Positions 1 to 64,000 of a DNA stretch of 64,000 nucleotides are shown piece by piece. Source of the stretch: an uncultured candidatus Brocadiaceae bacterium. Its GTDB lineage: Bacteria; Planctomycetota; UBA1135; UBA2386. Both the position numbers and the translations under genes were made by a program. The notes under the pieces are model-generated. The model was given only the letters and a program-made list of their open reading frames with translations. It was not told the DNA's origin and searched no databases. Positions within the stretch are counted from its first letter, which is position 1, and each line of letters opens with the position of its first letter. The stretch covers positions 3,450 to 67,449 of the forward strand of contig CAZIFB010000018.1 in NCBI GenBank assembly GCA_964538915.1, read 5' to 3'.

Positions 1-885
1 AATGCCAATCCGCTGCTCGCCTACGTCACACGTTGGAACGGTGTCGCATGGTCACCGATCGGGTCGGGGTTCAGAACCTACGCGCTCACCACCCTGCCGA
101 ACGACGACATCGTCGCCGGGGGTTCCTTTGCGACCGCGGGAGGAGTGAGCGCCGCGGGTGTCGCGCGCTGGGACGGCACCGTCTGGTCGGCAATGGGAGC
201 GGGCTTGAACAGCCAGGTGAATGCGCTGACGACCACGTCGATCGGCCACGTCGTCGCCGGCGGATCGTTCACTGCTTCCGGGCTGACCGCGGTGAACAAC
301 GTTGCGCGATGGAACGGCGTCGCGTGGACGGCGGTGGGCGCGGGAACGAGCGGGACCGTGCACGGACTGGCAAGCCTGCCGGGAAACGGGTTCGCCGCCG
401 GCGGCTTCTTCTCCTCCGCGGGCGGACAGCCGGTGGCCCACTTCGCCCGCTACTACACGCCGTGCCCGGCAACCGCCGTGCGGTTCCTCGCCGGTTGCCC
501 CAGCAGCGGCGGGAGCAACACGCTCGTCGCCACCACCCTGCCGTGGGTCGACACCACGCTCGTGGCGACCGGAACCGGCCTCCCGACCACGTCCCTCGTG
601 CTCACCCTGACGAGCGTGACTGCGTACCCGCAGGGGCTGGCACCGCTTGCCCTCGAGTTTCCCCAAGCCGGGCCGGGCTGCGATGTCCTGACGGCACCGG
701 ACATTCTCGGGTTGCTCGTGACGACCAACGGCTCGGCGCAGTCGACGTCGTTCCTTCCCAACACGCCGCCGTTCGTCGGCGTCACCTTCTATCACCAGAT
801 GGTGCCGATCGAGGTCGACGCCCAAGGGGCCTTGATCTCGGTCACGGCGACGAACGCCCTGCAGTTGACCGCCGGGATGTACTAG
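1..885 (+). CDS. Secreted repeat protein, C-terminal portion (5' end outside window), ending in a two-Cys C-terminal domain
   Basis: Frame 1 is open from base 1 (NANPLLAYVTRWNGVAWSPIG...) and runs into ORF 145..885. It has ~48-aa repeats with ARW(D/N)G..W...G.G and GG.F..(A/S)GG motifs. The last 140 aa (463..885) form a domain repeated at 14400..14804 and 20890..21339. Confidence 0.7.
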   Translation, partial: NANPLLAYVTRWNGVAWSPIGSGFRTYALTTLPNDDIVAGGSFATAGGVSAAGVARWDGTVWSAMGAGLNSQVNALTTTSIGHVVAGGSFTASGLTAVNNVARWNGVAWTAVGAGTSGTVHGLASLPGNGFAAGGFFSSAGGQPVAHFARYYTPCPATAVRFLAGCPSSGGSNTLVATTLPWVDTTLVATGTGLPTTSLVLTLTSVTAYPQGLAPLALEFPQAGPGCDVLTAPDILGLLVTTNGSAQSTSFLPNTPPFVGVTFYHQMVPIEVDAQGALISVTATNALQLTAGMY

Positions 886-1057
886 CTCGTCACGGGGCGC
901 CGCCGTCGCCGTCGCGCCGGCGCGTGAAACCGCACCATGCGATCCGTCGTGTTCGCGCGGTGCGCGGGACGGCGGTCAGGTGACGACGATGCCGCAGTGA
1001 CAGGGCTCGCGCCGACGGGCAGGGTCGACAGTGCTCCGAACGGCCCGACCCTCGCGG

Positions 1058-2542
1058 TCACCCGCCGAGCTTCTTGATCCGGTCGATCACGTTCGTCGTC
1101 GAACGGCCCTGCACGAGTGGCACGAGGACCACCTGGCCGCCGTGCGACTCCACCCATTCTCGGCCGACGACGCCCTTGTCGCGCCAGTCTTCGCCCTTCG
1201 CAAGAACGTGCGGGGTCGTCGCTTCGATCAACCGCAGCGGCGTGTCGTCGTCGAACGACACCACGTAGTCGACCGCCTGCAGCGCCGCGAGCACGGCCAT
1301 GCGATCGGCGAGTCCGTTGATCGGCCGGCCCGGGCCCTTCTGCTGGCGCTGCACCGACGCGTCGGTGTTCACCGCGACCATCAGCGCGTCGCCGTACGAA
1401 CGCGCCTTTTGCAGGTAGTCGCAGTGGCCGGCGTGCAGGATGTCGAAGCAGCCGTTCGTGAACACGAGCCGCCGTCCTTCTGCGCGAAGGCGGTGCGCGA
1501 CTTCGATGGCGAGTTCGTGCGTCAGCACCTTGCCTTCGCTGCCTCCCGCGGCTTCGCCGAGGCGCGCGAGGACCTCGCGGCGGCTCGGGGCCCATGTGCC
1601 GAGCTTCGCCACGGTGATGCCGGCGGCGTGGTTCGCGAGGCGCAGGCTGTCCTCGAGCGGGACGCCGGCGGCCCGGCAGAACGTGAGCATCGCGATCACC
1701 GTGTCGCCGGCACCGGTGACGTCGAACACGGCGCGCGCCTCGGTCGGCAGGATCTTGTGCGCACCGTCGCCGGTCTCGAAGAAGATGCCGTCCTTGCCGA
1801 GCGTGATCACCGCGTTGCCGATGCCGGTGATCTCGCGCAGACGCTGTGCCGCGCGGTGCAGGTCGGTGGTCGCGCGGATCGCGACGCCGGTCGCCGCTTC
1901 GGCCTCTTCGCGGTTGGGCGTGAGCAGGTCGACGCCGCGGTAGATCGAGTAGTCCTTGCCCTTCGGGTCGACGACGGCGACGCCGCCCTGCGAACGCGCT
2001 GCCGCGACCGCGGCCTCGATCACGCGAGGCGTCAGCACACCCTTTCCGTAGTCGGACAGCAGCACGCTCTTCCACGGGAACGGCCGCTGCTCGAGCACGG
2101 CGAGCACCGCCTTCTCGGCGGCGCCGGTGATCGGCTGGCGGCTCTCTTCGTCGACGCGCAGCACCTGCAGCGTCTTCGCGACGTAGCGCGTCTTGCGCGT
2201 CGTGGGACGCGAGTCGTCGACGACCAGCGCCTGCGTGTCGATGTCGGCGTCGTGCAGCAGGGCCCGCAGCCGCTGGCCACCCTCGTCGTCGCCGATCACG
2301 CCGAGCACGGACGCCGCGGCGCCGAGTTCGCGCAGGTTGGCGGCGACGTTGCACGCGCCGCCGAGCAGGTAGCGTTCGCTGTCGAAGTCGAACACGAGCA
2401 CCGGCGCTTCGGGCGACACGCGGCTCGCCTTGCCGTCGGCGTAGCGGTCGAGGATCAGGTCGCCGATGACCAGGATTCGCGTCGCAGGCAGCGCGGACAG
2501 CACGTCGGCGAGGCGGCGGTTCTCCGAGATGCTGCTGCCCAT
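1058..2542 (-). CDS. hldE: Bifunctional D-beta-D-heptose 7-phosphate kinase / D-beta-D-heptose 1-phosphate adenylyltransferase
   Basis: Real part of ORF 1058..3553 starting at residue 338 (MGSSISENRR). N-terminal pfkB-type kinase motif (DVTGAGDTV) and C-terminal cytidylyltransferase motif (FTNGCFDILHAGH). The ATG shares one base with the stop of the upstream gene (TGATG). Confidence 0.9.
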   Translation of the reverse strand: MGSSISENRRLADVLSALPATRILVIGDLILDRYADGKASRVSPEAPVLVFDFDSERYLLGGACNVAANLRELGAAASVLGVIGDDEGGQRLRALLHDADIDTQALVVDDSRPTTRKTRYVAKTLQVLRVDEESRQPITGAAEKAVLAVLEQRPFPWKSVLLSDYGKGVLTPRVIEAAVAAARSQGGVAVVDPKGKDYSIYRGVDLLTPNREEAEAATGVAIRATTDLHRAAQRLREITGIGNAVITLGKDGIFFETGDGAHKILPTEARAVFDVTGAGDTVIAMLTFCRAAGVPLEDSLRLANHAAGITVAKLGTWAPSRREVLARLGEAAGGSEGKVLTHELAIEVAHRLRAEGRRLVFTNGCFDILHAGHCDYLQKARSYGDALMVAVNTDASVQRQQKGPGRPINGLADRMAVLAALQAVDYVVSFDDDTPLRLIEATTPHVLAKGEDWRDKGVVGREWVESHGGQVVLVPLVQGRSTTNVIDRIKKLGG

Positions 2543-3510
2543 CAGCGTGGCTCCTGCAGGCAGCCGCGCGCTTCGGCCGTGCAGAGGATCGCCTGGTGCA
2601 GCAGCGGCAGCACGATCTCGTGCATCGCGAGCACCGACTTGCCTTCCTTCGGCGGCCGTTGCACGACGTTCGTGACGGCGCGGTAGTGCTGGATCATGTC
2701 GAAGTTGCACGTGAAGAAGTCGGCGCCGAGCTGGCCGCGGTTGCGGGCGATCGACACCGCCTTCAGGAACACCTCGGGCATGATCACGGCCGAGCCCACG
2801 TTGCACCAGACGCCGCGGTCGAGGCGGCCGACGGTGTCGGCGAGGATCCAGAAGTCGCGCAGCGTCGACGTGCCGAGCGCGGCGCCGTCGAGGTCGGGAT
2901 CCATGTGCGTGATGTCGCAGCCGACCGCGACGTGCACGGTGGCAGGGATGCCGAGACGCGCCGCCTCCGCGAACACCGACAGGTGCCGGTGGGGGAGCGA
3001 GCCCTCGAGGATCGTGCGGCCGATCGCCAGGCCGAGACCTTCCCCGGTCTTCGCCCCGCGCGCCGTCGCACCGTTCAGCGCGGTCATCGTCTCGCGCCAG
3101 AAGCCGAACGAACCGTCGGGCAGGTTCTCCGCGACGTCTTCGCTGGTGGCACCCTGGTAGGCGGTCTCCCAGTCGTGGATCGCCGATGCGCCGTTCGTCG
3201 CGACGTGGGTGACGAAACCGCGCCGCATCAGGTCGATCACGAGCGGCGACAGTCCGACCTTCAGCACGTGGGCGCCGAGCGACATGCCGACCTCGCGGCC
3301 GTGCCGGCGCGCCTCCACGATGCGGTCGACCACCGTCTTCAGCGCCTTGCTGCCGTAGATGTCCGGTAGCGACTCGAACCAGCGGAGGAAGCCGTCGACC
3401 GGCGGCAGGACCTTCGCGAATGCGTCCTTCTTCACCAGATTCTTCCGCTCGGCGAGCGGGCGGATGCGCAGCGGACGCGGCGGCTTCGGCGAAGGATTCG
3501 GCTCGGACAT
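2542..3510 (-). CDS. Deoxyhypusine-synthase-like (DHS-like NAD-binding fold) family protein, function tentative
   Basis: 322-aa ORF with normal composition. The segment VTHVATNGASAIHDWE and its overall length recall bacterial DHS-family proteins (from memory, not searched). Translationally coupled to hldE. Confidence 0.55.
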   Translation of the reverse strand: MSEPNPSPKPPRPLRIRPLAERKNLVKKDAFAKVLPPVDGFLRWFESLPDIYGSKALKTVVDRIVEARRHGREVGMSLGAHVLKVGLSPLVIDLMRRGFVTHVATNGASAIHDWETAYQGATSEDVAENLPDGSFGFWRETMTALNGATARGAKTGEGLGLAIGRTILEGSLPHRHLSVFAEAARLGIPATVHVAVGCDITHMDPDLDGAALGTSTLRDFWILADTVGRLDRGVWCNVGSAVIMPEVFLKAVSIARNRGQLGADFFTCNFDMIQHYRAVTNVVQRPPKEGKSVLAMHEIVLPLLHQAILCTAEARGCLQEPR

Positions 3511-3715
3511 CGTGGCAGGGCATCGTGCAAGAACCCGCGCCCCGGTTCCACACGGGACTGATGCTTCGCGTGGATCACGGTGTCGCCAACCCGCCGCCGG
3601 CTCTCGGCTTGCGACCGAACAGGGGACGGTCGCCGGGTGCGATCGCGAGTCGAGGCGGCGAAGGGGCTTGTGGAGCGCGGATCCCGTCGTGATCCACGCA
3701 GTGCATCAGTTCGGG

Positions 3716-3919
3716 TCAGGGGCGCGGGCGGGAGGGCAGGTCGGTGAGGACCGCCCGCTTCGCCTCCTCCGACAGCGACCACCAGTTCGCGATCTCCTCG
3801 AGCGTGCGCCGGCAGCCGGTGCAGTAGCGGCGCGCGGCGTCCATCACGCAGACCCGCACGCACGGCGACATCGGCGGCGGCTGCGGGGCCGGACGGCGCG
3901 ATCCCGCGTCGTCGTTCAT
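3716..3919 (-). CDS. DUF1289-like small Cys-rich protein
   Basis: Last 67 codons of the spurious 1046-aa ORF 3716..6856. CVRVCVMDAARRYCTGCRRTLEEIANW matches the DUF1289 pattern (C.vC.....C.GC.Rt..Ei..W). The ATG overlaps the stop of the upstream gene (ATGA). Confidence 0.6.
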   Translation of the reverse strand: MNDDAGSRRPAPQPPPMSPCVRVCVMDAARRYCTGCRRTLEEIANWWSLSEEAKRAVLTDLPSRPRP

Positions 3920-4596
3920 CGAAGGCTCTTCCGCGCCGCGTCGGTGCGCGGGAAGACGCCGCCCTTCTCGAGCAGTGCCGTGAGCATGTCCTGGTTCGAC
4001 TGGCGCGCGAGGTCGACCTCGGCATCGGTCGCTCCGACGAGGTGGAACAGGTCGACGCGGCCGGACGCGATCTCGAACGACGCGGGGTAGTGCTTCGGCT
4101 GTTCGACGAGCAGCCAGCGGATCGCGCTGTCGAACGCGGGCGTGATCGATGCGCCGAGCGGCACGCGGTTGCCGTACTCGAACAGCTCGGCGCCTTCGTA
4201 GCTGCCGACCGCGACGAGCAGTTCGTACGCCATCAGGTTGTGCAGCAGCGGCACGGCCCAGTCTGCGGGATCCGTGGTCTCGATCACGAGCTCGAAGCCG
4301 ACGCCGGAGAAGCCCGACGGGTCCTTGCCGGGGCGGTCGAGGTTCCACGGGTTGCTGAGTCCCGACGTGACGTAGAGCCAGCTCGCGCGCCGTTCGTTCG
4401 GCGGGCAGGCGAACACACCGTGGTTCAGCCAGCCGGGGTGCGGCTCCTTGCGATACCGCGCGAAGGTCGCGGGCGACGCGGTGTGCACGCCCTGACCGAG
4501 GTCGCCGAACAGCGCGCGGTAGACGCGCTCCTCGCGGTCGGTCCACAACGCCTCGAACCACTGTGCAAACGCCGGATCGCTCATCGGGGCGAACAC
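3916..4596 (-). CDS. Suppressor-of-fused (SUFU)-like domain protein
   Basis: 226-aa ORF with ordinary composition. The family call is from memory of bacterial SUFU-like proteins (WLYVTSGLSNPW..., GFELVIET..., AVPLLHNLMAYE). Confidence 0.5.
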   Translation of the reverse strand: MFAPMSDPAFAQWFEALWTDREERVYRALFGDLGQGVHTASPATFARYRKEPHPGWLNHGVFACPPNERRASWLYVTSGLSNPWNLDRPGKDPSGFSGVGFELVIETTDPADWAVPLLHNLMAYELLVAVGSYEGAELFEYGNRVPLGASITPAFDSAIRWLLVEQPKHYPASFEIASGRVDLFHLVGATDAEVDLARQSNQDMLTALLEKGGVFPRTDAARKSLR

Positions 4597-4663
4597 GGTA
4601 GCGGCGCAGGGACGCCCGGGGAATGCGACTTCCTTCCGGCGAGGCCGTGTCTACCCTCATGCG

Positions 4664-6616
4664 ATGCTGGCCCTGGCGAACACGGACCTCATCGCGACCA
4701 TCGCGGTGTCCCTGTCGGCGGCGCTGGGCTTCGGCGTGGTCGCCCGCAAGCTGCGCCTGTCGCCCATCGTCGGCTACATGCTCGCCGGCGTCCTCGTCGG
4801 TCCGCACACGCCGGGGTTCGTCGCGGACATCCATCTCGCGGAGCAACTCGCCGAGATCGGCATCGCGCTGCTCATGTTCGGCGTCGGCCTGCACTTTTCG
4901 CTGGCCGACCTGCTCGCCGTACGGCGCGTCGCCGTGCCCGGCGCGATCGGGCAGTGCGCACTCGCCACCGCCGCCGGCGCCGTGCTCGGGTGGTGGTGCG
5001 GCTGGGGCTGGGTGCCGGGTGTCGTCTTCGGCATGGCGTTGTCGGTGGCCAGCACCGTGGTGCTGGTGCGCGGCCTCACGGACCTCCGGCAGCTGCACTC
5101 CGTGCACGGTCACGTCGCGGTCGGGTGGCTCGTCGTGGAGGACCTGCTGACCGTGCTGATGCTGATCGCGCTGCCCGCGCTCGCCGGCGGCGACGCGGGG
5201 CCCGGATCCGGCGGCCTCTGGCCGTCCCTCGGCGGGATGGTGCTCAAGGTCGCGGGGCTCGGCGTGCTCTACGTCGTGGGTCAGCGCGTCGTGCCGTGGT
5301 TCCTCCGCCACGTGGCGAAGCTGCAGTCGCGCGAACTGTTCACGCTCGCGGTGCTGGGGATCGCGCTCGGGGTCGCGTTCGGAACGGCGGTCTGGTTCGA
5401 GGTGTCGATGGCGCTCGGTGCGTTCCTCGGCGGGATGATCGTCGGCCAGTCGGAGTCGAGCCATCAGGCGGCGGCCGACGCGCTGCCGCTGCGCGACGCC
5501 TTCGCGGTGCTCTTCTTCGTGTCGGTCGGGATGCTGTTCGATCCGGGATTTGTCGTCGAGCGGCCGGGCCTCGTGCTCGGTGCCCTCGCGATCATCCTCG
5601 TCGTGAAGCCGGTCGCTGCGCTCGTCATCACGCTGATGGTGGGGTACCCGATCCGCACCGGGGTCACCGTTGCCGCCGGCCTCGCGCAGATCGGCGAGTT
5701 CTCGTTCATCGTCGGCCACCTCGGCAAGGACCTGAAGATCCTGTCCCCGGATGGGCACCAGGCGATCGTCGTCGCGGCCCTCGTGAGCATCGCGGTGAAC
5801 CCGCTCTGCTTCGCCGCCATCGCGCCGATGGAGTCCTGGCTGCGCCGCTTCCCCGGGCTGTCGCGGTGGATCGCCGCCCGTTCCGGCGAACTCGCGAAGC
5901 CGTCCTCGACGCACGGTGCCGACCTGCGCGGGCACGCGGTCGTGTGCGGCCACGGCCGCAGCGGGCGGGTGCTCGCGCGCCTGCTGCGCGAGCGGCAGTG
6001 GCCCCTCCTCGTGATCGACCAGGATCGGGCGACGGTCCAGGCGCTGCGCCGCGACGGTGTGGCGGCGATCCACGGCGACGCCGCGAATCCATTCGTGCTC
6101 GAACGCGCCGCGCTCGCGCAGGCACGCATCGTCGTCGTCACGTTGTCCGATCCGATCTCGACGCGGCAGATCGTGGAGTTCGTACGGCACGAGGCGCCCG
6201 AGCTCGAGATCATCGCCCGTGTGCAGTCGGAGGCCGAACGACACGAACTCGGCAAGGCCGGTCGCGCCGACGGTGTGCTGGCCGAAGAGGAGCTCGCGAT
6301 CGAGATGGCCCGCCACGTCGTGCAGCGCTTCGGCGCGAGTCAGCTCGAGGCGCAGGCGATCGCGCTCGACCTGCGGCGCGGGATCTACGCGCCGCGCGAT
6401 GGTGCTCGCGTGCTGGAGATCCGGGTCCGTGAGGGAGCGAAGGCCGTCGGCCGGCCGCTCGCGGAACTGGGTCTCGGCAAGGGCATCCTCGTGATGGCGA
6501 TCGATCGCCAGGGCGGCCTTCTCGTGCCCGACGGGCAGACGCGCCTCGAGGTCGGCGACGTCGTGCTGCTCATCACGAGCGGCGAACTGACGGCGCAGGC
6601 GAAGGACATCCTGTGA
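4664..6616 (+). CDS. Cation:proton antiporter (CPA2, Kef/YbaL-type) with RCK/TrkA-N and TrkA-C domains
   Basis: 650-aa ORF. Multi-TM N-terminal Na+/H+-exchanger-like region, then a Rossmann motif (VVCGHGRSGRVLARLL) and a C-terminal TrkA-C-like segment. Confidence 0.85.
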   Translation: MLALANTDLIATIAVSLSAALGFGVVARKLRLSPIVGYMLAGVLVGPHTPGFVADIHLAEQLAEIGIALLMFGVGLHFSLADLLAVRRVAVPGAIGQCALATAAGAVLGWWCGWGWVPGVVFGMALSVASTVVLVRGLTDLRQLHSVHGHVAVGWLVVEDLLTVLMLIALPALAGGDAGPGSGGLWPSLGGMVLKVAGLGVLYVVGQRVVPWFLRHVAKLQSRELFTLAVLGIALGVAFGTAVWFEVSMALGAFLGGMIVGQSESSHQAAADALPLRDAFAVLFFVSVGMLFDPGFVVERPGLVLGALAIILVVKPVAALVITLMVGYPIRTGVTVAAGLAQIGEFSFIVGHLGKDLKILSPDGHQAIVVAALVSIAVNPLCFAAIAPMESWLRRFPGLSRWIAARSGELAKPSSTHGADLRGHAVVCGHGRSGRVLARLLRERQWPLLVIDQDRATVQALRRDGVAAIHGDAANPFVLERAALAQARIVVVTLSDPISTRQIVEFVRHEAPELEIIARVQSEAERHELGKAGRADGVLAEEELAIEMARHVVQRFGASQLEAQAIALDLRRGIYAPRDGARVLEIRVREGAKAVGRPLAELGLGKGILVMAIDRQGGLLVPDGQTRLEVGDVVLLITSGELTAQAKDIL

Positions 6617-6641
6617 TCGCGCGATCGGGGCGCCGTCGCCG

Positions 6642-7304
6642 ATGAAGCGCGCGGAGAAGGCCGCGCGGATCCTCGCGATCCTCGACGAGGAGTTCCCCGA
6701 TCCGGCGATCCCGCTCGCGCACGACGATCCGTACACGCTGCTGGTCGCCGTGGTGCTGTCGGCGCAGTGCACCGACGAACGCGTGAACCGCGTGACGCCG
6801 GGTCTCTTCGCGCTCGCACGCACGCCCGCCGCGATGGCCGAACTGCCCGTCACCACGATCCGCGCCGCGATCCGCCCCTGCGGCCTGTCGCCGCAGAAGA
6901 GCCGTGCGATCCGCGAACTGTCGCGGCTGCTCGTCGAGCGTCACGGCGGTGTCGTGCCGCGCGACCTCGACGCGCTCGAGGCGTTGCCAGGCGTCGGCCA
7001 CAAGACGGCGAGCGTAGTGATGGCGCAGGCGTTCGGCGTTCCCGCGTTCCCCGTCGACACGCACATCCACCGGCTCGCGTGGCGGTGGGGGCTCAGCTCC
7101 GGCCGCAGCGTCGAACAGACGGAGCGCGACCTCGTGCGCACCTTCCCGCGGGAGCGATGGAACGCGCTGCATCTGCAGTTCATCTGGTTCGGCCGCACGC
7201 ACTGTCCGGCGGTGCGGCACGACCCGAAGGCATGCCCGATCTGCAGCTGGGCAATGAGCCGCGCGCGCGCCGCCGCCGAGGTGCGGCGGCGACGGCGCGC
7301 GTAG
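6642..7304 (+). CDS. nth: Endonuclease III (HhH-GPD DNA glycosylase/AP lyase)
   Basis: 220-aa ORF. SAQCTDERVN, helix-hairpin-helix LPGVGHKTASVV, VDTHIHRL and a C-terminal Cys motif (CPAVRHDPKACPIC). Confidence 0.85.
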   Translation: MKRAEKAARILAILDEEFPDPAIPLAHDDPYTLLVAVVLSAQCTDERVNRVTPGLFALARTPAAMAELPVTTIRAAIRPCGLSPQKSRAIRELSRLLVERHGGVVPRDLDALEALPGVGHKTASVVMAQAFGVPAFPVDTHIHRLAWRWGLSSGRSVEQTERDLVRTFPRERWNALHLQFIWFGRTHCPAVRHDPKACPICSWAMSRARAAAEVRRRRRA

Positions 7305-7306
7305 CG

Positions 7307-8140
7307 TCACTCTTCGCCGAGCAGGCGCAGGGCGAGGCGCGGCTGCACGTTGGCCTGCGCCAGCACCGACAGGGCGGCTCGTTGCACCAGGCTGAACTTC
7401 GCGAACTGCGCCGCTTCGTGCGCGACGTCGACGTCGCGGATCCGCGATTCGGCGGCGATCAGGCTGTCCTGCCGCGAGCCGAGGTTGCGGATCGTGCTGT
7501 CGAGGCGGTTCTGCATCGAACCGAAGCGGCCGCGCACCCGCGACACGCTGTCGATCGCCGCGTCGATCGCCGCGATGGACGTCGACGCCGCTCCGGCGTT
7601 CGACACACCGAGCGTGTCGATGCCGAGGCCGGTCGCGAGCACCGGCGTGAGCTGCGTGCTGATGGTGTCGACGCCGCTCGACGTGCCGGTGCCGACCTGG
7701 AACGACACACTCGACGTGCTGCCGTCCAGCAGGCGGATCCCGTTGAACTCGGTGCCGTGCCCGATGCGGTCGACCTCGTCGACGAGCGACTGGAACTCCT
7801 CGTCGAGCGTGGCGCGGTCCGCGGTCGACACCGTGCCGTTCGACGCCTGCACGGCGAGTTCGCGCAGACGCTGCAGGATGGAGCCCACTTCGTTCAACCC
7901 GCCCTCGGCGGTCTGCACGAGGGAGACGCCGTCCTGCGCGTTGCGCTGCGCCTGGTCGAGCGAACGGATCTGCGCCCGCAGCCGCTCGCTCAGTGCGAGG
8001 CCCGCCGAGTCGTCCGCCGCCGAGTTGATCCGCAAGCCGGTGGACAGGCGTTTCATGCTCACGCCCAGCCGTTCGTTGATCGACGCGAGCGAACGCTGTG
8101 CAGAGTTCGACGCGATGTTGGTGTTGATGCGAAGTCCCAT
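7307..8140 (-). CDS. fliC: Flagellin (short, 277 aa)
   Basis: Real part of ORF 7307..9394 from residue 419. MGLRINTNIASNSAQRSL...LSTGLRINSAADDSAGLA (N-terminal D0/D1) and ...AQANVQPRLALRLLGEE (C-terminal D0) are canonical flagellin termini. Confidence 0.9.
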   Translation of the reverse strand: MGLRINTNIASNSAQRSLASINERLGVSMKRLSTGLRINSAADDSAGLALSERLRAQIRSLDQAQRNAQDGVSLVQTAEGGLNEVGSILQRLRELAVQASNGTVSTADRATLDEEFQSLVDEVDRIGHGTEFNGIRLLDGSTSSVSFQVGTGTSSGVDTISTQLTPVLATGLGIDTLGVSNAGAASTSIAAIDAAIDSVSRVRGRFGSMQNRLDSTIRNLGSRQDSLIAAESRIRDVDVAHEAAQFAKFSLVQRAALSVLAQANVQPRLALRLLGEE

Positions 8141-8279
8141 GCTCCCGCTCCGGCTCGGGGCATCGGTCGCGCGGCGCATCTCCTTCATGGGAGGGTCCCG
8201 GCGCGGGATGGCGACGGCCGACGCGGCGATGCCATGGCGGCTCCCCGACAGGCGCTCAAGTGACCACCGTCCTAGTCCG

Positions 8280-8690
8280 ATGGGACGGTTCGTGAACCTG
8301 CGCGTCGATCCACACAGCCTCGTGCCCCCGAGCCAGCAGCTCGTCGCCGCGGTGCTCGATGCGATCGCGCGGGGTGAGGTCGGGCCCGGCGACAGACTGC
8401 CGTCCGTGCGCGGGGCCGCGGCGGAGGCGCTCGTCAACCCGAACACGGTCACCAAGGCGTGGCGGGATCTCGAGCACCTCGGCGCGACCGAAGGACGCAA
8501 CGGCTCGGGTGTGTTCGTCACGGCGGCCGGGCCCGACGTCGCGCGCGGCATCCGGCTCGCGGAGACGCTCGCGGCGTTCCGCGCGGCGGCGGCGGCGGCG
8601 GTCCGGGCGGGGCACGAGATCGCCGTACTGGAAGCGGCGGTGGAGCAGGCGAAGGAGGGCGCTGCGCACGCAGCGGGGAGCAAGGCATGA
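8280..8690 (+). CDS. GntR-family transcriptional regulator, YtrA-like subfamily
   Basis: Last 136 codons of ORF 7350..8690. Winged-helix motif GDRLPSVRGAAAEALVNPNTVTKAWRDLEHLG...GSGVFV with a short C-terminal helical tail. Followed by an ABC ATPase, as in ytrA-type operons. Confidence 0.8.
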   Translation: MGRFVNLRVDPHSLVPPSQQLVAAVLDAIARGEVGPGDRLPSVRGAAAEALVNPNTVTKAWRDLEHLGATEGRNGSGVFVTAAGPDVARGIRLAETLAAFRAAAAAAVRAGHEIAVLEAAVEQAKEGAAHAAGSKA

Positions 8691-9442
8691 ACGGTGTCGT
8701 CGACGTGAAGGGAGTCGGGTTCTCGTTCGGGACGCCGTGGCGGCGGAAGCGCGCGCTCGACGGACTGGATCTGCAGCTCGAGGCGGGTGCGGTCACCGTG
8801 CTGCTCGGCGAGAACGGTGCCGGCAAGAGCACGCTGCTGCGTCTCCTGCTCGGCGTGCTGCGGCCGCAGCGCGGCACGGTGCGCGTGTTCGGCCAGGATC
8901 CGCTGCGCGCACACCGCACGGCGCTGCGGCGCATCGGCTACGTGCCCGACGTCCCGGATGCGCCGCCCTGGATGACCGCGCGGGACCTGTTCGCTTTCCT
9001 GCGACCGCACTATCCGACCTGGAACGCGGCGCTGTGCAGAGATCTGTGCGAACGCCTCGCGGTGCCGATGCGCACGTCGCTGAAGGCGATGTCGCGCGGT
9101 CAGGGCATGAAGACGATGCTCGTCGGAGCCCTCGCGAGCGAACCGGACCTGCTGCTGCTCGACGAACCGTTCGCGGGTCTCGATCCGCTGGTGCGCGAGG
9201 AGGTGCTGCAAGGCGTCGTCGGTGCCATGAAGGACGGCGAACGCACGGTGCTGTGCGCGACGCACGAACTCGAGATCGCCGCGCGCATCGCGGACCGCGT
9301 CGCGGTGTTGCGCGACGGCAGGATCGTGAAGCACGGTTCGCTCGCCGACGTGCTCGGCGAAGGGGAACCGGTCGCCGTGCCGACGGGCCTGCACCGTGTG
9401 CTTGCCGAGACCCGTTCGAAGCGCGCGGAGGTGATCGCATGA
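8687..9442 (+). CDS. ABC transporter ATP-binding protein
   Basis: From residue 77 of ORF 8459..9442 (MNGVVDVKG). Walker A GENGAGKST, signature-like MSRGQGMK, Walker B LLLLDEP. ATGA overlap with the regulator gene. Confidence 0.85.
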   Translation: MNGVVDVKGVGFSFGTPWRRKRALDGLDLQLEAGAVTVLLGENGAGKSTLLRLLLGVLRPQRGTVRVFGQDPLRAHRTALRRIGYVPDVPDAPPWMTARDLFAFLRPHYPTWNAALCRDLCERLAVPMRTSLKAMSRGQGMKTMLVGALASEPDLLLLDEPFAGLDPLVREEVLQGVVGAMKDGERTVLCATHELEIAARIADRVAVLRDGRIVKHGSLADVLGEGEPVAVPTGLHRVLAETRSKRAEVIA

Positions 9443-11415
9443 ACCTCGCCCTCGCCCACTGCTGGAAGGAATGGCGCGCGCAGCGGGGTGTGCTCGTCGC
9501 CTACTCCCTGCTCGCGTTCGCGAGCCTGTGCCTCGCCTTCCTGCTGATGCCCGATCACTGGTGGAACGAGGACGGTCGCGGAGCCATGTCGCTCAGCTGG
9601 TTCGTCGCCGCGGGCGTGATCGGCGTGCTCGCGTTCGTGGCGCCGGCGCTGGTGCGCGGCGAGTTCGGGGCGAAGGACGACCAGTTCGTGCGTCGATTGC
9701 CCGGTGCACTCCGCGTGTCGTTCGCAGGCAAGCTGCTGTTCCTCGTGCTGGCGACCGCGGCGCTGCCGCTGCTCGGTCTCGCCGTGGGGGAGCTGTTCCT
9801 CACGGCGATGGATCGGACATGGGAGGACCTGTTCGAGTGGCAGGAGGCGATGCGGGGGTACCGCATCGTGTGGCCGTGGCCGGCGGAGCTCTGCGGCTTC
9901 GGCCTGCTGCTGGCGCCGTGGGTGTGGGCCGTCGGCACGTGGCTGCCCGGTGGTCGCATGGCGCTCGGCGGCACGGCGGCACTCGCCCTCGTGCTCGGTC
10001 TCTGCGTCACCGCGGTGCTGCGGCAGTGCCCTCAGATCGAGATGGCGCTGGCGTGGCGCGGCTGGCTCTGGTTCGTCGCGCCAGCCGGCCTGCTGGTCGC
10101 GATGGTCTCCTGGACGAAGGGGAGGCGCGGTGGCGGCGCGATGCGCTCGGCGCGCTTTGGCGGCGCGGCGTTCGCCGCGACCCTGATCGCGCCGGTCGCC
10201 TGGCTCGGCGGCGAGGTCTCGCGCTACCACCACCCCGATGCGCACCGGCTCGTCGACATGCAGGTGCAGGGCATCACCCGGGATCGGCGCTTCGTTCTCG
10301 CGAATGCGAGCGAACAGGCGAACTGGCCCGGCGCAGTGTTCCGGATCGATCTGCACACCGGCTTCGCCGAACAGATCGCCGGGATCCACCAGTTCCTGAC
10401 GACGGAGGTGTTGCGGCCGGCGATGCTCCGGACCTCGGCGCCCGTGCGGTACTGGCGTACGTTCGACTGGCGCGACGGCGGAGTGCCGGTGAACCACCGT
10501 GTGCTGGATCTCGAGACGGGAACGTGGACGGCCATCGAGTGTGACGTCGCGACTGGCGACTACCTGTCGCTGCAACCGCGCCTGCCGGTGGCGATGCGCG
10601 AAGCGGCCGTCGCCGACGCGCGGCGAACGACGCCGTTGCGTGCACCGGGCGGATGCGCTGCCTGGTTCGAAGGGGACACGCTGCGCCTCGAACGTGCGGA
10701 GGGAACGGTGTCCTCCGTTCCGTGGCCGGCGAAGCACGAACGTCCGGTGCTGGTATGGCCGGCGGGCCACGGGTTCGTGTGGACGAACGGCAAGGGGGCG
10801 CGCGCGACGTTCGATCTGACGTCCGGCGAGATCGGCATGCCGCTCCTCGCGTCCCAGACCTGCTGGTTCGTTCGCGGCTGGTCGGTGGTCGGCTGGCGCA
10901 ACGGCGCCGGGTGGAACATCCACGATCCCGCCGGCGTGTCGTGCGACGCGACGGATCTGACGGATTGCACGATCCTCGGTCTGTTCGACGACGAGAGCCT
11001 GCTGTGTCGCAGCAAGGCCGCGAGCGGTTCGCCGGGGCTGTTCGTGTTCGACGTGGCGCGCCGCGTGCGTCGCGACGTCGTGGCACCGCGGGAAACGGGG
11101 ATCCGCGCCGCCGAAGCCGTCTGGCCGATGGCGCAGTTCGGATCGCTGCTGGCGCGCGACCCCGCCGGCCGGATCTGGCTGCGCGCCGCGGTGTCCGCCT
11201 TGGACAACCCCGGCAACCTGCGGCAGACGTTCGTGCTGCTCGATCCGGCGACCCTGACGACCCGTGCGATCCTGCCGCACACACGGTACGTGAACGACAA
11301 CTACGACGTGCTCGGCTGGCCCGACGAACACACCGTGCTGATGAAACGTGGCGCGAGAATCCTGCGCATCGACACGGAGACCCTCGCGGAGACCGTGCTG
11401 TTCCCGCGGCCGTGA
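9439..11415 (+). CDS. Membrane protein (multi-TM N-terminal half, ~370-aa extracytoplasmic or soluble C-terminal half), putative permease partner of the ABC ATPase
   Basis: From residue 361 of ORF 8359..11415 (MNLALAHCWKEW). Several hydrophobic segments in the first ~290 aa. The C-terminal part is Trp/Gly-rich with beta-strand-like composition. ATGA overlap with the ABC ATPase gene. Confidence 0.7.
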   Translation: MNLALAHCWKEWRAQRGVLVAYSLLAFASLCLAFLLMPDHWWNEDGRGAMSLSWFVAAGVIGVLAFVAPALVRGEFGAKDDQFVRRLPGALRVSFAGKLLFLVLATAALPLLGLAVGELFLTAMDRTWEDLFEWQEAMRGYRIVWPWPAELCGFGLLLAPWVWAVGTWLPGGRMALGGTAALALVLGLCVTAVLRQCPQIEMALAWRGWLWFVAPAGLLVAMVSWTKGRRGGGAMRSARFGGAAFAATLIAPVAWLGGEVSRYHHPDAHRLVDMQVQGITRDRRFVLANASEQANWPGAVFRIDLHTGFAEQIAGIHQFLTTEVLRPAMLRTSAPVRYWRTFDWRDGGVPVNHRVLDLETGTWTAIECDVATGDYLSLQPRLPVAMREAAVADARRTTPLRAPGGCAAWFEGDTLRLERAEGTVSSVPWPAKHERPVLVWPAGHGFVWTNGKGARATFDLTSGEIGMPLLASQTCWFVRGWSVVGWRNGAGWNIHDPAGVSCDATDLTDCTILGLFDDESLLCRSKAASGSPGLFVFDVARRVRRDVVAPRETGIRAAEAVWPMAQFGSLLARDPAGRIWLRAAVSALDNPGNLRQTFVLLDPATLTTRAILPHTRYVNDNYDVLGWPDEHTVLMKRGARILRIDTETLAETVLFPRP

Positions 11416-11431
11416 GGCGGTCGCGCCGTGA

Positions 11432-14353
11432 TCACTTCGCGATCGGCACGAACGGGAACTCGGCGGGCGTCACGCTGCCGTCGGTGTGCACTTCGAACGG
11501 GAACGGCTCGGCGAGCGGGTTGCCCGTGATCCCGCCGAAGCCGTAGTCGAGGCCCGCCCAATCAGGGCTCGCGTCGACGGAGCCGAACGGCACGACGGTG
11601 TACTTGCCCGGGGGGATCGAGCACGCGGTGCCGGTCTTCTCCGCGCCGAACGTGCCGGCCCAGATCGCCGCCGCATCGTTGCCGTGCGCGACACGAAGCC
11701 AGATGCCGCGCACCTTGCCGGGCTCCGCGCCGGCCGGCCACTTCCACGCGAGCTTGGTCGCGACGCGCGTGGCCGGAGTCATGTCGCCGAGGTCGACGAC
11801 GTCGCCCTGCACGCGCACGACGCGTTGCCATGCCGGCCCGGGATCGCTGCCCATCGCGAACGGCTGGACGCGCACGAGCCAGTCGCCGTCGGGCAGGTAG
11901 TCGAACGCGAAGCGGCCGTTGTCCGGATTCTCGATGCGCGCGCAGTCCCAGGACAACGCGGTCTCCCAGTCGTTCGAGTACGACGGGTCCGCCTGTGCCT
12001 TGTGCATCGGGTAGAGCACCACCTTGAGGAGCGAACGCTCCTTCTCCGGCAGTCGCTCGATCGGGAACCGGCCACGGATCGTGCCCGCAGCGAGCACGAG
12101 CGTGCACTCCACATCGCCGCTGCCGGGCGGCGGCAGGTCGACGAGCGTCGGCGGCGACGTCGCCGCGCCGTTGTCGTGGCGCGTGCGCAGTTCGACGCGA
12201 CCGGCCTCTCGGTAGCGGAACGCGAACGTGCCGTCGGCACCGGTTCGTTGGCCGGCGGCGAAGTTGCGGACCAGGTCGTTGTCCCAGTCCGGTTGTTCTG
12301 CCTGACCGAGCCACCTGCGAACGACTTCGCCGGGCCGCGCGGCGAGGACCTGCACGTCGGCGCACGGCGAACCGCGCAGGAGCACGCGGCCGCGCACTGT
12401 GCCGAGCACGGGCTCGCCGATCTCGATCGCCGCTTCCCCGCCGGCTGCCACCGTGAAGTCGACCACCGTGCGCAGGTCCGCGCCGTCGTCGAGCACCGGC
12501 ACTGCGCCGACCTGTTCGTCGGGCCGCTTGCCGACACCGGCCCTGCTGCCGCGAGAAACCGCTGCGCGCCACGCGCCGGGCCGCAGCCCGCCGAATACGA
12601 ACCGCCCGTCCGCGTCGACCGTGGTGGACAGCGGCCGCCATTCGCTCCGCTGCGCGCCCGGCGCCGGCGGGGCTGCCGCCGTGTGCATGGCGTCGTCGTC
12701 GGCAAGGCTCCACAGCACCACGGACCGTGCGTACTCGGTCGCCCAACCGCCGCGCACGACGCCACGCACACCACCGGCGCGCTGCAGCACGACCGTGACT
12801 TCGGCAGGGACTTCGCGGGCTCCGAAGACGCGGATCTCCGGCAGGAACCCCTTGCAGCGAACGCCGAACGCGAGCGGCGCCTGCGGGTCGATCGGCAGTA
12901 CCGCGACTCCCGCCGTGGCGGCTGTCGTTCGCTTCCTGTAGCTGCCGAAGATGCGCGTGCTCACGTCCTTCGCGTAGGGGCCGGAGTAGCTGCCCGGCGC
13001 GTCCGCGACGTTCGGATCCTCGACCACTTCGGCACCTTCGATCGCGCGGCCGTCGCCGTCCTGCACGAGCACACGGAGCGAGTGGCTCGGAGCGATCGTC
13101 AGTTCGATCGCCGCGTCGTCGCGCAACGCCACACGCAGGGGCGGCGACGCGCCGACGCCGGCGGCCTCGGCGCTCACGACGAAGTCCGACGTCGACAGGC
13201 CTTCGATCGCGAACGTGCCGTCCGCCGCGACGGGTAGCGGCTTGTCGATCAGGTGCCACGGACGCGCGTCGGCGGCGTCGGCCGCCGAGTCCTTCGCTTC
13301 CGTCACCCGGATTGTCGTCTTCGCCGAACCCGCGCCGTGCACGATGCCGCGGAGCGTGACCGCGCGGCCGAGCCGGATCCGCACCTCCTCGGTGTTCCAG
13401 GGCACGTCTTGCCAATCCTCGATGTGGTCGTGCGCCTTCACGCGCAGGCTCTTCTGCGCGAGGAAGTGCTCGATCACGAACCAGCCGCGGGCGTCGGTCG
13501 TGACACCGTTCGGCATCGACGACATGGCGACCTCGGCGCCGGGCAACGGCTGGCCGCGCCAGTCGAGCACGATGCCTTGGAGGCGGGTGCCACCGTGCAT
13601 CGACAGTTCCGCGTTCGTGGTGCCGCTCTCGGCGACCGTTGCATTCGCCTCTCCCGGCGCCCGGTTCGGAGCGAGCGCAGTCAGGCCATAGCCGCCGGGA
13701 CGCAGACCGGCGATCGAGAAGCGCCCGTCCGCTGCCGTGCGCACCGGCGGCGGCTCTGGCGGTGCCGCCGGGGCGGGGATGCGGTCGTACTGGCTGTAGG
13801 CCGCGCGGACTTCGGCGCCGGCGATCGGTTGCCCCGCGTCGTCGCGCACGACTCCCGTGACCGTGCCGCCGCGCGGCACGTGCACGGTGCCGAGGTCCCA
13901 GTCGCTTGCCCGAGAAGGCTGCCATCCGGACCACCAGTCGCGCGGGATCGTGGGAGCGTCGACCACGAAGAAGAAGGTCTCCTGCGGCATCGCGAACACG
14001 AACGCCCCGTCGGCAGCCGTCGTCGCCGCCGCGAATGCCGAGGCCTTGCGGTCGGCGCCGGCGAACACACGCAGCGTCACGTTCGCGAGCGGTGCGCCGT
14101 GCTGCAGCAGCGTGCCGCGCACGACATGTCCTTCGATGGCCTGGGTGCGCGCGGTCGACGGCGAGGCATCCGCGGGCGCGGTATCGATCGGCGTCGCTGC
14201 TGCACCGGGAGCCGCAGCAGGTGTGTCGGCGACGGGTGCCGCGTTCGCGGCCGGTGCGGGCGGCACGTCCGCCGTCGCGCGCAGGAGCCACCACGCGGCG
14301 ATCGCGAGGAGCAGCGCGGCGGCGCCGACGGCGGCGAACGGGTTCTTGCCCAT
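11432..14353 (-). CDS. Large membrane-anchored or secreted protein with repeated carboxypeptidase-regulatory-like (CarboxypepD_reg) beta-sandwich modules
   Basis: 973-aa ORF. N-terminal hydrophobic anchor (AAVGAAALLLAIAAWWLL), an Ala/Pro linker, then recurring G.V.D..G.P...A.V......T.ADG.F.......G.Y units (e.g. GVVRDDAGQPIAGAEVRA...TAADGRFSIAGLRPGGY). Confidence 0.8.
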   Translation of the reverse strand: MGKNPFAAVGAAALLLAIAAWWLLRATADVPPAPAANAAPVADTPAAAPGAAATPIDTAPADASPSTARTQAIEGHVVRGTLLQHGAPLANVTLRVFAGADRKASAFAAATTAADGAFVFAMPQETFFFVVDAPTIPRDWWSGWQPSRASDWDLGTVHVPRGGTVTGVVRDDAGQPIAGAEVRAAYSQYDRIPAPAAPPEPPPVRTAADGRFSIAGLRPGGYGLTALAPNRAPGEANATVAESGTTNAELSMHGGTRLQGIVLDWRGQPLPGAEVAMSSMPNGVTTDARGWFVIEHFLAQKSLRVKAHDHIEDWQDVPWNTEEVRIRLGRAVTLRGIVHGAGSAKTTIRVTEAKDSAADAADARPWHLIDKPLPVAADGTFAIEGLSTSDFVVSAEAAGVGASPPLRVALRDDAAIELTIAPSHSLRVLVQDGDGRAIEGAEVVEDPNVADAPGSYSGPYAKDVSTRIFGSYRKRTTAATAGVAVLPIDPQAPLAFGVRCKGFLPEIRVFGAREVPAEVTVVLQRAGGVRGVVRGGWATEYARSVVLWSLADDDAMHTAAAPPAPGAQRSEWRPLSTTVDADGRFVFGGLRPGAWRAAVSRGSRAGVGKRPDEQVGAVPVLDDGADLRTVVDFTVAAGGEAAIEIGEPVLGTVRGRVLLRGSPCADVQVLAARPGEVVRRWLGQAEQPDWDNDLVRNFAAGQRTGADGTFAFRYREAGRVELRTRHDNGAATSPPTLVDLPPPGSGDVECTLVLAAGTIRGRFPIERLPEKERSLLKVVLYPMHKAQADPSYSNDWETALSWDCARIENPDNGRFAFDYLPDGDWLVRVQPFAMGSDPGPAWQRVVRVQGDVVDLGDMTPATRVATKLAWKWPAGAEPGKVRGIWLRVAHGNDAAAIWAGTFGAEKTGTACSIPPGKYTVVPFGSVDASPDWAGLDYGFGGITGNPLAEPFPFEVHTDGSVTPAEFPFVPIAK

Positions 14354-14399
14354 GCGCAGAGTCTGCTCGCCGACGGCTCGATCCGCCAGCCGCCGCGAC

Positions 14400-16013
14400 T
14401 CAGCGGATCACGCCTTCGCCGGCGTTCGTGAGCACGGCGCCGAACGGGTTCCAGCCCGCGTCGAGCACGAGCGCCTGCGCGTAGATGTCCTGGCCGACGA
14501 ACGACGCGCCGCCGGGCACGGCGATCGGCCACGGTGCGGTGCCGCTGCCGCCGAGGAGCGCGGTGAGGATCAGCGGCTGCGCGAAGAGCGTGCACGCGGG
14601 CATGCCGATGATCGTGAGGTCCGCGGGCAACGGTGCTCCGTCCCACGACGACTTCGACACGCCGAGCAGGCCGATCGACAACGACGGCGCCGTCGGCAGG
14701 CCGCCGATCTGCAGCGACAGCGTGCCGCCGAGCACGGGGAGCGAACCGCCGGTCGCGGCGAGCGACGGCGTGCCGAAGCTGCCGGCACAGCCGTTGCCGA
14801 ACGTCGACCACGTCGCGGCGGTCGGGCGGATGCGGCGCACGCTGCCGATGCTGACGTCCGCGCGTTCGCAGAAGTAGAGCGCGCCGTCGGCGCCGAAGCG
14901 GGCGTCGACGATCCACGGCACGGTCGCCCACAGCGCCGGGTTCGCCTGGCCGGGCACCGGCGGGGCGGGCAGCCACGTGCCGCCGTTGTCCTGGAGCCGC
15001 CAGATGCGGCCGGTGAAGTGGTCGGTGTAGAAGTAGTCGCCGTCGTACTGCGGCCCGAAGCGCCACGGCGCGTTCGTCGGCACGCGGCAGACGCCGACCG
15101 AGATCAGCGCCTGGAACTGCGGCGGAACCGCGTGTACGGCGATCGGTGCGGACGGACCCGGCGCGCTGCCGGTGCACGTGGTGAGCGGCAGGTCGGCTTC
15201 GAACCACGGCCAGCCGAGGTTGTTGCCGCCGCTCGTCAACCGGTCGATCTCGTCGCGCTGCGCGTCGCCAACGTCGGCGACGAACACCGCGCCGTTCGCG
15301 GGGTCGATGTGGAAGCGGAACGGGTTGCGCAGACCGAACGCCCAGACGAGCGGCGCGACGTCGCCCGGGCCCGCGAACGGATTGCCCGGCGGCACGAGGT
15401 CCGAGCGCAGCGCGCTGCCGGCACCCGCGGGCAGCGTGTCGACGCGCATGCGCAGCAGCTTGCCGAGCAGGCTCGTCACGTCCTGCGCCTTGCACGCGTC
15501 GTCGTCTTCGCCGGTGGTGAGCCAGAGCATGCCGTCGGGCCCGAAGCGCAGGCATCCCGCTTCGTGCAGCGGCGTGTTGTCCGGCACACCGCTCAGGACG
15601 GTGTACGCGGTGCCGAGCTGGAGGCTGGTGCTCGTCGCGGTCGTGAGGCTGCCGGTGACCGTGAAGCGCGTGACGCGCAGGTCCGCGGCGGCGGCGTTCG
15701 TGTGGTAGCAGTAGACGAACGGGCGCGTCGGCCACTGCGGGTCGACCGCGACGGACAGCAGGCCCTGGCTGTAGGTCGTCACGAGCCCCGTCACCGTGCC
15801 GACGGTCGCCACCGCGTTGCCGGCCGCCGTCGCCAGCACCTTCACGGCGCCCGTGTGTTGTTCGACGAAGATCACGCGCCCGTCGGGCAGGAAGTCGAGC
15901 GCGATCGGGCCGTGCTGGTTCGGCGCCAGCGTCTCCTGCACGAATCCGTGCGGCAGCGTCTGCGCCATCGCCAGCGTGGACACGAGAGAGGCCGCGACGA
16001 GATGGAGGCGCAT
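14400..16013 (-). CDS. PQQ-dependent sugar (glucose/sorbosone) dehydrogenase-family beta-propeller protein with C-terminal two-Cys domain
   Basis: Real part of ORF 14400..16847 from residue 279 (MRLHLVAASLVSTLAMAQ signal peptide). Motifs GLLSVAVDPQW, HEAGCLRFGPDGMLW, GLRNPFRF and GGNNLGWPW. The last 134 aa are related to 463..885. Confidence 0.8.
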   Translation of the reverse strand: MRLHLVAASLVSTLAMAQTLPHGFVQETLAPNQHGPIALDFLPDGRVIFVEQHTGAVKVLATAAGNAVATVGTVTGLVTTYSQGLLSVAVDPQWPTRPFVYCYHTNAAAADLRVTRFTVTGSLTTATSTSLQLGTAYTVLSGVPDNTPLHEAGCLRFGPDGMLWLTTGEDDDACKAQDVTSLLGKLLRMRVDTLPAGAGSALRSDLVPPGNPFAGPGDVAPLVWAFGLRNPFRFHIDPANGAVFVADVGDAQRDEIDRLTSGGNNLGWPWFEADLPLTTCTGSAPGPSAPIAVHAVPPQFQALISVGVCRVPTNAPWRFGPQYDGDYFYTDHFTGRIWRLQDNGGTWLPAPPVPGQANPALWATVPWIVDARFGADGALYFCERADVSIGSVRRIRPTAATWSTFGNGCAGSFGTPSLAATGGSLPVLGGTLSLQIGGLPTAPSLSIGLLGVSKSSWDGAPLPADLTIIGMPACTLFAQPLILTALLGGSGTAPWPIAVPGGASFVGQDIYAQALVLDAGWNPFGAVLTNAGEGVIR

Positions 16014-16118
16014 TCGGCGAACGATACGCGCCGCGGCGGTCCGACGGCCCGCGGCGACGGCAATCCGCAGCGCGGCACATCGTGGCGCCGGCGATGCGCA
16101 CGCGGCATCCTCTGCGCC

Positions 16119-16553
16119 ATGCGCTCGCCGAAGCGACTCTTCGCGTTCCTGTTCGTTTGCGGCTGGTTCGTCGCGTGCGGCGGCAAGAGTGCCGCGGCGG
16201 GCGTCTACCTGCTCGATCGCTCGAACCTCCGCGAGCAGATGGCGGCGAACGGTGTCACCGCGGCTCCGCAGGATCGCGAAGAGCAGTCGCAGATGCTCGA
16301 CAAGATCGTCGCCGGCATGGCGGGGCGCATCGAACTGAAGGCCGACGGCAACGCGGAGCTGCAGTTCGTGGCCGCTGGCAAGAGCGTCGAGACGAAGGGG
16401 ACCTGGCGGCTCGTCGGCAGCACGGTCGCGATCGACGGCACCGCGCAGAACGGCGCGCGCGAAACGAAGCTGCTGCAATTGCACGACGGCTCGCTCACGC
16501 TCGAGCAGCCGGGGCAGAAAATCCCGATGAGACTCGTGTTCCACCGGCAGTGA
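16119..16553 (+). CDS. Small lipoprotein (paralog 1)
   Basis: Last 144 codons of ORF 13857..16553. MRSPKRLFAFLFVCGWFVAC|GG is a lipobox-like signal. The body ends ...LTLEQPGQKIPMRLVFHRQ, similar to the next gene. Confidence 0.6.
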   Translation: MRSPKRLFAFLFVCGWFVACGGKSAAAGVYLLDRSNLREQMAANGVTAAPQDREEQSQMLDKIVAGMAGRIELKADGNAELQFVAAGKSVETKGTWRLVGSTVAIDGTAQNGARETKLLQLHDGSLTLEQPGQKIPMRLVFHRQ

Positions 16554-16645
16554 CCCGGCCGCGGGAATTCCGGCCGAGTTCGCCCGGGGGGATGGCATCG
16601 GCGACGCGGACCGCGAGAATGCGCCGCCCCTCACCGAGGCATTCC

Positions 16646-17014
16646 ATGAAGTCCTGGTCCCGATTCGTCCTGCCCCTCGTCGTGTTCGCCGCGTGCGGCG
16701 GCCCGGCGCACCCGCTCGCCGGCGCCTGGTCCCAGGAACTGCCGGAAGGCAAACACGGCATGTCGCTGGAGTTCGATGGCAAGGGCGAAAAGGTCGTCGT
16801 GCACGGCGCGCCGCGCGCCGACGGCACGCACGGTCACCCGAAGGCAACGTTCACCTGGGACGGAGCCGCGAAGACGCTGACCCTGAGCGGTGACCTCGTC
16901 ACCGAGGGCAAGCCCGGCACGTGGACCGGCAGGCTCGAAGGCGATCACCTCGAACTGAGTTCGGCGGACGGGAAGCTCGTGTTCCACCGCGGTGGTGAAC
17001 CGCACGGGCACTGA
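16646..17014 (+). CDS. Small lipoprotein (paralog 2)
   Basis: Last 122 codons of ORF 16082..17014. MKSWSRFVLPLVVFAAC|GG lipobox. Shared pattern GTW.G......L.L......KLVFHR with 16119..16553. Confidence 0.6.
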   Translation: MKSWSRFVLPLVVFAACGGPAHPLAGAWSQELPEGKHGMSLEFDGKGEKVVVHGAPRADGTHGHPKATFTWDGAAKTLTLSGDLVTEGKPGTWTGRLEGDHLELSSADGKLVFHRGGEPHGH

Positions 17015-17078
17015 GCCGGGCTGCTCGCCCCACTCGCAATTCCCGCCCACTCACCTATCCTCCGAACCACGCCGAGCC

Positions 17079-17498
17079 ATGAAGAACACGCCCGAATCGG
17101 ACACGACGTCGGAGGGAATCCGGATCCATGCCGTGGCGCAGTACCTGCCGCAGGAGTCGGACCCCGCGGGTCGCAACTTCGTCTTCCGCTACCGGATCAC
17201 GATGACGAACACGGGGACGAACGCGGCGAAGCTGCTCTCGCGTCACTGGATCATCGTCGACAGTGACGGGCGGCGCGAAGACCTGCGCGGTCGCGGCGTC
17301 GTCGGCGAAACGCCGCGCCTCGGCGCCGGCGAGACGTACTCGTACGTGAGCTACTGCCCGATCAAGACGACGTGGGGCACGATGGAAGGCAGCTACACGT
17401 TCGAACGCGACGACGGCTCGTGCTTCCAGGTCGCGATCGGTCGCTTCTTCCTCGTGCCGAACGCGCGCCCGATCGAGCTCGAATCGCAGTCGCACTGA
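17079..17498 (+). CDS. apaG: ApaG (DUF525) protein
   Basis: From residue 30 of ORF 16992..17498 (MKNTPESD). FRYRITMTNTG....LLSRHWIIVDSDG....RG.GVVGE.P.L..GE.Y.Y.S is the ApaG signature. Confidence 0.85.
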   Translation: MKNTPESDTTSEGIRIHAVAQYLPQESDPAGRNFVFRYRITMTNTGTNAAKLLSRHWIIVDSDGRREDLRGRGVVGETPRLGAGETYSYVSYCPIKTTWGTMEGSYTFERDDGSCFQVAIGRFFLVPNARPIELESQSH

Positions 17499-17527
17499 CT
17501 TGGCGCGCAAGGCGCGCCAAGTCAGTG
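17493..17527 (+). terminator. Perfect 16-bp stem / 3-nt loop hairpin overlapping the apaG stop codon
   Basis: cactgacttggcgcgc-aag-gcgcgccaagtcagtg. All 16 pairs are Watson-Crick. No U-tract follows, so function as an intrinsic terminator is assumed rather than shown. The right arm is the first 16 nt of repeat copy 1. Confidence 0.4.
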
Positions 17528-17713
17528 GATTCCCTGGCCGCCGCCGCGACGCGGGGAAACGCCACGGGCGGACCGAGCCGCCGACCCCGCTTCGGCGGCG
17601 GATGCGTGGCTTCGCGCGGGCCGCAAGGCGCGCCAAGTCAGTGAATTCCCTGGCCGCCGCCGCGACGCGGGGAAACGCCACGGGCGGACCGAGCCACCGG
17701 CCCCGCTTCGGCG
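17508..17713. repeat. Two 90-bp direct repeats (17508..17597 and 17624..17713), period 116 bp
   Basis: caaggcgcgccaagtcagtgRattccctggccgccgccgcgacgcggggaaacgccacgggcggaccgagccRccgRccccgcttcggcg. I count 3 mismatches in 90 nt between copies, which are separated by 26 nt of unrelated sequence. Intergenic between apaG and an ECF sigma gene. Confidence 0.8.
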
Positions 17714-17720
17714 CGGGTTC

Positions 17721-17746
17721 GTTAACACCTTCGTCGCGCTAACGTC
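17721..17746 (+). promoter_or_regulatory. Candidate ECF-type promoter (GTTAAC-N16-CGTC) upstream of the sigma factor gene
   Basis: gTTAAC (17721..17726), a 16-nt spacer, then CGTC (17743..17746), 50 nt before the ATG at 17796. Same spacing as the better motif at 60566..60590. The -35 is only a partial match to GGAAC. Confidence 0.3.
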
Positions 17747-17795
17747 CTTCGCGTGGTCGGCGGCGAGCATCGCGTCGCCGGCACGTTGCGATGCG

Positions 17796-18350
17796 ATGAC
17801 CCTGCAAGGCACCGACTCACCTTGGGTCGACCTGGTGCCGCGCGCTCGGCGCGGCGACCCGGCGGCACAGAGCGCCGTGTACGAAGCGTTCGCGCGCATC
17901 GTGCACGCGATCGCCCTCGCGCACGTCGGCAGTCAGTTCGCCGACGACGTGACCCAGGAGGTGTTCTGCAACGTGTTCGCGTCTCTCGACGGCCTGCGCG
18001 ATCCTCTGGCGCTGCCGGGCTTCGTCTGTGCCGCCGCGCGCAACGCCGCGCGGGACGTGTTGCGACGTCGCCGCCGTGCTCCTGGGGGTGCGCCGATCGA
18101 CGATCTCCCGGCCGGTGGCCCGTCACCCCTCGCGACGGCCGAACAGCGGGAACTCGCGGAGCGGGTGCTCGGCTGCATCCGCGAATTGCCCGAGGCGTAC
18201 CGCGAGACCCTCGTGCTACGACTCGTCGCCGGTTTGTCGGGGCCGGAGATCGCGGAGCGTACGGGTATGACGCACGGCTCGGTCCGTGTGAACCTGACGC
18301 GCGGCATGGCGCTGCTGCGGCCGATGCTCGCGGAGGCGGGACTGCCATGA
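17796..18350 (+). CDS. ECF (sigma-70 family, group 4) RNA polymerase sigma factor
   Basis: 184-aa ORF. Region 2 (FADDVTQEVFCNVF..., FVCAAARNAARDVLRRRRR) and region 4 HTH (LSGPEIAERTGMTHGSVRVNLTRGMALLR). Confidence 0.85.
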   Translation: MTLQGTDSPWVDLVPRARRGDPAAQSAVYEAFARIVHAIALAHVGSQFADDVTQEVFCNVFASLDGLRDPLALPGFVCAAARNAARDVLRRRRRAPGGAPIDDLPAGGPSPLATAEQRELAERVLGCIRELPEAYRETLVLRLVAGLSGPEIAERTGMTHGSVRVNLTRGMALLRPMLAEAGLP

Positions 18351-19270
18351 ACGAACGCGACGACTACCTGCTCGATCCGAAGGCGCCGGTCGATCCCGCG
18401 ATCGCCGCGCTGGAGAACGCGCTGCGGCCTCTCGCGTGGAACGGCGCGCCGATGCGCGACACCCGGCCGTCGGTCGCCGCGCGGCGGCGGGTTTGGCCCT
18501 GGTTGCTCGCGGCAACGCTGCTGGTGGGCGGCCTCGCCTTCGTGTTCCTGGATCGCGACCGCGGCCTGCGGCCGTTCGCCGAGGCGCGAACGTTCGTGGC
18601 CGTCGACGTGCCGGTGCGCATCCCGCTGTCGGATCTCGCGGAGGTCACGCTTCGCCCGGGCGGCAGGCTCGAGTTCCTGCACTGGCGCAAGGACGAGCTG
18701 CTCTTCGCACTGGGCCGCGGGTCGATCGAGGCGCGCGTCGCGCCGCCGCCGAAGGTCGCCGCGGGGTTCTTCCGCGTGGAGACGAAGCTCGGCCTCGTGA
18801 TCGACCAGGGCTGCCGGTTCGTGCTCGAAGTGCGCGACGACCGGCGCACGAAGGTGACCGTGACCGAGGGCGCCGTCACGTTCGAAGGGCGCGACCGCAC
18901 CGTCTTCGTGCCGGCGGGTGCGTCGGCGGAGGTGGACGACGGCGGCGTGACAACGCCGGTTTTCGCGGGCGCTGGAGGCGACCTCGCGAAGGCGGTGCGG
19001 CAGTTCGACATCCTGCGCTGGAAGGGCGCTTCCCTCGACGCGCGCGGCGAGAGCGTGAAGACACTCCTCGGCTTCGCGCGTGCGCCGCAAGATTCGCTCG
19101 TGCTCTGGCACATGCTGCGCGATCCGGAGCCGTTCGTGCGCGAGGTCGCCGAGCAGCGCCTGCTCGAACTCGTCGGACCGCCCGACGGCGGCGCGTCGAA
19201 GCGCTCGACGTTCGATCCGGAGGAATGGCTGGCCCACCTGCGCATCGGGGCATGGCGGCCCGGCGGCTAG
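18347..19270 (+). CDS. Anti-sigma factor, single-pass membrane protein with FecR-like periplasmic domain
   Basis: From residue 199 of ORF 17753..19270 (MNERDDYLLDP). One TM segment (WPWLLAATLLVGGLAFVFL), then beta-rich FecR-like sequence (GSIEARVAPP...FRVETKLGLVIDQGCRFVLEV). ATGA overlap with the sigma gene. Confidence 0.75.
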   Translation: MNERDDYLLDPKAPVDPAIAALENALRPLAWNGAPMRDTRPSVAARRRVWPWLLAATLLVGGLAFVFLDRDRGLRPFAEARTFVAVDVPVRIPLSDLAEVTLRPGGRLEFLHWRKDELLFALGRGSIEARVAPPPKVAAGFFRVETKLGLVIDQGCRFVLEVRDDRRTKVTVTEGAVTFEGRDRTVFVPAGASAEVDDGGVTTPVFAGAGGDLAKAVRQFDILRWKGASLDARGESVKTLLGFARAPQDSLVLWHMLRDPEPFVREVAEQRLLELVGPPDGGASKRSTFDPEEWLAHLRIGAWRPGG

Positions 19271-19310
19271 TTCGCTTGCCGCTCCTCTTCGCGGCAGCTA
19301 GGTTCGCCCC

Positions 19311-20840
19311 GTGCCCACGATCCTGCTCGGCGACCCGTCGCTTCCCCTGTCCACACTCGTCGCGCTGAGCCGTCCGGGCGGACGGATCGCGTTGTCGAAG
19401 CAGGCGCGCCGGAACGTGCAGCGGAGCCGCGCGGTGGTGGAGCGCGCCGTGAAGTCGGGCGCCACGATGTACGGCATCAACACCGGCTTCGGGAAACTCG
19501 CCGGCGTGCGCATTCCCGACGATCAGCTCGAGCAGCTGCAGGAGAACCTGCTGCTGTCGCACGCGACGGGCGTCGGTGAACCGCTCGCCGTCGACGCGAG
19601 CCGCCTCGCGTTCGCGCTGCGCATCCACAACCTGGCGCTGGGCTACTCGGGCGTGCGCCCCGAGCTGCTGGAGCAGGCGATGGCGCTGTGGAACGGCGGC
19701 TTCGTGCCGGTGATCCCGAGCCAGGGTTCGGTCGGTGCGTCGGGCGACCTGGCGCCGCTGTCACACATGGCGCTGCCGCTGATCGGCCGCGGCGAGGTTC
19801 ACGACGGCGGGCGTGTGATCTCGGGCGCCGCCGCACTGAAGAGGCTGGGCCGCGAGCCGCTCGTGCTTCGTGAGAAGGAAGGGCTCGCCCTGATCAACGG
19901 CACGCAGATCATGACCGCGATCGGGTGCCTGTGCGTGCACCGTGCGATCGTGCTCGCGAAGACGGCCGATGTCGCGTGCGCGATGACGGTGGAGGCGCTG
20001 CGCGGCAGCGAGAAGCCGTTCCAGGAGCGCCTGCACACCGTGCGTCCGCACGAGGGCCAGCTCGCGACCGCGGCGAACCTGCGTGCGCTGCTCGCGGACA
20101 GCAAAGTGATGCCGAGCCACGCCAACTGCGGCAAGGTGCAGGACGCCTACTCGCTGCGCTGCGTGCCACAGGTGCACGGCGCGGCGAAGGACGGCATCCG
20201 GTACGCGCTGGACGTGCTCGTCACCGAAGCGAACGCGGTGACCGACAACCCGCTGGTGTTCCCGAGCGGCGACGTCGTCAGCGGCGGCAACTTCCATGGC
20301 CAGCCGGTCAGCCAGGCGCTGGACTTCCTGAAGATCGCGGTGAGCACGCTCGCGAACATCAGCGAGCGGCGGATCGAGCAGCTCGTGAATCCCGACATCT
20401 CCGGCCTCCCGCCGTTCCTCGCCAAGAACCCGGGCCTCGAGAGCGGTTTCATGATCCCGCAGGTCGTCGCCGCGGCGCTCGCGAGCGAGAACAAGACGCT
20501 GGCGCATCCGGCGAGCGTCGACACCGTGCCGACATCGGCGAACCGCGAGGATCACGTGTCGATGGGCGTCACCGCGGCGCGGCACGCGGACCGCGTCGTC
20601 GCGAACACCGCGAAGGTGCTGGGCATCGAGGTGTTGTGCGCAGCGCAGGGGCTCGACCTCGGCGAGAAGCTGCGGCCCGGCGTCGGGGTCGACGCGGCGT
20701 ACCGCGTGTTGCGCAAGAAGGTGCCGATGCTCTCCCAGGATCGCTTCCTCGCGCCGGATCTCGCGGCCGCGGAGCAGCTGGTCGAGGACGGCGATCTCGT
20801 CGCTGCCGCCGAGAAGAAGGCGGGGGTGCTGGCGGTGTGA
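19311..20840 (+). CDS. hutH: Histidine ammonia-lyase
   Basis: 509-aa ORF. MIO-forming motif GSVGASGDLAPLSH, YGINTGFG and NPLVF..G.V.SGGNFHG. The start is a GTG. Confidence 0.9.
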   Translation: MPTILLGDPSLPLSTLVALSRPGGRIALSKQARRNVQRSRAVVERAVKSGATMYGINTGFGKLAGVRIPDDQLEQLQENLLLSHATGVGEPLAVDASRLAFALRIHNLALGYSGVRPELLEQAMALWNGGFVPVIPSQGSVGASGDLAPLSHMALPLIGRGEVHDGGRVISGAAALKRLGREPLVLREKEGLALINGTQIMTAIGCLCVHRAIVLAKTADVACAMTVEALRGSEKPFQERLHTVRPHEGQLATAANLRALLADSKVMPSHANCGKVQDAYSLRCVPQVHGAAKDGIRYALDVLVTEANAVTDNPLVFPSGDVVSGGNFHGQPVSQALDFLKIAVSTLANISERRIEQLVNPDISGLPPFLAKNPGLESGFMIPQVVAAALASENKTLAHPASVDTVPTSANREDHVSMGVTAARHADRVVANTAKVLGIEVLCAAQGLDLGEKLRPGVGVDAAYRVLRKKVPMLSQDRFLAPDLAAAEQLVEDGDLVAAAEKKAGVLAV

Positions 20841-20889
20841 GTTCGCCCGTCCGACGCGACGCCGCCGTCGTTGCGCGTCGTGTCGTCGC

Positions 20890-21339
20890 TCAGAAGAAGC
20901 CGGCGGTGAGCCGGAGGGCGTTCGTCGAAGTGACCGAGGTCCACGCACCCTGCGCGTCCAGCTCGATCGGCACCATCTGGTGGTGGAAGGTGACGCCGAC
21001 GATTGGCGGGAGGGAGGGCAGGAAGAAACTCGAGTCGGCGATGCCGTTCGAAGTGACGACCAGCCCGAGTATGTCGGGCGCCACCAGGACGTCGCAGCCG
21101 GTGCCCGCGAAGGGGAAAGCGAGCGTCAGGGGAGCCACGCCTTGCGGGACCGCTGTCACGCTCGTCAGCGTGAGCACCAGAGCCGAGGTGGGCAGGCCGG
21201 TGCCGCGTGCGCGGAAGGTCGCATCGACCCAAGGCAGGGTGAGGGCGGTGAGCTGGCTGCCCCCGCCGGTGCCCGGACATCCGACGCCTGTCGGAGCCGC
21301 GGTCGCCGGGCACGTGGTCGAGATTCGTCCGAGGTTCAT
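20890..21339 (-). CDS. Stand-alone copy of the two-Cys C-terminal domain (possible gene remnant or in-frame extension of 21529..22647)
   Basis: The 149-aa ORF is roughly two-thirds identical by eye to residues encoded at 463..885. It has no signal peptide. The same frame is open upstream to the TAG at 21529..21531. Confidence 0.4.
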   Translation of the reverse strand: MNLGRISTTCPATAAPTGVGCPGTGGGSQLTALTLPWVDATFRARGTGLPTSALVLTLTSVTAVPQGVAPLTLAFPFAGTGCDVLVAPDILGLVVTSNGIADSSFFLPSLPPIVGVTFHHQMVPIELDAQGAWTSVTSTNALRLTAGFF

Positions 21340-21528
21340 CTCGCCTAACGATCCGCCGACCAGGATGTCGCCCTCGGGCAGCGTCGCGAACGTGCGTTCA
21401 GAACGATCGAGGTCTCGGTACTGTGCCGGCGGGCCCCTCGGTGGGTGCAGAGAGCGTTCGACCGAGTTCCCTGCGCTCCGAGTCAGAGGTCTTCGCGCCG
21501 CGCGCCGACGTCGCGAGTGAGCAGTGCG

Positions 21529-22647
21529 CTACTCCACGAACGCCGCGTCGATCGCCTTCTTCTTCGCCTTGCCGGCCTTCGTCGCGAGCAGTGACTTCGC
21601 GAAGTCGGCCATCCGGTAGTAGCGCACCCGGTTCACCAGCTCGTGCTTCTTCGCGGCGTCGAGTGCGTTGATCGCCTCGCCGATCGCCGCGGGGCCGACC
21701 GCGTCGTGCAGCGCGACGAGGCGTGCCAGCACCGCGTCGACGTCCTTGCCGCCCGGCCTCGTCGTCGCCGCTTCGAGGCGCTTCCGTTCGAAGTCGAGAG
21801 TGCGCCAGCGGGAGTCGCGCAGGCCCTCGAGCGCGGGGGCATCCTTCTTCGTTTTCGCGAGGTTCTCGACGATCAGGACGCCCGTGTAGTGCGCCCACGC
21901 GTGACGGTCCTCTTCGTTCTGGCGATCGCCCCACATCGCGATCACATGGCCGAGTTCGTGGCAGAGCCCGTAGAAGAGGAACTGGCCGTCCTTCGTCGGC
22001 GACGCGAACGCCTCGCCGTCGATCACCGGGAAGTCGATCTCCGAGTGGAACGGGAACTGCGGGGCGAAGTGCGGCGGGCGCGTGGTCTTCGCTTCGAGGT
22101 GGATGCGCAGGCGGAGCTTCTTGCCGGGCACCTTGCTGAAGTTCCGCAGACCGAAGACGTCGGCGTAGGCGTCGAGCACGAGGTCGAAGACGTCGGCAAT
22201 GCGTGTGAGGCACTCCGGTTCGACGCCGCCCGTTGCGATCGCGAGGAAGCGGAGTCGCGACAGCGCGATGCCGATCTCGTTCGCGCGCGTCCCGTCGAGC
22301 TGCACCAGCCGGTCGCGCAGCGCCGCGAAGTCGTCGAGGCGGTCGAGGTCGAGCGCCGCTGCCGCCGCGGTCGCGAGGGCATCGCGGACCTCGGGCGCGT
22401 CGCCGCAGCGAAGGAGTTCCGCGACGAGCTTGGCGGCGGAGGCAGGCAGCTGTTTGCCGAGTTCGCCTTCGTCCTTCGCGACGGGTTTGTCCGCGTGCGC
22501 CTTGTTGACCGCGGCGACGGCGAGTGCGTAGTCGCGGGAGAGCTTCTCGGCGTCCTGGCCGCGCGCGATGTCCGGCATGCAGGCGACAGCGGCTGTCACG
22601 AGTGCCGCGCTGACAACGGCTCTTCGGGATCGCATGGCGGGGACCAT
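21529..22647 (-). CDS. Secreted HExxH (HELGH) putative zinc metallopeptidase-like protein
   Basis: 372-aa ORF. Signal peptide ([23 protein letters not shown]), HExxH motif in [16 protein letters not shown], ordinary composition. Confidence 0.7.
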
Positions 22648-22957
22648 AGCGGAGGAGCCTCGGGGGCGGAGGCCTCCGGGACCGAACGGGCTTCACCTCC
22701 CGCGGCTACATGACGCGTCTTCTTGCGAACGCCACGACCGTGCGTGGAATCTTGGACCTCGTGGCACCCCTGCCGCAGTCACGAGAGGCAACGTGCTGGC
22801 ATTCACACATCGCACGGAGCGCCGTCGTGCGAGCCGCGATGCCGACTCGCCCCGCCGTTCCACGCCGACGCGAGCGGCGTGTCCGCATTCCCGTGCAGTC
22901 ACGGCGTCGCTAGCGCGATCGCTTGCGACGGCGCGCCCGGCCCGCCACGCTACCGCG

Positions 22958-24598
22958 ATGACCGCCTACCGCGCGCCGCGTGGCAAGACCCTCACCTGTG
23001 CCAATTGGCAGATCGAAGCCGCGTTCCGCATGGTCCAGAACAACCTGGACCAGGACGTCGCGGAGGACCCCGAGAAGCTCATCGTGTACGGCGGGCTCGG
23101 CAAGGCAGCGCGCAATCCGCAGGCGCTGCAGGGCATCCTCGCGACGCTGCGTCGGCTGAAGCCCGACGAGACGATGCTCGTGCAATCGGGCAAGTGCGTC
23201 GGCGTGTTCCGGACGCACGCCGATGCGCCGCGTGTGCTGCTCGCGAACAGCAACCTCGTCGGCGACTGGGCGAACTGGGACGAGTTCCGCCGCCTCGACA
23301 AGCTCGGACTCATCATGTACGGCCAGATGACCGCGGGCTCGTGGATCTACATCGGGAGCCAGGGCATCGTGCAGGGCACCTACGAGACGTTCGTCGCGGC
23401 CGGCAAGCGGCACTTCGGCGGTGACCTGAAGGGGCGCCTCGTCGTGACGGCGGGCCTCGGCGGCATGGGTGGCGCGCAGCCGCTCGCAGTGACGATGGCG
23501 GGCGGTGTGTGCCTGGCGGCCGACGTCGAGGGCTGGCGCATCGACAAGCGGCTGCAGACGAAGTACCTCGACGAGCGAATCGACGATCCCAAGAAGGCGC
23601 TCGCCGCCGCGTTGGCGAAGAAGAAGGCCGGCGTGCCCTGGTCGATCGGTGTGTGCTGCAACGCCACGGAACTGCTCGCGGTCGTACGCGACAGCGGCAC
23701 CGTGCCCGACATGCTGACCGACCAGACGTCGGCCCACGACATGCTCGTCGGCTACGTACCGGACGGCATGACGGTGGAGGCGGCGAAGACGCTGCGCGAA
23801 CGCGATCCGAAGAAGTACCTCGTCGAGTCGCGCCGCACGGTCGCGAAGCACGTCGCCCTGATGCTCGACCTGCAGGAGCGCGGAGCGATCACGTTCGACT
23901 ACGGCAACAACATCCGAACGGAGGCGCGCGATGCCGGCGTCGCCGAGGCGTTCCGCATCAAGGGCTTCATCCCCGAGTACATCCGGCCGCTGTTCTGCGA
24001 GGGCCGCGGACCGTTCCGATGGGTGGCGCTGTCCGGCAACCCCGCCGACATCGCGCGCACCGACAAGCTCGCGCTCGAGATGTTCGGCGACAATCCGTCG
24101 CTGCGGACGTGGATCGAGAAGGCGCAGAAGCAGATCGCGTTCCAGGGGCTGCCCGCGCGCATCCTCTGGCTCGGCTACGGCGAGCGCGCGCGCTTCGGCC
24201 TCGCGGTGAACGAACTGGTCGCGAAGGGCGAACTCGAGGCACCGATAGTGTTCGGCCGCGACCACCTCGACTGCGGTTCGGTCGCGTCGCCCTATCGCGA
24301 GACGGAGGCGATGAAGGACGGCAGCGACGCGATCGCGGACTGGCCCTTGCTCAACGCGATGCTGAACGTGGCGTCCGGCGCCACGTGGGTGTCGATCCAT
24401 CACGGGGGCGGTGTCGGCATGGGCAAGTCGATCCATGCGGGGCAGGTCACCGTCGCCGACGGCACGCCCGCTGCCGCCGCGCGCATCCAGCGCGTCTTCA
24501 CGTGCGATCCGGGCATCGGCGTGGCGCGCCACGCCGACTCGGGCTACGACGAGGCGCGGGTGTTCGCGAAGAAGGCCGGCGTCGATCTCGGCGGTTGA
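22958..24598 (+). CDS. hutU: Urocanate hydratase
   Basis: From residue 131 of ORF 22568..24598 ([22 protein letters not shown]). [15 protein letters not shown]-binding motif, and [26 protein letters not shown] is highly characteristic. Confidence 0.9.
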
Positions 24599-24854
24599 CG
24601 CCGCGGGCCTGGCCTCCGTGCGTCCAGCGCGAGGCTGCACCTTTGCGGTAGCGAGTCCTCCCGGTGTAGGATCTGCCGGCCTGCGGCGCGGCCGCCCGAG
24701 CCCCGAACGGTCGGTGGCAGCGGCGCGAGCCGAGCGCTGCGGTTCGTCGCCCCTTCTCCGCGTCTCTTTCCGCACCCGAACCAGTACGTTCCGAACAGTC
24801 GCCGCGACCGCGTTACCGAAAGACGCTTCGCGGCCCGTGCCGCCGAGAGACGCG

Positions 24855-25619
24855 ATGTTCCGCCGCAACAAGCCAGCCGACGACGCAGCGATGCCCGAGG
24901 ACATGGTCGTGATCGTCGACCAGTCCGTGAACCCGTACCTCGTGCTGTTCCACGAGCCGACGGGCTACCGGGCGGAGCAGGTCCGGGCGCTGCGCAACCG
25001 CCTCGTCGCGATGAATCCGGACGGTGAGCCGAAGACGCTCGTCGTTACGTCGGCCGTCCGCGAGGAGGGCAAGACGGTCGCGGCGCTCAACCTCGCGATG
25101 GCGCTTGCGGAGCTCGAACGCAATCAGGTGGTGCTGGTCGACGGCGATCTGCGCCGCCCGTCGTGCGAACGCTATCTCAACCTCAACCCCGCGCCGGGCT
25201 TCACGGACGTGCTGCTCGGGCGCGCACCGCTCGATCGGGTTCTGCGCCCCGCGGGGTACCGGCAGCTGATGCTGCTCGGCTCCGGCGCCCGGGTGACCAA
25301 CCCGGCGGAAGTGCTCAGCGGCTCGCGGCTCGACGAACTGCTGCACCGGCTGAAGGAGCGCTTCCAGTACGTCATCGTCGATTCGCCACCGGTCCTGCCG
25401 TCGACCGATGCCGGTGTGTTGTCGGCGCGTGCCGACGGCACCCTCGTCGTCGTGCGGCTCGAGAAGTCGTTGAAGAAGCAGACCCGCGACGCCATCCGCG
25501 CCGTGCAGGACATGGGGGGCAACGTGCTGGGCTGCTTCGTCACCGAGCTGCGCGGCCACGATCCCGAGAGCGACCGACGCCTCGCCTACGAACCGACGAA
25601 CGAGGGCGAAGGAACCTGA
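24855..25619 (+). CDS. ParA/MinD-superfamily ATPase of the CpsD/CapB/BY-kinase type (cytoplasmic domain only)
   Basis: From residue 149 of ORF 24411..25619 (MFRRNK; 24891 MPEDM is also possible). Walker A-like TSAVREEGKT, Walker A' VLVDGDLRRP, Walker B VIVDSPP. No TM/PCP domain and no C-terminal Tyr cluster. Confidence 0.75.
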   Translation: MFRRNKPADDAAMPEDMVVIVDQSVNPYLVLFHEPTGYRAEQVRALRNRLVAMNPDGEPKTLVVTSAVREEGKTVAALNLAMALAELERNQVVLVDGDLRRPSCERYLNLNPAPGFTDVLLGRAPLDRVLRPAGYRQLMLLGSGARVTNPAEVLSGSRLDELLHRLKERFQYVIVDSPPVLPSTDAGVLSARADGTLVVVRLEKSLKKQTRDAIRAVQDMGGNVLGCFVTELRGHDPESDRRLAYEPTNEGEGT

Positions 25620-26404
25620 TGTCCGGCTTCAAGGAGACGCTGAAGGATGCCGTGCGGCAGATGTCGTTCCGCACGTCGCTCGACACCCTGAAGAAGAAGG
25701 GTGTCCAGCAGGTCAACGTGCTGGGCATCGACCGCATCATCGCGCTCATCGAGGCGGCGGTGCACCGGAGCCTGAAGTCGCACCTCGTCGGCGTCGAGCG
25801 CGAGGCGGTCGCGGACGCGACGAAAGCCGAGTTCCTGCGCCTCCTGCGTACGAACGAGGACCTGCAGCGCCAGAAGACCGAGGTCGAGCGGCAGAAGGAG
25901 CGCGTCGAGGACGAAGTCGACTCGTTGCGCCGCGAACTGTTCGTGCAGCAGCACGCGCTCGAGCTCAAGCTGGAGCAGGGGTCGCTGTCGGCCGCGAACC
26001 GCTACGAGGGCGAGAACGCCGAGATCGCGAAGAAGGTCGGCGAAGTGATGCGCAGCCTCGCCGGCGGAGGGAACCTGCCGCTCTCCGTCGCGGAGGAGAA
26101 GGTGATGGAGCTGGTGATGAACGTGATCGACGGGGAGCGCAAGGCCGCCGACGAGGCGCGGCGCGCACTGCACGATCGCGAGGTCGACAACCTCCAGCGC
26201 CGCATCAAGAAGCTGAGCTCGACCCTCGAGCAGACCGAAGGACGTTTGCAGGCGGTCGCGGCGATGAAGAACATCGACTCCGGCATCTCGTCGCTCTACC
26301 GCGAGGTGCAGGGGCTGAACCTGGCGGACGCCCAGTCCGGCAAGAAGAAAGAACTCATGGCCGAGATCTTCAAGGCGAACCTGAAGCTCCAGAAGAAGAG
26401 CTGA
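25619..26404 (+). CDS. Coiled-coil protein, unknown function
   Basis: From residue 153 of ORF 25163..26404 (MSGFKETLKD). 261 aa, E/K/R/Q/L-rich heptad-like stretches, no TM segment. The start overlaps the stop of the ATPase gene (TGATG). Confidence 0.7.
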   Translation: MSGFKETLKDAVRQMSFRTSLDTLKKKGVQQVNVLGIDRIIALIEAAVHRSLKSHLVGVEREAVADATKAEFLRLLRTNEDLQRQKTEVERQKERVEDEVDSLRRELFVQQHALELKLEQGSLSAANRYEGENAEIAKKVGEVMRSLAGGGNLPLSVAEEKVMELVMNVIDGERKAADEARRALHDREVDNLQRRIKKLSSTLEQTEGRLQAVAAMKNIDSGISSLYREVQGLNLADAQSGKKKELMAEIFKANLKLQKKS

Positions 26405-26447
26405 CGAGCGCCTGCGCGGCCGAACGACGAATCAGGAACACGAAACG

Positions 26448-27518
26448 ATGAGCGACACGAAGACGACGGAAGAGACCAAGAAGGACCACGGCGTCCTGTA
26501 CATCGGCATGGACCTCGGCACGTCGCGCACCTCGGTGTCGGCGAGCAACGGTGTCCGCGAGACCGTCTACTCGATGGTCGGGTACCCGAAGGACGTGGTC
26601 AGCATGAAGCTGCTGAAGAAGGACGTGCTGTTCGGCAAGGAGGCCCTCGAGAAGCGTCTGTCGCTGAAGCTGTACAAGCCGCTCGAGAAGGGCGTTCTCA
26701 AGTACACCGGCGATGCGACGATGGATGCCGAAGCGAAGGCCAACCTGAAGGCCGCCCAGGACCTGATCGGCGAGGCGATCCGGATGGCGAAGCCGCGCAA
26801 GGACGAACTGATCTACTGCGTGATCGGCGCGCCCGCGGAAGCTTCGGTCAAGAACCGCGAGGCGATCATCGAGGCGGCCCGCGCCCACGTCGATTCCGTG
26901 ATGTTGTGCAGCGAGCCGTTCTCGGTGGCGTACGGGCTCGACTGGCTCGAAGACGTGCTCGTCATCGACATCGGCGCCGGCACGACCGACCTCTGCCGCA
27001 TGCACGGCACCATGCCGGAGGAAGCGGACCAGGTGATGTACGAGATCGCGGGTGACGCGGTCGACGCCGAACTCGCGCGACAGATCGAGAAGACGTGCCC
27101 CGGCGCCCAGTTCACCATCCACATGGTGAAGGACATCAAAGAGCGCTACGGCTTCGTCGGCGACGCGCCCGAGCGCTGCATCGTCGAGCTGCCGGTGAAC
27201 GGCAAGCCGACGCCGTTCGACCTGACCGATCAGATCCGGAGCGCTTGCTCGGTCCTCATCGAGCCGATCCTCGAGGGAATCCACAAGCTGATCGCGTCGT
27301 TCGACCCGCAGTTCCAGGCGAAGCTGAAGAGCCGGGTGCTGCTCGCGGGTGGCGGTTCGATGGTGAAGGGGCTCGACTCCGCGGTGGAGAAGGCGATGAA
27401 GGAGCGCCTCGGCGGCGGCAAGGTCATCCGCATCGAGGAACCGATCTACGGCGGCGCCAACGGCGCCCTGAAGATCGCGCACGACATGCCGGCCGACTTC
27501 TGGGAGCAGTTGAAGTAG
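26448..27518 (+). CDS. Actin-like ATPase, MamK-like family
   Basis: 356-aa ORF. Actin-fold motifs GMDLGTSRTS, VIDIGAGTTD and LLAGGGS. From memory it tracks Magnetospirillum MamK along its whole length (VGYPKDV, CSEPFSVAYGLD, DIGAGTTDLC, C-terminal P.(D/Q)(F/Y)W.QL) better than MreB, ParM or FtsA. Confidence 0.8.
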   Translation: MSDTKTTEETKKDHGVLYIGMDLGTSRTSVSASNGVRETVYSMVGYPKDVVSMKLLKKDVLFGKEALEKRLSLKLYKPLEKGVLKYTGDATMDAEAKANLKAAQDLIGEAIRMAKPRKDELIYCVIGAPAEASVKNREAIIEAARAHVDSVMLCSEPFSVAYGLDWLEDVLVIDIGAGTTDLCRMHGTMPEEADQVMYEIAGDAVDAELARQIEKTCPGAQFTIHMVKDIKERYGFVGDAPERCIVELPVNGKPTPFDLTDQIRSACSVLIEPILEGIHKLIASFDPQFQAKLKSRVLLAGGGSMVKGLDSAVEKAMKERLGGGKVIRIEEPIYGGANGALKIAHDMPADFWEQLK

Positions 27519-27521
27519 CAC

Positions 27522-27560
27522 GGTCCTGCAGGCGACGAGCTTCGCTCGCGCCTGAGGACC
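27522..27560 (+). terminator. GC-rich hairpin 4 nt after the actin-like gene stop (candidate terminator between convergent genes)
   Basis: ggtcctgcaggcgacgag / ctcgcgcctgaggacc pair as a ~17-bp stem with two single-nt bulges and a 5-nt loop. No U-tract. Confidence 0.4.
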
Positions 27561-27662
27561 TGCAACCGCGGTAGCAGGCGTCCGCTCCGAAGCCGGAGGG
27601 GCAAGGCCGCCTGAGTGGCGACAACCGGACGTCGGTTCGCCGCGGTCGTCGCGGCGGTGCGA

Positions 27663-28385
27663 TCACCGCACGCCGAACTCGTCCTGCAGGATCTTGCGCA
27701 GTTCGAGGAAGTCGCGGATCTCCCAGGTCGCTTTCGTTTCGCCTTCTTCCGACGCATGGCGTCCGCTGCGGCGGATGCGCGCCGTCATCCAGCCCTCCCG
27801 GTTGCAGGGATCGATGTCGTGCGTCGGATTGTCGCCGAAGTAGAGGCAGCGCTGCGGTGTGAGCTTCATCCGCTGCAGCACGCGGCGGTACAGTTTCGGG
27901 TTCGGCTTGCTGAAGCCGACCTGGTCCGTGAAGAAGATCGCGGACGGCGTCAGGAACTCGAGCACTTCGAGGCGCACCAGCTTCTCCGCCTGCTTGATCG
28001 TGATCCCCGCCGACACCACGCCGCGCACGAGTGGCGTCTTCGCGAGCCAGCGCAGGACCTCGTAGACGTCGTCGTAGACCTTCAGCTCGCGCCACTTCGT
28101 CGCGTGGTAGGCGACGACGCCCGCGGCGACGATCACGGCCCGGTTGTGCCCTTCGGCGCTCTCCGGGCCGAGGCGGTCGAGCACCTTGTCGAAGTGCCCG
28201 CCGTAGTTGCTCGAGAACTCGGAGATCACTTCTTCGAGTTCGCGCATGGCGTCGCCGCGGTCGGCGCGCAGGCCCGCCTGGACCATGGCGTCGACGGCGG
28301 CCCGACGCGCCTTGTCGGCGAACACCGACGTCGAGAACATCGTGTCGTCGATGTCGAAGAAGATCGCGTCGAGGGCCTTCGTCAC
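27663..28385 (-). CDS. HAD-superfamily hydrolase
   Basis: Last 240 codons of ORF 27663..28964, starting at GTG (VTKALDAIFFDIDDTMF). Motif I DIDDT, motif III K (FSKPNP), motif IV FGDNPTHD. Confidence 0.75.
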   Translation of the reverse strand: MTKALDAIFFDIDDTMFSTSVFADKARRAAVDAMVQAGLRADRGDAMRELEEVISEFSSNYGGHFDKVLDRLGPESAEGHNRAVIVAAGVVAYHATKWRELKVYDDVYEVLRWLAKTPLVRGVVSAGITIKQAEKLVRLEVLEFLTPSAIFFTDQVGFSKPNPKLYRRVLQRMKLTPQRCLYFGDNPTHDIDPCNREGWMTARIRRSGRHASEEGETKATWEIRDFLELRKILQDEFGVR

Positions 28386-28894
28386 GGCGCCAGTTGTCCG
28401 CCATCGGCGCCGGGCCCGCAAGCGCCCGCCGACGGGCGGCGGAGGAGCGCCCACGCGACAGCGGCGCCGGCGATGTTGAGTGCCGCGTCCCGCAGGGAGT
28501 CGAACGTGTCGCGCGGGCCGGCTGGCCACAGCCACTGGCCGAGTTCGTGCAGCAGCGTGACCAGGAGGGGGATGCCGCACCCGAGGCACAGCAGGAGGCG
28601 GCGCCGCGCTTCGTTCGTCGCGTGGTGCAACCCGAGCAACCAGGTCGTGCAGATCGCCGTGCACAGAACCGCCAGGAAGTGCAGCGCCCAGTCGCGCAGG
28701 AGTGGATGAAGGGTGCCCAGCACCTCGGCGTGGATCAGCAGGATCAGCGCGCCGCCCGCGAGCATCACCACGAACCAGAGGAGCGGAGGGCGCGGGGGCA
28801 TCTGGCGCCGCCGGTGGCGCGCGGGGACCGCGAATGGCGAGGGACCGCCGGGGCTCCGGCCCTCCGAGTCCGTCGAGTCGTCGTCTCTGGGCAT
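28382..28894 (-). CDS. Small integral membrane protein, VanZ-like (tentative)
   Basis: 170-aa ORF with 3-4 hydrophobic segments. LLHELGQWLWPAGPRDTFDSLRDAALNIAGAAV resembles the VanZ-family motif (E..Q...PgR....D...N..G). Its stop abuts the HAD gene start. Confidence 0.5.
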   Translation of the reverse strand: MPRDDDSTDSEGRSPGGPSPFAVPARHRRRQMPPRPPLLWFVVMLAGGALILLIHAEVLGTLHPLLRDWALHFLAVLCTAICTTWLLGLHHATNEARRRLLLCLGCGIPLLVTLLHELGQWLWPAGPRDTFDSLRDAALNIAGAAVAWALLRRPSAGACGPGADGGQLAP

Positions 28895-28994
28895 CGACGG
28901 CGGGCGCGGCCAGCGATCGCGCGGGGTGGGGGGGCATGTGTCGCCCCGCCGGGCGCGGCCTCATCGCGGCCGCGCGGGTTTCCTTCTCAGGCCC

Positions 28995-31553
28995 TCAGTC
29001 TTCGCGCACGTCGGTGATGCGTGCGTTCACCATCACCATCAGGCTGCGGTTCTCGTCCGCAGTGCCCTCCTGCTTGAAGAGGAAGGAGATGAGGGGCAGC
29101 CGAGCCAGGATCGGCACTTCGGCGCGGCGTTCCTTCGTCAGCACCTGACGCAGGCCGCCCAGCAGCACGGTGCCGCCGTCCGGCACCTTCGCCGTGGTCG
29201 AGAAGTTCGTCACGGTGATGTTCGGCAGCTGCAGCGTGACTGGCAGGGTCGAACCGGCGAGCGACGTCGTGAACGTCGGGATCGGGCGCTGGAGCTCGGA
29301 CACCGTCGGGTTGAGGTTCAGGACGATGTAGCGGCGGTCGTGTTGGATGACCGGCTGCACGTCTAGAACGATGCCGTCCTGGATCACGTCGATCTTCGGG
29401 TCGGCGATGAAGGCCGCCTGCGCGACCTCGACGTCGAAGTCTCGGACGTACGCGGTCTGGTTGATCACTGCGACGTGGCCGCGCTCGCGGTTCAGCACCG
29501 ACAGGATCTGGCTGTTCATGACCTCCGCGTCCTGCTTCTTCTCCACCGCGCGCAGGATCATGTTCAGCTGCGTGTCGTCGAGGAGCGTGATGCCTGCGGT
29601 CAGGCCGCCGGACGGGGTGAGCACGCGGCCGAGGTCGCTCGTGAAGAAGTTCTCGGAGCGGGCGCGGATGTCGCCGTCGCCGCCGTCGTTGAAGAACGCG
29701 CCGGCGAGAGGGTTGGCCGCAGGGTCGCTCGTGCCGCCGTTGTCGAGGCCGCGCGACGCGTTGTCGTCGAGGCCGTTGCTGAGGTCTTCGAGGGTCGCGA
29801 CGTCGCCCTTGTTGCCGGAGCCGCCGAGGCCGCGGAAGTCGACACCGAGTTCCATCAGGAAGTTGCGCGAGATGGTGAGGAACTTCGAGTCGATCGTCAC
29901 GATCGGCGTCTGGAAGTTCCGCATGTCGGCGAGGCGACGGCGGACCAGCGCCTGCATGTCCGGGCTGGCGCGAACCGACAGGAACCCCTGGTCCTCGGCC
30001 TGGATGCCGACGCCCTCGGTCTCCCAGTACTTCGGGTCGGTGGCGTTCTTGATGTTCTCGACGAGGTCGGCGAGCTCGACGCCTGCCTTCTTCTCGTCAC
30101 CTTCGCTGCCCGTGCGCGGCGTGTCCTCGCCGTCTTCGCCGGGAATGCCCGCGATGCGCGGCGGCAGGAAGTCGGTGCGCTTGAAGATCAGGTCTTTGAC
30201 CGAGTAGATCTCGTGCTGGATCGTGCCGGCGGCCTGCGACTTGTTGCCGATCACGACGACGCCGTTCTTCACGGTCCAGGCGAGGTTCTGGCTCCGCTCG
30301 ACCATGTGCTTCAGGAAGTTCTCGAGCGTGATCGAACCGGCGAGCTCGATGACGACCTTGAGGCTCTCCCCGCTGATGATCGTGCGCGCCTCCGGCGTCG
30401 TGATGATCTGCACGCCGGTGATCAGGTTGAGGTTCTTGACGACTTCGAGGAAGTCGCCCGTCTCTTCGGTGTAGGAGAGCTTGCCGACCGGTTCGGTCCG
30501 CACCTTGTCCCACACGGCCTGGTCCTGCGGGTCCATCACGCTGCTGCCGTTCGCGGCGAGCGAACGACCCTGGGCACGCTGCCACACCGCCATGTCCATC
30601 TCGAGGACGTTGGTCTGCGGCACCTTCAGTTCGTCGGCTGCCTCGACCATCGCGCGCAGCGCCTTGCTGCGCTCCGCGATCCACGTCTCGTTCTGCTTCT
30701 CGCGCGCGGCCTTGACCGAGGCGTTGTGCATGTCGACCGCGACCTGGTTGCCCGGATCGACCTGCATCGCACGCGCCGACAGCTCCTGCGCGCGTGAGAA
30801 CTGGCGGCGTTCGAACGCGATCTGGGACTCCTGCAGCAGCCCGGCGACCTGGGCGCGGCGGCGAGCCTCCTTCTCGGCGTAGTCGGCGCGGATGCGCTCG
30901 GCGAGTTCCGCATCCTTCTGCGCCTGGCTCTGCCGCTGCTGATCGTCCAGCATCTTCTCGGCGTCTGCCTTCGCCGTCGCCACGCGCCCGGGCAGGTCGG
31001 CCCAGTCGGTGTTGTCGCGCACGCGGATCAGCAGGTCGGCCTGCCGCAGCTCCTCGATCGCACCGGCGTAGTTCTTGTCCGCGACCTGCTTCTCGGCCTT
31101 CTGGAGGCGCGCCTGCACGTCGGCGCGAGCGCGCTCTTCGCCGATGTGTTGCAGCTGACGCTGTTCGTCGGTGAACGTCACGACGCGGCCGGCGGGTTCG
31201 CCGAGTTCCGCCTGCACCGAAGCGAGCAGGCTCCGCACCTGTTCGTTCGTCGGCGAGAGGTCCTTCGCGCGGATCAGTTCGCTGCGCGCTGCTTCGAGCT
31301 GGCCCTTGCTGCGCAGGCCTTCCGCGTTCTCGATGTACTTCGCCACGAGTGCGTCGCGCCGCTGGTCGCGAACACGGTCCTGCGGGGACTGCGAGGTCGG
31401 GTCCTGCGTGCGTTCCGCCGGGTTGGTCCGCGGCGTCGCGACCGGCGGCGTTGCCGCGGTGTCGTTCGACGCTTCGTGCGGGGTCGAGCAGGCGGCGCCG
31501 AGAACTGCGGCGGTCAGGGATGCGGCGAGAAGGGGCCTTTGTTCGAGAGCCAT
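28995..31553 (-). CDS. Secretin-family outer-membrane channel lipoprotein (secretin B) with long helical N-terminal region
   Basis: 852-aa ORF. Lipobox LTAAVLGAAC|S, ~330 aa of charged helical/coiled-coil sequence, an N-domain-like region, and a canonical C-terminal secretin domain (...KVPDGGTVLLGGL...EVPILARLPLISFLFK...). Paralog of 38326..41016. Confidence 0.85.
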   Translation of the reverse strand: MALEQRPLLAASLTAAVLGAACSTPHEASNDTAATPPVATPRTNPAERTQDPTSQSPQDRVRDQRRDALVAKYIENAEGLRSKGQLEAARSELIRAKDLSPTNEQVRSLLASVQAELGEPAGRVVTFTDEQRQLQHIGEERARADVQARLQKAEKQVADKNYAGAIEELRQADLLIRVRDNTDWADLPGRVATAKADAEKMLDDQQRQSQAQKDAELAERIRADYAEKEARRRAQVAGLLQESQIAFERRQFSRAQELSARAMQVDPGNQVAVDMHNASVKAAREKQNETWIAERSKALRAMVEAADELKVPQTNVLEMDMAVWQRAQGRSLAANGSSVMDPQDQAVWDKVRTEPVGKLSYTEETGDFLEVVKNLNLITGVQIITTPEARTIISGESLKVVIELAGSITLENFLKHMVERSQNLAWTVKNGVVVIGNKSQAAGTIQHEIYSVKDLIFKRTDFLPPRIAGIPGEDGEDTPRTGSEGDEKKAGVELADLVENIKNATDPKYWETEGVGIQAEDQGFLSVRASPDMQALVRRRLADMRNFQTPIVTIDSKFLTISRNFLMELGVDFRGLGGSGNKGDVATLEDLSNGLDDNASRGLDNGGTSDPAANPLAGAFFNDGGDGDIRARSENFFTSDLGRVLTPSGGLTAGITLLDDTQLNMILRAVEKKQDAEVMNSQILSVLNRERGHVAVINQTAYVRDFDVEVAQAAFIADPKIDVIQDGIVLDVQPVIQHDRRYIVLNLNPTVSELQRPIPTFTTSLAGSTLPVTLQLPNITVTNFSTTAKVPDGGTVLLGGLRQVLTKERRAEVPILARLPLISFLFKQEGTADENRSLMVMVNARITDVRED

Positions 31554-31844
31554 CGGGTCACGCTCGGTGCGTTACGAGAGTTCTTTGGGAGCAACGGGAG
31601 AGCGATGCTCGCCTCGTGACTCGACAAGCGATTGGCGGACGACTCGACGGTGGCAGACCGTCGCCGATTCGGGGGACGCTCGGAATCGGAACCAATCGAG
31701 AGGGACTTGCCGAAGCACGAGAGCAGTCACCGTCGGCGACAGGGCGTGGCGCCGGCGGCAAGGGCCGGAACGTAGCCACGTTGGCGAGGATGCGCCAGCG
31801 GTTTCTTGCCACCGGGGGCCCCGGAATGCGGGCCCGGAAGCGAG

Positions 31845-31881
31845 CCGGCCCGCCCGGGTCGCGAGGACCGGGGCGGGCCGG
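31845..31881 (-). terminator. Strong GC hairpin ~30 nt downstream of the second ExbD gene
   Basis: ccggcccgcccgg-(10-nt loop)-ccggggcgggccgg gives 13 bp with one bulged G. It lies in the 357-nt gap between 31911 (ExbD stop) and 31553 (secretin B start). Confidence 0.4.
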
Positions 31882-31910
31882 ACACGGGCCGCGTCGCTGC
31901 GGCGAATCGG

Positions 31911-32456
31911 CTACTTGGCGCCGAGGCCGCCGCCGAAGTTGATCTCCTGGAAGCCCGCGTTCTTGCAGGCGTCCGCGGTCTTCGCGACGTCCTCGTAGTA
32001 GGTGCCGGGGTAGGCCTCGATCACGCACCCCATGAGCTTGCGGCCGCCGGTCTCCTTGTCGGGGACCATGCTCGCCGGGTTTTGCGCGATGCGCTTCAGC
32101 TCGGCTTCGACGTCGGTCAGGTTGTAGAGCGGCTTCGGGCCGACTTCCCACTTGACCTTGTGGCCGATCAGCGAGAAGCGGTAGGCCCGACCCGTGTTCG
32201 GGTTGACCTGGTTCGCCCCACCGTGCTTGTACTCGGGCGTGCCGGCCTGCTCGACGTGGATCTTCACCGACAGTTGCTCCTGCGGTTCCACGACGTCGGT
32301 CTGGCTGCCCTTGTCCTTCGGCAGGTAGGCGGGGAGCTTCGACTCCAGCACTTTGAAGTCGATGCAGATGAAGAAGATGATCATCAAGAACACGACGTCG
32401 ATCATCGGCGTCATGTCCGGCTTCACTTCTTCCTGGGCGTCGTCGAGAGCGCTCAT
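31911..32456 (-). CDS. ExbD/TolR-family protein (paralog 2, 181 aa)
   Basis: N-terminal TM motif DMTPMIDVVFLMIIFF with the conserved TM Asp. Longer periplasmic part than classical ExbD. The start overlaps the stop of the upstream ExbD gene by 4 nt. Confidence 0.85.
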   Translation of the reverse strand: MSALDDAQEEVKPDMTPMIDVVFLMIIFFICIDFKVLESKLPAYLPKDKGSQTDVVEPQEQLSVKIHVEQAGTPEYKHGGANQVNPNTGRAYRFSLIGHKVKWEVGPKPLYNLTDVEAELKRIAQNPASMVPDKETGGRKLMGCVIEAYPGTYYEDVAKTADACKNAGFQEINFGGGLGAK

Positions 32457-32995
32457 TTCTTGGCTCCCTTGTCAGGGTTCTTCTCGCCCGTCTCCTTGTC
32501 CTGTTCGGAGAGCGCCAGCTCGACCTTCCAGAACGCGATCTCGGGCTGACTGCACTGCTTCATGATCTCGCCGATGTAGTGCCACTCGGTCCACTTGTCG
32601 GCTCGGATCAGGATCGGCTCGTCGACGAGCGGGACCATCCTCGAGCCGACCTTCTCGTCCTTCAGGTGGAGCGTCTTGTTGAAGAGCCCGAGCTTCCGGA
32701 TGTCGAGAAGGAGCTGTTTGATCGGCGCGTAGTTCTTGCCGTGCTTCTTGGGGTCGTAGAAGACTTCCTTGTTGTAGACCACCGTTCCGTCCTGCAGCAC
32801 GTTGATGATCGGCCGGTTCTCGGCCGGCTTGTCGTCGGCCTCCTGGAACACGGCGCGCGGCAGGATCAGGTCCTCGAGGTTCTTCTGGCTCAGGTCGATG
32901 ACCAGCACGAAGAAGATCATCAGCAGGAACACGCAGTCGATCATGGGCGTCATGTCCATCTCGACGTTCTGCTGCACGAGCTTGTTCACGTCCAT
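32453..32995 (-). CDS. ExbD/TolR-family protein (paralog 1, 180 aa)
   Basis: DMTPMIDCVFLLMIFFVLV TM motif and a periplasmic domain (PIINVLQDGTVVYN...ILIRADK). Confidence 0.85.
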   Translation of the reverse strand: MDVNKLVQQNVEMDMTPMIDCVFLLMIFFVLVIDLSQKNLEDLILPRAVFQEADDKPAENRPIINVLQDGTVVYNKEVFYDPKKHGKNYAPIKQLLLDIRKLGLFNKTLHLKDEKVGSRMVPLVDEPILIRADKWTEWHYIGEIMKQCSQPEIAFWKVELALSEQDKETGEKNPDKGAKK

Positions 32996-33063
32996 GGGGT
33001 TCGTTTCTCCGGCTGTGGGCCGCCGCGAACGGCGGCTCCGAGGTCACGGGGAAGGGGCACCGC

Positions 33064-33783
33064 TCACTTGCCGCGGAAGCGCTCGAACAGGTCTTCGGAG
33101 ATCGCGTTGATCTCGGTCGACGCCTTGATGACGCGGTTGCGCAGCGTGTAGAAGGCGACGCCCACGGGGATCGCGACCGTGAGGCCGAAGATCGTCGTGA
33201 TGAGCGCCATCTTGATGCCGCCCGCGAGCTGCGCCGGGCTGACCGAACCGCCGGCTGCCGCGATGGCGCTGAACGTGACGAACATGCCCGTCACCGTGCC
33301 GAACAGACCCATCATCGGCGCGAGCGCCGAGATCAGCGACAGCCAGCCGATCTTCTGGAACAGCTTGACGGACTCCTCGGTCTGCATCTCGCGCAGCGAC
33401 GTCTGCATCGTCTCGAACGAGTGGCCGAGCTTGGACAGACCGGCGCCGACGACGTTCGTCAGGTAGGTCTTCTCCTGTTCGCACAGCTCGACGGCCTCCT
33501 GGAAGTTCTCGCCGTCGAACAACGCCTCGAGCTCGTCGAGAACGTCCGGCGGCGCGAGCTTCTCGCGCTTGATCGACATGAAGTTCTCGATGATCAGCGC
33601 GAGTGCCACGACCGACATCGCGATGATGAGGTAGCCGACGATGCCGGCGTTCTTGTACGCGAAGACCTCGGAGATGGTGCTCGTGCTCTCAGCGGCCGGG
33701 TCCTGCGCGAGCAGGGTCGAAGCCAGCAGCAAAGGCGCGGCGACGGCGAGAATCCGGGAAACAGACGCGTTCTTGAGGTTCAT
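33064..33783 (-). CDS. MotA/TolQ/ExbB-family proton channel protein
   Basis: Last 239 codons of ORF 33064..34296 (MNLKNASVSRILAVAAPLLLASTLLAQ signal-like N-terminus). Three TM segments with family motifs (LISALAPMMGLFGTVTGM, IKMALITTIFGLTVAIP). Confidence 0.85.
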   Translation of the reverse strand: MNLKNASVSRILAVAAPLLLASTLLAQDPAAESTSTISEVFAYKNAGIVGYLIIAMSVVALALIIENFMSIKREKLAPPDVLDELEALFDGENFQEAVELCEQEKTYLTNVVGAGLSKLGHSFETMQTSLREMQTEESVKLFQKIGWLSLISALAPMMGLFGTVTGMFVTFSAIAAAGGSVSPAQLAGGIKMALITTIFGLTVAIPVGVAFYTLRNRVIKASTEINAISEDLFERFRGK

Positions 33784-33928
33784 GGAGCGGGGACTCCTGG
33801 GACTGAGTCTCGTACGGAAGGGGAGAGGGGCGGATCGGAAAGGGGGCGGGAAGTCTGCTCGACCGGCCACGGGTGCGAAAGGGCCGATCGGCAGAAACTG
33901 ACGGGGGTTGCGGTGGCGTGCGCTCGGC

Positions 33929-35056
33929 TCACTTCGCCATCTCCAGGCGCGCTTCGGTGGCCCAGGGCGACGAGGGGTAGCTCGTGACGACGATCTGGAA
34001 GTAGGCCGTTGCGCGCTCCTTCCACGTTTCGCCTTCGCCTTCGGCGCCCAGCGCCGTGAGGCAGCGGCCGAGGAAGTAGTTCGCCTTGGCACTGGCCTCG
34101 CCGCTCGCGATGTCCATGACCGAGGCCTTGGCGAAACAGAGCTGCGCACGACGGATGTCGTTCGGCGAACCGTTCGGGCCGGCGGCCATGAAGATGGCCT
34201 GGCCCTCTCCCGCGTGGCCGGCGGCGACGAGGGATGGCTCGTTGCCGGTCGTGAGGCCGCGGAAGAAGCTCTCGGCCTTCGCGAACTCCTTCTCACCGAG
34301 GAAGGTCTCGCCCTCGCCGACGCGGGCCTGCGTCTTCAGGGCCTTCAACTCACCGTCGTCCGGCGACGGCGTGGTGAGGGCAGAGTCGACGGCCGAACTC
34401 GCGGCTTGGAACGCGCTGCGCGCTTCCGAAGTCTTGCCGTCCGCGAGCAGTGTGAGCGCGAGTTCGGACTTCGCGCGGGCGCTCCAGATCGCGCCGAACC
34501 CTTCGCGCAGTGCGCGGTCGTCGAGCTCGCGCAGCGTCGTCGCCGCGGCGCCGCCGGTGCCGGCGAGTCGCTCGGCACGTCCCGCGAGGAACAGCGCTTC
34601 CGGCGTGCGCCAGTGGTTCGCATTCGCGGCGATCCACGATTTCGCCCGCGCCGCCGCCGTAGCGGCCGCGCCCTTGTCGGCGCCGATCGCGGCGACGGCC
34701 GACTTGATCAGGAAGAACTCGGCGTCGGCCTTCACGAGCGGCCGCTCGGTCTGGTTGATCGCGTCGCCGAACATTTGGGTTGCGGCGCGGAAGTCGCCTC
34801 GCTCCATCGAAGCACGGCCGCTGATGAAGGCGTCGGGCAGGTTGCTCCACTCGATTGCCGCGACGAGGTGAGCCGGCACCTCGAACGGGTCGGCGCCGCG
34901 CTTGCCGCGAACGCCGGTGAGCAGGAACTCGGTGATCTCGAGGCCGCGCACGCGCGACCCGTCCTTCTTCAGGATCGCGTCGTTGATCTTCGGGGCCTGG
35001 GCGATGGCGGAAGCAGCGACCGTCGCCGCTGCGAGCAGGAAGGGGAGGATGCGCAT
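33929..35056 (-). CDS. Secreted/periplasmic all-helical TPR-like protein (375 aa)
   Basis: From residue 31 of ORF 33929..35146 (MRILPFLLAAATVAASAIAQA signal peptide). Ala-rich helical repeats (e.g. GDFRAATQMFGDAI, KEFAKAESFFRGL, ANYFLGRCLTALG). Confidence 0.75.
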   Translation of the reverse strand: MRILPFLLAAATVAASAIAQAPKINDAILKKDGSRVRGLEITEFLLTGVRGKRGADPFEVPAHLVAAIEWSNLPDAFISGRASMERGDFRAATQMFGDAINQTERPLVKADAEFFLIKSAVAAIGADKGAAATAAARAKSWIAANANHWRTPEALFLAGRAERLAGTGGAAATTLRELDDRALREGFGAIWSARAKSELALTLLADGKTSEARSAFQAASSAVDSALTTPSPDDGELKALKTQARVGEGETFLGEKEFAKAESFFRGLTTGNEPSLVAAGHAGEGQAIFMAAGPNGSPNDIRRAQLCFAKASVMDIASGEASAKANYFLGRCLTALGAEGEGETWKERATAYFQIVVTSYPSSPWATEARLEMAK

Positions 35057-35179
35057 CGTGGTCGGTTCGTCTCGGGCGCTCAGAGCGTGAGAAGCAATCG
35101 GTTTCGAACGCTCTGCGTGGCCGCGAAGACGGCCACAGGGGAGCAACTGAGAGCCTGAATCATGAACTGTCTCGGGCTC

Positions 35180-38050
35180 TCAGCGGTTGATCTGGAAGTA
35201 CTTGAAGAGGTTGAGTCCTTCGGTGCCGTGGTTCTTCAGGGTCGCGAAGTCGTCGGTGGCGCGGGCGATGCGATAGAACTTGTCCGCGATGTCCTTGAAC
35301 TTGCTGTCCTTCGCGGCGGCTTGCTTGGCGAACCAGTAGGCCTCCCACTGGAAGCGGTACCACTCGAGGCTGTACTTCGCGACTTCCTTGCGTTCACCCC
35401 ACGTGCGGTACTCACCGTAGTACTTCTGGTACGCCTCCGCCGGGCGGTCGAGGCCGGGGACCTTGGTCGGCGCGCCGGTCTTGCTGAACTCGAACCAGCC
35501 GCCGAGTGCGCGGCAGATCTGGCGCTTGATCTCCCACTGCGTGGGGTTCGCCTTCTCCGCCTCGACCAGCATGGTGTACGCGTCCTGGAAGCGTTGCTGT
35601 TGCAGCAACGCCTCGCCGATCTTCGGGCGAACCAGGAGATCGACGGCGTCCTTCACGCTCTTCGTCTTGTCGTCGCCGTAGAGCGACAGGGTCCGCTGCG
35701 CGACTTCGTCGACGCGCTTCCACTCACCGAGCTGCTCGTACTCGAGCATGGTGCCGATGAGCACGGCGAGCTGCGGCTTGGGCGAGGCCCCGATGTAGTC
35801 GCTGCCGAGCGCCACCAGCTTGGCCCGCAGCGCGTTGACCGCCGTGGTGGCGGTGTTGATCGCGGCGTCGCCCTTGTCCTCCTTGATCGCCTTGTCGACC
35901 TCGGCGACCAGCGACTTCACCTGGTTCTGGTACTCGCGGAAGATCTCGGTCGCGAGGCGCGAGGCCCGAGTCGGATCCTTCTCCTTCAGCTGCGCGTACG
36001 CCTCTTCGGCGCGCTCGAGTTGTCCGAGGTCGCAGTGCATGCGGCCGAGGTACTCGAGCACGACCGGGAGGTTCGATTCTCCGCCCTTGGCGAAGTTGGT
36101 CACGAACCCGCGCGCGCGCTCGATCGCCGTTGGGTACTTCGTGAGGTCCTTCGTGCGCTTCAGCTCCTCGTTGCCGCGTGCGTCGAAGTAGGCCATGGTC
36201 ACCTGCGTGTACTCTGCTTCGGCGGCGGAGACTTCGCGCACCTGGGCCTTGCCGGTGTCCTTCGGGTCGAGCGCGTTCGCCGCGGCCCACGCCGCGTAGT
36301 CGGCGAGCACCTTGCGTGCACTGTCGAAGTCGCCGAGGTTGCAATACGCCTTCGCGATGCGTACCTGCGCCTGCTCGTAGAACAGGAAGTCCGGGGTGAT
36401 CTTCTTGTACTCCGCGATCGCCTCGACGAACTTCTTCTCCGCGAACTGGTCGGTCGCGGACTTCCAGAACAGCTTGCTGCCGACGGAAGAACCGCCGTAG
36501 TCGCCGACGAGACGGCTCGCGGCGTCGATCGTCGGAGTGAAGAAGGCGTCGTTCTTGGTCTGGCGCTTCAGCGCCGTGATCGCCCGGTCGAGAACGTCTG
36601 CGACATCGGCCGCCTTCTCCTTGTCGTCCTTGGCGAAGTGCTCGAGGCCCTGCGACAGCGCGAGCACGCTCTCGAGGCTGCGACCGCTGGCGCCGAACGC
36701 CTGGCCGAGCATCTGGTAGGCGTCGAGTCCGATCGCCTTCTGCTCCTCGGGGGTCAGCGCGCCGATCGCCCGCCGCAAGCCCTTCACGGCTTCCTCGTAG
36801 TTCTTGTTCTGGTACTCGCCCTTGCCGATTTCGAAGAGCAGCTTGCCGGAGACGAGCGAGCTCTGCGCCGCGAGGATGTCGCGCAGCGCCGCTTTTGCCT
36901 TCACGCCGACGAAGTCCGCAGGGTGCTTGTCGTTGATGCGCTGCGTCATCGCGAGCGCGGCGGCGACCTTCTTCGGGTCGCCCGACTCGGCGAGGAAGCG
37001 ACTCTCCGCGAGCAGCATCAGGTGGCCGTGCTCGTCGCTGACGACGTCGAAGATGTCCTTGCCCTTCTCGCCGTACGCCTCCATGTCCTTGCGGAACTGG
37101 GCGAAGAGCTCGGCGGTGCCGGGAGCGCCCTCCTTGATCATGACCTCGCCGGTGCGCACGTAGACTTCCTGCATCATCTCGAACAGGAAGGCCGCCATTT
37201 CGCCGGACAGGCCGAGTTCGTCGGCCTGCTGCAGCGAGTTGCCGATCGAGAGCGTGGTGCCCTTGTAACTGTCGATCGCGGCGGGAATGTCACCAGCCAC
37301 CTCGCGGCACTGCGCGATCTCGAAGAGTCCGCGCAGGCCGAGCGCCGTTTCTTCGCCGGCTTCGAGGACCATCTCCGACAGGTCGTCGATCGACGCCTGG
37401 ATCAGCACCCCGCGATCGGCCTTGACCGCGCGCGCCCGCTCGCGCGACAGGACGCCGCGTCGCATCCAGAGCACGAGGTACTCGGTGCGCTTCTGATCGT
37501 CCGAGATCTGCGGCTTCAGGATCTCCATCACCTTCGTGCAGGCGTCGATCCCGACCTTGAAGACTTCGGCAGCCTCGTCTTCGAGTTCCTTCACGCGCTC
37601 CGGTGCGGTCTCGCGCGCGATCTCGAGTTCCTCGATGAGGAACTGACCGAACTCCTGCGACGCATTCGCGAGCGTGCCGCGCGCGCCCATCTGCACTGCG
37701 GGATCCGACGACCGCTCGACGAGTTCCTTCGACTTGTCGATCGCCTCCTTGAACAGCGTGCGCTGCTGCGCGCGGTCGCTCCGTGAGCGGGCGCCGTAGT
37801 AGGACACCTCGACGCCGAGCTGCGCGATCTTGTCCTGGTCCGCCGCGCCGCGGAACTCCGACGCGAGCCGGTCCGCCTCCTCCTTGGCCAGTTCGATGAA
37901 ACGCATCTCCCGGGCGAGGGCGCGCACGAAGGCGATCTCCCGGTCGAGCTTCTGCTGCTGCGCGAACGCGAGCGGGGACAACGAACCGAGGGCCAGGATC
38001 AGCAGGGGGGCGTTGATGCCGACTCGACGTCGGCTGGCACGGCAGCTCAC
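35180..38050 (-). CDS. Large secreted/periplasmic helical-repeat (TPR/Sel1-like) protein (956 aa)
   Basis: Real part of ORF 35180..39427, starting at GTG 38050 (M/VSCRASRRRVGINAPLLILALGSLSPLAFA|QQQ signal peptide). Degenerate TPR-like units (YEEAVKGLRRAIG, FVEAIAEYKKI, LERAEEAYAQLKEKDP, FQDAYTMLVEAEKANP). Confidence 0.8.
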   Translation of the reverse strand: MSCRASRRRVGINAPLLILALGSLSPLAFAQQQKLDREIAFVRALAREMRFIELAKEEADRLASEFRGAADQDKIAQLGVEVSYYGARSRSDRAQQRTLFKEAIDKSKELVERSSDPAVQMGARGTLANASQEFGQFLIEELEIARETAPERVKELEDEAAEVFKVGIDACTKVMEILKPQISDDQKRTEYLVLWMRRGVLSRERARAVKADRGVLIQASIDDLSEMVLEAGEETALGLRGLFEIAQCREVAGDIPAAIDSYKGTTLSIGNSLQQADELGLSGEMAAFLFEMMQEVYVRTGEVMIKEGAPGTAELFAQFRKDMEAYGEKGKDIFDVVSDEHGHLMLLAESRFLAESGDPKKVAAALAMTQRINDKHPADFVGVKAKAALRDILAAQSSLVSGKLLFEIGKGEYQNKNYEEAVKGLRRAIGALTPEEQKAIGLDAYQMLGQAFGASGRSLESVLALSQGLEHFAKDDKEKAADVADVLDRAITALKRQTKNDAFFTPTIDAASRLVGDYGGSSVGSKLFWKSATDQFAEKKFVEAIAEYKKITPDFLFYEQAQVRIAKAYCNLGDFDSARKVLADYAAWAAANALDPKDTGKAQVREVSAAEAEYTQVTMAYFDARGNEELKRTKDLTKYPTAIERARGFVTNFAKGGESNLPVVLEYLGRMHCDLGQLERAEEAYAQLKEKDPTRASRLATEIFREYQNQVKSLVAEVDKAIKEDKGDAAINTATTAVNALRAKLVALGSDYIGASPKPQLAVLIGTMLEYEQLGEWKRVDEVAQRTLSLYGDDKTKSVKDAVDLLVRPKIGEALLQQQRFQDAYTMLVEAEKANPTQWEIKRQICRALGGWFEFSKTGAPTKVPGLDRPAEAYQKYYGEYRTWGERKEVAKYSLEWYRFQWEAYWFAKQAAAKDSKFKDIADKFYRIARATDDFATLKNHGTEGLNLFKYFQINR

Positions 38051-38325
38051 GGGCAGACTCCGGGATTCGGGACAGCGTGGGATCGGTCGCACGGGCGCGT
38101 CCGGGGAGACGGGGCGTCCGTACACACAGCGCGGCCGGTGGGGCTCCGGGCGCGCTGCAGAGGGGGAAACGGCGAGCATAGCGAAGCGTTCAGTCGATCC
38201 AACAGCTCGCACGCCGCGCGGGTGGGGGACGGAAACGACCGCGGCCGCCGTTCCCCGAGGGAAGGGCGGCCGCGCGGCGCCTGCGGACCCCGCTGTCCGC
38301 GGGTCGGGATGGGGCGACTCTCGCC

Positions 38326-41016
38326 TCAGCGACCCGTGTTCGCCAGGGCGGCGGAGATCGCGGCGCCGGTCGGCTCGTGCTCGTCCATCAGCACGATGTT
38401 GGCGTGGATCAGGATCAGGATCTTGCGGTTCTGCACCGAGGTCCCGTTGCGGCTGAACAGCCAGCCGAGGCCGGGCAGGCTGCCGAGCAGCGGCACCGAC
38501 GAGCGCAGGTTCTGCCGCTCCACGAGGCGCATGCCGCCGAGCATCATCGTTCCGCCGTCGGGCATCGTGACGGTCGTGCGCACGCGCTGCAGCGTGACTT
38601 CGGGCAGCTGGATCGAGATCGGGTTGCCGACGCCGAGGGTCGTCGTGAAGGTCGGGATCGGCACCTGCAGAGTCATCACCGTCGGCTTCAGCTCCATCGT
38701 GATGAAGCGCATGTCCGCGTCGACCACGGGGCGCACGTCGAGTGCGACGCCGTCGAACACGGTGCCGACCACCGGGTTCGCGACTGCGGCTGCCTGGGCG
38801 ATTTCGACCTCGAAATCCTTGATGTAGGCGATGTTCCGCAGGAAGTGCATCTGCGCCTGCGTGTTGTTGTAGACGAGCAGGCGGGGCGCATCGATGTTCT
38901 CCTTGCGCTCCTGCTTGCTCACCGCGCGCAGCACGACCTCGACTTCGGTGTCGTCGAGGAACGCGTACTGCAGCGACAGGCCGCCGGCGTTCGTCAGGCC
39001 GCCGTTGCGACCGCCGAGCGTCTGGTTGTAGAGGTTCTCGACGCGCGCCATCAGGTCGCCGTCGCCGCCGTTGTCGTAGAAGACGCCCGGCGTCGTGCCG
39101 GTGCCGACGATGCCCGGCGACGCGGCGTTCTGCTGGTTCCGCGGGCCGAAGTCGTCGAAGCCGGCGTTCGAGCGATCGCCCTGCTTCTCGAGGCCGCGAC
39201 CGGGGACGCCTTGCGATGCCTGGTTGCCGAGACCGCGCAGGTCGATGCCCACGTCCTCGAGGAAGCTGTCCTCGACCGTGAGGAAGCGCGCTTCGACGTC
39301 GATCTGGATGCCGACGTGGCGCCGCAGTTCGCGGAGGAGGTGGTCGACCGCGACGTGCGTCTCGCCGTCGGCGCGGATGTAGAGCACGCCGTTCTGCGGC
39401 GTGATCGTGAACGGCGCGCCGTCCCACTTGTCCGTCGCGACCGTCGACTTGATGAGGTCCACGAGGCGGCCTTCGTCGACCAGCGTCGGCGGCGCTTCTT
39501 CTTCCGGCGGCTGGAACACCGGGTTGTCGTCACCCGGCGTCTGCAGGCGCAGGTTCGGGCCCGGGGTGCCGCGCACGCCCATCACGAGATCCTGCACCTT
39601 GTAGTTCTGCAGGCGCAGCGTGCCGATCGCGTTCGTCGGGCTGACCAGGTGCACCAGCGCGTCCTTCACCTTGTAGGCGACGCCCGTCTGGGCCTGGATC
39701 GCGCGCAGTGCGTCACCGACCGAGCGGCGGGTGAGCCGGAACTCGGTGAGCGTCGTCTGCTCCGCCGGCATCTCTTTGACCTCGGGAGTCACGTAGAACG
39801 TGACGCCGGTGAGCTGCCCGTAGTAGGCGGCCCAGTCCTGCACCGTCGCGCTCGCGAACGTGTGCTCGAGCACCGTCTCGTTGAGGCGCTTCAGCACCTC
39901 CTGGTTGTCCGGCGACTCGATCTCGTCGACCGACGTGTACGTCGACGGCTTGCGCGACGCGACCTCCGACCAGCGCTGCGGGTCGAACACGACCGACGCG
40001 GTCTGCGGCACGAGGCTGTGCTGCAGCTCGAGGAAGGTCTTGTTCCACTCCGTGCGCCAACGTTCACGGCTCGTGTCGAGCGCCTGGTTGTGGCGCGCGC
40101 GGTCCGCCAGTTCGCGCAGTTCGAGGGCGACCGGGTTGGCCGGGTCGAGCATCAGCGCCTGGTCGACGAGGGCCACCGAGCCGGTGTAGTCGTTGTTCTG
40201 GAAGCGGACGTTCGCCTGCTCGAGCAGGCGCGTGACCTTGCCTTCGCGCTGGATCTCACCCTCGCGACGGATGCGGTCGATCTCCGCCTGCGACTTCATC
40301 GTCAGGCTGTCGAGCGCGGCCTTCTCGGCCTTGGCCTTCTGCTCGCGGGCGTCGGCGAGTGCGGCCTCGGTCTCCTTGCGCAAGGTTTCGTTCGCCTGCA
40401 CGTAGATCGAGAAGCGCATCGTCGTGGCGGCGCGCTCGAATGCGTCGATCGCGCGGCCGTAGTTGCCCTGCGACATGAACGCGCGGCCTTCCTGCATGTC
40501 GCGCTCGACGATCGCACGTTCGCGCTCGAGCTTGATGCGCTCGAGAAGGACCGTCTCCGTCACGCCCTGGCGACCGGTTTCGCCTTCGCCCAGCGAGTCG
40601 CCGAGGATCTGGTTGCAGCGCTGCAGGATGTCGCGCGCTTCCTTGTTGTCGTTGTCGAGTTCGAGCGCGTAGGCGGCTTCGTTGCGCGCATCCTCGAAGA
40701 GGCGCAGGTCGAGCGACGCCCGCGCGTTCTCGACCGCCTTGCGGACGATCGCGGCGCGGTCGCCGGGGCCCTGACCCTGCGGATCCTGGCCTTGCCGCCG
40801 CGCACTCGCGTCGACCGGCGTGCCGCGCCGATCACCGGTTGCGGAGCGAGCAGGTCCGCGTTCGTTCGTCGGCGCCGAACTCGTCATCGGGGCGCCGTCG
40901 TTGGCGTTCTTGTCGAACTCCGAGACGTTCTCGGACGGCGTACCCGAACACGCTGCGAGGGCCAGCAGGGACGATGCACACAAGCCGCGCAAGCGCAGGG
41001 TCTGAACCTTGATCAT
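38326..41016 (-). CDS. Secretin-family outer-membrane channel lipoprotein (secretin A) with long helical N-terminal region
   Basis: 896-aa ORF. Lipobox SLLALAAC|S, a charged helical N-terminal ~330 aa, and a C-terminal secretin domain (...TMPDGGTMMLGGM...SVPLLGSLPGLGWLFS...). Shares NGGDGD(L/I).AR.EN and IPTFTT(T/S)L blocks with secretin B. Confidence 0.85.
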   Translation of the reverse strand: MIKVQTLRLRGLCASSLLALAACSGTPSENVSEFDKNANDGAPMTSSAPTNERGPARSATGDRRGTPVDASARRQGQDPQGQGPGDRAAIVRKAVENARASLDLRLFEDARNEAAYALELDNDNKEARDILQRCNQILGDSLGEGETGRQGVTETVLLERIKLERERAIVERDMQEGRAFMSQGNYGRAIDAFERAATTMRFSIYVQANETLRKETEAALADAREQKAKAEKAALDSLTMKSQAEIDRIRREGEIQREGKVTRLLEQANVRFQNNDYTGSVALVDQALMLDPANPVALELRELADRARHNQALDTSRERWRTEWNKTFLELQHSLVPQTASVVFDPQRWSEVASRKPSTYTSVDEIESPDNQEVLKRLNETVLEHTFASATVQDWAAYYGQLTGVTFYVTPEVKEMPAEQTTLTEFRLTRRSVGDALRAIQAQTGVAYKVKDALVHLVSPTNAIGTLRLQNYKVQDLVMGVRGTPGPNLRLQTPGDDNPVFQPPEEEAPPTLVDEGRLVDLIKSTVATDKWDGAPFTITPQNGVLYIRADGETHVAVDHLLRELRRHVGIQIDVEARFLTVEDSFLEDVGIDLRGLGNQASQGVPGRGLEKQGDRSNAGFDDFGPRNQQNAASPGIVGTGTTPGVFYDNGGDGDLMARVENLYNQTLGGRNGGLTNAGGLSLQYAFLDDTEVEVVLRAVSKQERKENIDAPRLLVYNNTQAQMHFLRNIAYIKDFEVEIAQAAAVANPVVGTVFDGVALDVRPVVDADMRFITMELKPTVMTLQVPIPTFTTTLGVGNPISIQLPEVTLQRVRTTVTMPDGGTMMLGGMRLVERQNLRSSVPLLGSLPGLGWLFSRNGTSVQNRKILILIHANIVLMDEHEPTGAAISAALANTGR

Positions 41017-41222
41017 GCTGTGGGAGCCTGGATAGGCGAGCTAGCGGGAGGAGGGGGGCTGCCAGTTCGAGAGGCCTCGGTCTCGAAGTCCACGGCGTTC
41101 CTGCATGCCACAGGACATGCGCTGAGAGGACGGCGAGAGCGGCGGGTCCGGACGAAATCCCGCGATCCGGGGAGAAGCGGAACGCGAGAGTCGGCGGACG
41201 GTAGCGAGGCCTTGCGCGAGGG

Positions 41223-42083
41223 TCAAGGATGGTTCGGCCCTGGCTTTCCGGGCACTTCGGGCAGTCCGAGCAGGCGGTTCACCCGCTTGATGTCGTCCCA
41301 CGTCTCGCGCTTGTGCGAGGGGTCGCGCAGCAGGTAGGCGGGGTGCCAGGTGACGATCACCGGGGTCCCGTGGAAGTCGAGTGTCTGGCCCCGGAGGGCC
41401 CGGGTCGGCGCGCTGGTTCCGAGCAGGTTCTGGGCGGCGACCCGGCCGAGGCACACGATCACTTCCGGCTTCAGGATCTCGATCTGCCGCCGCAGGAAGG
41501 GCAGGCAGGCGGCGACTTCGTCGGGCTCCGGCTCGCGGTTGTTCGGCGGCCGGCACTTGTTGACGTTCGCGATGTAGACGTCGGCGCGCGCCATTCCCAT
41601 TGCGCCCGCGATGATCTTGTCCAGGAGCTGGCCCGCCGGCCCCACGAACGGCCGCCCTGTCTTGTCTTCCTGCATGCCGGGCGCTTCGCCGACGAAGAGC
41701 ACTCGCGGCGTCGGGTTGCCTTCGCCGAACACGACGCACGTCCGTCCGGTGTGGAGCTTGCACCGGGTGCACGGCATGACCTCGGCGCGCAGCGCCTGGA
41801 GCGGTTCCGCGGCAACGGCGGCGGCCGGTGGGGCGACGGGGCCCGCCACGGGTGGTACTGCGCGGGGCGCGGGCGGCGGCGTCGCCATCGGTGGCGCTGG
41901 CACAGGCCGTGGCCGGGGCAACGGCGGGGGCGACGGCTGGGGCGGAGGAAGCGGGCGCCCCTTCGGCGTTGGGGCGCCCGCATCCGGCGCCCGTTCGGCC
42001 CGCGCGACCGGCACATGCATGTCGCTGCCGTACGCTGCGGCGAGCCGCTCGAGGTGCTGCAGCAACGGGTCGGGCGCGGTCAC
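41223..42083 (-). CDS. Uracil-DNA glycosylase, family 4, with Pro/Ala-rich N-terminal extension
   Basis: 286-aa ORF. C.RC.L Fe-S Cys motif, GEGNP...FVGEAPGMQEDKTGRPFVGPAGQLL, and HPAYLLR near the C-terminus. Confidence 0.85.
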   Translation of the reverse strand: MTAPDPLLQHLERLAAAYGSDMHVPVARAERAPDAGAPTPKGRPLPPPQPSPPPLPRPRPVPAPPMATPPPAPRAVPPVAGPVAPPAAAVAAEPLQALRAEVMPCTRCKLHTGRTCVVFGEGNPTPRVLFVGEAPGMQEDKTGRPFVGPAGQLLDKIIAGAMGMARADVYIANVNKCRPPNNREPEPDEVAACLPFLRRQIEILKPEVIVCLGRVAAQNLLGTSAPTRALRGQTLDFHGTPVIVTWHPAYLLRDPSHKRETWDDIKRVNRLLGLPEVPGKPGPNHP

Positions 42084-42092
42084 GGCGCGGTT

Positions 42093-43070
42093 CTAGCCGT
42101 GGCGCGGATCCGCGGCCATCGGGTAGTCGGGCCTTCGCGGGAAGAGACCGTAGCTGTGCGCGAGGCTCGCCCGCGCTCCGAGTGCGAACACGGAGTGCCA
42201 GGCGACACGGTCGACGCTCTGCGACGGCAGCGCGATGCTGTCGCCGGCGCGCAGCACGAACAACGCGCCGCGTGCCGCGAGTTCGGCACAGAACGCGGCG
42301 TCGCGGTTCAGCACCCGCCAGAGCCGTTCGTCCGTGCCCGCGTCGAGCGCTTCCATCGCCGCGCGCTTCGTCTTGCGCGCGCCGACCCGGACGATCAGCC
42401 CGGCGAGGCGCTCCTTCGGCAACGAGAGCCAGGCGGTGTGCCCCTCGAGCTGGCTGAATATCACGCCGATCTGGCCCGGTTCGGCATCGTGGTGGAACAC
42501 GGCGCCGCCGTCGGGCGCGTTGTTGTAGACGATGCGCTCCGACAGGCGGTGCGGTCGCACGATCATCGCATCGAGCATGCGGCGCAGCGGCTCGCACCGC
42601 AGTACGGCCGCGCACTCCGGGAACATGCGGTGCGCGAAGCGGTCGACCCAGCTCGCGGTGAGATCCGTCGCGCGCATCCACTCCTCGATCTGCTCCTTGC
42701 CCGCGGAGAAACGGATGCGCAGCGACACGTCGGACTCGTCGTTCGCGATCCACGCGAGCTTCGCCCAGACATCCTCGGCCTCCACGAGCCCGCCCGGCTC
42801 CGCGTCGACGAAGACGCGCTCGACTTCGCGCGGATCGCTGCGGTCCTTCGTGCTGCCGGCGTACCGCAGGTCGGGATCGTCGCCGACACGGCGTTCGACC
42901 TCGTCGAGGAAGCGTCCTCCGCGTCGCAGGCGGGCGAACATGCGGAGCGACGCCCTTATCGCGCGTTCGTGGCGCGCCGGCGCATCGCCGAGGACGCCGG
43001 GGAAGAAGACCGGTTCGCTGCGATCCCAGCGGCGCTTCGCGTCGGCGATCGAAGGCATCGTGCGATCCAT
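42093..43070 (-). CDS. Hypothetical protein (possible cupin/JmjC-like fold)
   Basis: Tail of ORF 42093..43349, with the start placed at residue 94 (MDRTMPSIAD) to avoid overlap with the divergent gene. Contains an FHHDAEP (H.D) motif. The function call is weak. Confidence 0.5.
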   Translation of the reverse strand: MDRTMPSIADAKRRWDRSEPVFFPGVLGDAPARHERAIRASLRMFARLRRGGRFLDEVERRVGDDPDLRYAGSTKDRSDPREVERVFVDAEPGGLVEAEDVWAKLAWIANDESDVSLRIRFSAGKEQIEEWMRATDLTASWVDRFAHRMFPECAAVLRCEPLRRMLDAMIVRPHRLSERIVYNNAPDGGAVFHHDAEPGQIGVIFSQLEGHTAWLSLPKERLAGLIVRVGARKTKRAAMEALDAGTDERLWRVLNRDAAFCAELAARGALFVLRAGDSIALPSQSVDRVAWHSVFALGARASLAHSYGLFPRRPDYPMAADPRHG

Positions 43071-43272
43071 TGCGACGACGAAGCCCAGGTCGGCGCCGCG
43101 GCGGCGCAGCGGCCAGACGTCGCGATCGCGGCGACGCAGTGCGCCGACGACGGCGTCCGATCCGGGGCGCAGATGGCGGGCGGCGAACACGGCGCGACAG
43201 CGTGCCGCGGCGGCCTGGCGGCGCAAGGGCAGTGGCGTCCCTTCGCCGGTGGCGTACGCTCTTCGGCCCGCG

Positions 43273-46113
43273 ATGAACGAGTACGGCGAAACCTCGGCGC
43301 TCGAGCGTGAACCCTCTGCTCGGGTCTTCGGCGACCGGGTGTGGCACACGGCGGTGGGGATGGTCGCGCTCGCATTGGTCGTCTACCTGCCGGCGGCACT
43401 GGGTGCGACCTTCCTGGACTTCGACGACGCGTTCTTCTTCGGTGCCGGCAACGAAGTGTTCCGCGACGGGCTCGGCGCCGTGCTCGATCCGTCGCGGCCG
43501 ATCGCGAACGCGTGGTTGCCCGTGGCGCACGTGTCGTTGTGGCTCGACTGGCAGCTCGCCGGCGTGGCGCCGCTCTGGGCGCATCTGCATGCGATCCTGT
43601 TGCACGGCGCCGCGGCGACCGTGTTGGTGCGCTTCCTGCGAGCACTCGGGGCGGGGACGGGCGTTGCGCACGCCGCGGGAGCGCTGTTCCTCGTCCACCC
43701 GGCGCTCGCCGAATCGGTCGCTTGGGTCAGCGGGCGCAAGGACCTGTTGTCGGGGCTCTTCACGTTCGCGGCGTTGTGGTGCGTCGTGAGGTGGTGCCGG
43801 CGCGGCGGCGCTCTCCCCGTCGTCGGCGCCGCGGTGGCGTCCGCGCTGGCGATGTACGCCAAGCCGACCGCGGTCGTGCTGCCGTTCCTCGCCCTGCTCG
43901 TCTGCTTTGCCGTGCCCGGCGAACGTCGGCGTTTCCTGTTGCCGCTCCTTCTCCTCGCGGTCGTGGCGCCGATCGCTTGGCACCACCAGACGATCGCCGC
44001 GGCCGAAGGCACCCTCGTCGCGGGCAGCGTCGCCGAGCGCCTGCCCCAGGCGCCGGGTGCTCTGCTCCACTACACGGCGATGGTGCTGTGGCCGGCCGCC
44101 CTCAACGTGCTCCATCCCGAAGTGGACACGTTGGCGCGGTTCCGCGCCGCGGCCATTCCCGGGGTCGCAGTCGCTCTCCTGCTCGTGCTCGTCGTCGCTG
44201 CCGGCCTCCGGCGCCCGCGATGGCGCTTCGTTGCGTTCGGCGCGGGCGCTTTCTTCGTGGCGCTCCTGCCGTTCAACACGGCGTATCCGGGTTCGTCGAT
44301 CGCGGCTGCGGACCGCTATCTCTACCTCGCGATTCCCGGTGCAGCGCTCGCGGTCGCGGCTCTGGCGCGGCTCGTCGCTGGCCCGCGCGGCGTCGTTGCA
44401 GCGGCAGCTTTCGTGGTGCCGCTGGCGTTCTTGTGCGGTGCACGAGCCCACGACTTCCGCGACGACGAGGCGTTGTGGCAGTCGAGCCTCGCGGTCGAGG
44501 AGCAGAACGCCGTCGCGCATCTGAACCTCGTGTATGCCCTCGTGAAACGTGGCCCTGCCGAGGTCGCCGAGTTGCGCCGTCATCTCGACGCCGCGGTGAA
44601 AGCGGCGCGGTACCCGGTGCACGAACTGCGCGCCCGGCAGCTGCTGATGCAGATCGCGATGCGCGAGGCGGACTACGCGGTCGCCGCGGCGGAAGCGCGC
44701 GCTGCGATCGCCGCAGCTGCGGCGCAGCTCGCGCGGGAAACCGGCGAGAAGAGACGGATCGAAGCACGGGGTCTTCTGCTCGCCGCCCGCCTCGCCGCGT
44801 TCGAGCCGCTGCAACTCGCGGGTGACACGGCGGGGGCCGAAGACGCGTGGCAGCAGGCGAAGGAACTGATCCCGGAGCACCCGGACGTGGTGGCGTTCGG
44901 CGCGATGCGCGATCTCGCGGCCGTCGTTCGCGAGCTGCAGCGGAGCGTGGGCGCGGAGGGCATGCGATGGCTGCCCGAAGACGATCCGCGCGGACTCGCC
45001 GCGGATGCAGCGCTCGGCGCGGCACTGCGGAAGAACCCGCGGCACGCGGGCCTCCTGTGCGCGCAGGGAGCGTGGGAGCGGGTGCGCGACCGAGTTCTGC
45101 CTGCGCTTCGCAACTACCGCCTCGCCCAGGAGGCGCAACCCGACTGCGTCGACGCCTGGCTCGGTGCGTCGCGGCTCCTGCGCGATCGCGAGAGCTTCGC
45201 CGAGGCCGCGGAGTACGCGAAGAAGGGGCTCGCGCATCGGCCCGATCCGTCGCTGCGTCAGGAGTACGCGATGGCGTTGGCCGGTCAGGGGCGACTCGAC
45301 GACGCGATCCTGCACCTCGAGGCGTACATGAAGGTGCGGCCGAACGACTCGGACAGCGCCCGCGTGCTCGCGAACCTGCTCGTCGGGACCGCGTACGACA
45401 AGCTCGGCGACTCGTCGACGAAGCCGGCCGACGTGCGGCGGATCGTGGACCGTGCGTTGGCCTACAACCCGAAGGAGGCGAAGGCGCACCTCGTGCTGGG
45501 GCGCCTGCTGCGGCAGGAGCGCGACTTGCCGCGCGCCCTCGAGCACCTCGAGACCGCGTTCCGCGTACTGCCCGACTTCGACGACGCCCGTCGACAACTC
45601 GTCGACTGCCTCGCGGACCTCGGATACCAGCGGATCCTGCAGCGCGACGACGAAGGGGCGACGACGGCGTGGTTGCGCTGCCTCGAACTGGCTCCGAAGG
45701 ACTTCGACGCGGCGGGGATCCGGGCGCAGTTGCAGGCGGTCTGGCGGCGATGCGAGGCCCAGGGCGTAGAGCTGGCGGGCAAGGGCGACCTTGCTGGCGC
45801 CGTCGCCGCGTTCCGCCGATGCCTCACCATCGATCCGGCACAGCACTGGGCCGCGTGGTTGCTCGCGTTGGCTTTGCAGAAGGACCCGGCCGCCGACCTC
45901 GACGAGCTCGAGCGACTCTGTCGCCAGGCGGTCGCGTGGCAGGAGTCGCACCAGCTGGACGGCACCGAGCAGGCACTCCTGCTGGCGACGACGCTCTCAC
46001 GGCGCGGACGTCTTGACGAAGCGAAGGCCGCGGCGCGCGCGGGGCTCGGGGCGGCCTCGGCGGATGCGAAACCGCAGATCCTCGCGATGCTGCGCAACCT
46101 CGCGGCGGACTGA
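43273..46113 (+). CDS. Polytopic membrane protein with C-terminal TPR array (TMTC / DUF1736-like, GT-C-type glycosyltransferase-like)
   Basis: From residue 248 of ORF 42532..46113 (MNEYGETSA). About 10-11 hydrophobic segments over ~450 aa, then ~450 aa of TPR-like repeats (e.g. AHLVLGRLLRQERDLPRALEHLETAFRVLPDF). Confidence 0.75.
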   Translation: MNEYGETSALEREPSARVFGDRVWHTAVGMVALALVVYLPAALGATFLDFDDAFFFGAGNEVFRDGLGAVLDPSRPIANAWLPVAHVSLWLDWQLAGVAPLWAHLHAILLHGAAATVLVRFLRALGAGTGVAHAAGALFLVHPALAESVAWVSGRKDLLSGLFTFAALWCVVRWCRRGGALPVVGAAVASALAMYAKPTAVVLPFLALLVCFAVPGERRRFLLPLLLLAVVAPIAWHHQTIAAAEGTLVAGSVAERLPQAPGALLHYTAMVLWPAALNVLHPEVDTLARFRAAAIPGVAVALLLVLVVAAGLRRPRWRFVAFGAGAFFVALLPFNTAYPGSSIAAADRYLYLAIPGAALAVAALARLVAGPRGVVAAAAFVVPLAFLCGARAHDFRDDEALWQSSLAVEEQNAVAHLNLVYALVKRGPAEVAELRRHLDAAVKAARYPVHELRARQLLMQIAMREADYAVAAAEARAAIAAAAAQLARETGEKRRIEARGLLLAARLAAFEPLQLAGDTAGAEDAWQQAKELIPEHPDVVAFGAMRDLAAVVRELQRSVGAEGMRWLPEDDPRGLAADAALGAALRKNPRHAGLLCAQGAWERVRDRVLPALRNYRLAQEAQPDCVDAWLGASRLLRDRESFAEAAEYAKKGLAHRPDPSLRQEYAMALAGQGRLDDAILHLEAYMKVRPNDSDSARVLANLLVGTAYDKLGDSSTKPADVRRIVDRALAYNPKEAKAHLVLGRLLRQERDLPRALEHLETAFRVLPDFDDARRQLVDCLADLGYQRILQRDDEGATTAWLRCLELAPKDFDAAGIRAQLQAVWRRCEAQGVELAGKGDLAGAVAAFRRCLTIDPAQHWAAWLLALALQKDPAADLDELERLCRQAVAWQESHQLDGTEQALLLATTLSRRGRLDEAKAAARAGLGAASADAKPQILAMLRNLAAD

Positions 46114-46288
46114 ACGGCGCGTCGTTGCGCGCGGCCGCAGTGTCCGCTACCGTCGCCCCTCCTGCGGCTCGGTCGGCCGCACCTGTGCGCGCCCCTTGGT
46201 CGGGGCGGGCGCGGCATCTCGTTCCGGTCTCGGTCAGGCGTCCCCGGCGGGGGCGCGGGGGTGTTTCGTGGTTCGCAAAGCAAGCGAC

Positions 46289-46912
46289 ATGGCGCTGCTG
46301 CTCGGTTCCCGCGGGCAGTATCGCGGTCGGTCGTCCGGTTTCGTGCCAACGCTGCGGCGTCTGGGCGGCGCCGTCCTCCAGTTCGCCGGTGTCGGGCGGT
46401 CGAGCAATGCCCGCCGCGGCGAAACCCGCGCCTCGCGCGGTTCGATGGTGTCCGGCTGGATCGCGCTCGGTGCAGCCGTCGCGTGTTTCGGCGCCGGTTA
46501 TCTCGTCGGCAACGCGACGGGTGGGCAGGCGACGAAGATCGCCGAGCTCAACGCGAACGGCGGCGGCGGACCGGTCGCGCCGGAAGTCCTGGCGGACTTC
46601 GATGCGCGGCCGTTGACGAACAACGCGTTCATCGTCGCGGGGTACCTCGGCTTCGATGCCACGGAGGCAAAGGTCCGCGCCAAGGCCCTCAGCGACTGGC
46701 TCCGCGCCGGGCAATCGCTGAACGCCCGCCCGTACGAGTACCCGTCGTCGCAGGGGAGCTTCTGGGCCGTGGCCGTCTACCACGACGGCGGCGCTTCCGA
46801 GACCACGACCCGCGAGCGGCTGCTCGCGCTGCCTGAGGACGTGCCGGACCAGATCTTCGTGGAGCAACGAAAAAAGACGGCGGGATGGCCGATCTCCGTG
46901 CCGATCCGGTAG
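46289..46912 (+). CDS. Membrane-anchored protein with C-terminal SPOR-like domain (tentative)
   Basis: Tail of ORF 45791..46912 from MALLLGS (later starts are possible). One TM segment (GWIALGAAVACFGAGYLVG). The C-terminal segment FIVAGYLGFDATEAKVRAKALSDWLRA...FWAVAVYHDG resembles the SPOR pattern. Confidence 0.45.
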   Translation: MALLLGSRGQYRGRSSGFVPTLRRLGGAVLQFAGVGRSSNARRGETRASRGSMVSGWIALGAAVACFGAGYLVGNATGGQATKIAELNANGGGGPVAPEVLADFDARPLTNNAFIVAGYLGFDATEAKVRAKALSDWLRAGQSLNARPYEYPSSQGSFWAVAVYHDGGASETTTRERLLALPEDVPDQIFVEQRKKTAGWPISVPIR

Positions 46913-46949
46913 ACTCCTCGCCCCCTTTTGCTGCCGAACCCGCACTGCC

Positions 46950-47237
46950 ATGTCGATCCACAGTAGTTTGAAGGTTGCCGGCGCCGCCGGTGGACAACGC
47001 AACGTCTGGACGCGCGCCGAGCGCATCGCCGCCCTGAAGAAAGCTGGCCGTTGGCAGGAGGGAGATCGCGTCGAAGGCCTGCGCAAGGTGCGCACGTCGT
47101 TCAAGACGAAGGCGAAGAAGAAGGCCGACGACGGCGCGGCGAAGCCCGCGGCTGGTGCGGCCGCTCCGGCTGCCGGTGCGGCTCCCGCGGCGAAGGCCGC
47201 GGCTCCCGCGGCAAAGGCCGCGCCGGCGAAGAAGTAG
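46950..47237 (+). CDS. Small basic protein with Ala/Pro/Lys-rich tail
   Basis: 95-aa ORF. MSIHSSLK....QRNVWTRAERIAALKKAGRW...GLRKV resembles the 'small basic protein' family (TIGR04137, as I recall it). The C-terminal 40 aa are AAPAAKAA-type low complexity. Confidence 0.6.
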   Translation: MSIHSSLKVAGAAGGQRNVWTRAERIAALKKAGRWQEGDRVEGLRKVRTSFKTKAKKKADDGAAKPAAGAAAPAAGAAPAAKAAAPAAKAAPAKK

Positions 47238-47276
47238 TTCGCTCCGTCGGGCCCTTTCCCTCCCGTCGAGTCCTGC

Positions 47277-48452
47277 GTGGCGAACGCTCCCCAAGGTTCC
47301 GGTCGGCCGGGCGCGTCGTTGTCCGCGCGCGTGCAGGGCATCGAGCCGAGCGGCATCCGCCGCATCTTCGAGCTCATGGCCACGATGGAGGACCCGATCA
47401 ATCTGTCGATCGGGCAGCCTCACTACGATCCGCCGGCGGAACTCGTCGAAGCGGCGTGCCGCGCGATCCGCGACGGGAAGAACCGCTACACGGTCACGCA
47501 GGGACTGCCGGAGCTGAACGCGGCGATCCTCGCCGACGTCGAGCATCGGCACGGGCGTCGTCCGGAGACATGCTTGCTCACCGCGGGCGTCTCGGGCGGT
47601 CTCGTGCTCACCTTCCAGTGTCTGCTCGATCCGGGCGACGAGATCCTGCTGCCGGATCCCGGCTTCGTGATGTACCGGCACCTCGCGACGCTGTGCGGCG
47701 CGAACGTGCGCTACTACGACGTCTATCCAAAGCGCCCCGGCGGGCGCTTCTCCGTCGATCTCGACGAGATCGAACGGATGTGCAGCGAGAAGACGAAGAT
47801 CGTGTTCGTCAATTCGCCGAGCAATCCGACCGGCGGCGTCCTCACCCGCGCCGAGATCGAGGGCGTCTGCCGCATCGCCAACCGCTGCGGTGCGCACGTC
47901 GTCAGCGACGAGATCTACGACTTCTTCTGCTACGTGGACGACTACGCGTCGCCGGTCACGTACGCGGATCGCTGCATCCAGCTCGGCGGCTTCAGCAAGA
48001 CGTACGGCATCCCCGGCTGGCGCATGGGCTACGCGACCGGTCCGTCTGCGGTGCTCGATGCGATGAAGACGCTGCAGCAGTTCTCGTTCGTCTGCGCGCC
48101 GGCGCCGTTCCAGCACGCGCTGCTCGAGGCGATACCCAGGATCGACCTGCGGCCGCGGCACACGGAGTATCTCCACAAGCGCGACCTCGTCACGCGATCG
48201 CTGCATCCCGTGTACGGCCTGCGTGCACCGGAGGGTTCGTTCTACGCGTTCCCGCAACTGCCCGTGGTGAACGGCAAGCCGGTCGATGGCGCGAACTTCC
48301 TGCAGGCGGCGCTTCAGCAGAAGCTGCTCATCGTGCCGGGGAAGTCGTTCTCCGCGCGCGACACGCACTTCAGGATCTCGTTCGCTGCCGAGGACGCGGT
48401 ACTGCAGCGCGGCATCGACGTGCTGAACGACCTCGCGCGCCAGTTCGCGTGA
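47277..48452 (+). CDS. PLP-dependent aminotransferase, class I/II (aspartate-aminotransferase-like)
   Basis: 391-aa ORF. PSGIRRIF, NSPSNPTG, and the PLP-lysine context GGFSKTYGIPGWRMGY. Confidence 0.85.
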   Translation: MANAPQGSGRPGASLSARVQGIEPSGIRRIFELMATMEDPINLSIGQPHYDPPAELVEAACRAIRDGKNRYTVTQGLPELNAAILADVEHRHGRRPETCLLTAGVSGGLVLTFQCLLDPGDEILLPDPGFVMYRHLATLCGANVRYYDVYPKRPGGRFSVDLDEIERMCSEKTKIVFVNSPSNPTGGVLTRAEIEGVCRIANRCGAHVVSDEIYDFFCYVDDYASPVTYADRCIQLGGFSKTYGIPGWRMGYATGPSAVLDAMKTLQQFSFVCAPAPFQHALLEAIPRIDLRPRHTEYLHKRDLVTRSLHPVYGLRAPEGSFYAFPQLPVVNGKPVDGANFLQAALQQKLLIVPGKSFSARDTHFRISFAAEDAVLQRGIDVLNDLARQFA

Positions 48453-48459
48453 TCGGGCG

Positions 48460-49317
48460 ATGGACCTGAAGCGCGCGCTGCAAGGGCTGCAGCAGGCCGA
48501 GCGCCGCGACGACGGTGCCAGTCCCATGGCGAAGGCGCCGCTCATCGAGGTGTTCCACTCGGTGCAAGGTGAGGGGCGCTTCGTCGGCATGCCGATGACG
48601 TTCCTCCGCGTCGCGACATGTCCGCTGCGCTGTCTCTACTGCGACACGCCGCACAGCTACGCGGCGCCGGCGCGTTTCCCGGTGCGCCTCGGCGTTCGCG
48701 ATCAGCAGGAGCCGAATCCCACGTCCGCCGCGCGTGCCGCGGAGCTCGTGCGCCTCGTCGTCGCGGCGAACGAGCCTGGCGCCAGGGCGCCTCGGGTCAG
48801 CGTCACCGGCGGCGAGCCGCTCGTGTTCCCCGAGTTCGTGCGAGAGTTCGGCCGGCTCGTCCGCGACAAGGGCATGCGCGTGCACCTGGAGACTGCAGCG
48901 GTGCATCCCGACGCACTCACGAAGTGCATCGACCAGGTCGATCACCTGAGCGCCGACTACAAACTGCCCGAGACGCTTGGAACGCCCGCCGATCCTGCGC
49001 TCGTGCTCGCTTCGGGTGCGTCGTTCGGCCCGAGACACCGGCACTGCTGCGAGATCGCCCTGCGGCGCGGCGCCACGGTCGACGTGAAGATCGTGTTGAC
49101 CGACCGAGTCGGCGACGCCGCGTTCGAGACCGCGCTCGCGGATCTTCACCCGCTCCGCGAACGGATCGTGCTGGTGCTCCAACCGGTCACACCGTTCGGC
49201 GCCGTGACCCGTTTGCTGCCGCGCCAGGACCTCGAACGCTTCGTGGCAACGGCCGTGCGTCAGCAGTTCGACGTCCGGGTCCTGCCGCAGGTGCACAAAG
49301 CGCTCCAGGTGCCCTGA
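48460..49317 (+). CDS. queE: 7-carboxy-7-deazaguanine synthase (radical SAM)
   Basis: 285-aa ORF. EVFHSVQGEGRFVGMPMTFLRVATCPLRCLYCDT (CX3CX2C). An internal ATG at 48526 (MAKAPLIEVF) fits the usual QueE N-terminus better and may be the true start. Confidence 0.8.
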   Translation: MDLKRALQGLQQAERRDDGASPMAKAPLIEVFHSVQGEGRFVGMPMTFLRVATCPLRCLYCDTPHSYAAPARFPVRLGVRDQQEPNPTSAARAAELVRLVVAANEPGARAPRVSVTGGEPLVFPEFVREFGRLVRDKGMRVHLETAAVHPDALTKCIDQVDHLSADYKLPETLGTPADPALVLASGASFGPRHRHCCEIALRRGATVDVKIVLTDRVGDAAFETALADLHPLRERIVLVLQPVTPFGAVTRLLPRQDLERFVATAVRQQFDVRVLPQVHKALQVP

Positions 49318-49385
49318 CCTCGGTCGCGGTGTCGCACCATCGGGGGAGTGCCGCTGTGGAGCACGTTCGCTACCCTGTGCCGGCG

Positions 49386-50549
49386 ATGGTCCGGTCGATC
49401 CCGTTCGGCGCGTTGCTGTGTGTGTTCACCACCTTCGTCGCGGCGCAGGACGTCGTCACCTGTCGTTCTTGCAACAACCACGGGTCGTTCCCGTGTTCGA
49501 AGCACGGGAAGTTGTTCGCTCAGGAAGAGGGGCCGGGCACGAAGTTCTGCAGCGTCGCCACCGAGTGCAAGGCGTGCGGCGGCGCGCTCGTCGTCGACTG
49601 CAAGCAGTGCGTCAATGCGACCGTAGAGAGTGCGGCCGCGGACCGGCAGCGACTCGCGCGTGAGTGGCTCGAGAAGCGCCGCAAGGCGGTCGACGAGACC
49701 GTGGGCAACAAGATGCTGCTGCATCTCGAGACGCCGCACGTGGACCTCGTCTTCTCCATCAAGCCGCTGATGGTCGGCAAGGAGAAGCTCGACACCCACA
49801 CGCTGATGCACCTCTACGGTGAGCGCCTCGAGGCCTTTCGCACGCTCTATCAGCAGACGTTGGAGCTGACCGACGCGGACATGCCGGGTCGTCTGCGGGT
49901 CTACCTCTTCCGGGATCAGCACGACCACGGCATCGTCGGCCCGCGCGAAACCGGATTCGGCAACGCGACCGCGGTCGGGCTGAAGCAGATGGGACCCGAG
50001 TTCGTCTACAGCATGTGGCAGGAGCCGCGCAGTGTGCCCGACGACGAGGCGTTGCACCGCAACGTCGTGCACCACGTGACGCACCTGCTGAACAGCGAAG
50101 TCCTGCCGGTCATGTTCATCGGCAACAAGGGACACGGCTGGATCGACGAAGGGCTCGCGCACTGGTTCGAGGACAAGGTGACCGGCCGCTGTCTCAACTA
50201 TTGCTTCGAAGAGGTCCTCACGCAGCCGATGGCCGACTGGAAGGGCGGTCGCTGGCGCACGCCCGTTCGCCAGTTGCTCGACGCGGGCAAGCTGCCGACG
50301 TTCGCGTCGTTCTCGAGCCAGAACACCGACCAGCTGACCTTCGAAGGCCACGCGATGGCGTTCGCGTACGTCGACTTCCTCATCGCCACGAAGGGCGGAG
50401 CGAAGATGCGCGATCTGCTCCGCGGCGTGAAGAAGGGCCAGCCCGCGCGCGACGTGTTGCAGGCTGTCTACGGTTGGAATCCCCTGACGATCGAAGCTCC
50501 GTTCCAGCAATGGGTGAAGGACACGTATCCACCGGTCTCGTTGCGCTGA
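49386..50549 (+). CDS. Secreted protein with Cys-rich N-terminal module and putative metallopeptidase-like domain (DUF1570-like, tentative)
   Basis: Last 387 codons of ORF 48618..50549 (MVRSIPFGALLCVFTTFVAAQ signal peptide). CRSCNNHG..PC...(16)...C....C.AC...(7)...C..C cluster. HHVTHLL...GWIDEGLAHWFE resembles MA-clan-like helper motifs. Confidence 0.65.
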   Translation: MVRSIPFGALLCVFTTFVAAQDVVTCRSCNNHGSFPCSKHGKLFAQEEGPGTKFCSVATECKACGGALVVDCKQCVNATVESAAADRQRLAREWLEKRRKAVDETVGNKMLLHLETPHVDLVFSIKPLMVGKEKLDTHTLMHLYGERLEAFRTLYQQTLELTDADMPGRLRVYLFRDQHDHGIVGPRETGFGNATAVGLKQMGPEFVYSMWQEPRSVPDDEALHRNVVHHVTHLLNSEVLPVMFIGNKGHGWIDEGLAHWFEDKVTGRCLNYCFEEVLTQPMADWKGGRWRTPVRQLLDAGKLPTFASFSSQNTDQLTFEGHAMAFAYVDFLIATKGGAKMRDLLRGVKKGQPARDVLQAVYGWNPLTIEAPFQQWVKDTYPPVSLR

Positions 50550-52024
50550 CGTTCGCCGCGCTCGCCGCGTTTTCACCGGCCCAGGGAGTCGCCTACCGCG
50601 AGCGCTGGACCTACTTGCATCTCGAGAATCGGCGCCTCGAGGTCCTCGGCGCACTGCGCGAAAGGCCTGCGGACGTGCGCGCCGACATCGCGCGCATCTT
50701 CGCCGAGCCGGTCGAGCACCTCGGTTTCCTCGGTGTTGCGAAAGCGCTCGCGCGGCTGCGCGACGTGCCTGCGGACGATGCGTTCGCGTATCGCACCGCC
50801 GTGTGCGCCTACCTCCTGCCCGAAGTGGCAGACCCCGACGGGAAGAACGAGGTCTGCCGCGAAGTGAACGTGTCGGTGTTCGTTCCGTCCGCTCTGCGGC
50901 GGCCGAAGAGCGTGTCGTTCGACTTCGAGGTTCGCGACCAGGCCGGCCAGTCGGTGTGGACGGGTGCGCTCGACAGCGATCCCGAGAGCGAAGACGTGCG
51001 CCTCGGGCGGGAGTCCGTCCGGGTGCCCGCGGGTTCGCTAGCGGACGGCTCGTACGAACTCACACTGCGCACGCGCGTCGATGGACATCTGCCGGGCCCC
51101 GCCGACCCGGTGCTGCGTTGGCCGATGCACGTGTTGCGTGGATTCCAGGCGCGCAGCGAAGCCGCGCTCGCCGCGGCGCACGATCTCGCGTCGACGGCCG
51201 GTGAACTGCCCGGAGCGCTCCTCGGGGGCGTCGCAGCGCCGGTCGCACGGGCCCATGCCGGCGAAGCGTTTGCCGGGCGAAGCCGTGCGATCGCGGACCT
51301 AGAACGACTCGAACTCGCCTTGGGCAACCTGCGCGCCGGGAAGCCGGTCCTGTCGGGCATGAGTGGGGATGTGCCGTGCGCCCTGCCGACCGGCGAAGAG
51401 CCGCTCGCTTGCGTGCTGCGGCGCCGCGGCGAACGGGACGGCGAACTGCCGCGCCCGCTCGTGGTGTTTGCCGGAGCCGCGCCGTCGTACGACGCGGGAG
51501 CTGCGCGGCCGATCGCGCCGACCAGTCGGTCGCCGGTGTGGCTCGCGATGGAGCTGCCGACGTTCGGTGCAGGAGACGCTTTCGACGTCGTGTTCCTCGA
51601 GTCGCCAGGCGGTGGGCGCGACTACGGCCGGCACCTCGTGGCCGCGATCGACCGATGCAGGGACGTGATGCACACCGGGGATCGGCCCGTCGTGCTCGTT
51701 TGCGATCGAGAGTCGGCTTCGGTCGCCGGACTGCGGATCGACGTCCTGCGCCAGCGTCTGGCGGGGCTCGTGCTGGTGGGTTCGGGCGGCATGGCCACGA
51801 AGTCACTGGAAGGGCTCGGCGACTTCCCCGTTCGGCTGCTGCCTCTCCGCGGACACGCGGGCAGCGGCAACATCGAGAGCGTGCTGGCGTGGGTGCGTTC
51901 GCGCGGCGACACGTGGCGTGGTGACGTCACCCTGCTCGGCAACGGCGATTTCCCCTGGCCCTTCGGCGTGCCGCTCGCGGGATCGGAGATCGCGGCGTTC
52001 GTGGCCAGCGTCTTCCGCCGCTGA
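50510..52024 (+). CDS. Hypothetical secreted protein
   Basis: Tail of ORF 50015..52024 from MGEGHVSTGLVALTFAALAAFSPAQG (signal-like; nearby GTG starts are possible). Ordinary composition, no motif recognised. Overlaps the preceding gene by ~40 nt if this start is right. Confidence 0.55.
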   Translation: MGEGHVSTGLVALTFAALAAFSPAQGVAYRERWTYLHLENRRLEVLGALRERPADVRADIARIFAEPVEHLGFLGVAKALARLRDVPADDAFAYRTAVCAYLLPEVADPDGKNEVCREVNVSVFVPSALRRPKSVSFDFEVRDQAGQSVWTGALDSDPESEDVRLGRESVRVPAGSLADGSYELTLRTRVDGHLPGPADPVLRWPMHVLRGFQARSEAALAAAHDLASTAGELPGALLGGVAAPVARAHAGEAFAGRSRAIADLERLELALGNLRAGKPVLSGMSGDVPCALPTGEEPLACVLRRRGERDGELPRPLVVFAGAAPSYDAGAARPIAPTSRSPVWLAMELPTFGAGDAFDVVFLESPGGGRDYGRHLVAAIDRCRDVMHTGDRPVVLVCDRESASVAGLRIDVLRQRLAGLVLVGSGGMATKSLEGLGDFPVRLLPLRGHAGSGNIESVLAWVRSRGDTWRGDVTLLGNGDFPWPFGVPLAGSEIAAFVASVFRR

Positions 52025-52036
52025 CCGGTATCGGGC

Positions 52037-52486
52037 TCAGTCCGACTCGCGGAGGAACTCGCGGACCACCTGTACGAGGTCGCGCGGCTTGACGGGCTTC
52101 TCGACCCAGAGACCCGGCCACAGTTCCGCCGACGTGAGGCCGGCTTGGGACCGCGAACTGCCCGAGACCACGACCACCGGCAGGTCGATGTGGCCGTCGG
52201 CGCGCAGTCTCCGCACGACGTCCGCTCCGGAGACGGTGGGGAGGCTCATGTCGAGCACGACGAGCGTCGGAGCGCGATCGTGCAAACGTCGCAGAGCCTG
52301 CAGACCGTCGCGGGCGACTTCGACTTCGTGACCGTCGCGGGACAACGCACGAGCGAACACCTCCGCCGTGAGCGGCTCGTCCTCGACGAGCAGCACGCGG
52401 CTGCCGCGCTGCCGCCGCGGCTTGTCCTTCGTTCGTTGTGGGACCAGCGCGGTCTCGTGCGCCGGTTGCATCGTGGTGGGTGACAT
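52037..52486 (-). CDS. Single-domain response regulator (CheY-like receiver)
   Basis: Last 149 codons of ORF 52037..53017. VLLVEDEP, phospho-acceptor context LVVLDMSLP, and conserved Lys in WVEKPVKP. Confidence 0.8.
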   Translation of the reverse strand: MSPTTMQPAHETALVPQRTKDKPRRQRGSRVLLVEDEPLTAEVFARALSRDGHEVEVARDGLQALRRLHDRAPTLVVLDMSLPTVSGADVVRRLRADGHIDLPVVVVSGSSRSQAGLTSAELWPGLWVEKPVKPRDLVQVVREFLRESD

Positions 52487-52550
52487 GGCCGATCTCCTTC
52501 GCTCCACGTCGGCTATCGACGGTGGCACCGGGCGAATGGAGTCGCGGTTG

Positions 52551-53198
52551 TCAGGGATTTCCCCGACTCCGGCAGACGACGAGGGTCTGCTCGGCGACGA
52601 ACCGACGCAGTGCGCGTGTGGCGACGACTTCGAGCCCCGCATCCGACAGTTCGCGCAGGAACGCCGCGCGCCGCACCGCGGACCGGCCCGAGCGCGTCTT
52701 CCCGAACCAGCGCCGTACCACTCTCCGCAGATGTTGCAGACTGCACGCATCGAAGAAGGAAACGACGATCGGGCCTCGAGTGACGCGCGCGAGTTCACGC
52801 AGGACGACGCGTCGTTCGACAGCTGTCGGGATGTGCTGCAGCAGTCGGTGGCACAGCGCGCCCGCGAAGGCGCCGTCGCCGAACGGCAGTGCGTGCACGC
52901 TCGCGCACGCGCGGTGGTGGATTTCACCGCAGGCGGCGACCATCGTCGGGTCGCGGTCGAGTTGGACGACCGGGCCCGGGAGTTCGGCCGACATGCGCCC
53001 TGCGCCGCTCGGCGCATCCAGCCACGGGCCGGGGGCGGTCGGACAGAGTGCGAGCAACGCTCGCAGCGCCTCGCGTTCGCGCCGATCGGTCGCTTCGCCG
53101 CTGCCCGTCGTGAAGCGCTGTTCGCGGTAGCGCAGCGCGTAGCCGGCCTCGCGGGAGTACGGGGTCTCGTGCACGAGCGGACGATAACCGCGGTTCAT
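52551..53198 (-). CDS. Class I SAM-dependent methyltransferase
   Basis: 215-aa ORF. Motif I LDAPSGAGRM, then ALPFGDGAFAGALCHRLLQH. Confidence 0.7.
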   Translation of the reverse strand: MNRGYRPLVHETPYSREAGYALRYREQRFTTGSGEATDRREREALRALLALCPTAPGPWLDAPSGAGRMSAELPGPVVQLDRDPTMVAACGEIHHRACASVHALPFGDGAFAGALCHRLLQHIPTAVERRVVLRELARVTRGPIVVSFFDACSLQHLRRVVRRWFGKTRSGRSAVRRAAFLRELSDAGLEVVATRALRRFVAEQTLVVCRSRGNP

Positions 53199-53239
53199 CG
53201 TTCAGCCGAACGGCCGCAGCGGCCGATGGCAGGGGCAGG

Positions 53240-53536
53240 ATGCCCATGGACGATCCACGAACGACGACGACCAATCAGCGCCGTGCCGAACGGGTACCGT
53301 TCGCCGGCACCGTCGCAATCCAGTTCGAAGCGGCCACTCTCGTCGGTTCGGGCGAGAACGTCTCGAGCGAAGGCGTCTACTTCACTGCCGATGGCGCGGT
53401 GCCCGTGCTCGTGCGCCTGGGCGACGGGGGAGCGACCGTTCGGGCGCGGCTCGTCCGGTACGAGAGCATGGGCGGCGGACGCGTGGGCATCGCGGTCCGC
53501 TTCGATTCGCCGATCGACCCTCCGCACGAGGGCTGA
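53240..53536 (+). CDS. PilZ-domain protein (putative c-di-GMP receptor)
   Basis: 98-aa ORF. QRRAERV (RxxxR) followed by GENVSSEGV ((D/N)xSxxG) at the expected spacing. Confidence 0.7.
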   Translation: MPMDDPRTTTTNQRRAERVPFAGTVAIQFEAATLVGSGENVSSEGVYFTADGAVPVLVRLGDGGATVRARLVRYESMGGGRVGIAVRFDSPIDPPHEG

Positions 53537-53583
53537 CAACCGGCTTGGTGAGTCGGGTCCGGTTTCGCTAGGATCGCCCGGCC

Positions 53584-54081
53584 ATGAGCCTGCGCGATCA
53601 GTTCAAGAAGGCGAACCTCATCTCCGACAAGGACGCGCGGCGGTTGCAGCACGAGGCTCGAGTCGAACGCACCGAGAAGGGACGCGAAACGCTGGAGCAG
53701 GAGGCCGGGACGCGACAACGCGAGATCGAGCAGCTGCAAGCGCGTGAACGCGAGGCGACTCGTCGTGAGCAGGAGCGGCTCGACGCCGAGCGCAAGCAGC
53801 GCGAAGAACTGGCGGCCGTGCAGACGCTGCTCGCGAGTGCGAAGAAGCCGGGGCCGGGAACCGTGCGGTTCTACTTCGAGGCCGTCGACGGGTCGCTGCC
53901 GTGGCTGGAGCTGTCGCCGCGCGAAGCGCAGGAAGTGCGCGCGGGCAGCCTCTGCGTCGTGCGCGGCGGCCCTGTCGCGACGCACACCTACCGACTGCTC
54001 CCGCTCGACGCGACGAAGCGGCTCGCGCGAGTGATGCCCGAAGTCGTCGCGCATGCGCCGCGCGGCGTCGTGTCGAACTGA
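53584..54081 (+). CDS. DUF2058 (YaiL-like) protein
   Basis: 165-aa ORF. MSLRDQFKKANLISDKDARR plus a charged central region. The family call is from memory. Confidence 0.6.
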   Translation: MSLRDQFKKANLISDKDARRLQHEARVERTEKGRETLEQEAGTRQREIEQLQAREREATRREQERLDAERKQREELAAVQTLLASAKKPGPGTVRFYFEAVDGSLPWLELSPREAQEVRAGSLCVVRGGPVATHTYRLLPLDATKRLARVMPEVVAHAPRGVVSN

Positions 54082-54092
54082 ACCCAGCCGCC

Positions 54093-54956
54093 ATGGTTCG
54101 CAAACCGGCCAGGTCGGCGCGATCCGGACGCGCCCGTTCCGATCGGGGCTCCGGCTACCTTCACGGGTACACCGCGCACGAACAGGATCGGCTCTACCAC
54201 CAAGCCGCGTTCCTCGCGGACGCCGTGCACGACCGGCTGCCGTTCCGGCGCTGCCGCCGCCTGCTCGAAGTCGGCTGCGGCGTCGGTGCGCAGACGGAGA
54301 TCCTGCTCCGGCACTTCCCGTCGTTGCACGTGACCGGCGTCGATCGCGCTGCCGACAACTTGAAGCGTGCGAAGCGCCACCTCGACGGCTGCGCATGGAC
54401 CAAGGGGCGCTTTGCGTTGCAACAGGCCCCGGCGGAGACCCTGCCCTTCGAACCCGACACCTTCGACGGCGCGTTCCTGTGCTGGATCCTCGAGCACGTC
54501 GACGATCCTGCGCGAACGCTGGCCGAGGTACGTCGGGTCCTGCGCGCGGGGTCGCCGGTCGTCGTGACCGAGGTGATGAACGCGACGTTCTTCCTCGACC
54601 CGTACAGCCCGAACACCCTCCGCTACTGGCAGAAGTTCAACGATGCGCAGCTCGAGATGGGCGGGGATCCGTTCGTCGGGAGCAAGCTAGGCAACCTCCT
54701 GCTCGGCAACGGGTTCACCGACATCCACACGGAGGTGAAGACGTTCCATCTCGACAACCGCATGCCGGGCGAGCGGACGGAGTTCCTCGCGTACTGGACC
54801 GACCTGCTGTTGAGCGGCGCGCCTGCCCTCGCGAGGGCGGGCAAGATCCCTGCGGAAGTCGTCGACGGCATGCGCGCTGAGCTGCAGCGGGTGGCTCGCG
54901 ATCCCGACGCGGTCTTCTGGTACAGCTTCGTGCAGGCGCGGGCGAAGGTGCCCTGA
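54093..54956 (+). CDS. Class I SAM-dependent methyltransferase
   Basis: From residue 65 of ORF 53901..54956 (MVRKPARS). Motif I LLEVGCGVGAQT, then FDGAFLCWILEHV. Confidence 0.75.
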   Translation: MVRKPARSARSGRARSDRGSGYLHGYTAHEQDRLYHQAAFLADAVHDRLPFRRCRRLLEVGCGVGAQTEILLRHFPSLHVTGVDRAADNLKRAKRHLDGCAWTKGRFALQQAPAETLPFEPDTFDGAFLCWILEHVDDPARTLAEVRRVLRAGSPVVVTEVMNATFFLDPYSPNTLRYWQKFNDAQLEMGGDPFVGSKLGNLLLGNGFTDIHTEVKTFHLDNRMPGERTEFLAYWTDLLLSGAPALARAGKIPAEVVDGMRAELQRVARDPDAVFWYSFVQARAKVP

Positions 54957-55051
54957 CCCCTCGGGCGAGGGCGCCTGTCGAAAACACGTGGCCTGGATCG
55001 TCTACTGCCGGCCGCCCCGCTTTCGAGGGCGGAAACCGGAGATCCAAGACC

Positions 55052-55633
55052 ATGAAGTACGTCACGTCGTTGGCGCTCGTCGCCGTTCTGTTCTCGTCGC
55101 CGTTCGTCGTCGCCCAGGAGCCGAAGGGCAAGGAGGCCAAGGAGGCTCAGGGCGGTGGCATGCCCGGTCCCGGCCCGGCGCAGAAGGCGCTGAAGATGGC
55201 GGAGGGCACCTGGAACGCTCTGATCGAGATGCCGGGGCTTGAGGCGTCGAAGGGCGTCTCGGTGCAGAAGATGGTGCTCGGCGGAATGTGGCTCGAGGAC
55301 AGCTTCAAGGCCGACCTCGGCGGGATGCCGTTCGAGGGGCGCGGCATGACCGGCTTCGACCAGATCAAGGGCAAGTACGTGGGGACCTGGTGCGACAGCA
55401 TGTCCCCGGGCGTCACCGTCACCGAGGGCACCTACGACGAAAAGACGCGCACGCTGACGATGGTTGGCGACACCTACGACCACACGGGTGCCAAGGTGAA
55501 GGCGCGCATGCTGACCATCCACAAGGATGCGAACACCGTCGTGTTCGAGATGTACTACGTGGACGCTGCCGGCAAGGAAGCGAAGCAGATGACGATCACC
55601 TACACGCGCGCCGGCGGTACCCCGGCGAAGTGA
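55052..55633 (+). CDS. Secreted DUF1579-like protein
   Basis: 193-aa ORF. Signal peptide (MKYVTSLALVAVLFSSPFVVAQ). G.W......G.........LGGMW........G.PFEG.G..G.D....Y...W.DSM pattern, recalled for DUF1579. Confidence 0.65.
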   Translation: MKYVTSLALVAVLFSSPFVVAQEPKGKEAKEAQGGGMPGPGPAQKALKMAEGTWNALIEMPGLEASKGVSVQKMVLGGMWLEDSFKADLGGMPFEGRGMTGFDQIKGKYVGTWCDSMSPGVTVTEGTYDEKTRTLTMVGDTYDHTGAKVKARMLTIHKDANTVVFEMYYVDAAGKEAKQMTITYTRAGGTPAK

Positions 55634-55682
55634 TCACGGCGGACTTCGCTAGCCCCGGGCCAGGCTGCTCCGGGGCTGCGGC

Positions 55683-57770
55683 TCAGTATTCGATCTGCCC
55701 GTCGTCGACGCCGAGGGCGCGGCGACGCGACAGGCGCAGTCTGCCGCGGTCGTCCGCGCCGAGAACCGTGACGATCATCTCGTCGCCCTCGCGCGCGATG
55801 TCGCCCGCGGCACGGACCGGCGCCTTGTCGAGCTCTTCGAGCGGTACGAGACCCTCGTTCACCGCGTTGATCCGAACGAACGCGCCGAAGTCCTTCACGC
55901 CGGTCACGGTGCCGCGGTAGCAGCGGCCGATCTTCAGCACGCCGGCGGAGCGCTGGACCATCACGGCCGCGCGTTGCGCGCTCTCCTGATCGGTCGCGTA
56001 GATCAGGACTTCGCCGTCGTCGTCGACGCTGACGCGTGCGCCGGTTGCCTCGGTGATGCCCTTGATGTTCGCACCCCGCGCCCCGACGAGTGCACCGATC
56101 GCCTCGGGCAGGATCGCGAGACGTTGCGCGCGCGGAACGAAGCGCGATGGTGCTGCAGGCGACGAGATCGTCTTCGCCATCTCGGCGAGCACGTGCAGGC
56201 GGCCGTCCCGCGCCTGCCCGAAGGCCTGCGCCAGCACCTGGTCCGGCAGTCCGCCGAGTTTGTTGTCGAGCTGGATCGCGGTGATGCCGCGTTCGGTGCC
56301 GACCACTTTGAAGTCCATGTCGCCGAGGTGGTCTTCGTCGCCGAGGATGTCGCTCAGGACGGCGAAGCGCGTCCCATCCGAGATCAGGCCCATCGCGATT
56401 CCGGCCACCGGGCGTTGCAGCGGCACGCCTGCGTGCAGCATCGCCATCGCGCCGCCGCAGACCGTCGCCATCGACGAACTGCCGTTGCTCTCCGTGATCT
56501 CCGACTCGATGCGGATCGTGTACGGATACTCCGAGGTGGCCGGCAGTACGGGCCGCAAACCGCGCCGCGCCAGCGACCCGTGGCCGATCTCGCGCCGGCC
56601 GGGGCCCCGCAGCGCGCGGATCTCGCCGACGGAGTAGGGCGGGAAGTTGTAGTGCAGGATGAACCGGTCGGTGCCGCCATCGGCAGCGATCCCGTCGGCG
56701 CGAACCGCGTCCTCGGGACTGCCGAGCGTGCACGTGACGATCGCCTGCGTCTCGCCGCGCGTGAACAGCGCCGATCCGTGTGCGCGGGGCAGGAGGCCGA
56801 CTTCGCTCCAGATCGGCCGGATCTGCGTCGTCGAGCGACCATCGAGGCGGACTCCGTCGGCGAGTGCCTGCTCGCGCGTTTCGTGCCAGACCGCGTGTGC
56901 GAACGCGGCTCGTGCCGGGCCGTGCTGTTCCGGTGGCAACGCCGTGACCCACGCGGTCTCCGCGGCACTGATCGCGGCGCGACGCTCCGTCTTGCGGGGC
57001 GTCCGCAGCGCGGCGCGCAGCGCCGTCAGGGTGCTGTCCGGCGGTGGCGGCAGGGTCGGCGCTTCGGGAACCGGCGACTTCGGTGCGCCGGCGGCGGAGC
57101 GAAGTGCATCGAACGCCTTCTGGCAGCGACCGATCCACTCCGTGGCCTGCGCGATCGCGGCGATCGCGGTCGCTTCGTCGACCTCCTTCGCCTCGCCTTC
57201 GAGCATCACGAGTCCGTCTGGGCCGACGCCGACCGAGAACTCGAGATCGGCCTGCTCGCGCTGCGCCTTGCCACCGAACGCCGTCCACTGGCCATGAATG
57301 CGCTGGATGCGGAGGCCGCCTGCGGGGCCCTTCGCTGGCACGTGGCTCACGTGGAGCGCGGCGCACGCTGCGAGGAGTGCAAGGCTCTCGAGGTCGCTCG
57401 TCGGTTCGGCGCTGAACACCTGCACCTGTACCTGCACCTCGTTGCGGTACTCGTCGGGGAACAGCGAGCGGATCGTGCGATCGATCAGGCGGCTGCAGAG
57501 CACTTCGTGGTCGGTGATGCGGCCCTCGCGCCGGCCGAAACCCGGTGGGATGCGGCCTGCCGCCGCGAACTTCTCCCGATACTCGACCGTCAGGGGGAAG
57601 AAGTCCTGGCCGGGTTTCGGCGACGGGGCGGCCGTCACCGTCGCGAGCACGACGTTGTCGCCGCAGCGCGCGAGCACCGCACCGTGCGCCTGGCGAGCGA
57701 TGCGGCCGGTCTCGAAGGTGATCTCGGTGCCGGCGATCTTCACGGTCGTTCGGTGCGGTGTGGCGGACAT
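55683..57770 (-). CDS. pnp: Polyribonucleotide nucleotidyltransferase (PNPase)
   Basis: From residue 20 of ORF 55683..57827 (MSATPHRTT). Two RNase PH-like domains ([14 protein letters not shown]..., [22 protein letters not shown]-like), a KH domain, and a C-terminal S1 domain ([18 protein letters not shown]). Confidence 0.9.
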   Translation of the reverse strand: [695 protein letters not shown]

Positions 57771-57859
57771 GCGCCGGATCTTGCCGGCGTCGGTCGGGTG
57801 GCGCCACGGCGCTCGCGCTGCGGACAACGGCTCTCTTGGAATCGGGAGCGCGATCCCGC

Positions 57860-58189
57860 ATGATGCTCATGTTGAGATTCGATCTCAACAATGCCGAACC
57901 TCCCGCCGCCGTGACCGCCGTTCCGCTGCCTCCCATCGATCCGTCGTCCCTCTCGACCCTGGCGGCGTTGCGACTCGGCGCGACGGGGACCGTCGTCGCC
58001 GTTGCGGGCGACGATCCGCTCGCGCGTCGACTTGCGGCGGCCGGCTTCTGGCCCGGTGTCGTAGTGCAACTCGTCTGCGCCGCGCCGTTCGGCGATCCGC
58101 TGCTGTTCCGGCTGCACGGCTACCGCCTCGCGTTGCGGCGCTCGGAGGCGGAACGCGTGAGCGTCGTGCCGGAGGAGGCAGGGCGATGA
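57860..58189 (+). CDS. feoA: FeoA-domain protein
   Basis: Tail of ORF 57758..58189. The SH3-like FeoA core is LAALRLGATGTVVAV....LARRLAAAGFWPGVVVQLV...PFGDPLLFRLHGYRLALRRSEA. The start is uncertain: ATG 57860 (overlaps the palindrome) or GTG 57911. Confidence 0.75.
   Translation: MMLMLRFDLNNAEPPAAVTAVPLPPIDPSSLSTLAALRLGATGTVVAVAGDDPLARRLAAAGFWPGVVVQLVCAAPFGDPLLFRLHGYRLALRRSEAERVSVVPEEAGR
57871..57889. promoter_or_regulatory. 19-bp perfect palindrome (8-3-8) immediately 5' of the FeoA domain; candidate metalloregulator operator
   Basis: GTTGAGAT-TCG-ATCTCAAC. It lies in the locally AT-richest stretch between pnp and feoAB. A Fur-type assignment rests only on context and its 19-bp palindromic length. 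Confidence 0.3.
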
Positions 58190-60114
58190 AGGCGGACACC
58201 GTGGTCGCGAGCCCTGGTTCGATCCGAACCGTGGCGCTGGTCGGGCGCGCCAACTCGGGCAAGACGTCGGTGCTCATGTACGTGACGGGGTCTCGGCAGC
58301 GTCCGGTCAACTTCCCCGGAACGTCCGTGGAGCGCGTCGAGAGCGAGGTCCGGTGCGGCGACGTCCTGCTGCGGGTCGTCGATCTCCCGGGAATCGCGTC
58401 GCTCGAGGCCAACAGTCGCGACGAGGAGGTCGCGCTGTCGTTCCTGCGGGCTTCGGATGGGAGCGGTGCCGATCTCTTGTGCGTCGTGCTCGACGCCGCG
58501 AAGCTGCCGATCGAACTGCGCTTTCTCCAGCAGATCCGTGCTCTCGGGCGGCCGATCGTGATCGCGCTGACGAAGGTCGACGTCGCCGAACGCGAGGGGT
58601 TTCCCGTCGATGTCGATCGGCTGCGTCGCGCCGTGGGCCTGCCGCTCGTCCAGGTGAACGGGTTCGACGGATCGGGCGCGGAGCATCTGCGTAACGCGCT
58701 GGTTTCGGCGTCTCTTTGCGCGCCCTCCTCCGAAGTCGGGACGACCGCGGCCGACGGTGCGCGCGGTCGCACGTCACGTCGCTCGCGAACCGATCGCATC
58801 GACGCCTTCCTGCTGCACCCGATCGCCGGACCGGTCGTGCTCGCGGCGGTGCTGCTGGCGATGTTCCAACTCGTGTTCACGGTCGCCGAACCCTTCATGG
58901 CCTGGATCGAAGAGGCACAGGGGCTGGTCGGCTCGTGGGTCGCTGCGACGGTTCCCGACGGGGCGGTGCAGAGCTTCCTCGTCGACGGACTCGTCAACGG
59001 CGTCGGTGCGTCGCTCATCTTCGTTCCGCAGATCGCACTGCTCATCGCGTTCGTGACGGTCGTCGAGGCGTCGGGCTACATGGCGCGCGCCGTGTTCCTG
59101 CTCGATCGGCTTCTGCGCCGCTTCGGTCTCTCGGGAAAGAGCTTCGTGCCGTTGACCAGCAGCTTCGCGTGCGCGATCCCCGGCATCGTCGCGAGCCGGA
59201 TCCTCTCCGACGAACGCGATCGCCTGGCGACGATCGTCGTGTCGCCGCTCATGTCCTGTTCGGCGCGGCTGCCCGTGTACGTCGTCTTGCTCGCCGCGTT
59301 CTTCCCACCGGGACAGGCGGGATTGCTCCTGTTCCTGCTGTACCTGCTCGGCATCGTCGCCGCCGTCGTGGTCGCCCTGGTGCTGCGGCGCACGGTGCTG
59401 CGCGGTGGTGGATCGATGCTCGCGATGGAGTTGCCGGTGTATCAGCGACCGCGCGTGCGTGTCGTCGCGTTCGCGGCGTGGCTCGCGGTGCGCGGCTTCC
59501 TTCGCACGGCGGGGTCGGTGATCCTGGTCGCGACGGTCGTGGTGTGGGCACTCGGGTACTTCCCGCGCTCGGCGGACGTGCACGAGCGGTTCCAGCTCGA
59601 GCGCGCGGCGACCCCCGCAGGATCCGAAGGCGACGAGGCGCGTCGCCTGATCGATGCGCGAGAGTCCGCGGCTCACCTCGAGCGCAGCTGGCTCGCGACA
59701 CTCGGGCGAACGGCACAGCCGCTGTTCGCGCCGGCGGGGTTCGATTGGCGCATGACGGTCGGCGTGCTCGCCGCGTTCCCCGCGCGCGAACTCGTGGTGC
59801 CGACACTCGGCACGCTCTACAGCCTCGGCGAAGTGGAGGCCTCGCCGGACGATCCCGATGTTCGACTCGGTGAGGCGCTGCGGACGACGCCGGGGCCGGA
59901 TGGCAAGCCCGCCGTGAACGGTCTGGTAGCGCTGGCGGTCATGGCGTTCTTCGCGTTGTGCAGTCAGTGCGCCGCGACGCTCGCTGCCATCCGCCGTGAA
60001 ACGCACTCGTGGCGATGGCCGATCTTCACGTTCTGCTACATGACCGCGCTCGCGTGGTCGGTCGCCGTCGCGATCTACCAGGTCGGCCGTCTGTTGGGCT
60101 TCGCGCCGGCTTGA
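58186..60114 (+). CDS. feoB: Ferrous iron transporter FeoB
   Basis: From residue 297 of ORF 57298..60114 (MKADTVVASPGS). G-domain motifs GRANSGKTS, DLPG and TKVD, followed by a polytopic membrane domain. ATGA overlap with feoA. Confidence 0.9.
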   Translation: MKADTVVASPGSIRTVALVGRANSGKTSVLMYVTGSRQRPVNFPGTSVERVESEVRCGDVLLRVVDLPGIASLEANSRDEEVALSFLRASDGSGADLLCVVLDAAKLPIELRFLQQIRALGRPIVIALTKVDVAEREGFPVDVDRLRRAVGLPLVQVNGFDGSGAEHLRNALVSASLCAPSSEVGTTAADGARGRTSRRSRTDRIDAFLLHPIAGPVVLAAVLLAMFQLVFTVAEPFMAWIEEAQGLVGSWVAATVPDGAVQSFLVDGLVNGVGASLIFVPQIALLIAFVTVVEASGYMARAVFLLDRLLRRFGLSGKSFVPLTSSFACAIPGIVASRILSDERDRLATIVVSPLMSCSARLPVYVVLLAAFFPPGQAGLLLFLLYLLGIVAAVVVALVLRRTVLRGGGSMLAMELPVYQRPRVRVVAFAAWLAVRGFLRTAGSVILVATVVVWALGYFPRSADVHERFQLERAATPAGSEGDEARRLIDARESAAHLERSWLATLGRTAQPLFAPAGFDWRMTVGVLAAFPARELVVPTLGTLYSLGEVEASPDDPDVRLGEALRTTPGPDGKPAVNGLVALAVMAFFALCSQCAATLAAIRRETHSWRWPIFTFCYMTALAWSVAVAIYQVGRLLGFAPA

Positions 60115-60124
60115 ACCCGGCGGT

Positions 60125-60421
60125 TCACTCCATGTCGAACGGGTTGCGCGGCCGCGAGTCCTTGTCCTTCTTGGCCTCTTCCTTGGCGCGGCGCAGTTGC
60201 TCCTCGAGTCGTTCGCCGCGCTTCTGCTCCAGGTCCTGCGCCGACGAGAACAAGTCGCCGAGCCGCTTCTGATCGCGGCCGTGCTCCTTCAGCATCTGCT
60301 CGAGGTCCCGGCCGCCCTTCGCTTCATCCGGGCGCGCGGCGCGTGCCTTCCCCGACCGGACGTCGACTTCGATCAGCTTGTTGCAGCAGGGGCATGGGAA
60401 CGTGAACACGGTGTCGGCCAT
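60125..60421 (-). CDS. Small protein with N-terminal CPCC zinc-ribbon-like motif and charged helical tail
   Basis: From residue 36 of ORF 60125..60526 (MADTVFTFPCPCCNKLIEVDV). 98 aa with an E/K/R-rich C-terminal half. Confidence 0.5.
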   Translation of the reverse strand: MADTVFTFPCPCCNKLIEVDVRSGKARAARPDEAKGGRDLEQMLKEHGRDQKRLGDLFSSAQDLEQKRGERLEEQLRRAKEEAKKDKDSRPRNPFDME

Positions 60422-60565
60422 GGCGCGGTGCCTCGGGATTGACGGTCGTCGTGCGTCGATGACGACGGTATCGTGACGATCGCGGACGGGCACGTCCGCG
60501 ACGTGCGTCGCACGCCCTGTTCGCATCGAGACATCGTGACCCCCGAGAAAAAGCCTCTGGCAGGT

Positions 60566-60591
60566 GGAACCCCTGCGGGACAGCCGCGTCT
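60566..60591 (+). promoter_or_regulatory. ECF-type promoter (GGAAC-N16-CGTCT) upstream of the second ECF sigma gene
   Basis: tGGAAC (60566..60570), a 16-nt spacer, then CGTCt (60587..60591). An AAGGA ribosome-binding site lies at 60635..60639 and the ATG at 60644. This is the typical geometry of autoregulated ECF promoters. Confidence 0.5.
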
Positions 60592-60643
60592 GTTCGCGGG
60601 CGTTCCGCCGGTTGCAGGTCGGGACGCGCTGCGCAAGGACACG

Positions 60644-61264
60644 ATGCCGGCCGGGCCTGCCTCACCTGGTGGCCACAACGACGTCGATCCGGCTCGCGAA
60701 CCGATGCTCGCGGCTCAGCGCGGTGACATCGATGCCTTCCGAACTCTGGTGGAGATGTACCAGGACCGGGTGATGCGAGTGATGACTTCCGTGCTGAAGT
60801 GCGACCGCGCGTTCGCGGAAGACCTGAGCCAGGAGGTCTTCCTCCGAGTCCACAAGGGGCTGCCGTCGTTCGACGGCCAGGTGCGGTTCCTCACGTGGCT
60901 CCACACGATCGCGATGAACGTTGCGATCAGTGAATACCGTCGGCGTCGGGCCCACAAACGCGACCGCAAGACGCTGTCGATCGACGTTCCGATCCAAGGC
61001 ACGGACGACCTCTATATCCAGCCGGCCGGTCGCGAGATCGATCCGGGGGAACGGGCTCACCAGCACGAGTTCCTGGCGCGAGTGCGGGCGTGTGTGCGCG
61101 AGCTCCCCGACGACTTCCGCGAGTGCGTGGTGTTGCGCGACATGGAGTCCCTGTCGTACGAGGAGATCGCCGCGATGCTCGACCTGCCGATCGGAACCGT
61201 GCGGTCGCGCATCCACCGCGGGCGAGCGATGCTGCAAGGCATGCTGCAGGAGTTCCTGCGATGA
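60644..61264 (+). CDS. ECF (sigma-70 family, group 4) RNA polymerase sigma factor
   Basis: From residue 58 of ORF 60473..61264 (MPAGPAS), supported by the upstream RBS and promoter motif. Region 2 (AEDLSQEVFLRVHKGL..., FLTWLHTIAMNVAISEYRRRR) and region 4 (LSYEEIAAMLDLPIGTVRSRIHRGRAML). Confidence 0.85.
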   Translation: MPAGPASPGGHNDVDPAREPMLAAQRGDIDAFRTLVEMYQDRVMRVMTSVLKCDRAFAEDLSQEVFLRVHKGLPSFDGQVRFLTWLHTIAMNVAISEYRRRRAHKRDRKTLSIDVPIQGTDDLYIQPAGREIDPGERAHQHEFLARVRACVRELPDDFRECVVLRDMESLSYEEIAAMLDLPIGTVRSRIHRGRAMLQGMLQEFLR

Positions 61265-62913
61265 CCGGTGTGCCGAAGAGAGAACCCGACGATCGGCTCG
61301 CGGACTGGGTCGACGGGCGCATGACGGCCCGCGAGCGCGAGCGCTTCGCCGCGGAGTTGCGGGTGAGTGCGCACTTGCGCAACGACCTGGCCGAGTACGA
61401 GAAGACCGTCGCTGCCGTGCGCGCGGCGCTGCAGGCGCCGACCCACCCGACCAATCTCGCCGAGCGCGTGATGGCGCGTATCGCCGCCGACGCCGCGGCC
61501 CCGAAGCAGACGCGGATCGAGCCGCGCGCCGCTCGATGGTGGAATCACCCGGCGACCTGGAGTCTCGCAAGTGCGGCGGCCGTGTTGCTGGTCGCGCTTC
61601 TCGTGAACTCATGGTCGGACGGACGCGCCGCGGTGCCGACCGCGATGGTAGCGGAGGAAACCAAGGACGATGCGGCCGCCGATCGGGGCCGCGGCGTACC
61701 TCTCGACGAGATGCTCGGGGTGGAGCGAAAGGTCGAGGCGAAGGACCCGCAACGCGACTCGGTGACGACCGCGACGGCGGCCGTGCCGCCGCGCGAGGGT
61801 GCCCCCGGCACCTTGCTCGGCGCGCAGAAGCCGCCTGCGACCGCGCCGGGCGATCACCCCGAGACGAAGGCCGATGGCGAAACTGGGACGTGGGAGAAGG
61901 AAGCCGCCGCGGGGGCGCCGTCGCGCACCGAGGGACCGAGCACCATGGGGCCGACTGGGCCGACCGCGCCGCCGAAGGGGGGTGTGTACGCTCCCGATGC
62001 CTCGCCACCGGCCGTGGGGGTGCAACCTCGCCCCGAGGGTGACAGGGGAGTCTTTGGTGAGAACAACGAGCGCTCCGACCTGTTGGAGGTCGCCGACGGC
62101 AAGGACCAGGACCAGGCCGAGGCCTTGCAAGGCACCCTGCAGAAGCAAGCGAACGCCCGCGAGGGAAAGAACCACGAGAAGGCCGGTGCCGAGAAGCGCG
62201 GGGTCGAGAATCCGGGCGCGCGGGGTTCCACCGGCAAGAGTGTGCCGGACCCGTCGCGGGAAGTGCTCGCGCTGGTCGTTCTCCAAGGAGATGCGCTCGA
62301 CGTTGCACCCGTGGTCCGCCGCGCCGGGGTCGACAAGGATGCCGACAAGGACGCCGACAAGGGCGGTGGAGGGGCGAAGACGAAGTCGGGCGACACATCC
62401 TCCGGCCGCAACAGCGACGGGTCGGCCGCCTCGCGCGGTGAGGGGGCTGCAGCCGCCGCAGCCGCTGCGCTCGATGCGTTCTTCGCCGAGCAGATGCGGT
62501 CTGTCGCGCCCTCGGCCGATGCTCCGAGGATCGTGATCGGTAGCGTGACCGTGCGGCCGATCGGTGCCGAAGCGGCGCGGGTCGTGAGCGCGACGCCCGC
62601 GCCGGCAGCGCCCAGTCCCACGGCGGATGCGTTGAAGGCCGACTCGGCGCGAACTCCGATCGAGCGTACCTTCGTCGTCGAGGGGACGAAGGAGGAGGTC
62701 GCGTTCCTGCTTCGCCGACTGGCCTCTTTCGCCCGCGCGGGCAACCTCCACCTCACCAACGGTGAAACGAGCGTGCCGAGGTCGCCATTGGCGATGGGAG
62801 AGACCGGTGTGCCGGTGCCCGATCCGTCGGCGACCGGGAGCTTCGGCGCAGGCTTCGTGCAGGTCACGCCGACGACGCGCGTCGTGTTGCGATTCCGCGT
62901 ACTGCGCCGCTGA
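61261..62913 (+). CDS. Anti-sigma factor (N-terminal anti-sigma domain, one TM, long low-complexity region, C-terminal globular part)
   Basis: From residue 58 of ORF 61090..62913 (MTGVPKREPDD). LADWVDGRMTARERERFAAEL is anti-sigma-like, with a TM segment WSLASAAAVLLVALLV. ATGA overlap with the sigma gene. Confidence 0.7.
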   Translation: MTGVPKREPDDRLADWVDGRMTARERERFAAELRVSAHLRNDLAEYEKTVAAVRAALQAPTHPTNLAERVMARIAADAAAPKQTRIEPRAARWWNHPATWSLASAAAVLLVALLVNSWSDGRAAVPTAMVAEETKDDAAADRGRGVPLDEMLGVERKVEAKDPQRDSVTTATAAVPPREGAPGTLLGAQKPPATAPGDHPETKADGETGTWEKEAAAGAPSRTEGPSTMGPTGPTAPPKGGVYAPDASPPAVGVQPRPEGDRGVFGENNERSDLLEVADGKDQDQAEALQGTLQKQANAREGKNHEKAGAEKRGVENPGARGSTGKSVPDPSREVLALVVLQGDALDVAPVVRRAGVDKDADKDADKGGGGAKTKSGDTSSGRNSDGSAASRGEGAAAAAAAALDAFFAEQMRSVAPSADAPRIVIGSVTVRPIGAEAARVVSATPAPAAPSPTADALKADSARTPIERTFVVEGTKEEVAFLLRRLASFARAGNLHLTNGETSVPRSPLAMGETGVPVPDPSATGSFGAGFVQVTPTTRVVLRFRVLRR

Positions 62914-63015
62914 GGGTGAGCCTGAGAGCGCCGCCGTGCGGGCCCACGGTTGCTCCTGTGTGGCCGTTTCGGCGTCACGCTTGGCGTTCGAAGCAGACGG
63001 TTCCTCGTGCATGGG

Positions 63016-64000
63016 TCAGGGTGCTTCGAACGGCAGCGAACGTTCGAACCGGTCACCCGGAGCCATCGTTGTCACGAACTGCACGCCGTCACCCTGGAGG
63101 ATCACGCGCAGGCCGCCCGTTGTGGCGGACACCAGATCGAGCCGAACGCGGAGGCGCAGCCCATTCGGAAGCGGTGCTCCTGGGTCGTCGGGTTCGTCGT
63201 CGCGTCGGGGACCATCGCGGATCGACAGGTCCAAGTCGAACAGGGCGCCCTCTGCCACGACGCGGGCGAACCGCGCGTGTTCGTGGCCCGGCGGCAGCCA
63301 CGGCCGCAGACGCAGCCAACCCTCGTCCACTGCGACACCCGTGGCCAGACGGACGCCGGTGAGCGCGAACAACGCTGCGTCGAGGCACCTCGCCGCTGCC
63401 TCGCCGGAAGGCACGCCGCGCGACAGCGCTTCGGCCATCGTTTGCCACGCCGCGTTGCGCATGGGCCGGTCCGCGAGTTGTGCGGCGGCGGCGAGGGCAG
63501 CGGCGAGCGCTGTTGCGTCGGCGAACGCCGCCCGCTCGTGCGTCGATCCGTGCAATGCCCGGCGAGAACACGACCGCAGGTTCCGCTCCATGCGATCGTC
63601 CGAGGCGAGCAGCATGCCCGCGGCCGCGGGGATCAGTGCAGCGGGGTCGGCCGGCGAGGGAAGCAGGATCTCGTCGCCCGTGCACCGCGGGCGGAAGTGG
63701 CCGCGTCCCGGTTGCCACGTGAGTCTCTCGATGTTGCGCCAGCGTGCGATGCCTGGTTCGATCCACTCGCGCGCGGCTGAGCCGGCATTGCCGCGTACGC
63801 CGGCGATGCCCCCGCGGCACAGCAGCGCGTGGGCGAGTAGCGCCTCGAGCGCGAACGTTCCTCTCACGTCGACGGGCGGCAGGTGACGGAGCGGTTCGTC
63901 GACGTCGGCGACAAGGTCTGCGACAAACCCATCGTCACGGCTCGCCCGCAGGTACCAGTAGAGAGCCGGAGTCAGCCAGCCGAGGTCCGTCGTCGTCCAT
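63016..64000 (-). CDS. Hypothetical protein, C-terminal part (start outside window); possibly (alpha/alpha)-barrel glycoside-hydrolase-like
   Basis: ORF 63016..63867 continues in frame upstream to the window edge (WTTTDLGWLTPALYWYLRASRDDGFVADLVADVDEPLRHLPPVDV-RGTFALEALL...). The fold guess is weak. Confidence 0.5.
   Translation of the reverse strand, partial: WTTTDLGWLTPALYWYLRASRDDGFVADLVADVDEPLRHLPPVDVRGTFALEALLAHALLCRGGIAGVRGNAGSAAREWIEPGIARWRNIERLTWQPGRGHFRPRCTGDEILLPSPADPAALIPAAAGMLLASDDRMERNLRSCSRRALHGSTHERAAFADATALAAALAAAAQLADRPMRNAAWQTMAEALSRGVPSGEAAARCLDAALFALTGVRLATGVAVDEGWLRLRPWLPPGHEHARFARVVAEGALFDLDLSIRDGPRRDDEPDDPGAPLPNGLRLRVRLDLVSATTGGLRVILQGDGVQFVTTMAPGDRFERSLPFEAP

What the first reader, a model, noticed from the sequence alone, without database searches (positions are those of the whole stretch)
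26448..27518. MamK-like actin homolog with no magnetosome genes nearby
Seen: a 356-aa actin-fold ATPase. Its motifs and their order match my memory of MamK (G.DLGTS.T, VGYPKDV, VIG.PA.AS, SEPF.V.YGLD, IDIGAGTTD, F.FVG, AGGGS, C-terminal (F/Y)W.QL) rather than MreB, ParM or FtsA. Established: MamK organises magnetosome chains and is encoded within mam operons. Here I see none of the other mam genes (no MamA/B/E/I/L/M/O/P/Q-like genes) in 64 kb. Inference: a cytoskeletal filament of the MamK clade has been recruited for another positioning or scaffolding task. Candidates are the neighbouring ATPase and coiled-coil genes, and possibly the envelope machine encoded next door.
Basis: partly seen in the sequence, partly recalled or inferred. 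Interest (0 to 1): 0.7.

Follow-up and report, generated by a model that had tools for sequence, protein, structure and literature searches.

The report
Saltatorellin-type MamK-like actin with partners
This is a real actin-like filament gene of the MamK family in a non-magnetic planctomycete; the gene type was already named "saltatorellin" in 2019, but here it proves to travel with a coiled-coil partner gene and usually a kinase-like ATPase gene, which gives a concrete way to find out what the filament does.

Summary
ORF 26448-27518 (+) encodes a 356-aa actin-fold ATPase that passes NCBI's MamK-family model (405.6 bits, cut-off 400). Its closest solved structure is MamK. None of the roughly 50 genes in the 64 kb resembles a magnetosome gene.

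It is not a magnetosome MamK. It is 37% identical to AMB-1 MamK. It sits in its own clade (bootstrap 90-94) with relatives in 444 GTDB species genomes; the 80 best fetched are all labelled as uncultured Planctomycetota. One of these is a CL500-15 (OM190) genome. OM190 is the lineage in which Wiegand et al. (2019 preprint) named a MamK-like actin "saltatorellin" and showed that it forms filaments. The basic finding is therefore already known, although I could link this protein to saltatorellin only indirectly.

The gene context appears to be unreported. A helical, no-Pfam partner lies directly upstream in 90 of 90 loci. A BY-kinase-like P-loop ATPase lies within 2.5 kb in 74 of 83 loci, and it stays linked even where it is inverted. 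In single loci the partner core is fused to a Wzc-like protein or to a GGDEF domain. The secretin/ExbBD cluster next door is not linked outside the window's subclade.

Best reading: a three-part cytoskeletal module of filament, adaptor and ATPase regulator, with its cellular role unknown.

The parts
24855..25619 (+). Stand-alone BY-kinase-like P-loop ATPase (254 aa). It has Walker A (SAVREEGKT), Walker A' (VLVDGDLRRP) and Walker B (YVIVDSPP), a single conserved C-terminal Tyr instead of a Tyr cluster, and no transmembrane or activator domain.
   Evidence: Pfam AAA_31, and NCBIfam TIGR03018/TIGR03029/TIGR01007 all below their cut-offs. The closest solved structures are BceF, CapB, VpsO, Etk and Wzc (E 1e-26 to 1e-19); MinD reaches only 1e-7. 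Motifs are conserved in 70 orthologues, and 62 of 70 have exactly one Tyr in the last 30 residues. The start codon is ATG at 24855. The stop codon overlaps the start of the next gene as TGATG. NCBI names a near-identical MAG protein 'CpsD/CapB family tyrosine-protein kinase'. A homologue lies within 2.5 kb upstream of the actin in 74 of 83 loci.
25619..26404 (+). Helical (coiled-coil-type) partner protein of 261 aa, with no Pfam or NCBIfam family. Its C-terminal ~90 residues are conserved across all subclades (ER..A..A...RRI.KL...LE.TE..L...GIsSIYR.VQGL...KKELM..IF.ANL.LQK). Its N-terminal domain is conserved only in the window's subclade.
   Evidence: No curated family matches it. There are 291 homologues, all hypothetical or auto-named. 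AF2 predicts an all-helical protein with long helices 59-148 and 155-217, mean pLDDT 66, and no significant fold match. Conservation profile. It lies directly upstream of the actin, on the same strand and within 400 bp, in 90 of 90 loci with at least 700 bp of upstream sequence. HMM matches in distant loci range from E 1e-44 to 2e-23. The true start is the ATG at 25619, as shown by the orthologue N-termini (MSGFKE/MAGFKE).
26448..27518 (+). MamK-family (saltatorellin-type) actin-like ATPase, 356 aa. This is the gene in the finding.
   Evidence: The equivalents of MamK catalytic residues E143 and D161 are E156 and D174, and both are invariant in the 20-sequence family alignment. The gap from the partner's stop codon is 43 nt and contains an AGGA 10 nt before the ATG.

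Best explanation
The gene encodes the saltatorellin-type member of the MamK family of bacterial actins. This is the second actin, besides MreB, of the OM190/'Saltatorellota' branch of the Planctomycetota, organisms that are not known to make magnetosomes. It most likely binds and hydrolyses ATP and polymerises into cytoplasmic filaments, as MamK does.

It is expressed from a three-gene operon. A BY-kinase-like P-loop ATPase is translationally coupled to a helical partner protein, and the actin gene follows. I infer that the partner is the filament's adaptor and acts through its universally conserved C-terminal ~90 residues. Its role would be like that of MamJ or the Mad and Mca coiled-coil proteins for MamK, or of ParR for ParM. 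I infer that the ATPase regulates or localises the partner-filament complex, either by tyrosine phosphorylation or as an ATP-driven oligomerisation switch.

What is shown here: the gene's existence, its family, the conserved catalytic residues, the absence of magnetosome genes, the separate clade, and the conserved linkage of the three genes. What was shown elsewhere, for the Poly30 protein only: filament formation in E. coli and in M. gryphiswaldense. What is inferred: that this protein is the same family as saltatorellin, that the partner binds the filament, what the ATPase does, and the cellular role (shape change, division, or positioning of an envelope or polysaccharide machine).
For: Family: the NCBIfam MamK model is passed. 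PDB sequence and fold matches rank MamK above BeeR above MreB. The catalytic Glu and Asp are conserved.

Not magnetosomal: no mam-type domains occur in the 64 kb or in the flanks of related loci. Relatives occur in 444 GTDB species genomes. The protein forms its own clade with bootstrap 90-94, away from AMB-1 MamK and CAX83788.

Link to saltatorellin: the preprint reports that Saltatorellota carry MreB plus one MamK-like actin that forms filaments heterologously. It equates the phylum with SILVA OM190 and GTDB UBA1135, UBA8108 and GCA-002687715. Locus L047, a CL500-15 genome, carries the whole module at 82% actin identity, and CL500-15 belongs to OM190 (PMC5607371). The termini encoded by the cloning primers (MTD... 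and ...YWEQLK*) fit the family. G+C is about 70% in both.

Module: the ATPase stop and partner start overlap (TGATG). The partner is adjacent in 90 of 90 loci and the ATPase in 74 of 83, including 4 loci where it is divergently oriented amid unrelated neighbours. In L088 an ATPase-like domain and the partner core lie in one reading frame. The actin is as conserved as urocanase (median 80% against 81%), which points to strong constraint.
Against: I could not obtain the Saltatorellus ferox Poly30 sequence, so identity with saltatorellin is indirect. No cultured Saltatorellota genome appeared among the 80 best genome hits.

Nine of 83 loci lack an adjacent ATPase, so the ATPase is not obligatory in cis. 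The ATPase has no Tyr cluster and no activator domain, so kinase activity is uncertain.

The NJ tree uses simple distances, and nodes deeper than the clade itself have about 54% support. Both AF2 models are of only moderate confidence (pLDDT 66). The rest of the source genome could not be searched for a magnetosome island.
Confidence: 0.6

Rival explanations
1. The module organises polysaccharide (EPS or capsule) synthesis and export. On this view the ATPase is a detached Wzc/CapB-type tyrosine kinase, and the actin filament positions or tracks the export machinery, much as MreB guides wall synthesis. This could feed aggregate formation or slime-based movement.
For: The ATPase's closest characterised relatives are all polysaccharide BY-kinases: BceF, CapB, VpsO, Etk and Wzc. 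In L088 the partner core sits at the end of a Wzc-like protein that has a periplasmic coiled-coil part, a TM helix with a GVPVLGLVPELP motif and a degenerate kinase domain, next to Poly_export (Wza-type) and Polysacc_synt (Wzx-type) genes. OM190 and CL500-15 cells are particle-associated, and the Saltatorellota isolates form large aggregates.
Against: Only one locus shows the Wzc fusion, and it contains frame changes, so it may be an assembly error or a pseudogene. The window operon has no TM activator, Wza, Wzx or glycosyltransferase genes nearby. The Tyr cluster that defines BY-kinase regulation is missing. Nine loci have no adjacent ATPase at all.
Confidence: 0.2
2. The filament positions or scaffolds the envelope-spanning secretin/ExbB-ExbD/TPR machine encoded immediately downstream.
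For: A HAD hydrolase, a secretin, two ExbD, an ExbB, a TPR protein and a second secretin follow on the opposite strand. This order is kept in most loci of the window's subclade.
Against: Within that subclade the unrelated hutH-hutU genes are equally syntenic, so the shared order reflects relatedness rather than function. In every locus of the other subclades (L073-L087 type 2, and L088-L093) no secretin or ExbBD gene lies near the partner-actin pair. The genes are convergent with the actin operon, not co-transcribed with it.
Confidence: 0.05
3. It is a true MamK, a peripheral copy belonging to a magnetosome island located elsewhere in the genome, or a relic of a lost island.
For: It passes the NCBIfam MamK model, though only just. 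Magnetosome gene clusters have been reported in some Planctomycetota metagenome bins (PMC7602337 appears in the list). An FeoB gene lies at 58201-60114, but FeoB is widespread in bacteria.
Against: It is only 37% identical to AMB-1 MamK and forms a separate, well-supported clade. It is present in 444 species genomes. No mam-type gene flanks it in any of 93 loci. It has its own dedicated and differently composed partner set. The cultured Saltatorellota were described without any mention of magnetosomes.
Confidence: 0.02

Closest known systems
Saltatorellin, the MamK-like actin of Saltatorellus ferox Poly30 and other 'Saltatorellota' (Wiegand et al. 2019, bioRxiv 10.1101/817700)
   Same: Both are MamK-like second actins in non-magnetotactic, ~70% G+C, OM190-type planctomycetes. 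The termini encoded by the cloning primers (MTD... and ...YWEQLK*) fit the family. A fluorescent fusion of the Poly30 protein forms filaments in E. coli and in a M. gryphiswaldense mamK mutant.
   Different: I could not obtain the Poly30 sequence, so identity is inferred. The cultured strains were not among the 80 best genome hits, so they are probably under ~66% identical to the window protein. The preprint does not mention the partner or the ATPase genes.
MamK of magnetotactic bacteria (e.g. Magnetospirillum magneticum AMB-1; PDB 5jyg, 5ljv, 5ljw)
   Same: It shares the same actin subfamily by HMM, by sequence (E 9e-72, full length) and by predicted fold (TM 0.70-0.81). The catalytic Glu and Asp, the phosphate-binding loops and the C-terminal (F/Y)W.QL motif are conserved. 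Both work in the context of coiled-coil accessory proteins: Mad23/25/26 and McaA/B for MamK (PMC12748827).
   Different: Identity is 37%, and the protein sits in a separate clade. There is no magnetosome gene cluster.
BeeR, the MamK-related actin of Verrucomicrobiota that forms a three-stranded tube (PMC11929497; PDB 8r2n)
   Same: It is another MamK-family offshoot in a non-magnetotactic PVC-superphylum lineage, of unknown cellular role.
   Different: The BeeR model scores 203 bits against a cut-off of 530 and identity is 30%. The BeeR clade is basal in the tree. The long disordered N-terminal domain that marks BeeR is absent here, where only about 15 residues precede the fold.
ParMRC and PomXYZ-type systems (a filament or scaffold plus an adaptor plus a P-loop ATPase)
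   Same: The resemblance is in logic only: a small operon coupling a polymer, a coiled-coil or adaptor protein, and a nucleotide-driven regulator. This comparison rests on general knowledge.
   Different: No sequence relationship was found. ParM scores 16.7 bits. The ATPase is of the BY-kinase type rather than the ParA/MinD type. No centromere-like repeats were looked for.

Membership tests
MamK family in the broad sense (NCBIfam NF040964 subfamily) | Whole-protein score at or above the curated cut-off | tested here: met
   405.6 bits against a cut-off of 400, E 1.5e-121, covering residues 17-355. The margin is narrow.
MamK family in the broad sense | Actin fold closest to MamK, with conserved nucleotide-binding and catalytic residues | tested here: met
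   PDB sequence match to 5jyg at E 9e-72. The AF2 model's best Foldseek hits are 5ljw and 5ljv (E 7e-27, TM 0.70-0.81). MamK E143 and D161 correspond to E156 and D174, both invariant in alignment A1.
MamK in the strict sense (magnetosome-chain actin) | Encoded within a magnetosome gene cluster alongside mamA/B/E/I/L/M/O/P/Q-type genes | tested here: not met
   No CDF, LemA, trypsin, PDZ or magnetochrome domains occur in the 64 kb or in the flanks of related loci. The rest of the genome was not searchable.
MamK in the strict sense | Groups phylogenetically with MamK of magnetotactic bacteria | tested here: not met
   The protein falls in its own clade with bootstrap 90-94. AMB-1 MamK, P0153, P0217 and CAX83788 branch elsewhere. 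Deeper nodes are poorly resolved.
MamK in the strict sense | Aligns or positions magnetosomes | not testable with these tools
   This needs cell biology. No magnetosomes are reported for cultured relatives in the preprint.
Saltatorellin (Wiegand et al. 2019) | MamK-like second actin of the OM190/UBA1135/UBA8108 ('Saltatorellota') lineage | tested here: inconclusive
   The link is indirect. L047, a CL500-15 MAG, carries the module at 82% actin identity. CL500-15 belongs to OM190, and the Saltatorellota isolates cluster in OM190. G+C is about 70%. No marker-gene taxonomy of the window was possible.
Saltatorellin | Sequence orthology to the S. ferox Poly30 protein | not testable with these tools
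   The sequence could not be obtained. Only the termini encoded by the primers (MTDITTD... and ...YWEQLK*) could be compared, and they fit the family pattern.
Saltatorellin | Forms filaments in vivo | not testable with these tools
   This was shown for the Poly30 protein in heterologous hosts only.
BeeR | NCBIfam NF053558 cut-off, and the hallmark disordered N-terminal domain | tested here: not met
   203 bits against a cut-off of 530. Only about 15 residues precede the first strand. The protein sits in a separate clade.
MreB / ParM / FtsA / PilM | Family model cut-offs | tested here: not met
   MreB 60 against 293, ParM 16.7 against 417, FtsA 25.7 against 176, PilM 15.6 against 133.
BY-kinase (Wzc/CapB type), for the neighbouring ATPase | Walker A, A' and B motifs of the BY-kinase catalytic domain | tested here: met
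   SAVREEGKT, VLVDGDLRRP and YVIVDSPP are conserved in 70 orthologues. The closest solved structures are BceF, CapB, VpsO, Etk and Wzc.
BY-kinase (Wzc/CapB type) | C-terminal tyrosine cluster, and a transmembrane activator domain or partner | tested here: not met
   There is a single conserved Tyr; 62 of 70 orthologues have exactly one in the last 30 residues. The operon has no TM domain or CapA-like gene. All NCBIfam BY-kinase models fall below their cut-offs, with TIGR01007 at 107.9 against 108.05.

The most novel reading that the evidence does not exclude
The three genes form a self-contained and so far undescribed bacterial cytoskeletal system. In it, a highly conserved actin filament is coupled through a dedicated coiled-coil adaptor to a tyrosine-kinase-type ATPase. 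Phospho-regulation of an actin polymer would be a eukaryote-like logic. The system would be the motor or scaffold behind shape-shifting, budding or fission in the FtsZ-less OM190/Saltatorellota planctomycetes.
Probability: 0.15. Interest if true: 0.8.

Novelty: new member of a known kind. Interest (0 to 1): 0.45.

Why it matters
Saltatorellota were reported to change shape, crawl, fuse and switch between budding and fission. All of that rests on a single unreviewed preprint. Its only molecular lead is one MamK-like actin, and the organisms cannot yet be manipulated genetically.

Two results here help. First, this actin family is not confined to three isolates: relatives occur in hundreds of uncultured planctomycete species from lakes, soils, groundwater and the sea. 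Second, the actin always comes with a specific partner protein and usually with a kinase-like ATPase. Together these turn 'what does saltatorellin do?' into biochemistry that can be done now: co-pelleting, phosphorylation and reconstitution assays.

The results also show that magnetosome MamK is only one branch of a large, mostly non-magnetic actin family. That matters when mamK is used as a marker gene for magnetotactic bacteria.

Tried and rejected
1. Exact-sequence look-ups of the window actin and of the 100%-identical partner P0428 found no contig on record. The source record could not be named beyond 'NCBI, 81,261-bp contig'.

2. I tried several routes to the Poly30 saltatorellin sequence. 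A homology search from the deepest clade member, P0121, returned no named isolate. A search for the primer-encoded N-terminus among 427 fetched proteins found none. The preprint's supplements give only similarity percentages. A metagenome scan with the forward primer gave 10 chance matches in unrelated genes.

4. A fold search with the partner model found nothing significant, only generic helical bundles at E above 0.3.

5. I tested whether the long MamK-domain fusion proteins carry a partner-like N-terminus, which would be a Rosetta-stone link. There was no HMM similarity and no Pfam domain.

6. A sigma-70 promoter and intrinsic terminator scan of the operon found no sites. This is uninformative at 70% G+C.

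7. I tested the idea that the partner's Lys-flanked C-terminal helix is a MinD/FtsA-like membrane anchor. Its hydrophobic moment is unremarkable (0.25-0.36, about the 30th-50th percentile within the protein), so this is inconclusive.

8. I rejected a functional link to the secretin/ExbBD cluster and a magnetosome relic; the reasons are given under the rival explanations.
Full report
OBSERVATION. The window has about 70% G+C and the ORF has the very high third-position G+C (0.92) of real genes here. Seven of the eight quoted motifs are present in order. The eighth, 'F.FVG', is YGFVG. Curated profiles settle the family. NCBIfam's MamK subfamily model gives 405.6 bits (cut-off 400, E 1.5e-121), BeeR gives 203 (cut-off 530) and MreB 60 (cut-off 293), while FtsA, ParM and PilM are at noise level. 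Pfam sees only the generic MreB_Mbl and Actin families. Among solved structures the best sequence match is MamK (5jyg, E 9e-72, full length), then BeeR (8r2n, 1e-39) and MreB (1jce, 2e-11). An AF2 model of moderate confidence (pLDDT 66, pTM 0.62) gives the same ranking by fold: MamK at E 7e-27 with TM 0.70-0.81, BeeR at 1.6e-22 and MreB near 1e-15. The residues corresponding to MamK's E143 and D161 are E156 and D174, and both are invariant across the family alignment.

NO MAGNETOSOME GENES. I called genes across the whole window from codon-position G+C and scanned about 50 products against Pfam. There is no cation-diffusion facilitator, LemA, trypsin, PDZ or magnetochrome protein. What is present includes hutH and hutU, two TPR-secretins, ExbB with two ExbD, large TPR proteins, flagellin, FeoB, PNPase, an ECF sigma factor and ordinary metabolic genes. 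The rest of the genome could not be searched.

WHERE THE PROTEIN BELONGS. A search of 5.8 billion proteins returned 3750 hits at E below 1e-20. The best 120 are 73-95% identical and come almost entirely from Planctomycetota metagenome bins. Some are already named 'MamK family actin-like protein' by NCBI, and most are named 'rod shape-determining protein'. The window's own three proteins are in NCBI on an 81-kb contig. A scan of one genome per GTDB species found relatives in 444 genomes. The best 80 (66-98% identity) are nearly all labelled as uncultured Planctomycetota, with a few bins carrying other or generic labels. An exhaustive HMMER search of 50%-identity representatives found 1002 family members. 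The nearest clusters outside the clade, at 40-51% identity, come from Verrucomicrobiota, a Nitrosomonadaceae bin, Nitrospira, Acidobacteriota, Gemmatimonadota and even ANME-2/Methanosarcinales archaea. The window protein is 37% identical to AMB-1 MamK, 30% to BeeR and 27% to T. maritima MreB. In a neighbour-joining tree (92 sequences, 331 columns, 200 bootstraps) the window protein and all fetched planctomycetal orthologues form one clade (support 90, or 94 with P0121). This clade is separate from the branch holding AMB-1 MamK and the protein deposited as 'Magnetosome protein MamK' (CAX83788). BeeR is basal. Deeper nodes are weak (about 54%), so the tree does not show which lineage gave rise to which. 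In short, this is a MamK-family actin but not a magnetosome MamK.

ALREADY DESCRIBED. The literature search turned up Wiegand et al. 2019 (bioRxiv 10.1101/817700). The authors report that each 'Saltatorellota' isolate has two actins, MreB and a MamK-like protein they name saltatorellin. An mCherry fusion of the S. ferox Poly30 protein forms filaments in E. coli and in a M. gryphiswaldense mamK mutant, and the authors suggest that it drives shape-shifting. They equate the phylum with SILVA OM190 and with GTDB UBA1135, UBA8108 and GCA-002687715. I could not obtain the Poly30 sequence, so the link is indirect. First, locus L047 is a CL500-15 genome that carries the whole module at 82% actin identity, and CL500-15 belongs to OM190 (PMC5607371). 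Second, the cloning primers encode MTDITTD... and ...YWEQLK*; MTD- starts and -YWEQLK ends are common in this family, and the window protein ends in -FWEQLK. Third, both have G+C near 70%. It was also already known that non-magnetotactic genomes hold MamK homologues and that a Verrucomicrobiota offshoot, BeeR, forms a three-stranded tube. The core of the finding is therefore a new member of a known kind.

WHAT SEEMS UNREPORTED: THE MODULE. Upstream of the actin lie two co-directional genes. The first (24855-25619) encodes a 254-aa P-loop ATPase. Its closest characterised relatives are the bacterial tyrosine kinases BceF, CapB, VpsO, Etk and Wzc (E 1e-26 to 1e-19), with MinD far behind at 1e-7. 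Its Walker A, A' and B motifs are conserved, but it has one conserved C-terminal Tyr instead of a Tyr cluster and no membrane activator. Its stop codon overlaps the start of the second gene (TGATG). The second gene (25619-26404) encodes a 261-aa protein that matches no Pfam or NCBIfam family. It has 291 homologues, all hypothetical. AF2 predicts it to be all-helical with two long helices, and it has no significant fold match. The actin gene starts 43 nt further on.

HOW WELL THE MODULE IS CONSERVED. I compared 93 related loci. Some are duplicates of the same contig, so the counts are approximate. The partner is directly upstream on the same strand in 90 of 90 loci that have enough sequence. 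The ATPase is within 2.5 kb in 74 of 83. Three observations show that this is more than inherited gene order. First, in the deeper relatives L089-L092 (actin 57-66% identical) every other neighbour differs and the ATPase is inverted, yet ATPase, partner and actin remain together. Second, a sister subclade keeps partner and actin but has no adjacent ATPase. There the partner's N-terminus varies and in L085 it is a GGDEF domain. The C-terminal ~90 residues stay conserved everywhere. Third, in L088 the gene before the actin joins the C-terminal half of an ATPase-like domain to the partner core. Sequences in other frames upstream look like the rest of a Wzc-type co-polymerase, and the locus lies beside Wza- and Wzx-type genes. 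This is a single case with frame changes, so it is suggestive only. The preprint does not mention any of these neighbours. By contrast, the downstream HAD, secretin, ExbD, ExbD and ExbB genes are syntenic only within the window's subclade, where hutH and hutU are equally syntenic, and they are absent elsewhere. Across 27 loci with all six genes complete, median identity to the window is 80% for the actin, 81% for HutU, 72% for HAD, 63% for the ATPase, 57% for the secretin and 53% for the partner. The actin is thus as constrained as a core enzyme.

MECHANISM. What is shown: a conserved operon of kinase-like ATPase, helical partner and MamK-family actin, with intact catalytic residues in the actin. 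What is inferred: the actin polymerises with ATP, as MamK does and as reported for Poly30 saltatorellin. The partner's invariant C-terminal core is the filament-binding element, and its variable N-terminus connects to the ATPase, to c-di-GMP signalling or to a membrane protein, depending on lineage. The ATPase regulates or localises the complex by tyrosine phosphorylation or by ATP-dependent oligomerisation. I give about 0.85 to the identification as a saltatorellin-type actin, about 0.4 to the adaptor-and-regulator model, and 0.6 overall. The main rival is a role in organising polysaccharide export, at 0.2. It rests on the ATPase's ancestry and on L088. Positioning of the secretin machine (0.05) and a magnetosome relic (0.02) are unlikely.

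LIMITS. The tree is a distance tree. Both AF2 models have only moderate confidence. The test for a membrane-anchor helix was inconclusive. The taxonomy of the window rests on protein neighbours and on the literature, not on marker genes.

VERDICT. The gene is a new member of a family that has been named but whose function is unknown. The added value is the conserved partner and ATPase module. Interest is moderate (0.45): the finding is not surprising to a specialist in bacterial actins, but it offers a practical handle on an open question.

Noticed in passing
P0127-P0137, P0140, P0147, P0148 (proteins; not in the window): A clade with 100% bootstrap support of 520-1230-aa proteins from low-G+C organisms. 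They carry a MamK-family domain at the C-terminus (45-49% identical to the window actin) and a long, Lys-rich N-terminal region with no Pfam domain that shares a 'KKDRFREWTKSLGES'-type motif. These are actin fusions of unknown function.
   Followed up: partly
L088:3062-4976 (JGI 3300044699, 960-kb contig): Upstream of the actin is a Wzc-like co-polymerase/BY-kinase: a periplasmic coiled-coil part, a TM helix with GVPVLGLVPELP, and a degenerate Walker A 'SAEPRAGTS'. It is spread over several reading frames and ends in the partner's conserved core. Wza- and Wzx-type genes lie upstream, and RodA/FtsW plus a PBP transpeptidase lie downstream. It could be a real fusion, a pseudogene or the result of long-read indel errors.
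   Followed up: partly
L085:4926-5954 (also L076 and L083): In one sister subclade the actin's partner carries an N-terminal GGDEF diguanylate-cyclase domain (E 5e-18 in L085) fused to the conserved partner core. This hints at a c-di-GMP input to the filament system.
   Followed up: partly
L073 and L076 (both from MAG HK-STAS-PLAN-24): One genome carries two paralogous partner-actin pairs (actins 72% and 69% identical to the window), and neither has an adjacent ATPase. L093 has two partner paralogues in tandem before a single actin.
   Followed up: partly
P0146 cluster: A MamK-family actin cluster (42% identical to the window protein) whose named members all come from ANME-2 or Methanosarcinales archaeal bins.
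   Followed up: no
window 28995-40887 (- strand): An envelope gene cluster made up of a TPR-secretin (28995-31553), two ExbD genes (31911-32995), an ExbB/MotA gene (33064-33732), a 375-aa protein with no Pfam hit, a 956-aa TPR protein (35180-38050) and a second TPR-secretin (38326-40887). It is conserved in order across the window's subclade. Its function is unknown, and it is not linked to the actin outside that subclade.
   Followed up: partly
window 58201-60114 (+) and 7307-8437 (-): A FeoB ferrous-iron transporter and a flagellin gene. FeoB is widespread and is not evidence for magnetosomes. The flagellin fits the report that Saltatorellota genomes encode flagella.
   Followed up: no
P0170 (CAX83788.1, 768 aa): The protein deposited as 'Magnetosome protein MamK' from an uncultured bacterium has an N-terminus that reads like FtsZ (MPRLLVMGVGGAGCNAVDNMV...) ahead of the MamK domain. 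That reading is from memory and was not tested.
   Followed up: no
L001:1316-6505 compared with window 20840-22958: Between hutH and hutU the 95%-identical relative carries a DUF433/DUF5615 pair and an 1118-aa CarboxypepD_reg protein that the window lacks at that position. The window instead has a 356-aa gene with no Pfam hit on the minus strand (21529-22599). This is a local indel hotspot in an otherwise syntenic region.
   Followed up: no

Follow-up and report, generated by a model that had tools for sequence, protein, structure and literature searches.

As far as is known, described secretin pores operate with cytoplasmic ATPases, as in the T2SS, the T4P, the T3SS and filamentous-phage export, and the ExbBD and TolQR motors act via TonB or TolA. 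In Akkermansia, Amuc_1098-1102 is an abundant envelope cluster with the gene layout amuc_1101-1100-1099-1098 (PMC5332112). Two loci there, the pilus-like MUL2 (amuc_1099-1102) and MUL1, mediate selfish uptake and mucin transport, and mucin uptake requires both; in Akkermansiaceae the genes listed next to MUL2 encode dephospho-CoA kinase, rho and 3-dehydroquinate dehydratase rather than ExbBD (PMC13174399). The gene mul1A has been termed a mucin transport gene. In Planctomycetota, polysaccharide import is said in a review-type paper to occur "via an unknown mechanism" (PMC11131199).

Here we analyse a window of 64 kb from the metagenome-assembled genome (MAG) of an uncultured member of the Planctomycetota, in which two secretin genes enclose genes for an ExbB/ExbD-type motor and for two TPR proteins. 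All seven open reading frames (ORFs) lie on the minus strand and have a strong coding bias, and independent gene calls on a public contig that is 98% identical (L001) give the same lengths of 896, 956, 375, 239, 180, 181 and 852 aa. ORF calls and Pfam scans confirmed the coordinates, strand and families that the original prediction had assigned to these genes. They are listed below in transcription order, together with two flanking genes whose membership in the block is doubtful.

41223..42083, minus strand: family-4-type uracil-DNA glycosylase (UDG), upstream flank (Pfam UDG, E = 2e-41); membership doubtful
38326..41016, minus strand: secretin A, 896-aa lipoprotein
35180..38050, minus strand: BigH, 956-aa periplasmic TPR-rich helical protein (Pfam TPR families)
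33929..35056, minus strand: P375, 375-aa periplasmic protein (AlphaFold: beta domain and TPR solenoid)
33064..33783, minus strand: ExbB, 239-aa MotA/TolQ/ExbB-family proton channel (Pfam MotA_ExbB)
32453..32995, minus strand: ExbD1, ExbD/TolR paralogue 1, 180 aa (Pfam ExbD)
31911..32456, minus strand: ExbD2, ExbD/TolR paralogue 2, 181 aa (Pfam ExbD); 4-nt overlap with the ExbD1 gene
28995..31553, minus strand: secretin B, 852-aa lipoprotein, paralogue of secretin A
27663..28385, minus strand: HAD-family hydrolase without signal peptide, downstream flank (Pfam Hydrolase/HAD_2); membership doubtful

Promoter and terminator scans of the 27-44 kb region of the window returned no more sites than shuffled sequence, and an Rfam scan of the window found no RNA family. 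Near the cassette in the clade of the window are genes for a BY-kinase-like P-loop protein and for a multi-transmembrane protein with C-terminal TPRs.

Components of the block

Pfam Secretin (PF00263) matches secretin A at residues 699-875 (E = 5e-25) and secretin B at residues 669-847 (E = 6e-25), with scores of 88.4 and 88.3 bits that both exceed the gathering cutoff of 27.5, and Pfam also identifies N-terminal TPRs, including TPR_2, in secretin A. From the lipobox cysteine (Cys23), secretin A continues through a disordered linker, a helical/TPR region (approximately residues 84-333), a putative N0-like domain (382-473) and a putative N1-like domain (515-582) to the C-terminal secretin domain with a Gly-rich insertion (approximately 592-686). 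In the AlphaFold model the N0- and N1-like regions appear as two alpha/beta domains with pLDDT values of about 80-90; Pfam STN and Secretin_N had no match in the window secretins, and PF03958 is precomputed for two homologues. The monomer model, which is poor in the barrel (pLDDT 61.7), supports the fold class of secretin A, not its subtype. Secretins in the PDB match the window secretins both in sequence and in fold, the Foldseek matches of the secretin A model being PilQ (6w6m), BfpB, InvG and GspD as well as PilF (2ho1) and RcpA-TadD (8odn), and NCBIfam returned partial matches of secretin A to MshL, PilQ and GspD.

Against the NCBIfam model Amuc_1098_fam (NF042912; cutoff 750 bits), secretin A reached a sub-threshold 94.9 bits over positions 92-796 of 805 and secretin B reached 55.6 bits at its C-terminus only. 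Judged by its sequence, secretin A is built like the Amuc_1098 family, but neither secretin is an equivalog-level member. Secretin B, an ancient paralogue with the same architecture, is 30% identical to secretin A over 862 aa (BLASTP); secretin A orthologues are present in all related loci, and orthologues of A and B can be separated in L019, L020 and L011. Both proteins carry a lipobox (LALAAC and LGAAC) whose cysteine is invariant in 12 secretin orthologues and paralogues from six lineages. The lipoboxes, the PF00263 matches and the mutual identity together bear out the earlier description of two paralogous lipoprotein secretins.

The ExbB protein, which has an N-terminal signal-like segment, matches Pfam MotA_ExbB (E = 1e-24) and resembles TolQ more closely than ExbB, both in NCBIfam (E = 6e-21 versus 6e-14) and in the PDB (TolQ 8odt, E = 6e-9, versus ExbB, E = 2e-7). 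Its motifs GLFGTVTG and ALITTIFGL align to GLFGTVWG and ALIATAIGL of TolQ with both threonines retained, and these Thr-containing motifs are conserved across four lineages. ExbD1 and ExbD2 match Pfam ExbD (E = 3e-14 and 9e-15), and the transmembrane aspartate, found in a TPMID motif in ExbD1, is kept in 10 of 10 ExbD-like proteins from four lineages. The proton-path residues of ExbB and ExbD are thus intact. Similarity between ExbD1 and ExbD2 is confined to the transmembrane segment (58% over 26 aa), and orthologous ExbD1/ExbD2 pairs are retained in relatives. The motor proteins missed every curated NCBIfam equivalog cutoff (75 bits versus 221 for TolQ-like, 27 bits versus 127 for TolR-like), neither ExbD had sequence relatives in the PDB, and an exact sequence look-up of the ExbD1 of the window gave no match.

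Both TPR proteins have AxA-type signal peptides and lack a lipobox cysteine. BigH, whose signal peptide ends in AFA-QQ, has Pfam matches to TPR_2, TPR_14 and TPR_19 and none in NCBIfam or PDB sequence searches. Relatives encode a protein of ~950-1300 aa at its position, the L011 version being too diverged for BLAST detection; a 323-aa protein of L011 had no sequence relatives in the PDB. P375 had been described as an all-helical TPR-like protein, of which the TPR solenoid (residues 75-374) stands and the all-helical character does not, as the AlphaFold model (pLDDT 90.6) places a five-stranded beta domain at residues 26-69, behind the signal peptide. Foldseek matched this model to generic TPRs (LGN) and also to the periplasmic scaffold of the Campylobacter flagellar motor (9hmf_K), a likeness that, standing among generic TPRs, we counted in favour of coupling. 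The C-terminus of P375 has weak YbgF/BamD-like matches in Pfam and NCBIfam, the match to tol_pal_ybgF covering residues 319-374 only at 33.7 bits against a cutoff of 90. P375 has 129 homologue clusters, all taxon-named ones being from Planctomycetota or unclassified-bacterium MAGs, and HMMs for BigH and P375 can also pick up other TPR proteins.

Among the 54 predicted ORFs of the window, Pfam found no match for T2SSE, T2SSF, N_methyl, TonB_C, Plug or TonB_dep_Rec, nor for TolA-, TolB- or Pal/OmpA-type families; with motif scans, these results substantiate the earlier statement that such partners are missing from the 64 kb. The relatives' loci annotated gene by gene with Pfam contained no TonB_C, Plug, TonB_dep_Rec, TolA-, TolB- or Pal-type match, and T2SSE was found neither there nor in the window. 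A GspE-type Walker A motif (GxTGSGK[ST]) occurred neither in the window nor in the 1.35 Mb of related loci; the same 1.35 Mb held no (EP/KP)n TonB-type repeat, and ORFs of at least 60 aa from the window and 99 related loci contained no prepilin motif (G-F-T-L-I-E type). A PilB/PilT/GspE ATPase, PilC/GspF or a prepilin was likewise found neither in the window nor within ~10 kb in the 99 related loci, and a search for an Amuc_1102-type pilin was negative. The Pro-rich N-terminus of the UDG ORF was considered as a TonB candidate and rejected for want of a transmembrane segment. The rest of the genome may carry an ATPase, pilins, a TonB or a PilM block.

Conservation and pilus-like relatives

The same seven-gene content occurs in many Planctomycetota contigs, and L001-L013 have an identical seven-gene order with P375 identities that range from 29% to 95%. 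Secretins A and B, a ~1000-aa and a ~375-aa TPR protein, ExbB and two ExbD proteins remain a single-strand set down to 24-30% secretin identity; this shared orientation, with no TonB or receptor nearby, upheld the original reading of the seven genes as one unit. Environmental Planctomycetota carry the gene set widely, the secretin profile being matched at E <= 1e-30 by 1556 clusters (50% identity).

In an unbiased sample of 78 metagenome loci, chosen by secretin similarity only, ExbB/ExbD genes were present in 38 and always on the secretin strand. By a rough estimate, chance would account for a few percent if a few ExbBD sets are scattered in a 6-Mb genome. The motor lay between two secretin genes (S..ExbBD..S) in 21 sampled loci, and the orders S-S..P375-ExbB-ExbD-ExbD and ExbB-ExbD-ExbD..S-S were seen in four and in one; the sub-block P375-ExbB-ExbD-ExbD is nearly constant across loci, with the P375 gene directly upstream of ExbB in nearly all that have both. 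Because three gene orders occur, the linkage is not a frozen juxtaposition, and its recurrence in dozens of divergent contigs puts the arrangement far outside what chance would give. Conservation of gene order in relatives had been set beforehand as one of the points on which the prediction should stand or fall, and the set was indeed kept there, in three orders. Part of this conservation is explained by plain vertical synteny, since the flanks are as conserved as the cassette: in most loci secretin A, or the PilM block described below, has a UDG gene upstream, and a HAD gene follows secretin B immediately in most, rearranged ones included.

Several loci have secretins without the motor. Three (L019, L029 and L052) encode a secretin pair without an ExbBD module, L015/L016 have a PilM-like gene and secretin A with neither motor module nor secretin B downstream, and L020 has an alkaline-phosphatase-superfamily gene where ExbBD would be; for the secretins the motor is therefore dispensable or replaceable. 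In five loci an NPP-type alkaline-phosphatase-superfamily enzyme with TPRs lies within the insert; the Pfam label "sulfatase" was rejected for this enzyme, as its active-site motif is the NPP-type T-x-P-x-H, not C/S-x-P-x-R.

Upstream of secretin A, more distant relatives carry a PilM-like gene (L011/L014, L015/L016, L017/L018, L019, L048, L051, L054, L069, L075, L077, L081, L084, L086, L092, L093 and L099), to which the four resolved lineages add two genes for bitopic membrane proteins, the whole block directly preceding secretin A. The PilM-like protein of these relatives has a transmembrane segment and a periplasmic tail and matches NCBIfam Amuc_1101_fam (E = 1e-23, 84 bits, short of the cutoff of 650), TIGR pilM (E = 5e-14) and PilM in the PDB (2ych, E = 1e-13). 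No PilM/GspL-type gene is present in the 64-kb window, and in the clade of the window the locus lacks the PilM block. A MamK-like gene was rejected as a PilM candidate, as it encodes a genuine MamK-family actin and lies on the other strand. The original prediction had held that the block has no T4P partner and maps onto no described system; the PilM-like block in relatives and the likeness of secretin A to Amuc_1098_fam speak against this. Because relatives encode an Amuc_1101-like PilM and secretin A is of the Amuc_1098 type, the apparatus is a derivative of a PVC-type pilus-like system (Akkermansia MUL2) rather than an orphan, one to which a second secretin, TPR scaffolds and a proton motor have been added.

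Possible coupling of the two modules

We consider it an even call that the block is one functional trans-envelope unit in which a pilus-like secretin module and a PMF transducer are coupled via TPR proteins. The first module would be a PVC-type pilus-like outer-membrane part, formed by the two paralogous lipoprotein secretins with their TPR, N0-like and N1-like domains; in more distant relatives it would include the products of a PilM-PilN-like fusion gene and two bitopic genes that precede the secretins, as in MUL2. The second, the putative PMF transducer, would consist of the ExbB/TolQ-like channel and two distinct ExbD/TolR-like subunits. The cluster encodes no TonB/TolA-type adaptor, and we therefore assign that role to the TPR proteins: via BigH and P375 the motor may act on the TPR/N0 regions that the secretins expose in the periplasm, and would either gate these pores or draw cargo through. 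By analogy with Akkermansia, the favoured cargo would be a macromolecule such as a glycan, and a PMF-assisted secretin machine for macromolecule movement is our best reading of the locus. A bolder proposal, that a 5:2 TolQR/ExbBD motor has replaced or supplements the cytoplasmic ATPase of a pilus-type PilM/N/O/P-secretin complex, to give a twin-pore, TPR-shaft PMF secretin machine with which Planctomycetota take up or release large polymers across the outer membrane, is speculative and in our judgement unlikely.

The genes might also serve two separate systems in a stable envelope neighbourhood, namely secretins of a pilus-like system whose ATPase, platform and pilins are encoded elsewhere, and an ordinary TonB- or Tol-like energiser, made up of ExbB-ExbD-ExbD and the TPR proteins, that serves uptake or outer-membrane integrity with a TonB/TolA partner likewise encoded elsewhere. 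The PilM-like block beside secretin A in relatives, which shows a pilus-type lineage, fits this view, as do the secretin pairs without ExbBD in three loci, the closeness of ExbB to TolQ, the weak CpoB/YbgF-like C-terminus of P375 and the equal conservation of the unrelated UDG and HAD flanks, which means that synteny alone is no proof of function. We nevertheless find it doubtful that two systems are present, as ExbBD remains beside the secretin pair through at least two rearrangements, always co-oriented, and sits between the two secretin genes in 21 loci; moreover, neither the window nor the Pfam-annotated loci hold a TonB_C, TolA-, TolB-, Pal-type or TonB-dependent-receptor match, and the presence of ExbBD in 38 of the 78 secretin-sampled loci compares with a chance expectation, roughly estimated, of a few percent.

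Rather less probable is export of a surface polymer, with the secretins as export pores, TPR conduits like BcsC, AlgK and PelB, and energy from ExbBD. Genes for GT2/GT4 glycosyltransferases, an ABC exporter and a polysaccharide pyruvyl transferase adjoin the PilM block in two distant lineages, L014/L015 and L086, the BY-kinase-like protein and the multi-transmembrane TPR protein lie near the window-clade cassette, and the NPP-type enzyme inserted in five loci could modify a polymer; in L014/L015, however, the glycosyltransferase genes run on the opposite strand, most loci have none beside the cassette, and the Akkermansia MUL loci, the closest relatives to have been characterised, are tied to uptake. 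We know of no polysaccharide pathway that uses a secretin. TPR pilotins commonly adjoin secretins (PilF, PilW, Tgl, TadD), and the Foldseek matches of secretin A to PilF (2ho1) and RcpA-TadD (8odn) would suit TPR proteins that act as pilotins or assembly chaperones of the PilF/PilW, Tgl or TadD-like kind, ExbBD then serving secretin assembly or envelope homeostasis only. This strikes us as very improbable: BigH (956 aa) and P375 (375 aa) are non-lipidated and periplasmic, whereas small lipoproteins are, to our knowledge, what the TPR pilotins characterised from T4P and Tad systems (PilF/PilW, Tgl, TadD) have proved to be; the secretins, as lipoproteins with TPR regions of their own, look self-piloting; and the conserved proton motor would be left without a reason.

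This conserved cluster sets a motor and TPR scaffolds between two secretin genes and has neither ATPase nor pilin nor TonB close by, which points to another means by which a secretin could be energised or gated. The cluster is a concrete candidate for the movement of large glycans across the PVC outer membrane, with a link to the genetically tractable Akkermansia MUL loci, and, if the reading as a PMF-powered twin-secretin machine is true, it would be a candidate molecular basis of "selfish" macromolecule uptake in PVC bacteria. Literature searches for secretins with ExbB/ExbD in Planctomycetes returned nothing relevant, and we did not find the combination described.

Comparison with described systems

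With T4aP PilMNOPQ and T2SS GspC-L-M-D the locus shares a secretin with putative N0/N1-like domains, and relatives add an actin-like PilM carrying a fused transmembrane segment and periplasmic domain (GspL-like), two bitopic proteins and then the secretin; it differs from both in its two paralogous liposecretins and in the proton motor embedded in the cluster. The likeness to TonB-ExbB-ExbD and Tol-Pal lies in a stator family of the 5:2 type with intact proton-path residues, in the CpoB-like TPR motif at the C-terminus of P375 and in the two ExbD paralogues, ExbB-ExbD1-ExbD2 being carried by many operons; the difference is that secretins and soluble TPR proteins are encoded beside the motor here. 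In the Myxococcus Agl-Glt/Nfs machineries and the Campylobacter PflA/PflB scaffold, a TolQR/MotAB-type motor is linked to outer-membrane parts by large periplasmic TPR proteins, a likeness of design only; secretins are the outer-membrane partners here, and no TonB-like GltG/GltJ proteins were recognised.

The Akkermansia MUL loci come closest. Like MUL2, the locus has a PVC secretin with an N-terminal TPR region, which aligns to most of the Amuc_1098 model, and relatives reproduce the amuc_1101-1100-1099-1098 layout with a PilM-like gene, two further genes and then the secretin. MUL1 presumably contains TPR and ExbBD-like genes. The distance from MUL2 is seen in scores far under the family cutoffs (95 versus 750 bits for the secretin, 84 versus 650 for the PilM-like protein) and in the two secretins, the two large TPR proteins and the internal ExbB-ExbD-ExbD set that the planctomycetotal locus combines.

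The seven-gene cluster and its neighborhood

Because the window has a G+C content of ~70%, raw open reading frame (ORF) lists were noisy, and we therefore called genes by codon bias. The seven minus-strand genes of the original prediction were the top-scoring calls of their region, and Pfam bore out the family proposed for each. Secretin A (896 aa) and secretin B (852 aa), the first and last genes in transcription order, specify C-terminal secretin domains; the 956-aa protein between them (big TPR) matches TPR families and is followed by a 375-aa protein (P375); the 239-aa protein (ExbB) is a MotA_ExbB protein; and the 180-aa and 181-aa proteins (ExbD1 and ExbD2), whose genes overlap by 4 nt, are both ExbD. 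Independent gene calls on a public contig 98% identical to the window (L001, GCA_041917415.1) give products of exactly equal length. Sequence inspection identified a lipobox in each secretin, AxA signal peptides lacking a lipobox Cys in both TPR proteins, and a signal-like N-terminus in ExbB. P375 had been described as all-helical; a TPR solenoid is indeed present, but the protein is not purely helical, as its AlphaFold model (pLDDT 90.6) places a five-stranded beta domain (residues 26–69) ahead of the solenoid.

Window genes neighboring the cluster
24855-25619, plus strand: BY-kinase/ParA-like P-loop protein with NCBIfam tyrosine autokinase matches
25619-26404, plus strand: 261-aa coiled-coil protein
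26448-27518, plus strand: MamK-family actin (NCBIfam MamK, 405.6 bits, cutoff 400; PDB MamK 5jyg, E 9e-72)
27663-28385, minus strand: cytoplasmic HAD hydrolase, downstream flank
41223-42083, minus strand: family-4-type uracil-DNA glycosylase (UDG), upstream flank
42093-43190, minus strand: conserved 365-aa protein matching no known family, divergent from the 946-aa gene
43273-46113, plus strand: 946-aa protein combining an extended multi-transmembrane N-terminal half with TPRs at the C-terminus; PrsT/PEP-CTERM TPR matches are weak

The P-loop/coiled-coil/actin trio also lies beside the HAD gene in related loci L005, L006, L008-L010, L012 and L013, with only the actin detected in L024; no other protein of the region is as conserved as this actin (73-90% identity). 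The window's clade conserves both the 946-aa and the 365-aa genes upstream of UDG. Secretin B and HAD are 609 nt apart in the window (28386-28994) but 386 nt apart in L001 (15611-15996); the longer spacer includes a 139-aa hydrophobic ORF (28382-28801) that is uncalled in L001.

Conservation and rearrangement of the cluster

Conservation of gene order in relatives, on which the original prediction had depended, was found in L001-L013: the order of the seven genes is identical in L003-L011, which were fetched via P375, and in L001, L002, L012 and L013, with P375 identity ranging from 95% down to 29%. The UDG and HAD-hydrolase flanks are likewise conserved, making synteny a weaker case for function, and we therefore sought more distant relatives. 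The two flanks enclose the set even at 25-35% secretin identity and persist around rearranged interiors (L019-L087; for example, the gene strings U-S-S-h and B-D-D-S-S-h), the UDG being of the family-4 type.

A secretin profile searched against 1.84 billion representative proteins matched 1556 clusters at E <= 1e-30, and the best 150 matches, mostly near-full-length, all fell below E 1e-102, indicating that this architecture of TPR, N0-like, N1-like and secretin domains defines a large family. Ten sampled members all came from Planctomycetota metagenome-assembled genomes (MAGs) or unnamed metagenome contigs, and those homologues of secretin A and P375 that bear names all belong to uncultured Planctomycetota or unclassified-bacterium MAGs; every carrier identified to date is uncultured. 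Of the cassette-bearing contigs L005, L006 and L007, two are labelled "candidatus Brocadiaceae" in their deposits and the third "Luminiphilus sp."; all three fit the Planctomycetota clade of the window in gene content, and the Luminiphilus contig, at least, looks mis-binned.

To sample genomic contexts without bias, we scanned metagenome contigs using a diverse A- and B-type secretin alignment. This yielded 78 loci (24-67% identity to secretin A), and local HMMs built from the collected orthologues were run on six-frame ORFs of every locus. ExbB/ExbD genes were present in 38 of the 78, without exception on the secretin strand; for a genome of 6 Mb with a few ExbBD sets, we roughly put the expectation for chance proximity at a few percent. 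The order secretin - (big TPR - P375) - ExbB - ExbD - ExbD - secretin was found at 21 loci, and one end of the secretin-ExbBD-secretin pattern at 12 truncated loci. Four very divergent loci (L077, L080, L081 and L086) read secretin A - secretin B - big TPR - P375 - ExbB - ExbD - ExbD, and in one (L082) ExbB - ExbD - ExbD is separated by a 2.7-kb gap from secretin A - secretin B - HAD. Gene content has thus been kept through at least two rearrangements, as selection for co-expression predicts and inherited adjacency alone does not. The secretin genes are adjacent and the ExbBD module is absent in L019, L029 and L052; L015/L016 carry a PilM-like block and secretin A but lack both the module and secretin B downstream; and in L020 an alkaline-phosphatase-superfamily gene stands where ExbBD would be. 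The system has a modular build, its motor being an accessory missing from some lineages.

Canonical partners and pilus-like ancestry

The original prediction that the cluster lacks a T2SS/T4P/T3SS or TonB partner holds for the 64 kb. Among the window's 54 predicted ORFs, Pfam detected no GspE/PilB ATPase, GspF/PilC, pilin, TonB, TonB-dependent receptor, TolA, TolB or Pal, and motif scans of the window found neither a prepilin signature nor a GspE-type Walker A. The other genes of the window are unrelated (flagellin, an ECF sigma/FecR pair, hutH/hutU, PNPase, FeoAB, a PilZ protein and the MamK-like actin). Motif scans of 1.35 Mb found no pilin motif, GspE/PilB Walker A or TonB-like repeat even in PilM-containing loci, and precomputed Pfam tables of annotated related loci list no T2SSE, T2SSF or TonB_C.

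Distant relatives link the cluster to pilus-like machinery. In L011/L014, UDG and secretin A are separated by three additional genes. The product of the first, 535 aa long, matches the "PilM-like pilus complex protein" family Amuc_1101_fam of NCBIfam (E 1.3e-23), TIGR01175 pilM (E 4.9e-14) and PilM of Thermus in the PDB (2ych, E 1.4e-13); as it also has a transmembrane segment (~363-381) followed by a periplasmic tail, it is a PilM-PilN or GspL-like fusion. The other two (245 aa and 323 aa) each have a single N-terminal transmembrane segment and found no match in a database search. This block is also upstream of secretins in L015/L016, L017/L018 and L019, and PilM-like matches precede secretins in 12 metagenome loci. 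Secretin A itself aligns with positions 92-796 of 805 in the Amuc_1098 family model, far under the curated cutoff. Akkermansia Amuc_1098-1102 are abundant envelope proteins thought to build pili-like structures (PMC5332112); amuc_1099-1102 form the MUL2 locus, which with MUL1 mediates mucin transport and processing (PMC13174399), and mul1A has been designated a mucin transport gene. The original prediction had not mapped the architecture onto a described secretion, pilus, gliding or uptake system; instead, the Amuc_1101/PilM matches and the Amuc_1098 alignment make the Planctomycetota block a relative of a PVC-type pilus-like apparatus. Across the broad clade that includes the window, UDG sits immediately upstream of secretin A and the locus has no PilM block; homologues of the three block proteins are absent from the 64-kb window.

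The motor, its possible coupling and known systems

ExbB is somewhat nearer to TolQ than to ExbB in both NCBIfam (E 6e-21 vs 6e-14) and PDB comparisons (6e-9 vs 2e-7). Its GLFGTVTG and ALITTIFGL motifs, kept in four lineages, align with GLFGTVWG and ALIATAIGL of E. coli TolQ, which carry the proton-path Thr residues. All 10 ExbD-like proteins examined retain the transmembrane Asp. The likeness of ExbD1 to ExbD2 is confined to the transmembrane segment (58% over 26 aa), and the two are old paralogues whose periplasmic domains differ, which would fit a heterodimeric plunger. A third ExbD gene follows the usual pair in L025, L032, L048, L051 and L086, and in L021 the pair is duplicated, the two pairs flanking the alkaline-phosphatase-superfamily gene.

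The set comprises two liposecretins whose periplasmic TPR and N0/N1-like regions are long, a pair of soluble TPR proteins in the periplasm and, by sequence, an intact 5:2-type proton motor; the cluster encodes no TonB/TolA-type adaptor. Secretins, TPR proteins and motor are inherited together as a set, and our leading reading, to which we give about even odds, is that they constitute one apparatus. In such an apparatus the ExbD periplasmic domains would engage the TPR proteins, these would dock onto the secretin N-regions, and proton flux would gate the pores or move cargo through them. The main rival, two independent systems merely kept side by side, we consider rather unlikely, and the bolder proposal of a proton-powered secretin machine operating without an ATPase strikes us as similarly doubtful.

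If the coupled apparatus does move cargo, the analogous Akkermansia MUL loci lead us to favor macromolecule uptake. Export of a surface polymer is hinted at by the following genes.

Genes bearing on cargo in related loci
L014/L015, about 700-8500, minus strand: glycosyltransferases (GT2-type) and ABC exporter with fused membrane domain, next to the PilM-like block
L086, 36-4651, plus strand: glycosyltransferases (GT4-type) and ABC exporter with fused membrane domain, next to the PilM-like block
L020, 7941-9824, and L021, 6525-8504 (also L037, L045 and L059): alkaline-phosphatase-superfamily gene with C-terminal TPRs, inside the insert that separates the secretin genes

The glycosyltransferase and exporter genes adjoin the block in two distant lineages, joined in L014/L015 by a polysaccharide pyruvyl transferase gene, which hints at a tie to surface polysaccharide. 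The TPR-bearing enzyme inside the insert at five loci likewise hints at export. Pfam names it Sulfatase/Phosphodiest; the sulfatase label was rejected, as the active site (inspected in L020 and L021) is NPP-type, T-x-P-x-H-A-T-I-L-T-G, not C/S-x-P-x-R as in sulfatases.

No description of a secretin-ExbBD cluster was found in the literature searched (8 million papers); its parts are known families, and its pilus-like half has a described Akkermansia relative. Periplasmic TPR scaffolds around such stators have precedents in the Agl-Glt machinery and in Campylobacter PflA/PflB, to which P375 is weakly similar, both as analogies and not homologies. Akkermansia MUL1 (Amuc_0543-0550) presumably contains TPR and ExbBD-like genes; if it does, the cassette would physically join a MUL1-like to a MUL2-like module and be correspondingly less novel.
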